Below the pieces are notes generated by a model. That model saw nothing but the letters and a program-made list of their open reading frames with translations. It was not told the DNA's origin and did not search any database. From an uncultured Lentisphaerales bacterium (lineage in GTDB: Bacteria; Verrucomicrobiota; Lentisphaeria; JABSQK01; UBA12247): a stretch of 34,297 bases of DNA. Below, piece by piece: positions 1 through 34,297 of the stretch (the stretch's first letter is position 1; each line of letters begins with the position of its first letter). The position numbers and the translations under genes are program-made. The stretch lies in contig CALSSJ010000045.1 of NCBI GenBank assembly GCA_943788985.1, positions 1-34,297 on the forward strand. The letters run 5' to 3'.

Positions 1-1213
1 GACGATCGAAGCGGTGCGTCGCCAGGGCAAGGGTTCGGAGGCAGTCGTGCGAGCCGAGTCTTTGTGCGAACGGCTGCCGGGTGAAGGGCGAGGCTGGTTA
101 CTGCGCGCAAAGCTGGATCTGGCGGAAGGAGCTGCGGGCGCAGCCCGGCGTTGGTACAGCAAGGCGTTAGAGCTGGATCGGGGGCTTGCGGACATCGCAT
201 TGTCCAATGAGATCGCAGATGCGGGAGCACCGGTGTCGGAGGATGCAAAGCCAGCGCCGATTGCCAGCGGTGGGGCGAATGCGTTCGGGATGCTGCCGCC
301 AGGGGAGTCGATGCCGCCGACCACAACCTCGGATTTTGGCGAAAGCTATCGCGAGAATGTGGACGTGGACTTCAAGGACGTGGGTGGCATGGAAAGCGTG
401 AAGGAGGAGATCCGGATGAAGATCCTCTTTCCGTTGCAGAACCGCGAGCTATTCGAGGCATATGGGAAGAAGGCTGGCGGCGGTGTACTGCTCTATGGCC
501 CACCAGGGTGCGGGAAGACGCTCATTAGTCGGGCGACTGCGGGCGAGATTGATGCCTCGTTCTTCTCAATCGGCCTGCATCAAGTGCTGGACATGTGGAT
601 GGGCCAGAGCGAGCAAAAGCTTCACGAGATTTTTGAGATGGCGCGGCGACAGCGTCCGGCGGTGTTGTTCTTTGATGAGATCGATGCCTTGGCGGCGGAC
701 CGGCGCGACCTGCGCACAAGCGCGGGGCGTACTCTGATCAACCAATTTCTGGCGGAGTTGGACGGGGACATCGCGAAGAATGATGACGTGCTGATTCTCG
801 GCGCGACGAATGCCCCCTGGCACCTGGACGCGGCTTTTCTGCGCCCGGGGCGGTTCGACCGCATCGTGTTTGTGCCGCCGCCGGACTGTGAGGCCCGGGC
901 AGCGATTGTGGAGGTGATGGCTCGTGAAAAGCCAATGACGGATCTGGATCCGCTGGCGGTCGCGAAGAAAACCGAGGGATTCTCTGGTGCTGACCTTATG
1001 GCGGTGTTGGACCAAGCGGTGGATGCGGCGCTTGAGCAAGCCATGAAGAAGGGGAAGATTGTGCCGGTTACAACCAAGGACCTGATCCAGGCACGCAAAT
1101 CTGTAAAGCCGTCGACGAAGAAGTGGTTCGAAAGTGCTAAGAATTATGCGCTGTACGCAAACCAGGGCGGTCTGTATGACGAGATTCTGGAGTACCTGGA
1201 CATTCGCCAGTGA
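1..1213 (+). CDS. AAA+ ATPase (CDC48/Vps4-like classical clade) with N-terminal TPR-like region; 5' end probably outside the window
   Basis: Walker A GPPGCGKT, Walker B VLFFDEID, SRH ATNAPWHLDAAFLRPGRFD, pore loop DMWMGQSE. The frame is open back to the window edge. Confidence 0.9.
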   Translation, partial: TIEAVRRQGKGSEAVVRAESLCERLPGEGRGWLLRAKLDLAEGAAGAARRWYSKALELDRGLADIALSNEIADAGAPVSEDAKPAPIASGGANAFGMLPPGESMPPTTTSDFGESYRENVDVDFKDVGGMESVKEEIRMKILFPLQNRELFEAYGKKAGGGVLLYGPPGCGKTLISRATAGEIDASFFSIGLHQVLDMWMGQSEQKLHEIFEMARRQRPAVLFFDEIDALAADRRDLRTSAGRTLINQFLAELDGDIAKNDDVLILGATNAPWHLDAAFLRPGRFDRIVFVPPPDCEARAAIVEVMAREKPMTDLDPLAVAKKTEGFSGADLMAVLDQAVDAALEQAMKKGKIVPVTTKDLIQARKSVKPSTKKWFESAKNYALYANQGGLYDEILEYLDIRQ

Positions 1214-2484
1214 GAGAAGGCCGCTCTGAGACGATGACTCGCGGCCAGTTACTGCTAGAGCGCCGCAGGCCAGAAGACGCGGCCGCGGCATTTATGCAGG
1301 TGCTCGCGCAGCAACCGGATTATACGGAAGCGCATTTTTGGCTGGCGCTGGCCTTGATGCAGATTCCAGACCGCATGAAGGATGCGCTGGTGGCGATTGA
1401 GGCTGCGATTGCGTTGGACCCGGAGGCACCGCTGTTGCATGCGTATCGCAGCCGAATCCTGACGATACTGCGTCGTACGCGGGAGGCCCATCAGGCTGCG
1501 GACTCCGCCATGCATTTGGACCCGGACGGGAATCTTGCTTACATAGCGAAGGCCGAGGTCTGTTGCGAGGAGAAGCAGTGGGCCGAGGCCGAGCGCTATC
1601 TGCTGATCGCGCTGAATCGTGAGCCGGATGATGAGCTGGCTGGTAACTTGATGGCGCACACGCTGCGCATGCAGGGAAAACTGGAGCAGAATCAAGCGAC
1701 GATTGAGAAACTGCTGGCGGAGGATCCGAACAGCTGTATGGGCCATTGCAATGCAGGTTGGTCCTGCCTGCAACAGTCTCGCTATGAGGACGCCGAATCA
1801 CATTTTGCTGAAGCGCTACGGCTAGATCCGGAGTTTGAAGCAGCGCGAGCAGGGTTGCTGGAGTCATTTCGCGCACGCTCACCGATCTATCGCAGCTATC
1901 TGAAGTACTGCTTCTGGATGCAGCGGTTTACGGCAGGCAGGCAATTTATAATCATCATTGGGCTGATCATTGCGGTGCGGGTGCTACGGGAAGTGCTGGG
2001 CCGGATTAGTCCACTAGCCGGTGGGCTGCTTGTGTTTGCCTACATCATGCTCGTACTTTGGGTCTGGGTGGCGAGTGGGATTGGCAATCTGGTTGTGCTC
2101 TGTGATCGCAAGGCGCGAGTGGCGCTGAATAGCGGAGAGCGCATGGAGGCGATCTGCGTGGGGGGAGGGCTGATCGCGGGACTGTGTCTGCTGGGAGCGG
2201 GCGTTCTGTTTGGGAAGACGCCACTGCAGATGATCGGGATCACGATGATGGTCGCGAGTGTGCCAGGAGCGCTGGCTTTTACTAACCCGTCCCCATTGGG
2301 GCGCAGGTTATTTACGGGGATGTTCGCTGCGGGGTGGGCACTTGGCGTGATGATTGCGCTGTCCGCAATGGGCCTGTTCGAAGCGCCGGTGCTCGATACG
2401 TTGCTAGGCGGCTATATCCTGCTGTGCGTGGTCTGTACCTGGCTGGGAAATATTCCTAGCCTGCGCCGGGCGCCAGTCGGATGA
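1210..2484 (+). CDS. TPR-repeat protein with C-terminal multi-pass membrane domain
   Basis: About six TPR-like helical repeats (e.g. AHFWLALAL..., AIALDPE, ALRLDPE), then about six hydrophobic segments. GTGA overlap with the AAA stop; ATG at 1234 is an alternative start. Confidence 0.85.
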   Translation: MREGRSETMTRGQLLLERRRPEDAAAAFMQVLAQQPDYTEAHFWLALALMQIPDRMKDALVAIEAAIALDPEAPLLHAYRSRILTILRRTREAHQAADSAMHLDPDGNLAYIAKAEVCCEEKQWAEAERYLLIALNREPDDELAGNLMAHTLRMQGKLEQNQATIEKLLAEDPNSCMGHCNAGWSCLQQSRYEDAESHFAEALRLDPEFEAARAGLLESFRARSPIYRSYLKYCFWMQRFTAGRQFIIIIGLIIAVRVLREVLGRISPLAGGLLVFAYIMLVLWVWVASGIGNLVVLCDRKARVALNSGERMEAICVGGGLIAGLCLLGAGVLFGKTPLQMIGITMMVASVPGALAFTNPSPLGRRLFTGMFAAGWALGVMIALSAMGLFEAPVLDTLLGGYILLCVVCTWLGNIPSLRRAPVG

Positions 2485-2732
2485 ATCCAGACGAGCCGCT
2501 TGAGTTCGAGGTCTGTACAGGCGGAACCTGCGGGCCGCTTGGTGGCAAGGAAACGCTGGCCTGGCTGCGGAAGCGGGTGCCGGAGGCGCAGATTCGGGTG
2601 GTGAACTGTTTCGCGCGTTGCCAGGAAACCACGCCGCTGTGCCCATGCGTGAAGCTGAGTGGTACTTGGCTGGTTCAAGCAGACCGCGACGTGGTGAAAC
2701 GTGCGCTGCGAGAACGCGGCGTGGACGTCTGA
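2481..2732 (+). CDS. Thioredoxin-like (2Fe-2S) ferredoxin domain protein
   Basis: VCTGGTC...CFARC pattern (CxxxxC...CxxxC) as in NuoE-type ferredoxins. ATGA overlap with the upstream stop. Confidence 0.7.
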   Translation: MNPDEPLEFEVCTGGTCGPLGGKETLAWLRKRVPEAQIRVVNCFARCQETTPLCPCVKLSGTWLVQADRDVVKRALRERGVDV

Positions 2733-2864
2733 GCGACGTCGCAATGTGCTGTGAAGGCAGCAAACCTAGTGGGAAAATCACAAGTTCGTCGGAAAAATGC
2801 GAGGGCATTGACCTACGAATTCATGATTCACCCCACGAGGATTCGGCCTATCGCTTTTTGTAAG

Positions 2865-4004
2865 CTAACCTACGTCTTTCCAGCTGCGTTCTGCGGCAGA
2901 GTTCAGTACCGCTTCGACCACTTTCTGGGTGTCCATGGCGTCCCGAAAAGTCGGTCCGCATGGGCTACCGTCTTCTAGGGACTTCAGAAAGTCGGCCACC
3001 TGGTGGAGGAAGCTGTGCTCGTAACCAATGCCACAACCCGGGATCCACCATTTATCCATGTAGGGCATTTCACTTTCGGTGACGTGAACGTCATGCCAGC
3101 CGCGAATGAGGGCGTCATCCCGGTGGTCAAAGTACTGCAATCGATTCAGGTCATGCAAGTCCCATTGGATGGATGCATGCTCGCCGTTGATTTCGAAGGT
3201 CTTAAGCGCCTTGTGTCCACGCGCATAGCGGGTGGCTTCGAACAAGCCCAGCGATCCGTTATCAAAATGGCACATGAAGGAGCAGGCATCATCAATCTTG
3301 ACGGCTTGTTTCTGGCCAGTCTCACTGTGTATGCGCTCTTTGACAAAGGTCTCCGTCATGGCGGACACATCTTTTACGGTGCCGTTCAGCCAGATTGCGG
3401 TATCGATGCAGTGCGCCAGTAGATCACCGGTCACACCCGAGCCCGCGACGCTCGCATCGAGTCGCCAGAGGGCGGCACCGCCCTGAGGTACGTCCGCAGA
3501 AATGGTCCAGTCCTGCAAGAAGTTGGCGCGGTAATGGAAGATTTTTCCGAGACGCCCCTGATCAATCAGCTGTTTGGCCATGGTGACCGCCGGAATTCGA
3601 CGATAGTTGTACCAGACGGTATTGGCCACGCCGGCGTCTTCCACGGCCCGGGTCATTTCTTCGCCTTCTGCCACGTTGAGGGACAGGGGCTTTTCACATA
3701 ATACCATCTTCCCCGCCTTGGCGGCGGCAATGGCAATCTCGGCATGCGAATTGTTCGGGGTGCAGATATCGACGGCATCGATATCCGCGCGCTCTATCAC
3801 TTTTCTCCAATCGGTTTCCACCGATTCAAAGCCCCAGTTCTCCGCGAATGCCTTGGCGTTCTCTTCGTTCCGCCCGCAGATGACTTTCAGTACGGGACGG
3901 TACTTTAGATCGAAGAAGTCGTTGGCGCGCTTGTAGCCACTGGTATGAATGCGCCCCATTAACCCGTAGCCAATGACGGCGATATTTAATTCTTTCTTGC
4001 TCAT
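2865..4004 (-). CDS. Gfo/Idh/MocA family NAD(P)-dependent oxidoreductase
   Basis: Rossmann motif [24 protein letters not shown]. Start placed at MSKKELNI (ATG 4004, preceded by GAGGT). Confidence 0.92.
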
Positions 4005-4024
4005 GATGACCTCTGTAATTTGGA

Positions 4025-5047
4025 TTAGCCGACAGTGTCGCGGACGTCGACCATGGCGGACAGGATGGTATCCCAGGTAGCTGGGTTTTCGAGAGCGGCG
4101 TTGGGAAACATGCACCCATCCCAGCAAATGTGCTGGATCCCGCGTGCCTCGTAGTCCTTGAGCCAGTATTGCGCGCAGCGGGTGATGTCGAGCTTGCCTT
4201 TCGGATCATCGGCCAGGCAATGCTTGCCGGTTTTGTCGTGCGATCCGGCGCCATGGACTTCGCCATCGTTCTGAGCGACATGGAAATCAATGGTCCACGG
4301 ACGGAGCTTGTCCACCATGGTTTCGTAGGCTGCGTAGAATTCCTCGGTAGAGTAGCCGGGCTGGAGCAGGGCATGCTCAGGCGCATTATACCCCATGAGG
4401 TAGAGGTAAGTGTGGGCAAGGTCTGCCTGGAACCCTACCGTTTCTGGCATGCCGACGGCTTCCAAGAGGTCGATCATATCTTTCCAAGAGTGCATTCCCG
4501 CCCAGCAGATTTCACCTTCTGTGGCCAGGCGTTCGCCATGGTCAGCCGCAATTCTTGCTGCTTCTTTGAAGGTTGCGGCAATTCGTTTTGTATTGGCCAC
4601 GGGGTCTTTACGCCAAGTATCGACCCCGAACTCAGCAGAATCGATGCGAATGATACCGGATTTTCGTACGCCGTGCTCATTGAAGATTTTGGTGATGCGA
4701 CAGGCCATTCGAATGGCTTTTAGAAATTTTTCCTGCGATTCGTCATCCCCCATGGCGGAATCACCGACCGTGCCCGGCCAGATGGGGGCGACCACTGAAC
4801 CGATGTTGAGATTATGCCCGGCGACCTCATCGGCAATCGCTTTGAGTTCGTCATCGCTGGCCGTGGGATCGGTGTGGGGCAGGAAGAGGAAGCAGTCGAC
4901 GCCATCGAATTTTTGTCCGTTGACGTCAGCGTTCGCGGTCAGTTCGAGCATGCGCGAAAAACTGATTGCGGGCTCCTCTCCTTCTTCATCGCCTTTGCCT
5001 ACCAGTCCGGGCCACATGGCATTGTGCAGTTTGAGAGATGTGCTCAT
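4025..5047 (-). CDS. Sugar phosphate isomerase/epimerase (xylose isomerase-like TIM barrel)
   Basis: [13 protein letters not shown] start, [37 protein letters not shown]. Start at MSTSLK (ATG 5047). Confidence 0.88.
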
Positions 5048-5061
5048 GATGGGGTTTCCTT

Positions 5062-5478
5062 CTATGGGATAGGGTAGGGGGTAAAGACTTTTATGTGCGT
5101 CGACTTCTGGGGCATCGGGGGGGAGGCCGGGGCCAGAATAGCGCAGGCCACCAGTGGTTCCACGGTCGACGTATTGGTGAAAGTTACTCCGGCTTTGGTG
5201 CCGGCTTCGGTGCAAAACACTACGCCCTCCATCAACTCTCCGAAACGGATGAATCCATCCTTTACAGAACAAAAGGCGCCGGGATCAATGGTGATCTTTA
5301 CAGCCTGAGCGAGGGGAAACCGGTTCGTGCAGTGGGTGACGTAGCTCAAGCCTTCATCCGGTTCACGATTATCGTTCGTGGCTGGAGTCGTCGAGGCAAG
5401 CCAGCGCTCATCCAGGGCACCTTCTATCAGGCTTCTGACCTTATCCTTAACTTTTTTTAGGCCATTGATGCTTTTCAT
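5062..5478 (-). pseudogene. Internally deleted remnant of a conserved ~400-aa hypothetical (cupin-like) protein that usually accompanies this TIM barrel
   Basis: Motif islands are directly juxtaposed: LIEGALDE|RWLASTT...PDEGLSYV, FIRFGEL...[15 protein letters not shown], then a frame change to GLRYSGPG. Recognised from memory of the family. Confidence 0.55.
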
Positions 5479-5750
5479 GGTCGGCTATTCTGATGAAGTT
5501 GAGGCTGTTTGGGGACTTGCGGGAGCTAGCGTGACGTGGGGCTTCCCGGCCTCCAAGTTCCGCTGCGCCTGCAGTAAACCTAGCAGCGATTCTACGTTTG
5601 GAAAGAAAATTCCTTGCCTACAACCGCTCACGCCAAAAAAGAGAGCAAGAAAATGAAACGCCGCACAAACTTCGCCGAGGCGCAGTGGCATAGGGAATAA
5701 TACGCCCATTTCCTTTCGCCTTTGCACGAGCCCAGTTTGCCCCACTCCGG

Positions 5751-5915
5751 CCTCCCTTCGGTGCATCCCAATCAAGCCAGCGACTGTACTCGCCCGGAGT
5801 CGCTGGCCGGGCTACTGGCCCGGCCTCAGCGAAGCAGGATTGGATGGCTGATGCTTTCCGAGCGGCCCAAGCCTACCAACTTGTCGACACGGAAGGGGGA
5901 GGTAGGGGGGCCGCT
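5751..5915. other. Multi-hairpin intergenic element (candidate structured RNA)
   Basis: Stems 5776-5785/5798-5807 (10 bp perfect), 5805-5812/5818-5825, 5764-5773/5838-5846, 5861-5868/5908-5915, 5872-5877/5901-5906. Confidence 0.4.
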
Positions 5916-6109
5916 GTGGTTGTAAAGGAAGGCGGCTGCGGACTCAGCCGGTAGGGGGAGCGCACCGTTCTTTACTGCCGGCCATCTCTATCGCGTGTGA
6001 AACTTGGGTACAAGGCGGCCGAAGGGCGCATTTGCAGCAGGCGCGAGTCTCTCCACGGGTTGCTAGATCTGGTCGGAAGCCCAGCGGCGTCGACGCCTGG
6101 CGATGTTTC

Positions 6110-6709
6110 CTATTTGGCCGGGTAGCCAGCGAGCCCAAAGCGTACGTCGATCTCGTTGCCAACTTTGTCGAGAATCGCGCCGGGCTTGATGTTGTAAGCG
6201 CTGCGATTGATGGTGAAGCTGCAGCCCACAGTCAGCAGGTCGCCGGCCCCAGCGCCGCGCTTCTCGGCACCGCCTTTCGTGTAGCGAACGTCAAGTGGCA
6301 CGGTGATGGATTTGGTGACCCCGTTCAGGGTGAAGGCTCCTTCGACGGTCAGTGTATGGCCCGCATCAGTGGCCTTTGAATCGGTGACGTTCTTGATGGT
6401 GAAGGAGATGGTCTTGTTCTTGGCGACATTGAGCCAGTCCTCGCCATGTAAGACCTTGGTCATCTTTGCATTGGGAAAGGTGACCGCGGCTGCGGGGATG
6501 CTGATGCTTCCGGTCGTGGCTTCGACGGCGTCCGTGTCAAAGGTGATGGTGCCGCTGACTTGGCCGGCATGGCCGACTATGGGCTCCAGAGGGGAGTCCA
6601 CGAAGAACGAGATTGCGTTGACGCCCTTGGGGTCTTTGAAGTCATAGCTGGCGGGGGCAGCAGCTGCGAGCATCGCAGCGAAGAAAATGGAAAGGGAAAG
6701 AATGCGCAT
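6110..6709 (-). CDS. YceI family secreted lipid/polyisoprenoid-binding protein
   Basis: Signal peptide; VSGTITFD, LHGEDWLN, VEGAFTLNGVTK, FTINRSAYNI motifs. AAGGAG RBS upstream. Confidence 0.9.
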   Translation of the reverse strand: MRILSLSIFFAAMLAAAAPASYDFKDPKGVNAISFFVDSPLEPIVGHAGQVSGTITFDTDAVEATTGSISIPAAAVTFPNAKMTKVLHGEDWLNVAKNKTISFTIKNVTDSKATDAGHTLTVEGAFTLNGVTKSITVPLDVRYTKGGAEKRGAGAGDLLTVGCSFTINRSAYNIKPGAILDKVGNEIDVRFGLAGYPAK

Positions 6710-6800
6710 GAGAACTCCTTAAGCGAATGGTTGGTGGGGACACTAATACGCCGTGCCGCAGAGTTCGTCCCGTTACATCGGTGATACACGGGTTTTGGCG

Positions 6801-7025
6801 TCAAATCTGGGGATTTCCCGCCCTTTGTTGCAGGCGTTGAATCGCCTCTTCCCGCATCTTTGCACCGTGGGCGAGGATAATCTGAAGGACCCGATCGGTC
6901 ACACGCGGGTCCGAGGGTTCAATGGGCTGGTGCTCACATTCCCCCAGATACCATTGCTCGTCTCGCTCCATCTTCTCGACAATTGGTGTCTGCTCGGCTA
7001 TAATTTGTTCTGGGGAAGGATTCAT
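6801..7025 (-). CDS. Small hypothetical protein (74 aa)
   Basis: MNPSPEQIIAEQTPIVEKMERDEQWYLGE...DPRVTDRVLQIILAHGAKMREEA has natural helical composition and resembles small PVC hypotheticals. Confidence 0.6.
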   Translation of the reverse strand: MNPSPEQIIAEQTPIVEKMERDEQWYLGECEHQPIEPSDPRVTDRVLQIILAHGAKMREEAIQRLQQRAGNPQI

Positions 7026-7179
7026 CTTGTGGATCGCGGCTTGCGGGTTGCGTGCTATCGAGATTGGAAATATCGTGACCGTGGCGAGGTTTTCCAGTGT
7101 ATTTGCGATAGAATTCGGAAGAATGCTGCGGATACGGCTGATCAACCTGGTTCCCGCATTGCGTTCAGCGTTTTCACTG

Positions 7180-7641
7180 GCAGCGGGCCGCGACGATCGC
7201 AAACCGTCGATCCGCGCTGGGAGGCGACGTGCACTTGGTCGCGACGCGCGCCAGAGGCCCGTTGCAAGCGGGTTTGGGGGCCGCGATACACTACCCGGGG
7301 CTGGCTCGACAATCTCGCGACGACCTTAAGGCGCCTCGCGGCGCACGGGGTGATCCGCGTGAGCGGTGAATACGGCAGATCCATGCTCACGGCACGTCGG
7401 TGTTTTTCATGGCTGTCGCGTCTGCAGGTCTGGGGATTCCACTGGTGTCCGCTGTGTAGCGGTGTTTAGGGCGCCCGACGCTCTGTTAGAATCGTTGCTC
7501 ATTCTGATCAATGATGCATCGTTGTGCGGGCGGCTGGGAGCTGAACTGCTGAGGGTTGTGGTGGCCCGGCATGGTCCAGAGTCGCTTGATCTGCCGCTTG
7601 GACTTTTCTATCGCGAGGTATGCTTGCCGAAGGGCAGTTGA
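7180..7641 (+). pseudogene. Degenerate GT4 glycosyltransferase remnant
   Basis: N-domain-like VHLVATRARGPLQAGL...*IRQIHAHGTSVFFMAVASAGLGIPLV lies almost directly against C-terminal-like DALLESLLILINDASLCGRLGAELLRVV...LFYREV. Contains stops and a frame change. Confidence 0.5.
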
Positions 7642-7699
7642 CTGGTCGACTGTACGGTTATACGGTGTCAGCCGTCACCCACCACCGGAGTCTCAAGCT

Positions 7700-9865
7700 A
7701 TGTCTTTTCGCCCTGTTCTTACCGTCCTTTTGCTGTTCAGCCTCTCTCTCTGCTCATGGGCCGACGTTGGCCTGCCTAACGTTTTCAGCGACCACATGGT
7801 GCTGCAGCGGGATACGGAGCTTCCTGTCTGGGGCACGGCGCGCCCCGGGGAGTCCATTAGCGTGAGCTTGGGCGATCTCGCCAGTGCGCAGGCTGCTGCG
7901 GGTGACGATGGCACCTGGTCGGTGCGACTCCCTGCGCAGGATGCTGGTGGCCCCCACGTTCTGACGGTAAAGGCCAGTAATACGGTCACTTTTAAGGACG
8001 TGCTCATCGGTGAAGTCTGGCTCTGTTCCGGCCAGTCGAACATGGAATGGACGGTAGGTTCGAGCGCGAACGCGGCGGCGGAGATACAGGCTGGCGATTT
8101 CCCCCAAATCCGCCACCTGAAGGTTCCCAGGAAGTCCTCCTCCACGCCCAAAAAAGATCAGGCGGGAAGGTGGCAGGTTTGCTCACCCGATACCGTCGCA
8201 AACTTTACTGCCACGGGCTACTACTTCGCCAAGCGCCTGCAGCAGGAATTGGACGTGCCGATTGGTCTGCTGGGCAGCAATTGGGGAGGGACGCGGATCG
8301 AGCCGTGGACGCCGATTGAGGGCTTTGCTAAAGTGCCGGAACTGCAGGGGATTCTGCAAGACGTGGAGCAGCGCACGCCCGGCCATCCGACTTTTCAGCG
8401 CCTGGCCACCAGCTATCTGGAGAGCGTCGAGACCTGGACTGCTGAGGCAAAAAGGAAGATCGGGGCAAAGCAGAGCCTTGCCCCAAGTCCGGCATACCCC
8501 CAAGCACTGGTCCCCTTCAAGTCCCACCAGAGTCCGACCATGCTGTATAACGCCATGATTGCGCCGCTGATCCCGTATGCCATCCGTGGCGCGATCTGGT
8601 ACCAGGGCGAGTCCAATCATACCGAAAGCGACTACACCGAGAAGACGATCGCCCTGGTGGAGGGCTGGCGCCAAGTCTGGCAGCCGGAGATTCCGTACTA
8701 CTTCGTGCAGATCGCCCCGTACCACTACGGCAAGGAAGATAAGACCGTGCTGGCGAAATTCTGGGAGCAGCAAGCAGCGGTCGAGACACGTCTTGCGGAT
8801 TCCGGGATGGTCGTGATCAACGACATTGGCAATGTGAAGGACATTCACCCCCGTAACAAGCAGGACGTAGGTCTGCGCCTAGCCAACCTCGCTTTGGCCA
8901 AGAGCTATGGTAAGACCGGCATCGCATATTCCGGGCCACGCTACAAGAGCATGAGGATCGAAGGGGACCGCATCCGCGTGAGCTTCGATCATGCGGAAGG
9001 GGTGGCTAGTCGAGACGGAAAGCCCCTTTCTCACTTCGAGATAATTGGCCCTGACAGTAAGGGATGGCAGCCGGCCAAAGCCACCATTGAAGGCTCAGAC
9101 GTGATCTTGCAGGCAACAAGCGTGGCTGCGCCCGTTGCGCTGCGGTTTGCCTGGGACAAGCTCGCCGAGCCCAATCTCATAAATGCCGCCGGGCTGTCGA
9201 CCGGGGCCTTTCGGGCTGGGGCTCTGCCCGCACCCAAATCCATTTTGGAACAGATTGGCGTCGCCGCCGACTACGAACTGCTTTATGATCTTGACCTAGC
9301 CATGCTCAGTGATACCCCAAGGTACACAAGCGACCGCAGCGCTGAGCTCAGCGGTGGCATCGCGCGCATCGGCTACTTGCTCGAACTCGGTAAGGCAGAC
9401 CAAGTTCAATGGGTGTACGTCTCCATGAACGCATTTACCCAGAAGCTCGCCCAGCTTGCGTTGCCAACCAGTGTCAACAGGAACGTTTTTCAACAGGCAG
9501 TAAGCGGTCTGCGGGTGTACTCAAGCATCCCGTCTGTGGCTGGGGCCGGAAAAGGCGACATTGGCAATATCGAGTTCTGGCCACACAACTACACTCCGGC
9601 CAATGCGGGAAAGGTGGGGGGCGCAAACGCTGGTAGCTACGACGTCGGAGATCAAAGAGCTGAGCCCGTGAATGGCTATGGCTGCCTACAGATCCATGCC
9701 ACTGGCAGTAAGACCACGCTGCTGGCGATTAACAACCGTCGCGCAGGTGCGCAAGCAGACCTCGGGATTGGCAACAGCCCTGGACAACACACTGACTGGA
9801 CATTCACCAAGTCTGGGAAGGGCTACGACTACAAGCGACTACGTATCTTTGTGCAGTTAAAATAG
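7700..9865 (+). CDS. Sialate/9-O-acetylesterase (SASA, SGNH) with extra C-terminal domain
   Basis: Signal peptide; LPNVFSDHMVLQR, GEVWLCSGQSNM, WYQGESN, DIHPRNKQ. Start at ATG 7700. Confidence 0.92.
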   Translation: MSFRPVLTVLLLFSLSLCSWADVGLPNVFSDHMVLQRDTELPVWGTARPGESISVSLGDLASAQAAAGDDGTWSVRLPAQDAGGPHVLTVKASNTVTFKDVLIGEVWLCSGQSNMEWTVGSSANAAAEIQAGDFPQIRHLKVPRKSSSTPKKDQAGRWQVCSPDTVANFTATGYYFAKRLQQELDVPIGLLGSNWGGTRIEPWTPIEGFAKVPELQGILQDVEQRTPGHPTFQRLATSYLESVETWTAEAKRKIGAKQSLAPSPAYPQALVPFKSHQSPTMLYNAMIAPLIPYAIRGAIWYQGESNHTESDYTEKTIALVEGWRQVWQPEIPYYFVQIAPYHYGKEDKTVLAKFWEQQAAVETRLADSGMVVINDIGNVKDIHPRNKQDVGLRLANLALAKSYGKTGIAYSGPRYKSMRIEGDRIRVSFDHAEGVASRDGKPLSHFEIIGPDSKGWQPAKATIEGSDVILQATSVAAPVALRFAWDKLAEPNLINAAGLSTGAFRAGALPAPKSILEQIGVAADYELLYDLDLAMLSDTPRYTSDRSAELSGGIARIGYLLELGKADQVQWVYVSMNAFTQKLAQLALPTSVNRNVFQQAVSGLRVYSSIPSVAGAGKGDIGNIEFWPHNYTPANAGKVGGANAGSYDVGDQRAEPVNGYGCLQIHATGSKTTLLAINNRRAGAQADLGIGNSPGQHTDWTFTKSGKGYDYKRLRIFVQLK

Positions 9866-9980
9866 CGTGGCGCTTTAGTCGCACTTCAACAGGCAAATTC
9901 TAGCGCTCGATGGCTCGATTTATCGCGACATTCCCCGAAGGCCGCCAAGCTCCTGGCCTCGCGAATAACGAGCTCGCTCG

Positions 9981-10478
9981 GCGGGCGTTGGCTCGAGCTA
10001 TGTCTGGGCGCTGAAGCCTGGCGATACGGTGGCGGCGGTCGGGCTCTTTGGTGATTTTCTGGTGCGCGACACCGAGGCCGAGATGGTGTACCTGGGAGGC
10101 GGTGCCGGAATGGCCCCACTTCGCGCGCATCTTGAGCATCTCCTATAGGCGCTGGAGACGAAGCGGACCGGTAGTTTTTGGTATGGTGCGCGTTCGCGAC
10201 AGGAGCTGTTACATGTGGACTACTTTGAGGAGCTGGCGCAGAGGTATTAGAACTTTTCGTTTCAGCTGACCTTGTCTGAGCCGTTAGACAGCGATGACTG
10301 GCAGGGGCACACGGGGTATATCCATGATGTGTTGCGTCGCGAGTACTTGGCTGCGCATCCTGAACCCGCGACTGTTGAGTATTATCTGTGTGGGCCACAG
10401 CCGATGATTTATGCCGCGCGCTGCATGCTCAATGAGCTGGGCGTTGGCTCAAACCAGATCGCGTTCGACGAGTTCTGA
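9981..10478 (+). pseudogene. nqrF: C-terminal fragment of Na+-translocating NADH:quinone reductase subunit F
   Basis: One frame reads [11 protein letters not shown]...[12 protein letters not shown]...FWYGARS...GYIHDV...YYLCGPQPM...AFDEF with in-frame TAG at 10146 and 10248. The N-terminal 2Fe-2S half is absent. Confidence 0.85.
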
Positions 10479-10505
10479 GCGCGAGGGAAGGGGGGACGCG
10501 AAGGA

Positions 10506-10531
10506 AAAGGATCGACTCGAGTCGATCCTTT
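10506..10531. terminator. Perfect 26-bp palindrome, probable terminator hairpin
   Basis: AAAGGATCGACTCGAGTCGATCCTTT is its own reverse complement and lies 27 nt after the nqrF remnant stop. Confidence 0.55.
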
Positions 10532-10683
10532 CTTGGCCATTCAATGGCTAGCCGGCAGGGACTGCGAACGGGCTCCGCTGTTCCCCAAGATGGCGCTACT
10601 TTGAATCGCTCTAATGGTGGCAGTGAGATCTCAGCAGGGTAGGGTAACATCTTTGGAACAGAACGGAACTAGCAGGAAGAACT

Positions 10684-12559
10684 GTGAAGCGTTATCTGGT
10701 AGTGTCTTTCGTGGTGGCGGCCGTGGCTTGTGGGCAGGGAACTGTCGGATCGTGGGATCTGGCTGCGCTGTATGAGACGCCGAAGTGGGAGCAGACAGAG
10801 CTTGCTGCGAAAGCTGGGATGACGGGCATTTTGTACGAGGGGTTGGTCTATGAGGGGAAGCCCGCGCAGGTTTTTGCCTATTATAGCGCGCCTGCCGGGG
10901 AGGCACCGGAAGACGGCTGGCCCGCGATTGTTTGCGTGCACGGCGGAGGCGGGACTGCTTTCGAGAAGTGGGTGAGACTTTGGAATAAGCATGGCTACGC
11001 AGCCATTTCTATGGACCTGGAAGGCCATCTGCCATTGAAGACAAAGGGCGGTAAAGGGCGCCAGCTCACGCCTACGCCGGGGCCTTCACGTCTCGGAGTC
11101 TTTGCCAAGGTCGAACGACCGTTGGCGCAGCAATGGTATTTTCATGCGGTAGCCCAAATCATTGCTGGGCATTCTTTAATTCGCTCGTTTCCGGAGGTTA
11201 ACGCCGAGCAGACCGTAGTTCATGGGATCAGCTGGGGTGGTACTCTGACGAGCACTGTGATGGGGGTGGATACTCGCTTTAAGTGCGCGATCCCAGTATA
11301 TGGCTGTGGCTTCTTGAGTGACTCAGACGGGCACCAGGGGCGGGCGATTGCGGACGGCGCGCACGCGGATTTTGTAAACGAGCACTACGACGGCTCTGGC
11401 TACTTCGAGAATGTGACCTACCCGACTTTCTGGGTGAACGGCACGAACGATTTTCACTTTTCTATGCCAGCTACGCAGGCCTCAGCCCGGGCGGTGCAAG
11501 GGCCAGCCACGCTGCGCTTTGGCCTGAGGATGAAGCACGGTCATCTGTTTGATGTGGCGGAATACTTTGCCTTTGCCGACAGTGTACTTAAGGACGGAGA
11601 GCCCCTGCTGGAGCTGGGCAAGCCGCAGGCGAACGGGAACGCGGCATCCGTGACCAGCGATTTACTGGGGCAGATCAAGGGGGCAAGATTGTTGTACACG
11701 CTGGATGATGACATCCCCTGGCCGGATAAAGAATGGCAGGCAACACCTGCGACTGTGGACGGCTCCGAGATCAGCGCTGAGCTGCTGCCGGGAACGGTGG
11801 CATTCTTCTTTGAAGCGACTGACAAACGCGGCTTGTTGGTAAGTTCCGAGTACCTGGAGCATGAGGTGCCCGGGGGCAAGAAGCCTGCGCGAGCAGTTGG
11901 TGAAACACTCGACTTTGCGGCGTTGTTTGACGCGGCAGCCGCTGAGGGCGCTGGCACCAAGGTGATCATCGCCGACGACTTCGAAGAGGGAATCAGCGCG
12001 GCGGTCATTGGGATTCTGGAGGTGGACGACGCGGCAGGAAAGGCTGGGATTTCGCACTGCTACGATGAGGTGGCAGCTGGCGGCAAGTCCCTTCAAATCA
12101 CGAATTCAAGGACAGTGAAGCATAGGCACCAGCCGTGCTTGAGCCAATGGTTCAAGGGGGCAGACGTGATCCGCAGCGGGACGGTGGAGGTCTCGTTCGA
12201 CGTGTGGGTGCCGAAGGCGGGCGGCCATCCACTGTCAGTTTTGGTGCGGGACTACACGACCAAGCCATCTCAGGAATCGCTGAATGCTGCCTGCACGTTC
12301 CAGGGAGTGAGAGTCAACGGCAAGAGTATGGCAGTGGCAAACGATGAATGGGTGCACTACGCAATGGCTCTACCAGTCGGGATACCTGATGCGAAGATTG
12401 CACTCACGGTGGTGGATACAAAGTTCGGCACGCGCAAGAGTGAGCACCCGATCGAGAGGCGGGACAGCTCAGGCAGTAAGCTGGGTGGGGCTTTGCCTTG
12501 GGGGGAAGTCTGACGCGACAATCTATCTCGATAATCTGGTGATCAAGGTGGTGGAGTAG
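10684..12559 (+). CDS. Secreted alpha/beta hydrolase (acetylxylan esterase/acylaminoacyl peptidase-like) with C-terminal beta-rich domain; frameshift near 12455
   Basis: VHGGGGTAF, nucleophile GISWGG, PVYGCG, NGTNDFHF. The natural C-terminus (AVSWVGLCLGGKSDATIYLDNLVIKVVE*) is in another frame and ends 2 nt before the GH29 ATG. Confidence 0.8.
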
Positions 12560-12561
12560 CC

Positions 12562-13983
12562 ATGGGCGCCACTCTTGAGGCTGAACGGGCTAGTGAATGG
12601 GCGAGGATGCACGCCACCAAGGCTCCCGCCCTAGCGGCATTTAATGAGGCTAAGTTTGGCATGTTTATCCACTGGGGGCTTTACTCGCTGCCCGGTGGTG
12701 TGTGGAAGGGCGAGCGGATGGAGGACGGCGGCGTCGGTCCCGGCGTGGCCGAGTGGGTTATGCGGCGAAAATCCATCCCGCGAGACGAGTATGCCCAGCT
12801 GGCCGAGGCCTTTAACCCCGTTGGCTTTGATGCAGATGAATGGGCGCAGCTTGCTGCGGATGCTGGGATGCGCTACATGGTCATCACCACGAAACATCAC
12901 GATGGTTTTGCCTTGTTTGAGTCGAACGTGAGTGCTTACAACATCGTCGACGCCACGCCGTTCAAGCGTGATGTGGTGGCTGAACTGCATGGTGCCTGCG
13001 AGCGCACCGGGGTGCGCTTTGGGGCCTACTACTCGCACACGCTCGACTGGTATGACGGCGGAGATTATGGCCTGCAGTACGCAGAGAAAAATGGGGATGG
13101 GACGCCGACCTGCATTGTCAAGGCGGTCAATGATTGGGACCCGTCGCCTCGTACGTTTGATGACTATATGCAGAACAAGTCCGTAGCACAGGTCACAGAG
13201 CTTGCCCAGCGCTACCCGGACCTCTTTTTGGTCTGGTTTGATGGGGCTGGCCACATTCCGGCAGAGATTAGCCATGCGCTCTATGAGGCGATCTACGAGC
13301 ACGCCCCGCAGGCTCTGGTCAATTCGCGGATCAGCAAGGATGATCTTCCGGATAAAGTGTGCGACTACCAGAGTGCTGGCGACAATCACGTGCCCACTCC
13401 GGACGAGATTGAGAGCACCCACTGGGAAACCTGCGGGACGACGAATAACTCTTGGGGATTCAAGAGCTATGACCAGGACTGGAAATGCGCGCTTGAGGTC
13501 CTTTCGTGGTTGGTGGACGTGGTCAGCCGTGGCGGGAACTACCTACTGAATGTGGGGCCTGATGGCAACGGCAAGATCCCGGCTGCGTGCGTGGCGATTC
13601 TGCGGGACGTAGGCGCCTGGATGCGGGTGAACGGAGAGGCTATCTACGGCAGCCGGGCCTGGACCGTGTCGCGCGAAGGGCCGACTCAAGTCGCCCGTAC
13701 GGGGACCGGGAACCGGGCGCAAGCTGGTTTTTCGACGGCATTCACCGCGCAGGATTTCTGGTTCACCAGCAAAGGCAAGACGGTCTACGCGATCGGGCTG
13801 GCTCAGCCTGCGGATCGGCAGGTTCTGGTGCGTTCGCTGGCGGACGTTACGGTGGCTGCAGTCCGGATGTTGGGCAGCGAAGACGCGGTGGACTGGGAAC
13901 AAACTCCGGATGGCTTGCGGGTCCGCCTGCCTTCTTTTTTATCGAAACTTGGATACGCACTCGCAATTAAGGTCACAGCATGA
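12562..13983 (+). CDS. Alpha-L-fucosidase (GH29)
   Basis: AKFGMFIHWGLYS, TTKHHDGF, nucleophile WFDG, VSRGGNYLLNVGP, NGEAIYGSRAW. Confidence 0.95.
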   Translation: MGATLEAERASEWARMHATKAPALAAFNEAKFGMFIHWGLYSLPGGVWKGERMEDGGVGPGVAEWVMRRKSIPRDEYAQLAEAFNPVGFDADEWAQLAADAGMRYMVITTKHHDGFALFESNVSAYNIVDATPFKRDVVAELHGACERTGVRFGAYYSHTLDWYDGGDYGLQYAEKNGDGTPTCIVKAVNDWDPSPRTFDDYMQNKSVAQVTELAQRYPDLFLVWFDGAGHIPAEISHALYEAIYEHAPQALVNSRISKDDLPDKVCDYQSAGDNHVPTPDEIESTHWETCGTTNNSWGFKSYDQDWKCALEVLSWLVDVVSRGGNYLLNVGPDGNGKIPAACVAILRDVGAWMRVNGEAIYGSRAWTVSREGPTQVARTGTGNRAQAGFSTAFTAQDFWFTSKGKTVYAIGLAQPADRQVLVRSLADVTVAAVRMLGSEDAVDWEQTPDGLRVRLPSFLSKLGYALAIKVTA

Positions 13984-16491
13984 ACCAACGAATTCTTCTT
14001 CTTTCCTGTCTTTTCTCCCTGCTGAGTGCGGGCGTGGGCCTGGCCGACGCGCCGCGGCCAGAACGCGCCAACGTGATTCTGCTTTTGGCAGACGATCTGG
14101 GCTGGCAGGACGTAAAGTGCTACGACATTGATGAGCCCACGCCGATGGAAACCCCGCACTTGGATCGGCTGGCGACCAAGGGCGTGCAATTCTGGCAGGC
14201 CTACTCACCAGCGCCGGTTTGTGCGCCTAGTCGGGCCGCGATCCTGAGTGGGCTTCACCCGGCACGTGGGGAGATGACCAGCGTGGCTGGCGGCAGCCCG
14301 CCACACCCCCATCACCCCAGCCGTGCAGAGACGATCGCGCCCTGGTACAGCGCGCGCATGCCGGTTGCCACCTTTACCTTGGCCGAGGCGCTGAAGGCCG
14401 AGGGCTACGTGACCGGGCACAGTGGCAAGTGGCACATCTCGCAGCACCACTACGCCTATCCAAATCCGTTTCATCACGGCTTTGATCAGTCAACGCATCA
14501 TCGCGGTGTCCAGACCCCGATGAAGCCTGATCGCCTGACCGGCTTTGCCACCACGGCGAAGGATGACCCCTATCGCCTGGACAAGAATGGCTTCCCGTTC
14601 GACGTCCCCCAGGATGCGGCGATGACCTTCATTCAGGAGAATCAGGACCAACCCTTTTTCCTTTATTACGCTAGCTGGCTGGTTCACGCGCCCATCGTCA
14701 TGCGCAGCGAGGCGCTGTTGCAAAAGTACGAGAAGAAGCTGGGCGTGACTCTGACTGAGGAACACAAGAAGAACTGGAAGACGCCCGGGCAGACCAATCC
14801 CTTTTACTGCGCCATGGTCGAACAGCTTGACTACTACTTTGGCCAGATCTTTAGCTACCTGGAAACCACGGCTGATCCGCGTTGGCCTGGGCATATGCTC
14901 AGTGAAAACACGTACATCATTTTCACGTCGGACAACGGTGGAATGGAAGGCGGCGGCCACGAGATTTACACGGATAACTATCCGCTCGATCGCGGCAAGA
15001 TATCGACCAAGGAAGGCGGGGTCCGGGTTCCGCTTATTATCACCGGTCCGGGCATTCGCGCTGGTGTGCAATCCGATGTGGTGGTGAATGGCCTGGACTT
15101 TTATCCGACCATTCTGTCCTTGATTGGTGCGAGCGAGCCGGAGGGAAAGCACCTCGATGGCTGCGACCTGACGCCCTTGCTAAAAGAGAATCCCAAGGAT
15201 GCCAAGCTGGTGCGAGATGCTGCTGGCAAGGTCCGCGACACCTTGGTTTGGCACTTTCCGCAGATGGAGAATACGGCGAGTATTCGAGTTGGGGACTACA
15301 AGCTGATTCGCCGTTTCCATGACGACAGTCGTCAGCTGTATCGACTCTACAACACTGATGCCGGGAGTGTGCAGCGCGGCGATATCGAAGAGAAGCATGA
15401 CCTAGCTGCGGCGATGCCAGAGATGACGAAGCAGCTTGATGCCAAGTTGAGCGCTATGGTCAGCGAAATGGGGGGAAGAACGCCGTACTACAACCCGAAG
15501 TACTTCGGCGAGCTCCCGCACAAGGAGAAGGCCCCGACCGTGATTTCCTGCGAACAACGCGACCGCAGGGTGCACGTGCGCTTCAAAGACAATGGCGCCA
15601 AGATTGCCTTTGCAGACCTGTTGTACAGCCAAAACGGGGGAAATCGGATGGAGGAATGGCAGCGAGTGTCGGCCATTTCATTGACGGCGGGACGAGGCAG
15701 TGTTCGAGCTTCCCGGTTCAAACCAGCCATTACTTCGTAAATTTGATCGATGAGAATCACTTTCTGGTAGACTACCCGGAAATAGATGAGCCGAAGAGGC
15801 GTAAGGAGAGTACCCCCGTTCAGCGCCTATGCTCTTGCCGCCGGGTACCCGCAGCCGGGGCCCGGGAGCGCCGCTGGACCTGAACAAAGTCTTTGGCCAG
15901 CTTAACCAGGCTGACGCTAGCGTCCAGGTGCTGCTAAGCGAGAGCTTCGAAGACCCGACTGCTTTGGTCCTCAAGTCCAGCGGGGCGGGTGTTTCCGTGG
16001 TTGATACGATTGCCGCGACTGGAAGGCGTTGTCTGCACCTGCTGGACGAAGCAGGCCTGGAGCGCGAATGGATGCCGCTTGTCGATCAAGGGTTTGAGAT
16101 CCCTGCTGCCTGGGAGGCTGGAACCTTTCGGCTGGCCTTTGACTTGATGCTTGATCAGGAGGCCCCGGGCGTGCTCAGCGTCATGCTGCGCGACCAGAGG
16201 GAGAATGCGGCGGAGATCCTGGTAGGCAAGGGACTTACGGTGGATGGCCTGGCTGCGACAGCGATTGAGGCTGGCGTCTGGTACCACGTGGATTTTTCCT
16301 ACCGCTTTGGGGCAGCTGCCGACTGGATCCTCACTGTCACGGTTACGGCCGCGGATGGGCGCACGGCGAGCAGCGAGTTCCCGCTTGTGAATCGCGGGTT
16401 TCGGCGGGCGACTATGCTCGGATTGGCAGGACTTGGCGCGGTGGGCAGTCGGGTCTACATCGACAGTTTGGTGGTGCGCGTAGAGGAATGA
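13980..16491 (+). CDS. Formylglycine-dependent sulfatase (S1) with C-terminal accessory domains; frameshifts at ~15680-15870
   Basis: Signal peptide; LADDLGW, CAPSR (CxPxR), GKWH, TSDNGG, EGGVRVP. Continues through frames 15656..15883 and 15829..16491. Confidence 0.88.
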
Positions 16492-16500
16492 GCTGAATAT

Positions 16501-16592
16501 CCAACAGCCAACACGGAATTTCCAATTGCCAAATGAAGACTAAGGCACCTACGCCATGCCTTGGATATTGGATATTCCCTGTTGGCTGTTGG
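16501..16592. repeat. 32-bp imperfect inverted repeat with 7-nt periodicity (REP-like), between convergent genes
   Basis: ccaacagccaacacggaatttccaattgccaa (16501-16532) versus the reverse complement of 16561-16592, ccaacagccaacagggaatatccaatatccaa. Confidence 0.75.
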
Positions 16593-16606
16593 CGGTTGAA
16601 TACAAT

Positions 16607-18435
16607 TTAGAATTCCGCTTCAGCGATCGGCGGGGCTGGCGTGGTGCGCTGCACCACAACGACCCCAGCCTGATCTAGGATCACCTGCCAATTGCCCGTC
16701 GCACAGCGCGCGGCAACTTCTTGATCCACTTTCTCGGGCGGGCGGTGGCGAGCGCCGCGCTGAAAGACCAGGAAGTCGGTCTCGTGAGATGCGAACCGCG
16801 CTCGGCGCGCGTAGCGATGATTGACGAAGAGCAGCATGGTGCGTTCGTCCGCGGTTACGCTGGCCGACTTGGGCACCAAATCGCGGATTCGCTGAAAGAC
16901 CTCTGCAGATTCTGCAAGGGGAGCTAAGGGCCGCTTGTGCAGAACGGTGCGCCGCGCTACGGGATTGTTGCCCATGAACAGTCCGCAGACGAGGCAGCCA
17001 GCCACTAGGGCTATGGCATACCCGCGCCGCTGGCCGACAGGGAGATCGGTCATCGCGGCTACCGCTGCAATCCAGACGCAGCCAATACTAAGCGTGCTGT
17101 ATTGCAGCGCCATGCAAGTGGCGACCTCGTCCGTGCGGAGGACGTTAAACAGGACCGCAGGCCAGAGTGCCAGACACAGCCGGGGCCGGTGCCAGGCGAG
17201 CACAGCTACCGGGATCAATAGCTCCAAGAGATGATGCAAGGTCGTCCCGCGCATGAGCTGGTCCCACCAAACGCTCGGTCTCAGAAATGGCGACAGCAGA
17301 ATCTCGCCGGTGGTCCGGCCCAAGTGAGCCCAGAGGACCATGCCGCCACTCATCTGGCCACTCCCCTGGGGTATGAACACGCGAAACGCCAGGTAGACGT
17401 AGAGCAGACTCAGTACGCCGAGAACAGCACCGACGCGGCGCTTCCCCGCGGTAAGCACCCAGGCCGTTGCCAGGCCAAAGAAGTAGATGGCGATGTGCTC
17501 CTGCATTAGACAGGCGGCGAGCGCTGCTGGCACGCCCAAGCGCCATTGTTCCCGGTCAAGCCAATGCCAAGCGAGTACAAAGAAGGGCAGGGCGGCGGTC
17601 GGCGCATGAAAACCAAATGAATAGGCATATGGGCCCTGGCTGACGGCTGGGGAAACAAGAAATGCCGCGCACATGGCCGCACTGACGGGCCAGGACAGGC
17701 CGCGCTTTCTGCAGACCCAGGCTACGGCTAAGGCCGCGGCCACGAAACCCGCGGACTGGATTAGCATGAGTGCGACAGGCGATCGCCAGAGCCAGAGAAT
17801 TGGCGCGAGGACAAGTAGGCCTGGGCCAAAATGCTTTTCGTAGGGTGCCAGGTCCGAGTTGATCTGGTGAAAGCTGCCGCCGGAGAAGATGGTGGTGAGG
17901 CGGTCGTAGTAAATGCCAGTATCGGAGTAGCCGAGCGTGAATTGAAGATACATCAGCACTTGGTGCAGGAAGGTGCCGAGCAGAAAGACCAGAGCAACTG
18001 TACCTATTCCCAGCAGGCAGGTCCGCTTGCTCGGACGCCAGTTGCTGGCTCTGCCAAGCCGTAGCCAGGTAGCCGCCACGGCGAGGGTCAGTGCGTAGAC
18101 CGCCCAGTAGCGCACAGAAATCGGCAGAATCCACAAACAGAGAGACGCTGCGAGCATTCCGAATAGAAGCCGTTTGTCGTGGTGCCTGGTGTCTGGTGGG
18201 GAGGCCCGCTTTACCAGCGCTAGATGGAGGGCTACCACCAGGACCCAGAGCAGCCAGCGTGGCACTAAATTGTCCACGGACGTGTGCGTGGCGATATCGT
18301 AGTGGGAGCGATCCAGGCACGCGAGCGTGACGAGAAGCGCGAGATGTCCCAGGATCAGCGGGCCCCACTTGGAGGAAGACTTCAAGCGGCTCAGCCTCGC
18401 AGCAGGAATCTTTGGGGAAGGATGCGCGGGTGCAT
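16607..18435 (-). CDS. DUF2079 family integral membrane protein (putative GT-C glycosyltransferase); start uncertain
   Basis: Many TM helices; SDTGIY, HFGPGLLVLAPILWLWRSPVALMLIQ, FGFHAPTAALP, QYS. ATG at 18435 has an upstream GAGG but is out of frame; the open frame extends to 18574. Confidence 0.78.
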
Positions 18436-18794
18436 GCGGACCTCGCAAGGGATGAAATTGGGACGCTGAACCTACGCCGAGAACCTTGGAATGCCACGTC
18501 GGCGATTGGATGGAATGGCGGGAGGGATCGGACGAGTGCGCTGTTACCCAACGACCGTGCCCGGCTGCGGGCACACAACCTGCAGGCTACGGAGTGCGCC
18601 TCGAAAGAGGCCCTGGAAGGCCGGGTTTGTGGGCGCCATTGGTGGATTTGTGGCTGATTTGAATCAAGGAATTTCGAGTCAGTTTCCGGTTTGTAATTTC
18701 GGGTTGGGAGTTTTCAGGTACTGTAGGGGTTTGAGTAGGTTCCGCGTCGGAACGCCACGCACTATTGAGAGGTCATTTGCCATCCCGCCAATCC

Positions 18795-21383
18795 ATGAGT
18801 GATCTATCGCAGGGCTCGATGCCAATCAGCGGTAACATCACGCATACCCGAAAGACGATTTCCCAGCTCCTTGAAGAGCGGGGGCTGAGCACGGGTGTGC
18901 CCATGCCGTTGTCGGTGAATGTGGATACGGATCCGAGCGAACGCTACCAGATCGGTCGCCTGATTGCGACTGGCGGGGTGGCGGAGATTTTTGAGGCGGT
19001 GGATACCGGCAGCCGGCGCGTGATGGCGATGAAGGTGATGTCGCCCGGCAAGATCAGCAATGATGCCGATCTCGTGCGCTTTGTCGAAGAGGCCCAGATT
19101 ACCGCGCAGCTCGAGCATCCGGGGATTCCACCAGTCTATGATTTTGGCGTGGATGCCGACGGAAACGTCTATTACACGATGAAGCTGGTGCCGGGGCGAA
19201 CGTTGGAAGCAATTCTGAGCGATATTCGCGAGGGCAAGCAAGAGACGATTCGGAAGTACGGTCTCGCGCGGTTGTTGTCGATCCTGATGCAAGTCTGCGA
19301 TGCCGTGGAGTATGCGCACTCGCGAGGGGTGATTCACCGGAATTTGAAGCCGGAGAATATCATGGTGGGCAGCTACGATGATGTGCAGGTGATGGATTGG
19401 GGCGTGGCCAAGGTCTTGCCCAATCGCGGGGTGACAGATCGCCGGACCGTGGATCAGACGGTGGATGGAGAGATGATCGGCACGCCGGAGTACATGGCGC
19501 CGGAGCAGGCTTACGGCAAGATCTCCGAGATGGATGAGCGAAGCGATGTCTACGCGCTAGGCGGTGTGCTCTATGCCATCCTGACGCTGCGGCCGCCTGC
19601 GACGGGAAACCAAGTGAACGAGACTCTGCTGAAGATTGTCGAAGGCAACTTGGTCTCGCCGCAGGTCTACAGCGATCGTAGCATCCGGGTCGGGCCGCAG
19701 CTGAAGCGTGGCGGCGCGGCTGCGACCGATAATGACGAGATTCCGCTGTGGCATTGTCCGCGGTTCGAGATTCACCCGGCATTGACCAAAATCTGCCTTA
19801 GGGCGCTGGCCTTGAAGCCAGGGGCCCGCTACGAGAGGGTTCGGGATCTGCGCCATGCGTTGGACAAGCATCGTGGCGCATTCGGGCTTATGCCTACAGA
19901 CGAGTCATTTCTGGCGGAAGTGTTTTGGCTGTTTCGCCAACATCCCTACGTGAGTGCTCTGGCGGCCGGTATACTGACTGCTCTCGTAGCGTTGATGGGA
20001 CTAGCTGGCACGAATTATCTGGGGGAGATCGGGCAGGCACGGGACACCACTGTAGCCAATGAGCGGCAGTCGGAGCTGATGCAGAAAGAGATCGCGCGGC
20101 TGCGACCGCCAGAGATCAAGACCACCGCGCCACGCAAGCCAACCTTCACGGACCCGCGCGATGTCTGGGGCTATCTGGGCCGGGAGCTGGCCGCGCAGCC
20201 GGACTCACGGGCGATGTTTTGGCTGGATCGTGGCCGGCTGGCGCTGGGGCGGCTGGAGCTGAACAAGGCGCGCGACGCATTCGACAAAGTACGGCTCAAG
20301 GCCGAAGATAACGAACCAGTGCTGCGCCTCCTACGGCATTACGAACGCTTGCATCGGAACGTGGCCCAACGCCTCGCCTACGCAAATCCGCTCGAGCGGC
20401 CGGTGCCGTTCCCAGGGGATGAATCCGAACGTGAGGATGAGTTGGATCGACAGTTGCTCACGATCCGGAAGGAACTGACTGTGGCGTTGGAGGAGCTGAA
20501 GACAGCGAACCCGGGGCTGAACCATTACAAGCTGGCAGTATCACGGGCGGGCGTGCAGGTGACGCTGGACGGGCCTACGGTCACCACGCTCGCGGCGCTC
20601 AAGGGGCAGCTGATTACGTCGCTGTATCTACTGAATACGAATCTGACGTCGCTTGAGCCATTGCGGGGGATGCCGCTGCGGCATTTGAAGCTGTATCAGT
20701 CTTCAGAAGTGACGGAATTGGCCCCCTTGGCCCGCATGCCGCTGGATTCGTTAGACATCGCTGGAACCGCAGTTTCGGACCTCGGGCCGTTGGCCGGCAT
20801 AGCACTGAAACGGTTGTACGCAGATCAGACCAGTGTGGCCGATCTCGCGCCGTTGAAGGGGATGCCGCTGGTACGTCTGAGCATTGGGCAGACCCGCGTA
20901 TGGGATCTGGGACCGTTGCACGGGCTCCCGCTGGAGCAACTGTCGATCAGTGGCACAAAGGTTCGGGATTTGAGCGCATTGCGCGGCATGCCGCTCACGG
21001 TTTTAGAGGCGAACATGGCCCCGGTACGCGACCTTAGCCCGCTGAGGGGGCTAAGGTTGGAGAAGCTGTTCTTGCAACGCACCGAGGTTGTGAATCTCAC
21101 ACCGCTTTTGGGCCAGTCAATTACGACGCTGAACCTGCGTGGCACCAAGGTGCGTGACCTGACGCCACTCGCTGGCTTGCCCTTGGAGCAACTGTATCTG
21201 GATGGCTGCCCGGAGGTGGATCAGCTCCGGCCGCTTATTCGTTGTCAGAAGCTGAGGACTTTAACCATTCCGCGCCATGTATCGGATATCGACCAGTTGC
21301 GCTATCTCAGTGAGCTTGAGTTTCTAAGTACGACGCACATTCGAAAGCCCGCGCGCCAGTTCTGGAAGGAGCGTGAACAGTGA
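18795..21383 (+). CDS. Hanks-type Ser/Thr kinase-like receptor: kinase - TM - helical region - LRR (catalytic loop HRN)
   Basis: MAMK, FVEEAQ, HRNLKPEN, DWG, GTPEYMAPEQ, SDVYALG; TM YVSALAAGILTALVALMGLAG; about 10 LRRs. Confidence 0.9.
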   Translation: MSDLSQGSMPISGNITHTRKTISQLLEERGLSTGVPMPLSVNVDTDPSERYQIGRLIATGGVAEIFEAVDTGSRRVMAMKVMSPGKISNDADLVRFVEEAQITAQLEHPGIPPVYDFGVDADGNVYYTMKLVPGRTLEAILSDIREGKQETIRKYGLARLLSILMQVCDAVEYAHSRGVIHRNLKPENIMVGSYDDVQVMDWGVAKVLPNRGVTDRRTVDQTVDGEMIGTPEYMAPEQAYGKISEMDERSDVYALGGVLYAILTLRPPATGNQVNETLLKIVEGNLVSPQVYSDRSIRVGPQLKRGGAAATDNDEIPLWHCPRFEIHPALTKICLRALALKPGARYERVRDLRHALDKHRGAFGLMPTDESFLAEVFWLFRQHPYVSALAAGILTALVALMGLAGTNYLGEIGQARDTTVANERQSELMQKEIARLRPPEIKTTAPRKPTFTDPRDVWGYLGRELAAQPDSRAMFWLDRGRLALGRLELNKARDAFDKVRLKAEDNEPVLRLLRHYERLHRNVAQRLAYANPLERPVPFPGDESEREDELDRQLLTIRKELTVALEELKTANPGLNHYKLAVSRAGVQVTLDGPTVTTLAALKGQLITSLYLLNTNLTSLEPLRGMPLRHLKLYQSSEVTELAPLARMPLDSLDIAGTAVSDLGPLAGIALKRLYADQTSVADLAPLKGMPLVRLSIGQTRVWDLGPLHGLPLEQLSISGTKVRDLSALRGMPLTVLEANMAPVRDLSPLRGLRLEKLFLQRTEVVNLTPLLGQSITTLNLRGTKVRDLTPLAGLPLEQLYLDGCPEVDQLRPLIRCQKLRTLTIPRHVSDIDQLRYLSELEFLSTTHIRKPARQFWKEREQ
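20580..21270 (+). repeat. About 10-11 leucine-rich repeats of ~21 aa
   Basis: Consensus LxPLxGMPLxxLxLxxTxVxD. Confidence 0.9.
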
Positions 21384-24025
21384 AGCTGGATCCAAAGCAA
21401 TTTCGGGAAGGCGCGTATCGCTTCCAGGTCGAGTTCGAGGGCTCGGGCATCCCTAGGCTGGTTCGCAGTCGTGGGGTATCCGCAGGGATCTCGCTGGATA
21501 ACGAGCGGTCCGGCTATGAGCAGGATTATCGCTACGAGCTGCGCGAGCTGATCGCCGAGAGCGAATCCGGCCCCATCTTTGCTGCGTTCGAGCACAATTG
21601 CCGCCGGGAGGTAGCCTTGAAGCTGTGCTGCTCGCAGGTTGCCACGGATGAGATCTTAGCAGAATTCGCTAGGGAAGCACAGATTGCGGCGCGGGTCGAG
21701 CATCCGGGCGTCCTGCCAGTTTACGAACTGGGGCTCGATGAGGTGGGCAACGCATTCATTGCCATGAAACGCATTCACGGCCGCACGTTGCAGCAGATTC
21801 TGAGTGACATTAAAGCTGGCCACCACAAGGCTGTGCAGCGCTATCCGCTGGATCGCTTGTTGCAGATCTTTGCCCAGGTCTGTGAAGCCATCGAGTATGC
21901 CCATTCCCAAGGCATCGTGCATTGCGATCTTTGCCCGGAAAATATTCTGATTGGCAAGTACAACGAAGTCCGCGTGATGCGCTGGCGCGATGCCTTCCTC
22001 CTCGACGGAGGCCCGAATCAGCCTGGCGGCAATCGTCATAATCCCAACGCTCCGGACGAGCATCCAGTAGCGCAGGCACTGGACCCCAGCAAAGTCTCCA
22101 TGGCCGAGTGGGCCGGAGCGCAGCAGGACGACAAGGCCCACTCGCCAGTGAATCCGTTGCGCTTCGCCTGCCTGGCCCCGGAGCAGACGGCAATCGAGAA
22201 CGCCAGCTGTGGTCGGGCTTCGGACATCTATGCGCTGGGCGCGATTCTCTACACCATTCTCACTCTGCGTCCGCCCGTGAAGGGAGTGAACAAATCTGAG
22301 GTGTTGCGCAGTATTTTGGCGCACCGCATCACGCCTATCTCGGGTATCAATGCCGAAAGCCAACGGGCCCGGAAGGGACGCCGTGGCGTGGAATTGGCGC
22401 ATTGTCCGAACGGCGAAGTACCAGCTGCGCTGGCGGCGATTGCCCTGAAGGCGCTGACGTCCAATCCCACGGACCGCTATGACAGTGCACGAGTATTGCG
22501 AGAGAGAGTCGCAGGTTGGGAGCGGGAACGTGATCGCAAAGCGGACAGGACGAGCTTTTTGAGCGACTGGTTGCGCTTCGGCAAGCGGCATCGGCGCGTG
22601 CGGCTGCTGGCGCTGGTCACGTTGCCCATCGTGGTCGGGGCACTGTTTGCAGTCAACGCCGCGCTGGTGGGCGTTCTACGGGCCGCGGAAGAGGGGCGCC
22701 AGGAATCTACCGAGGCGCTGACGGAGCTGACACGTGAGCGAGATGCGCTGGACTTGCGGCGGGGGTATGGACGTTCTATGGAGTTGCCGGAAGAGCAGGC
22801 CTACTGGGTGTTGGCGCAGGAGGCATTGAAGGAAGGTGAGCCGAGCGTGGATGCCTCGATTGCTAGGGCACAGCTAGCGATCGCAATGGGGAACATGGAC
22901 GAAGTTCGGAACCTACTCGGCAGTGTTTTCGAGGCTGTGGATGATCGTAGGACGTACCAACATGCATGCGACTTGTACGTTGCGAGCAGCGCGACCCGAG
23001 GGCCGCCCAAACCTATCTCGTTCATGCCACAACGGGCCAAGGCTGGACCAAGCGAAGATGAGTACGGCCAGGTCCGGGTTGCCTGGAACGCAGACGACTT
23101 TGAGATGACTTGGCGTCAGCTAAAGATTGAACTGGAGCGGCTCAATCCAGCACTGTCGCTGCCTGATGATGCCTTGACCGTAGAGGACGGCGTGGTCTCA
23201 TTCAGCGCTGTCAATGAGATTAATCTGCATGACATTCGCCCCCTGGCCGATCTGCCGATCTCGCGTCTGGAGTTGGCTGGGACCGGGGTGGAGGACCTGA
23301 CGCCGCTGGCCGGGATGCCGTTGGTGAGTGCGAGCTTCTTTGAGTCGGTAGCAGTGCGGGATCTGACCCCGCTGGCGGGATTACCGCTCCGCTCGCTAGA
23401 CATCAGCCAGACGCTGGTCTCTGATCTGACGCCGCTAGCGGGACTACCACTGACAGAGTTGTTTCTCGACGGTGCACCGGTGCTCAGTCTGGCCGTACTA
23501 CAAGGAATGAAGTTGACATCGCTGAGTGCGAGTGACACGAGGATCCGGAGTCTGAAGCCGCTGGCTGGAATGTCGCTGACATCACTTGGTGTGAGTCGGA
23601 CGCAGATCGCGAGTCTGGCACCGTTGGCGGGAATGCCTCTGGAGGCATTGGCGCTTTCACAGACTCTGGTTGGCGATGTGAGCCCGCTTAAAGGGATGCC
23701 GCTGAAGGTTCTGATGCTGAACGATACGCTGGTCGCAGACCTGCTGCCATTAAAAACGTTGACCTCCAAGAGTCTGTCGTTAAATCTTTCCAATACGCAG
23801 ATTCGCTCGATTGAGGCGCTCGCCGGCCTGCCATTGAAGCAAGTCTATCTGCAGGGCTGCAGCCGGGTTAAGAGCGTTGCCCCTCTGGCTTTCTGTGTCA
23901 CCTTGCAGCACCTGACCATGCCCCCTGATGCCGCGGGAGAAGAATATCTCAAGGATCTGCCCAAGCTCCACACCATCACGGACGAGCGTGGAGTGCGTTA
24001 CAGTCGCAAGGAATTCTTTGAGTAG
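21380..24025 (+). CDS. Second kinase-like receptor: degenerate kinase - TM - helical region - LRR (pseudokinase)
   Basis: VALK, FAREAQ, HCDLCPEN, MRWRD in place of MDWG, CLAPEQ, SDIYALG; TM VRLLALVTLPIVVGALFAV; about 10 LRRs. GTGA overlap with the upstream stop. Confidence 0.88.
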   Translation: MKLDPKQFREGAYRFQVEFEGSGIPRLVRSRGVSAGISLDNERSGYEQDYRYELRELIAESESGPIFAAFEHNCRREVALKLCCSQVATDEILAEFAREAQIAARVEHPGVLPVYELGLDEVGNAFIAMKRIHGRTLQQILSDIKAGHHKAVQRYPLDRLLQIFAQVCEAIEYAHSQGIVHCDLCPENILIGKYNEVRVMRWRDAFLLDGGPNQPGGNRHNPNAPDEHPVAQALDPSKVSMAEWAGAQQDDKAHSPVNPLRFACLAPEQTAIENASCGRASDIYALGAILYTILTLRPPVKGVNKSEVLRSILAHRITPISGINAESQRARKGRRGVELAHCPNGEVPAALAAIALKALTSNPTDRYDSARVLRERVAGWERERDRKADRTSFLSDWLRFGKRHRRVRLLALVTLPIVVGALFAVNAALVGVLRAAEEGRQESTEALTELTRERDALDLRRGYGRSMELPEEQAYWVLAQEALKEGEPSVDASIARAQLAIAMGNMDEVRNLLGSVFEAVDDRRTYQHACDLYVASSATRGPPKPISFMPQRAKAGPSEDEYGQVRVAWNADDFEMTWRQLKIELERLNPALSLPDDALTVEDGVVSFSAVNEINLHDIRPLADLPISRLELAGTGVEDLTPLAGMPLVSASFFESVAVRDLTPLAGLPLRSLDISQTLVSDLTPLAGLPLTELFLDGAPVLSLAVLQGMKLTSLSASDTRIRSLKPLAGMSLTSLGVSRTQIASLAPLAGMPLEALALSQTLVGDVSPLKGMPLKVLMLNDTLVADLLPLKTLTSKSLSLNLSNTQIRSIEALAGLPLKQVYLQGCSRVKSVAPLAFCVTLQHLTMPPDAAGEEYLKDLPKLHTITDERGVRYSRKEFFE
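23231..23920 (+). repeat. About 10-11 leucine-rich repeats of ~21 aa
   Basis: LTPLAGMPL/LTPLAGLPL...DISQTLVSD units. Confidence 0.9.
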
Positions 24026-24068
24026 CGTGACCTTTCCGCAGTGAAGATCGGCCCAGATATCGCGCCCA

Positions 24069-24132
24069 TTTTTTCTCCCGCGGAGCTGAACTGCAGAGAA
24101 AAAACCTGTCTCTGCGCTCGTAGTAAGCGCAG
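24069..24132. terminator. Two hairpins downstream of the kinase pair
   Basis: ttttttctc(24069-24077)/gagaaaaaa(24096-24104) and ctgcgct/agcgcag (24112-24132). Confidence 0.35.
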
Positions 24133-24171
24133 GGCGGCACCTGCTTGATTGATGAACTGGGTGCCCGCGCC

Positions 24172-24586
24172 ATGGTCGACAATGCTCATTCCCGGCGCGA
24201 AGTGGCCGACAGAACATCATTGAGGGCTCTGAGCGGGCGTCGACGTCGAAAGATACGGAGAGGAAACTTCCCGACGTTGCCCGAGCCGGCTTCAGCGAAC
24301 TCCGCGGCGACTTCGAAATCTGGATCTTGGATCGTGGGCACTTGCCGTAGTCCGTCCAATTGACGCCCCGTTTACCGACGACGTTCTGAACGAGTCTGCT
24401 AAGCATGCGCTCAGCCAAGGGCAGAAGTACGCCCACTGGCTCAATGCTGATTACCATGTTATCAAAGCCAACGCGATGGTGTTCATCATTGGCCGAGCGA
24501 TGAATATGCTAAAGGGCCAGATCAAAGCTCAAGGGCGTGCCTTTGCGCAGCTCGCACCAGAGATTCGCGAGCCCCACTTGCAATAG
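24172..24586 (+). pseudogene. Four-helix-bundle protein (with suffix domain) remnant
   Basis: ARSGRQNIIEGSERASTSKDTERKLPDVARAGFSELRGDFEIW...* then, in another frame, DDVLNESAKHAL...ANAMVFIIGRAMNMLKGQIKAQGRAF. Confidence 0.75.
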
Positions 24587-24662
24587 TTGCATTGACTCAA
24601 GAGAGCCTGCTGGCTGCAGGGACGCCGGCTGGTCATTATCGACCAGGCGCGCTCGGTTGCTG

Positions 24663-25505
24663 TCAGTGGGTGGCGGGTGGAACGAGCGGAAGGCGGCGGC
24701 GAAAGTCGGATGGCGAGGTGCCGACATGGACTTTGAAACGGCGCGAAAAATGGAAGGGATCGCAGAATCCAAGGCGGTAGGCGACTTCGCTGACGGTCAG
24801 ATCGGTTTCATAAAGCCAGCTGCACGCTTTGTCTATGATGTAACTCGCGTGGTAGTGGCCGGGGGATTCGCCAGAGAGCCGTCTGAATCGCTTGCGAAAG
24901 GTCTGGTAGGAAACGCCGAGCTGGCGGCTAACCAAGGTCAGGTCGACGGAGGCCGTTGACTGCTCACGCAACATGCTGCACGCTCGCCCCAGCCATTCCT
25001 GATCGCCGCGATCCACGGGCGAGGTTGGCTGCGCAAGAAGCTCGCTTAACAACAGCTGCAGTTTCGAAACTCGGACCAGAGATGCGCTTTCCGCTTTGGT
25101 GTGGTCGGCTGCTTTGAGCAGGTCGCGGAAGCGTCGAGCCCAGTAGTCCACGGGGTTGGCCTGGAGCAATGTCCTCTGGGAACTCAGCAGCCCTGCTTTC
25201 AGCCACATGCGAAATACTGGCCCGTCGAAGACGACATACATGGTGTCCCAGGTCTTGTCGGGGAGTGCCCCGTAGATGTGGGCGAGGTCAGGGAGGACAA
25301 TGATTAGATCGCCCGACACCAGTAGACGCTCGCGGCCCGTCTCATCCCAATACTGGCCGTCGCCCGCGAGCGTGTAGACTAGGGCAAATTGGCCAAAGCG
25401 CCGAGGTACGGTGAGACGCCCGCCACGTTGAACGCCGGCCTGGGGAATGATCCCCAGCGCGCAGCCGCCGCCAGACTCGAAGAAGATTTCAGTTCCTGCA
25501 GGCAT
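24663..25505 (-). CDS. AraC family transcriptional regulator
   Basis: N-terminal cupin-like sensor; C-terminal SYQTFRKRF...LTVSEVAYRLGFCDPFHFSRRFKVHVGTSPSDFR. Confidence 0.93.
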   Translation of the reverse strand: MPAGTEIFFESGGGCALGIIPQAGVQRGGRLTVPRRFGQFALVYTLAGDGQYWDETGRERLLVSGDLIIVLPDLAHIYGALPDKTWDTMYVVFDGPVFRMWLKAGLLSSQRTLLQANPVDYWARRFRDLLKAADHTKAESASLVRVSKLQLLLSELLAQPTSPVDRGDQEWLGRACSMLREQSTASVDLTLVSRQLGVSYQTFRKRFRRLSGESPGHYHASYIIDKACSWLYETDLTVSEVAYRLGFCDPFHFSRRFKVHVGTSPSDFRRRLPLVPPATH

Positions 25506-25614
25506 TTACCAAATCAGTCATGCAATTCACCCAAAACTCTATTTCTTGTAGACTGACTACAGGGACGCTGCCCACCACATTGCGCATCGCTAATAATGCT
25601 GGGGAACGATATCA

Positions 25615-26341
25615 TGAATGTTTCGGTGCGCAACACATTGCTTGATTACCCGACGGAGCTGGGGAAACTGCATGACTGCAACGCGCTGCTACAGGACGAG
25701 GTATGCCTGCGAGAGCGCATGGCTGAGGATGGCTACCTGCTGATTCGCGGACTTGATCCGCGGTGCGAAGTTCGCACGGCTCGAGAGGCGATTCCAGCGA
25801 TGCCAGAGGAGAATGAGCAGGATGACGGTCAACGTCGCTGCATCCAAGAAATCGCACGCTGCCCGGAGGTAATAGCGGTGCTGGAGTCTTCGCGGATGCT
25901 TGTCTTCTTTGGCAATAATTTTGGGGTGCCGTGAAGCCGGGTTGAATTACGGGGCGAAACTACGATTTTTTTCTCTACGGGACGCGGGGCCCAGCGACTG
26001 CATACCGCCTGGCCCCCATTGGCCGATCTGAGTATGCAGTTGGGGACATTGGCGGTCTGTGACGGCTCGCACAAGGTAGAGTTTCGCGAGCTGGAGGAGA
26101 CCTTTTGGCGTGTGGATGTGGACCGTGAGAAGATCCGGAACGTAGGCTGGTATGGCCAGAAGCCATGCGCAACGATACGGATCAGCAGCACTTGAGCTGT
26201 GATATTCGCTTTCAGCCAGCAAGTGAACAGCAGACGAGCGCTGATATGGCTAGGAGCGCACCGGACATGGCGGGGGAGCGGGCCCCACAAGCCCCGGATG
26301 CGAGCACGATGCAGGAAGCAATGGGGTGTCTGGTACGCTGA
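25615..26341 (+). pseudogene. Phytanoyl-CoA dioxygenase (PhyH) family remnant
   Basis: LRERMAEDGYLLIRG...*, then GRGAQRLHTAWPPLADL...GTLAVCDGSH...DVDRE, then LSCDIRFQPASE...DER*. Several stops, frame changes and missing segments. Confidence 0.75.
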
Positions 26342-26712
26342 TTTTCGCGATGTGGACTGATCGAGGCAGTGCACTCAGGCAAAACGGCTGTGGTTGAGCG
26401 GGCAAAGGGCCCGAGTTTCGCTGCGGCGTCGGTTGAAAACTGGGTGCGCGGTGACCCGCGCCCCCGCTTGCGCAGGCCGGCGGCCGTTAAAGAATGCCCG
26501 ACACGAGCTGCTGGCGCTTTACGTCGCGCTACCTCGGCTACGCAACTGGTGTGCTTCCAACCGTGCTTGACGAACTGATCGATGAATGGTTGCTTGAATA
26601 AGACTGAATTGGCAATAATCACTGCTGAAATTCCGGTTCTGCTGTGATGATTCTGACGCACCGGTTATATTATTTTTTTGCCGTCAATTAGCGTCCATTC
26701 AGGAGTTTTTCC

Positions 26713-29700
26713 ATCGAACCGTTCCGACTTACCATCCTTGGTGCCCTTCTTCTTGCGCTGGGGGTCAGTGCGGCCGGCCAGCCGATAAAGGCGCTGTTGA
26801 TTACCGGCGGCTGCTGCCACGATTACCCACGTCAACAAGAGATCATCCCCAACGGGATTGCAGCCCGCACGAGCATTCCGATCGATTGGACAGTGGTTCT
26901 GGACGCCAGCAACGGCGGCAAGATTCCCTTTCAGGCCAGCGCAGACTGGGCCAAGGACTACGACGTGGTGGTGCATAACGAATGCCACGCAGGTGTCACG
27001 GACAAGGACTGGGTGGAGAACATCCTCAAGCCACACCGTGAAGGAACGCCGGCAGTGGTCGTTCATTGCGCGATGCACAGCTACCGCACTGGGGACGAGG
27101 CCTGGTTTGACTTTCTTGGGGTCACCAGCCACCGCCATGGAGCTCGCTATCCCTTCGAGGTACGGAACCTCGCCACCGATAATCCGATCATGAAGAGCTT
27201 CGGTGATAGCTGGATGACACCCCAGGGAGAATTGTATCTCATCAGCAAGCTTGGAGAGAGAACCACACCCCTCGCCCATGCTTTTAGCCGAGATTCCAAG
27301 AAGAATGAAGTCTGCATTTGGACCAATCAGTATGGCAAGGCCCGAGTGTTTGGCACGACTCTGGGACACCATAACGAAACCATGGCTGCGGCGCCATTCT
27401 TAGATACGGTTACGCGCGGATTGCTGTGGAGCGTGGACCGACTGGACGACGTTGTATTGCGGGACGCGCCCGCATTCGACCTCACTACGGTTGCGCACAT
27501 CGCAAGCGCCACGCGGAAGCCAAAGAAGGGCAAAAAGGCGAAGAAACCAAAAGTACAGCTTCCTACGGGACAGGCTCCAGATAATCTCGCGCTCGGCAGG
27601 AAGGCCAGCGCGCCCAAGAGCCAGAAGCCCCATCCGCCGCAGAACGCGGTCGATGGCGACCTCGAGACCCGCTGGTGCAGTCCAAACGGGGCCGCTGGCC
27701 ATCCCTGGCAGGTCGATCTAGGCCACCCCCAAGAACTCTCCGGAGCCAGGATCGTCTGGGAAGCAGGGGTGCTCTATCAATACACAGTCGAAGGATCCGC
27801 CGATGGCAAAACCTGGTCTATGCTGAGCGATCAGCGCAAGCGAACGAAGCGCGAGCAGGTTCACCAGCTGACGTTCACCGCCAAAAGTATTCGCCACATT
27901 CGGGTAATTACGACCAAACTCCAAGGAAGCTGGGGCAGCTTCTGGGAGTTCGAAGCGCATGGCACCAAGCTGGTCGACGGTACGGCAGTGGCAGCCAAAC
28001 CAAAGAAGGCCAAGAACAAGGCCGAACCCAAGAAGGCAGAGGGCCTCTCCATAAGTGGGCCTAAGGGCTTGGAATTCAGCGAGTTTTCGGGGCCTGCTCG
28101 CACGCCGTGTGTGGCCTGTATTGGAGTCACGCCCGCCGGTGTAGTGTACGCGGGGGTGGATCGCATCGGCTCGTTGGGCAAAGGCTCCGGCAAAGGCAGG
28201 ATCATTCGCCTGACTGACGCCAATCATGACGGCGTCCACGACTCGCACAGCGTCTTTGCGGTACTCGACAACCCACGCGGCATTTTGCCGTTTGGCGATA
28301 AGGTCTACGTGCTCCACACCGAATGGAGCGGCGAGAAGACCTTTGTGGGCATGCATCTTTCCGTGTTGACCGATGCCAATGCTGACGGGAAGGCCGACGG
28401 CCCGCCCCGGTACTTGGTCAAGGATATCAGCACGCGAAAATCCAATGAGCAGCGTGGTGCAGACCACACCACGAACGGCATCCGCATGGGTATCGACGGC
28501 TGGATTTATGTGGCTGTAGGCGACTACGGGTTCGTCGACGCAACGGGCTCTGACGGCACGAAGTTAACGATGTACGGCGGCGGCATCGTCCGCGTACGCC
28601 CGGACGGTAGCGAGCTTGAAACCTACACGCATGGCATGCGGAATATCTATGACGTGGCCATCGACCCTTATCTGAATCTCTTCACCTTTGGTAACACCAA
28701 TGATGGCGGTGGTTGGAACGTCCGGTTCAATCATCACGTCCAAACCGGCGAGTATGGCTACCCAACGCTGTTCAAACGCTATACCAGCGAGATCATTCCT
28801 GCATTGGTCGACCTCGGCGGTGGCTCCGGAACTGGCTCGATGTTCTTTGACGAACCTGGCTGGCCCGCGGCGTTTACCGCAGTTCCGATGATGTGCGACT
28901 GGGGGCGGGGGCAGCTCTTTATTCACCGCGTCACCGAGGACGGCCCGAGTTTTACCCAGGAGCAGGAAGCGTTCATCAATTGCCGGCACATTACCGACGT
29001 CGATTGTGATGCATCCGGGCGGCTCTTTATCGGAAGCTGGGGAACATCGGGATTTAGCGGTGGCAGCGACGGCTTTGTTGCCCGGGTTGTCCCCAAAGGC
29101 TGGACCTACAAAGAGTTCCCAGCACTCAAGGGCCTGAATGATGCCGACCTTTCAGACCTCCTAACCAGCGCCAGCACGAAGGCCAGGCAGCATGCCCAGC
29201 AGGAGATTCTCCGGCGTGGCGGCAACGGCGCTGAGGTCCGCAACATTGCGCTCGATGCCAGTGTCGATCCCAAGGCGCGGATCGCGGCGATGTATACGCT
29301 CAAGCAGCTGCTGGGCCCCGGCTCACACGCTGACCTTCTTGCATTGGCGGATGATTCTGCGGTCGCCGAGCATGCGCTCCGGGCGCTTGCTGATCGTAAG
29401 TCGCAGGTTGCCGGCGTTCCGCTCAGGCCTTTCATTGAGGCGTTGACCAGTGACAATCAGCGCGTTCGCTCGGCTGCGGCCGTGGCCTTGGGCCGTCTTG
29501 GCGACAAAGCCGCTGCCAGCGCTCTGCTGTCCATCTCAAACCCTCCTGCTGTCGATCCGCTGCCAGTGCAGAAGCAGACTACGGGGGCAGTCAAGAAAAA
29601 CAAAGCCAATCAGAGCCCCCTGATTACCGGCACCAAAACCCACACCTTTGATGTGGAAATCAAGGGCTGGAAGACGCTCGTGCTAAGCGTGGACGATGGC

Positions 29701-31056
29701 GGCGATACGACCGGAAGTGATCACGGGGCTTGGTTCGAGCCTACCCTCGTAAAAATAGACGGCTCCATCTTGAAGCTGACCGACTTGGATTGGACTAAGG
29801 CGACGCAGGGCTGGGGCAGTACTGGCGTAGGCATCAGCCCCACCGGAAACCCTTTGGCGCGGGCGGACAAAAAGCCGTTAGCTTTCGGAATCGGCACGCA
29901 TTCTGCAGGGGCTATTACTTGGCGTTTGCCGTCGGATGCGGCCCGCATCAAAGTCGAGGCTGGCCTAGCAAGCACGGCTGGTGGAGGGGGGAGCGTCCGA
30001 TTCCACGTGGGGCAGACGGCACCCGCCAAGGTCGGGAACGCGGCAAAGAACGTAATTGCCGAGGGTCCTCACGCAGAGCCCAACCCTGACAGCATCGTCC
30101 CTCATGTCGCCCGTCAGGCACTCGTTGCCTTGCGTGCTGGCGAAGCTTGCGTTGACGCCATCGGTGGCCCGGATCAGGCAGGCGCCCTGATGGCCATGCG
30201 CTACATGCACAGTCCGCAGGTCGTAGACGCTTTAATTGCTCGCCTTGAGTCTAGCAGCGACTCCGACACTAAGCAACGCATCGCTCGTACGCTCGTGCGT
30301 CTCGCAAATCGGGAGAAGCCCTTCACTGGCGAGACTTGGTGGCACACACGTCCGGACACACGCGGGCCCTATTACTACCCGACGCCTTGGGACAAATCTG
30401 CAGCCATTGAGGCCGCATTGCTCAAGGCGGCTGACAGCGGGGATCCCGCGCTCAGGTACGTCATTGCTGCGCTCGCCACCAAAGATCGCGTAGAGATCGC
30501 CGCGCTTAGCAAGACAAAGGCAGCAACCAAAGCCGCCGCTCCGGAGCAGCCCAGTGTGGACCTTGAGGCAATCAAAAATCAGCAAGGCCAGATCGGAAAG
30601 ATGGGCCTGGAAGATATCCTCATTGCCATCGGCAAGATCAAGGGCAAGCCCAGTAGAGGCCGTGCGCTGTACACTCAGCAGGGCTGCATGGCCTGTCATG
30701 CCTTGAGTATGGATGAGGTCCAGAAAGGCCCGTACCTCGGGCAGATTGGCAGCATTATGGATGCCGAGAAGATTGCCCATAGCATCCTGCGTCCCAATGC
30801 CGAAATTTCGCAGGGCTTCAAGACCGCAATGATCCGGACTAAGAAGGGTGCCATCCATCTTGGTTTCGTTACCGAGCGGTTGAGTGATAGCATCACGATC
30901 CGGAACATTGCCGGCATGGCTACGGTGCTCGATCCTGCGGACATTGCAGAAGAAACCCTCATGCCTACTTCCATGATGCCGCCCGGCCTTGCCAACGGCA
31001 TGTCGCTCCAAGATTTTGCCTCACTGGTGCACTTTCTTGCCTCAATGAAAAAGTAG
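26713..31056 (+). CDS. Large secreted multidomain protein: ThuA - F5/8C - PVC-type dehydrogenase propeller - HEAT repeats with NPCBM insert - heme c (CxxCH)
   Basis: TGGCCHDY/TTLGHHNET (ThuA); AVDGDLETRW...WQVDLG (F5/8C); DHTTNGIRMGIDGWIY, GMRNIYD; DHGAWFEP, GIGTHS (NPCBM); CMACH and SMMPPGL. A signal peptide is encoded from 26713, but the first canonical start is TTG 26797. Confidence 0.88.
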   Translation: MEPFRLTILGALLLALGVSAAGQPIKALLITGGCCHDYPRQQEIIPNGIAARTSIPIDWTVVLDASNGGKIPFQASADWAKDYDVVVHNECHAGVTDKDWVENILKPHREGTPAVVVHCAMHSYRTGDEAWFDFLGVTSHRHGARYPFEVRNLATDNPIMKSFGDSWMTPQGELYLISKLGERTTPLAHAFSRDSKKNEVCIWTNQYGKARVFGTTLGHHNETMAAAPFLDTVTRGLLWSVDRLDDVVLRDAPAFDLTTVAHIASATRKPKKGKKAKKPKVQLPTGQAPDNLALGRKASAPKSQKPHPPQNAVDGDLETRWCSPNGAAGHPWQVDLGHPQELSGARIVWEAGVLYQYTVEGSADGKTWSMLSDQRKRTKREQVHQLTFTAKSIRHIRVITTKLQGSWGSFWEFEAHGTKLVDGTAVAAKPKKAKNKAEPKKAEGLSISGPKGLEFSEFSGPARTPCVACIGVTPAGVVYAGVDRIGSLGKGSGKGRIIRLTDANHDGVHDSHSVFAVLDNPRGILPFGDKVYVLHTEWSGEKTFVGMHLSVLTDANADGKADGPPRYLVKDISTRKSNEQRGADHTTNGIRMGIDGWIYVAVGDYGFVDATGSDGTKLTMYGGGIVRVRPDGSELETYTHGMRNIYDVAIDPYLNLFTFGNTNDGGGWNVRFNHHVQTGEYGYPTLFKRYTSEIIPALVDLGGGSGTGSMFFDEPGWPAAFTAVPMMCDWGRGQLFIHRVTEDGPSFTQEQEAFINCRHITDVDCDASGRLFIGSWGTSGFSGGSDGFVARVVPKGWTYKEFPALKGLNDADLSDLLTSASTKARQHAQQEILRRGGNGAEVRNIALDASVDPKARIAAMYTLKQLLGPGSHADLLALADDSAVAEHALRALADRKSQVAGVPLRPFIEALTSDNQRVRSAAAVALGRLGDKAAASALLSISNPPAVDPLPVQKQTTGAVKKNKANQSPLITGTKTHTFDVEIKGWKTLVLSVDDGGDTTGSDHGAWFEPTLVKIDGSILKLTDLDWTKATQGWGSTGVGISPTGNPLARADKKPLAFGIGTHSAGAITWRLPSDAARIKVEAGLASTAGGGGSVRFHVGQTAPAKVGNAAKNVIAEGPHAEPNPDSIVPHVARQALVALRAGEACVDAIGGPDQAGALMAMRYMHSPQVVDALIARLESSSDSDTKQRIARTLVRLANREKPFTGETWWHTRPDTRGPYYYPTPWDKSAAIEAALLKAADSGDPALRYVIAALATKDRVEIAALSKTKAATKAAAPEQPSVDLEAIKNQQGQIGKMGLEDILIAIGKIKGKPSRGRALYTQQGCMACHALSMDEVQKGPYLGQIGSIMDAEKIAHSILRPNAEISQGFKTAMIRTKKGAIHLGFVTERLSDSITIRNIAGMATVLDPADIAEETLMPTSMMPPGLANGMSLQDFASLVHFLASMKK

Positions 31057-31114
31057 CAGTACGTTGTCCGCTCGTAATCACCCAAATCGTCGATCTAGAT
31101 AAAAAGGACGCTCC

Positions 31115-31862
31115 ATGCACGCCACAGTTTCTTCTCCCGCTGCGCTACCTTCCGTATCCCCAATTTTTGTCCGCCTTGCCGTTCTTGGCAGCGTTAGTAT
31201 TCTGCTCGCCATTGCCTTTGGCATGGCGGACCTGTACCAGAAGCTTAGCCAAGCCCGCCCTCCGTCTGCGAGCGGGCCGACTCTTGCTGGCGCAGCCGTG
31301 GGTGACAGCGACGCAGGCAAGGCGCACTACATGACCTGTGCGCTTTGTCACGGCGACAAAGCACAAGGAAATCCTCTGATGAAGGGCCCAGCACTAGCGG
31401 GCCAGTCCGCCTGGTACGTAGCGGGCCAGCTGAAAAGCTTTCGGTTAGGGCATCGTGGTGTGGATCCCAAAGACCTGCTTGGCATGCAGATGCGTCCCAT
31501 GTCCATGGTCTTGCCGGACGACAAGGCTGTTCAAGACGTGGCTGCCTACATCGCCACGTTACCGGTAGCCAAGCCTGCGACTACGCTGACAGGCGGCGAT
31601 GTCGCTCGGGGTAAGATTACTTTTGCCGTTTGCACAGCCTGCCACGGTGCTGATGCCAAAGGCATCGAGGCCATGGGCTCCCCGACGCTGCGCAACCAGC
31701 ATGATTGGTACCTGCTTAGCTCGCTGAAGGCCTTCAAGGGCTAAGATTCGCGGATCCCACCCGGATGACGCCTTCGGCAAAACCATGCAGCCTATGGCTG
31801 CCATACTTGCTGACGAGACCGCGATGAAGGATGTGATCGCCTACATTCAATCGCTTAAGTAG
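31115..31862 (+). CDS. Membrane-anchored di-heme cytochrome c (c4/c553-like); frameshift at ~31740
   Basis: N-terminal TM; CALCH and CTACH; PALAGQSAWY; QMRPM. The second domain finishes in another frame (KIRGSHPDDAFGKTMQPMAAIL...IAYIQSLK*). Confidence 0.88.
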
Positions 31863-31898
31863 AGACAAGTCGCCGGGGATGCCCGGTGATGGACCGGT

Positions 31899-32739
31899 AT
31901 CCGCGTTCTCGTCGTAGACGGGCTTCAGCAATCACGACTGGCGGCATACTACGAGTCCAATCCGGCAGATTCTAGGCGCCCCGGGGTTGTTTGCGGTAGA
32001 CGTGTCTACTGCGCCTCCTAGCAAAGAGTCCCCCCGGGTGGGACGCCTGGTGGCCGGAGCTTGCCGACTACGATGTCGTGATCCAGAACGGTAACAGCTT
32101 GGGCGGCGGCTCCACCTGGGCCGGGCGTAGTATAGGACAGGCTGGAGAGCTTCGTGGTGAATGGGGGCGGGCTGCACATTTTTTATTCCGCGAACAATTC
32201 CTTTGAGAGTTGGTAGGAGTGCAATCAGGGTGATCGGCCTTGGCTGGCGTAAACGGGACTTCGGCACGGCTATCGCGATCGGGGGCTAACGGCTTGGAAG
32301 TACGAGTGCCTCCGGGCGACGGCGGCGACACTGGGCATGGCAAGCGAGTTGATGCGGTGCTGACCGCGGCTGGGCGAGCATCCCATCCACCAGGACTTGC
32401 CAAGGCGCTGGAATGCTGCTGATCTGGAAATCTATCACTACGCGAGAGGCCTAGCTGAGAATCTGACGGTTCTGTCCTATGCACTGGAGCCTCAGACGGG
32501 GCTTGATTTCCCGATCGAGTGGGTCATGAGCTATGGGGCAGGAAGAGTCTACAACTCCACGTTTGGCCACGTCTGGCCGGGCGATAAGAGTCCACCGGCG
32601 ATGCGCTGCCTCGCCTTCCAGACGCTGCTGGGTCCGAGCCATGCAATGGCCTAGTCGTCGTGAGGTTAGGTGGCGAATCCCGCCGGACTTCCCCGATGGC
32701 CGGCAGACATCCCTCGCAGGCCTGCCAGTGTCTGCTTGA
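31899..32739 (+). pseudogene. ThuA-like domain, broken by many frameshifts and stops
   Basis: IRVLVVDG / FSNHDWRHTT...DYDVVIQN / IGLGWRK / VPPGDGGDTGHG / LEIYHYARG...YGAGRVYNSTFGHVW / WRIPPDFP spread across frames. Confidence 0.75.
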
Positions 32740-32826
32740 TCCGTAAGCTGACCTGCCGTAGTTACCGACAGGAAGGTTGTTAGAGGAAGCGAAGGCCATA
32801 CAGGACACGGACTGCGGAATGAGCAC

Positions 32827-32857
32827 AAAAAAAGGCGGTGCATTTTCATGCACCGCC
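32827..32857 (-). terminator. Rho-independent terminator
   Basis: Stem ggcggtgcat(32834-32843)/atgcaccgcc(32848-32857) with an A7 run at 32827-32833 (U-tract on the minus strand). Confidence 0.8.
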
Positions 32858-32906
32858 TCTCGCAGGAGCAGACCTGATTTCTCAGAGGCCGCTCTGGTGA
32901 AACTGC

Positions 32907-33594
32907 CTAGTTGGCAGTGCTGGCTTCAATCTTTGCGGCTTCTTCGTCATTGACAAACATGTACACGTGGGCTGTCTCGACGACCAGCGTGTAGTTGCGC
33001 AGCAATGAGTAGCCGTAGGTCTCAGCCATCTTCGTGTTCGCCGCGTTCAAGTCGCCCATCGCTTTGTCCAGGTCGCGCTTCGCAGCGATCTCGCCTTGTT
33101 CGGACTTGGCTTGGCAACTCAATCACGCGCTCGCGCTTGGCCTGCATGACGGAGACATTGCGCTGAAACTCTTGATTGGCTTGGATGCTGTTGAGTGTGG
33201 AAACGCGGACCAGCTTGCGCTGTCCTTCTGCTGCTGGGGTAGCAGCGTCATCGACGGACCTTGCTTCTTCGTCTGAGACGAACATGTATACGTGCGCCTT
33301 CTCGACGACCAGCGTGTAATTGCGAAGCAGCGAATAGCCATAGGTCTTGAACATCTTCTGGTTGTCGTTGTTCAGCTTGGCAAGCTCGGCGTCAATAGCG
33401 GCCTTGGCTGCCTTCTTATTTTGCAATTCGATAATTTTAAGCCGCTGTGCGCGCATAATTCTGACGTTGCGCTGAAACTCTTGGTTGGCCTGAACACTGT
33501 TCAGGGTGGCAACTCGGGCGAGTTTCTGGTCTTGTGCGGTGGCGACAAAACTGAACGCAAGGATGAGACAGGAGATAAATACTGAACGGAACAT
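32907..33594 (-). CDS. Secreted hypothetical protein with two tandem copies of a ~95-aa domain; frameshift near 33120
   Basis: Signal peptide MFRSVFISCLILAFSFVATA; KLxRVxTLNSxQANQEFQRNV...TYGYSLLRNYTLVVExAHVYMFVxDEEA occurs twice. Confidence 0.8.
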
Positions 33595-33708
33595 CGTGAC
33601 CTCGGGTGATCTGGGGTGAAGAAAGGGGGAGAATATAGCCGCGGTACTTTTTTCTGCCACTGCACGCCTGCAGCATGTAATACCGGAGTTGTGGTGCGTC
33701 CGAGAGGG

Positions 33709-34297
33709 TCAGGAAGGTTCAGGCCCAAACGGCTTGAGCACGATAATCATGGATGGCAGCACGGTGAGCGCGCCAAGCAGCGCCATCAGCATGGGGGCCC
33801 CACGCCGGTCAACAGACCGAACAGTACGCTAGGGATAAAGTATCGAGAGCGCCAAAATAGCGAAGCCCACGATGATCGTGATGCTGGTGTAATACATCGC
33901 ATTGCCGATGCTGCCGTGACAGATATGCATGGTCTCGCGATAGCTTGGATTCTTCTCGAATTCCCGTCGGAATCGGTGGATGTAGTGGATCGTATTGTCC
34001 ACGGCAATGCCGATGCAGATCGCGACGATGGTGATGGTCATCATGTCCAAGGGAATCTCAGCCAGGCCCATCACACCAAGAACTGTAACCGAGGCGAGAA
34101 GATTGGGCAGGATTGCGATGATCGCAATTCTCACGGACTGAAATAGCAGCAGAAACATGAAGAAGAGGGCGGGCGACGGTCCAACCGATGGTCTTGATTT
34201 GAGAGGAAAACAGGCTCTGTAGCATGTTGTTATAGAGGACCATGAGACCGGTCAGACGAAACTGGTCTGGCTCAAGACCAACCTTCTCTTGCAGTTC
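33709..34297 (-). CDS. MMPL/RND family transporter, C-terminal part with several frameshifts
   Basis: LTGLMVLYNNMLQSLF, IAILPNLL, IPLDMMTITI, IGIAVDNTIHY, FIPSVLFGLLT, ALTVLP...KPFGPE*. Confidence 0.85.

Follow-up and report, generated by a model that had tools for sequence, protein, structure and literature searches.

A translationally coupled pair of bacterial LRR receptor-like paralogues, one of them a predicted conserved pseudokinase

The window analysed here, 34,297 nt of DNA from an uncultured Lentisphaerales bacterium (GCA_943788985.1, contig CALSSJ010000045.1), exhibits two neighbouring intact ORFs at positions 18795..24025 of the + strand. Their products, R1 (862 aa) and R2 (881 aa), both combine a kinase fold with LRRs, and both kinase domains carry substitutions at catalytic residues. 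This raises the question whether the two domains are dead by design, with lesions that complement each other, or whether the substitutions have separate histories and the pair is built on a different principle. We addressed this question with the anatomy of the two proteins, the conservation of their lesions in orthologues and the phylogeny of the two genes.

Gene borders and domain architecture

R1, a receptor-like Ser/Thr kinase paralogue, occupies 18795..21383 and R2, a receptor-like putative pseudokinase paralogue, occupies 21380..24025, according to the ORF map, Pfam and the comparison of R1 with R2 (these and all features below are on the + strand). The R1 start is the ATG at 18795, an alternative TTG at 18765 being also possible; R2 starts with GTG. 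The R1 stop and the R2 start overlap in a GTGA (21380..21383), and a Shine-Dalgarno-like AAGGAG is found inside the end of R1 (21366..21371), 8 nt upstream of the R2 GTG. The overlap and the AAGGAG indicate that the two genes may be translationally coupled. The GTG start of R2 is supported, since conservation with the aligned P0123 and P0265 sequences sets in at residue 4. R1 and R2 exhibit 32% identity over their full length (E = 2e-111), and their classification as diverged paralogues within one coupled unit is supported. The coupled paralogues with a GTGA overlap and intact frames of about 870 aa described in the original prediction are thus confirmed.

The intergenic region between R1 and a divergent DUF2079 membrane-protein gene (18575..18794) is the presumed promoter region. 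This promoter is postulated rather than recognised, since a sigma-70 consensus scan of the region gave no + strand match; promoter and terminator consensus scans at the locus likewise returned nothing usable. RNA-library contigs cover both genes, though with gaps, and one of them (X17 record 5) crosses the R1-R2 junction, although such contigs are no proof of transcription.

In both proteins the N-terminal kinase is followed by a single TM helix, then a helical region, then some ten LRRs of 21-22 residues each. The Pfam Pkinase model (PF00069, gathering score 31.7 bits) is matched by R1 with 122.5 bits and by R2 with 85.2 bits in two stretches, and LRR_4 matches are found in both. The cytoplasmic kinase domain of R1 (aa 49-365; 18939..19889), 68% identical to that of P0003, is followed by the single hydrophobic segment of the protein, taken as its transmembrane helix (aa 383-407; 19941..20015). 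Next come an extracytoplasmic helical region delimited by alignments (aa 411-590; 20025..20564), for which the Pfam search returned no match, and an LRR domain of about ten 21-residue repeats with a Cys-containing cap (aa 591-862; 20565..21380), delimited by Pfam LRR_4 and the repeat count. The putative pseudokinase domain of R2 (aa 51-380; 21530..22519) has an N-lobe resembling PknB 1mru (solved-kinase match, E about 4e-22) and, in the alignment, an activation-segment insert with a clade-specific Q.GGNRH (aa 206-262; 21995..22165). The single hydrophobic segment of R2, its transmembrane segment (aa 405-436; 22592..22687), is flanked by five Lys/Arg on the N-side versus two on the C-side. It leads into an extracytoplasmic helical region (aa 437-610; 22688..23209; alignment) and an LRR domain with a cap (aa 611-881; 23210..24022; Pfam LRR_4 and repeats). 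The nearest solved LRRs to those of R2 are from a 'Rab family protein' (5il7) and internalin A.

The neighbourhood of the pair consists of glycan-degradation genes, the DUF2079 gene and an AraC gene. Nothing among these genes points to a defence role. Partner genes of the FHA or PP2C kind are absent from the operon, and no third kinase is linked to it. PADLOC matches of R1 and R2 (PD-T4-6, mad6, PglW) are limited to the kinase domain (aa 47-294), and its search of the neighbouring genes gave no match; an anti-phage defence kinase was dropped as a candidate because these matches are generic kinase ones only. Elsewhere in the genome, C12 carries a second LRR-pseudokinase locus, which adjoins a REC-kinase fusion.

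Catalytic motifs and their conservation in orthologues

The alignment shows that R1 retains K80, E99, H181-R182, K185, N188 and an intact D201-W-G (19395..19403), the equivalent of DFG; DWG is the norm of this family (231 of 240 aligned homologues). Its catalytic loop reads HRN (CAC CGG AAT; 19335..19343), where Asn183 (AAT at 19341-19343) stands for the catalytic Asp. Its Gly-rich loop, ATGGVAEI (18966..18989), exhibits Ala for the third Gly of the orthologous xxGGMGAI. These two positions, the Gly-loop Gly and the HRD Asp, are the only private departures of R1 at 57 conserved columns, P0003 having none. R2 possesses K81, E99, H181-C-D183 and N188. Its Gly-loop is degenerate (AESESGPI; 21554..21577), its catalytic loop HCDLCPEN (21920..21943) exhibits Cys for both the Arg and the Lys (C185) with Asp and Asn kept, RWR (R201-W-R203; 21980..21988) replaces DFG/DWG, and the activation-loop Thr and the GT motif are missing. 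Both sets of lesions agree with those read from the letters alone in the original prediction, namely HRN with Lys, Glu and DWG kept in R1, and loss of the Gly loop, the catalytic-loop Lys and the Mg-binding Asp in R2.

Such substitutions are rare. HRN is found in one of the 240 aligned homologues, R1 itself; RWR is confined to P0123 and the two entries of R2; and 232 background homologues all have the Asp missing from R1 (100% conservation). The rarity of the R1 HRN and the R2 RWR is more than chance. A pseudokinase lacks at least one residue of the triad of competent kinases, according to the accessible text of 10.1101/2025.01.12.632604. This triad (VAIK-Lys, HRD-Asp, DFG-Asp) is incomplete in both proteins, by N183 in R1 and by R201 in R2, and by this sequence definition both qualify.

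Five R2-type sequences are known: R2, P0123, P0265, P0403 and the partial P0404. All five exhibit HCD, a degenerate Gly-loop, a residue other than Lys at the catalytic-loop position (C, R, R, R, R) and no DFG Asp (RWR twice, HWA three times). The beta3 Lys, the alphaC Glu, the HxD Asp and the Asn are retained in every one of them, and the Q.GGNRH insert is common to the whole clade (5/5). Across species pairs, kinase-domain identities are 51/43/41/86% for the R2-type versus 68/63/62/93% for the R1-type; LRR identities of the same pairs (54/44/40/77% versus 57/44/43/76%) are alike for the two types. The excess divergence of R2 is confined to the kinase domain, and in their ectodomains the two types evolve at the same rate. 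The kinase-domain identity of the R2-type is still as high as its LRR identity. With its lesions common to five of five sequences and a kinase domain that is still constrained, R2 appears to be a true, evolutionarily conserved pseudokinase. When 60 related GTDB genomes were searched for orthologues of R2, all matches were N-terminal and none exceeded 37%; a scan of all genome contigs with the R2 alignment reached at most 36%, and neither approach yielded a genome-resolved orthologous pair.

The R1 lesion has another distribution. All four R1-type orthologues (P0003-P0006) exhibit canonical HRD/DWG, and none exhibits HRN; a lesion common to orthologues, as expected of a conserved pseudokinase, is thus not found for R1. 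The cluster of R1 variants at 90% identity or more has 10 members, three of which are fragments not reaching the HRN site; the seven distinct variants that cover it all carry HRN. Contigs of three other runs (X17, X18 and X9) carry the same motif. The HRN is therefore no assembly error. The Asp-to-Asn change is fixed within the species and, judged from the orthologues, private to it. The R1 kinase domain is not sped up, as measured by Tajima counts (23 versus 26 unique changes) and tree tips (0.32 versus 0.35). The R1-R2 stretch differs from L036, a metagenome locus of the same species, by 6 in 5231 nt. Given such a uniform population the Asp-to-Asn change may be recent, and the absence of acceleration may then be uninformative.

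The idea that both kinases are dead as a matter of design is not supported by these comparisons. The double-dead state is limited to one species and one of five pairs, and orthologues with canonical HRD/DWG, which the original prediction had itself named as evidence against it, are what R1 has in four of four cases. Nor were the non-overlapping lesions acquired as a complementary pair.

Origin of the pair and its proposed function

A phylogenetic analysis places the R1 and R2 clades as sister groups, the topology of one mirroring that of the other (100/99 support in a careful LG+G4 tree; SH-aLRT 99 under LG+C20 PMSF). In the window and in L036 the two genes are directly observed to be neighbours. 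For the other species this adjacency is deduced from equal contig sizes only: P0003 and P0123 lie on contigs of 24674 bp, P0004 and P0265 on contigs of 7807 bp, P0005 and P0403 on contigs of 8101 bp, and P0006 and P0404 on contigs of 7375 bp. A metagenome scan with the R1 alignment yielded 80 loci, of which only L035 and L036 are from the source species; the contigs of P0004-P0006 are not among them, so that adjacency outside the source species stays a matter of deduction. One canonical and one dead sequence state are present in each of the four orthologous pairs. Given the canonical R1 orthologues, the equal contig sizes and the mirrored sister clades, the conserved design would be that of an active kinase with a pseudokinase partner. 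One old duplication probably gave rise to R1 and R2, which in the best explanation have been inherited as a pair since.

We consider the best explanation, to which we assign a probability of about one half, to be a co-inherited operon pair in which the R2-type pseudokinase is the co-receptor of the R1-type kinase, R1 being additionally impaired in this species. It builds on the observed anatomy, lesions, lesion conservation, phylogeny and rate patterns. The two-gene operon would produce two paralogous single-pass receptors, each with its kinase fold in the cytoplasm at the N-terminus and its helical region and LRRs outside. R1-type proteins would be ordinary DWG-type Hanks kinases; R2-type proteins would be incapable of normal Mg-ATP coordination. 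R2 would then act in a physical complex with R1 as its non-catalytic co-receptor, both ectodomains would sense jointly, and the R2 pseudokinase domain would regulate or scaffold the R1 kinase domain, a direction of regulation suggested by analogy with HER2/HER3 and BAK1/BIR2. In the source species R1 would have additionally gained Asp183Asn and the Gly-to-Ala change of the Gly-loop. With its ATP-binding residues intact, R1 is expected to bind ATP; by analogy with HER3 and JAK2 JH2 it may exhibit at most weak residual phosphotransfer, in a module that would still be in use.

A rather unlikely alternative, restricted to this species, is that R1 and R2 work without any phosphotransfer, as a dead scaffold or allosteric switch recruiting a canonical kinase or another effector. 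In its favour, a triad or catalytic-loop residue is missing from both proteins, both private R1 changes strike elements of ATP binding or catalysis, and no full-length variant has a broken frame. Candidates for recruitment exist in the genome: of its 34 alignable kinase domains 22 are canonical, among them that of a same-architecture paralogue on C16. The LRR-pseudokinase locus on C12, with its neighbouring REC-kinase fusion, also counts in favour. However, the double-dead state occurs in one of five pairs and the locus has no linked third kinase. Moreover, HER3 and JAK JH2 carry the same lone Asp-to-Asn change and keep ATP binding and low activity, according to the accessible sections of PMC4718504.

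The adjacency could also be a mere consequence of duplication, with R1 and R2 binding different ligands and acting separately or as homodimers. Tandem, same-strand kinase-LRR genes with two canonical members are found in 4 of 78 other-species loci, so that tandem position alone implies no complex. We still regard independent action as unlikely for R1 and R2: the pair was apparently kept through both deep lineages, with mirrored trees and equal ectodomain rates, the genes overlap in the manner of translational coupling, and a pseudokinase, having no catalytic output, depends on a partner of some kind.

Variation within the species bears on a further alternative, in which R1 was recently inactivated because the species no longer needs the system and the module is in decay. 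The private nature of the R1 change, the nearly clonal population and a pN/pS of about 0.67 for R2 are consistent with it, although this ratio comes from 12 variants (4 synonymous, 8 non-synonymous) and the 14 variants of both genes (1 + 1 in R1) are too few to be conclusive. We find decay improbable in view of the lack of any frameshift or stop in 7 R1 and 13 R2 full-length variants, the presence of the stretch in 20 run rows from 10 studies, and the near invariance of R1 (2 nucleotide variants in 2586 nt; one polymorphic residue in the 317 of the kinase core); the RNA-library contigs over both genes weakly argue in the same direction. That R2-type proteins are atypical active enzymes (a CASK-like Mg-independent kinase or another nucleotide-dependent activity) is very improbable, since the beta3 Lys, alphaC Glu, HxD Asp and catalytic-loop Asn kept in 5/5, the Arg at the catalytic-loop Lys position in 4/5, and the supposed pseudokinases that later proved active (CASK, PMC4718504; SelO and SidJ, PMC12599244; accessible sections of both) are outweighed by a Gly-loop degenerate in 5/5, a DFG Asp and Gly both gone with no conserved replacement (RWR versus HWA), and the missing activation-loop Thr and GT motif.

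Relation to known receptor pairs and pseudokinases

The proposed co-inherited pair of kinase and pseudokinase co-receptor resembles HER2/EGFR-HER3 as a set of paralogous single-pass receptors with a conserved pseudokinase beside an active kinase, and by this analogy it would form a heteromer. The R1 Asp-to-Asn change with ATP-binding residues kept parallels HER3 Asn815 (PMC4718504, accessible sections). The two systems are not homologous as pairs: R1 and R2 are of the Ser/Thr Hanks type with DWG, with the kinase N-terminal and the LRRs C-terminal, and the conserved dead partner R2, unlike HER3, exhibits DFG and Gly-loop lesions rather than HRN. From plants, the same source describes the LRR-RLK pseudokinase BIR2, constitutively bound to BAK1. 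BAK1-BIR2 and R1/R2 alike combine an LRR ectodomain and a cytoplasmic kinase fold with a single TM helix, but R1 and R2 have the reversed polarity (kinase N-terminal) and 21-22-residue LRRs of the bacterial internalin/Roco type, and are of independent origin. The HCD of R2 is a non-RD catalytic loop; non-RD catalytic loops mark plant pattern receptors.

Among bacterial kinases, R1 and R2 resemble the PknB type of M. tuberculosis, which provides the nearest solved kinase domains (1mru and others) and has the same N-in kinase-TM-sensor layout. They differ from it in having only LRRs, with no PASTA or beta-propeller sensors, and DWG instead of DFG. The best NCBIfam models are PknB_PASTA and PknD, which R1 matches with 202.9 against a cut-off of 450 and with 201.9 against 839, R2 being lower still; with scores so far below both cut-offs, a PknB/PASTA or PknD equivalog was rejected.

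Bacterial pseudokinases described in the accessible text of PMC12599244 comprise ActPs1-3, GLW, CP1, DYD and DLHK as well as EssB/YukC and MviN, which are membrane-associated presumed scaffolds; R1 and R2 likewise combine a membrane-associated Hanks fold with degraded catalytic motifs. Substitution of the VAIK-Lys is reported from all seven families ActPs1-3, GLW, CP1, DYD and DLHK (10.1101/2025.01.12.632604, accessible text). The beta3 Lys is kept in R1 and in all five R2-type sequences, and membership in these families was rejected by this motif-level comparison. The accessible text of the two sources contains no mention of LRR, Planctomycetes or Verrucomicrobia. A literature search, with subscription journals and supplements outside its scope, found no description of a bacterial LRR-linked pseudokinase or receptor pair.

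Bacterial pseudokinases are thus known, yet almost unstudied experimentally, and the earlier families are single proteins defined by VAIK-lysine loss (accessible text of PMC12599244 and 10.1101/2025.01.12.632604). The predicted pseudokinase clade described here keeps that lysine and appears to be inherited, together with an active paralogue, as one half of a receptor pair whose LRR ectodomains match. By analogy with HER2-HER3 and BAK1-BIR2, such a co-inherited pair would be the genetic signature of a receptor/co-receptor system, one that would have arisen independently in bacteria. Of the five natural pairs, four have a live kinase and one a dead one; together they constitute a comparative series in which it can be asked whether bacterial Hanks-kinase signalling includes pseudokinase allostery and what is left once the catalytic base is gone. 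The organism is an uncultured marine bacterium, and the practical impact is limited for now. A stronger and more doubtful proposal is an obligate heteromeric LRR receptor in which the R2-type protein allosterically controls the kinase and which, in the source species, would signal purely by ATP-dependent conformation or by scaffolding to a third kinase. If true, this receptor would be a bacterial counterpart of eukaryotic receptor/co-receptor signalling, and the source species would offer a natural experiment, its kinase subunit having also lost the catalytic base.

Gene layout and lesions of the two kinase domains

The window belongs, as contig C45, to a metagenome-assembled genome (MAG) of 4.58 Mb and 83.6% completeness. 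R1 (18795-21383, + strand) is 862 aa long from its ATG, with a TTG at 18765 also open, and R2 (21380-24025, same strand, 881 aa) has a GTG start overlapping the R1 stop as GTGA. AAGGAG lies 8 nt 5' of this GTG, and the start is supported because relatives conserve the R2 N-terminus from residue 4 on. The two proteins are 32% identical end to end. Each exhibits a kinase domain (Pfam Pkinase, 122.5 bits for R1 and 85.2 bits for R2, cut-off 31.7), a single hydrophobic segment (383-407 in R1, 405-436 in R2) and about ten LRRs of 21-22 residues plus a Cys-containing cap, with matches to Pfam LRR_4. The R2 segment is flanked by five Lys/Arg on its N-side versus two on its C-side. The nearest solved structures are PknB (1mru) for the kinase, and a "Rab family protein" (5il7) and internalin A for the LRRs. 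No NCBIfam equivalog was reached (top scores 202.9 and 201.9 for cut-offs of 450 and 839).

R1 exhibits the Gly-loop ATGGVAEI, K80, E99, H-R-N183 (codon AAT, 19341-19343), K185, N188 and DWG; the corresponding R2 residues are AESESGPI, K81, E99, H-C-D183, C185, N188 and RWR. Among 240 aligned homologues DWG is the norm (231 sequences), HRN occurs once, in R1, and RWR only in R2 (two entries) and its orthologue P0123; the lesion frequency is a lower bound, since these homologues are the top-scoring HMMER hits. Eighty metagenome loci yielded 88 kinase ORFs, three of them from the same species as R1/R2. In the other species, 48/48 kinase ORFs with LRRs and 36/37 of the others are canonical, the β3 Lys by construction because the selecting peptide pattern includes AMKVM.

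HRN is present in all seven distinct R1 variants (at least 90% identity) covering the site, the other three of the ten cluster members being fragments that fall short of it. HCD and RWR are found in 14 of the 15 listed R2 cluster members, the remaining one being a fragment not covering them. These data confirm the original prediction in its observations, intact coupled paralogues with lesions in both kinases. The AAT codon is unchanged in contigs of three sequencing runs (X17, X18, X9), and 20 run rows, drawn from 10 marine or estuarine studies, contain the R1/R2 stretch; three of these rows may be the source itself. One RNA-library contig (X17, depth 6.3) has A>G at 21675, which would change αC Glu99 of R2 to Gly; seen in this single contig, it may reflect either an error or a variant of low frequency.

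The pair is flanked by a divergent DUF2079 membrane protein gene and a convergent AraC regulator gene, with genes for fucosidase, sulfatase and esterases farther away. Within the window, nothing related to FHA, PP2C or defence is linked to the pair. The stretches 7556-16491 and 26797-31744 encode SASA and acetyl-xylan esterases, an α-L-fucosidase and a sulfatase, and the same neighbourhood a 1419-aa ThuA/F5-F8-C/NPCBM/HEAT/cytochrome-c protein. This gene content points to a marine organism that degrades sulfated, fucose-rich glycans.

Orthologues and inheritance of the pair

A word-based search returned a single R2 orthologue, P0123 (49% identity). Searching 1.84 billion representatives with a profile added P0265 (38%), and a search with P0265 as query added P0403 and the partial P0404. 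All five R2-type sequences have the HCD catalytic loop, a degenerate Gly-loop, an insert with Q.GGNRH and a distinctive juxtamembrane motif. All lack the catalytic-loop Lys (C, R, R, R, R) and the DFG Asp and Gly (RWR twice, HWA three times), and all retain the β3 Lys, αC Glu, HxD Asp and Asn. R2 and P0123 each depart at 15 of the 57 columns with at least 90% conservation across 232 background homologues, the activation-loop Thr and GT motif among them. By these sequence features R2 is a pseudokinase, old and conserved.

GGMGAI, K, E, HRDLKP[DE]N and DWG are present in all four R1-type orthologues, P0003 (58% identity to R1) and P0004-P0006 (44-45%). R1 departs at six of the 57 columns, four of these in common with P0003, which has no private departure; the two private to R1 affect the HRD Asp and, in the Gly-loop, the third Gly. 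Two dead kinases had been proposed as a heterodimeric scaffold design. The loss of key residues in both kinases holds for R1 and R2 of this one species, and the conservation of the substitutions for the R2 lesions (5/5), leaving a pseudokinase in a conserved pair; a shared design of two dead kinases is not supported, the R1 lesion being private (HRN in 0/4 orthologues, all with canonical HRD/DWG).

The R1 kinase domain shows no acceleration: with P0004 and P0005 as outgroup, Tajima counts of unique changes are 23 in R1 versus 26 in P0003 (chi-square 0.18), identity to P0004 is 64% versus 62%, and tip lengths are 0.32 versus 0.35. Within the species, one of 317 residues of the R1 kinase core is polymorphic (five equal-length variants); the variants found, one synonymous and one non-synonymous in R1, four and eight in R2, are too few to decide between the readings of the pair given below.

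Adjacency of R1 and R2 is directly visible in the window and in L036, a metagenome locus of the same species (6 differences in 5231 nt). Elsewhere each R1-type protein lies on a contig equal in size to that of an R2-type protein (24674, 7807, 8101 and 7375 bp), from which we infer linkage in other species. In the trees the sister group of [(R1,P0003),(P0004-6)] is [(R2,P0123),(P0265,P0403)], two mirror-image topologies, with SH-aLRT 97 in a quick tree (49 rows), 100/99 in a careful LG+G4 tree (26 rows) and SH-aLRT 99 under LG+C20+F+G4 PMSF (20 rows, the long C12 branch left out). R1 and R2 thus appear to have been inherited as a pair.

From the duplication node the path is 1.16 to R1 versus 1.92 to R2 (PMSF tree). 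The LRR domains evolve at equal rates (54/44/40/77% identity in R1-type and 57/44/43/76% in R2-type for identical species pairs), whereas kinase-domain identities are 51/43/41/86% in R2-type versus 68/63/62/93% in R1-type; the extra divergence of R2 thus lies in the kinase fold alone. In R2-type proteins, conservation of the kinase domain equals that of the LRR and exceeds that of the helical or juxtamembrane parts. The R2 fold has probably been repurposed, rather than drifting.

In 4 of 78 metagenome loci of other species, kinase genes lie next to each other on the same strand, every member canonical. Tandem kinase-LRR genes with fully canonical motifs, sometimes overlapping, were seen in loci L099 (5726-8449, 8448-11468), L100 (2352-5603, 6554-9322, 9426-13547), L039 and L052 of other metagenomic organisms. 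Many relatives have an N-terminal Pfam FHA domain. Labelled homologues are mostly from Verrucomicrobiota or Planctomycetota; the MAG of P0006/P0404 is labelled Rhodothermales.

Proposed working of the pair

The locus is a coupled two-gene unit whose two protein types, one a canonical kinase and the other dead and conserved, have co-diverged. RNA-library contigs from two studies cover pieces of both genes and one (X17 record 5, 21208-21749) crosses their junction, although such contigs are no proof that the genes are transcribed, or that they share one transcript. R2 would be a non-catalytic co-receptor of R1, its pseudokinase domain regulating or scaffolding the R1 kinase as HER3 does HER2/EGFR and BIR2 does BAK1. 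The catalytic base of R1 has been lost in this species, with every ATP and metal ligand kept. HER3, with Asn815, is described as having a Kd of about 1 µM and weak trans-autophosphorylation (PMC4718504); by analogy with HER3 and JAK JH2 (PMC4718504), R1 should still bind ATP, with at most weak activity. Less probably, the pair is wholly non-catalytic and feeds a third kinase, R1 and R2 are independent paralogues, the module is in decay, or R2 is an atypical enzyme.

Other degenerate kinases and published families

Of 34 fully alignable kinase domains in the genome of the window, 22 match the canonical state at five residues and the other 12 have one or more lesions, which fits the 0 to 67% pseudokinases given for bacterial kinomes (PMC12599244). 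This kinome is predicted to be rich in pseudokinases. Further LRR-linked degenerate kinases lie on contigs C12, C36 and C43; on C26, the lesioned domain is the second of two in a 1459-aa protein. The C12 locus (L115, C12:133000-146000), a second LRR-pseudokinase locus, encodes an 806-aa kinase-TM-LRR paralogue (4045-6465, -) with 27% identity to R2 and an almost wholly degraded kinase (Pkinase 34.5 bits), then a 388-aa kinase-like protein without β3 Lys and DFG Asp (6547-7713, -), a response-regulator-receiver and canonical kinase fusion (7757-9118, -), and a divergent 270-aa kinase-like protein with Arg for the β3 Lys (9284-10096, +). A 2080-aa protein (L116, C36:92000-103000; 2366-8608, +) has an N-terminal degenerate kinase (LHCGLSPSA / GRWELA) and C-terminal LRRs, and a 986-aa ORF at C43:63166-63915 a similarly degenerate kinase. 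P0054 (938 aa, JGI) joins LRRs to a kinase bearing several lesions (AVRY, LHGDLTPAN, GWG); it is unrelated to the R2-type sequences and clusters with P0124 in the tree, so that LRR-linked pseudokinases arose more than once. Three DWG-family proteins (P0168, P0171, P0209) lack the β3 Lys (AMAM/AMAV/VMAT) and have a Lys within the Gly-loop (GGMK/GGLK), resembling the relocated lysine of WNK kinases.

Seven bacterial pseudokinase families have been described, in all of which the VAIK-Lys is substituted (PMC12599244; 10.1101/2025.01.12.632604). In contrast, R2-type proteins keep this Lys and therefore fit none of the seven at the motif level. The main texts of both papers, supplements apart, make no mention of LRR, Planctomycetes or Verrucomicrobia, and no description of a bacterial LRR-linked kinase/pseudokinase pair was found in the literature searched. 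The R1/R2 locus is thus a putative conserved pair of a bacterial receptor kinase and a pseudokinase, of which this species has a variant whose kinase member, R1, has also lost its catalytic base.
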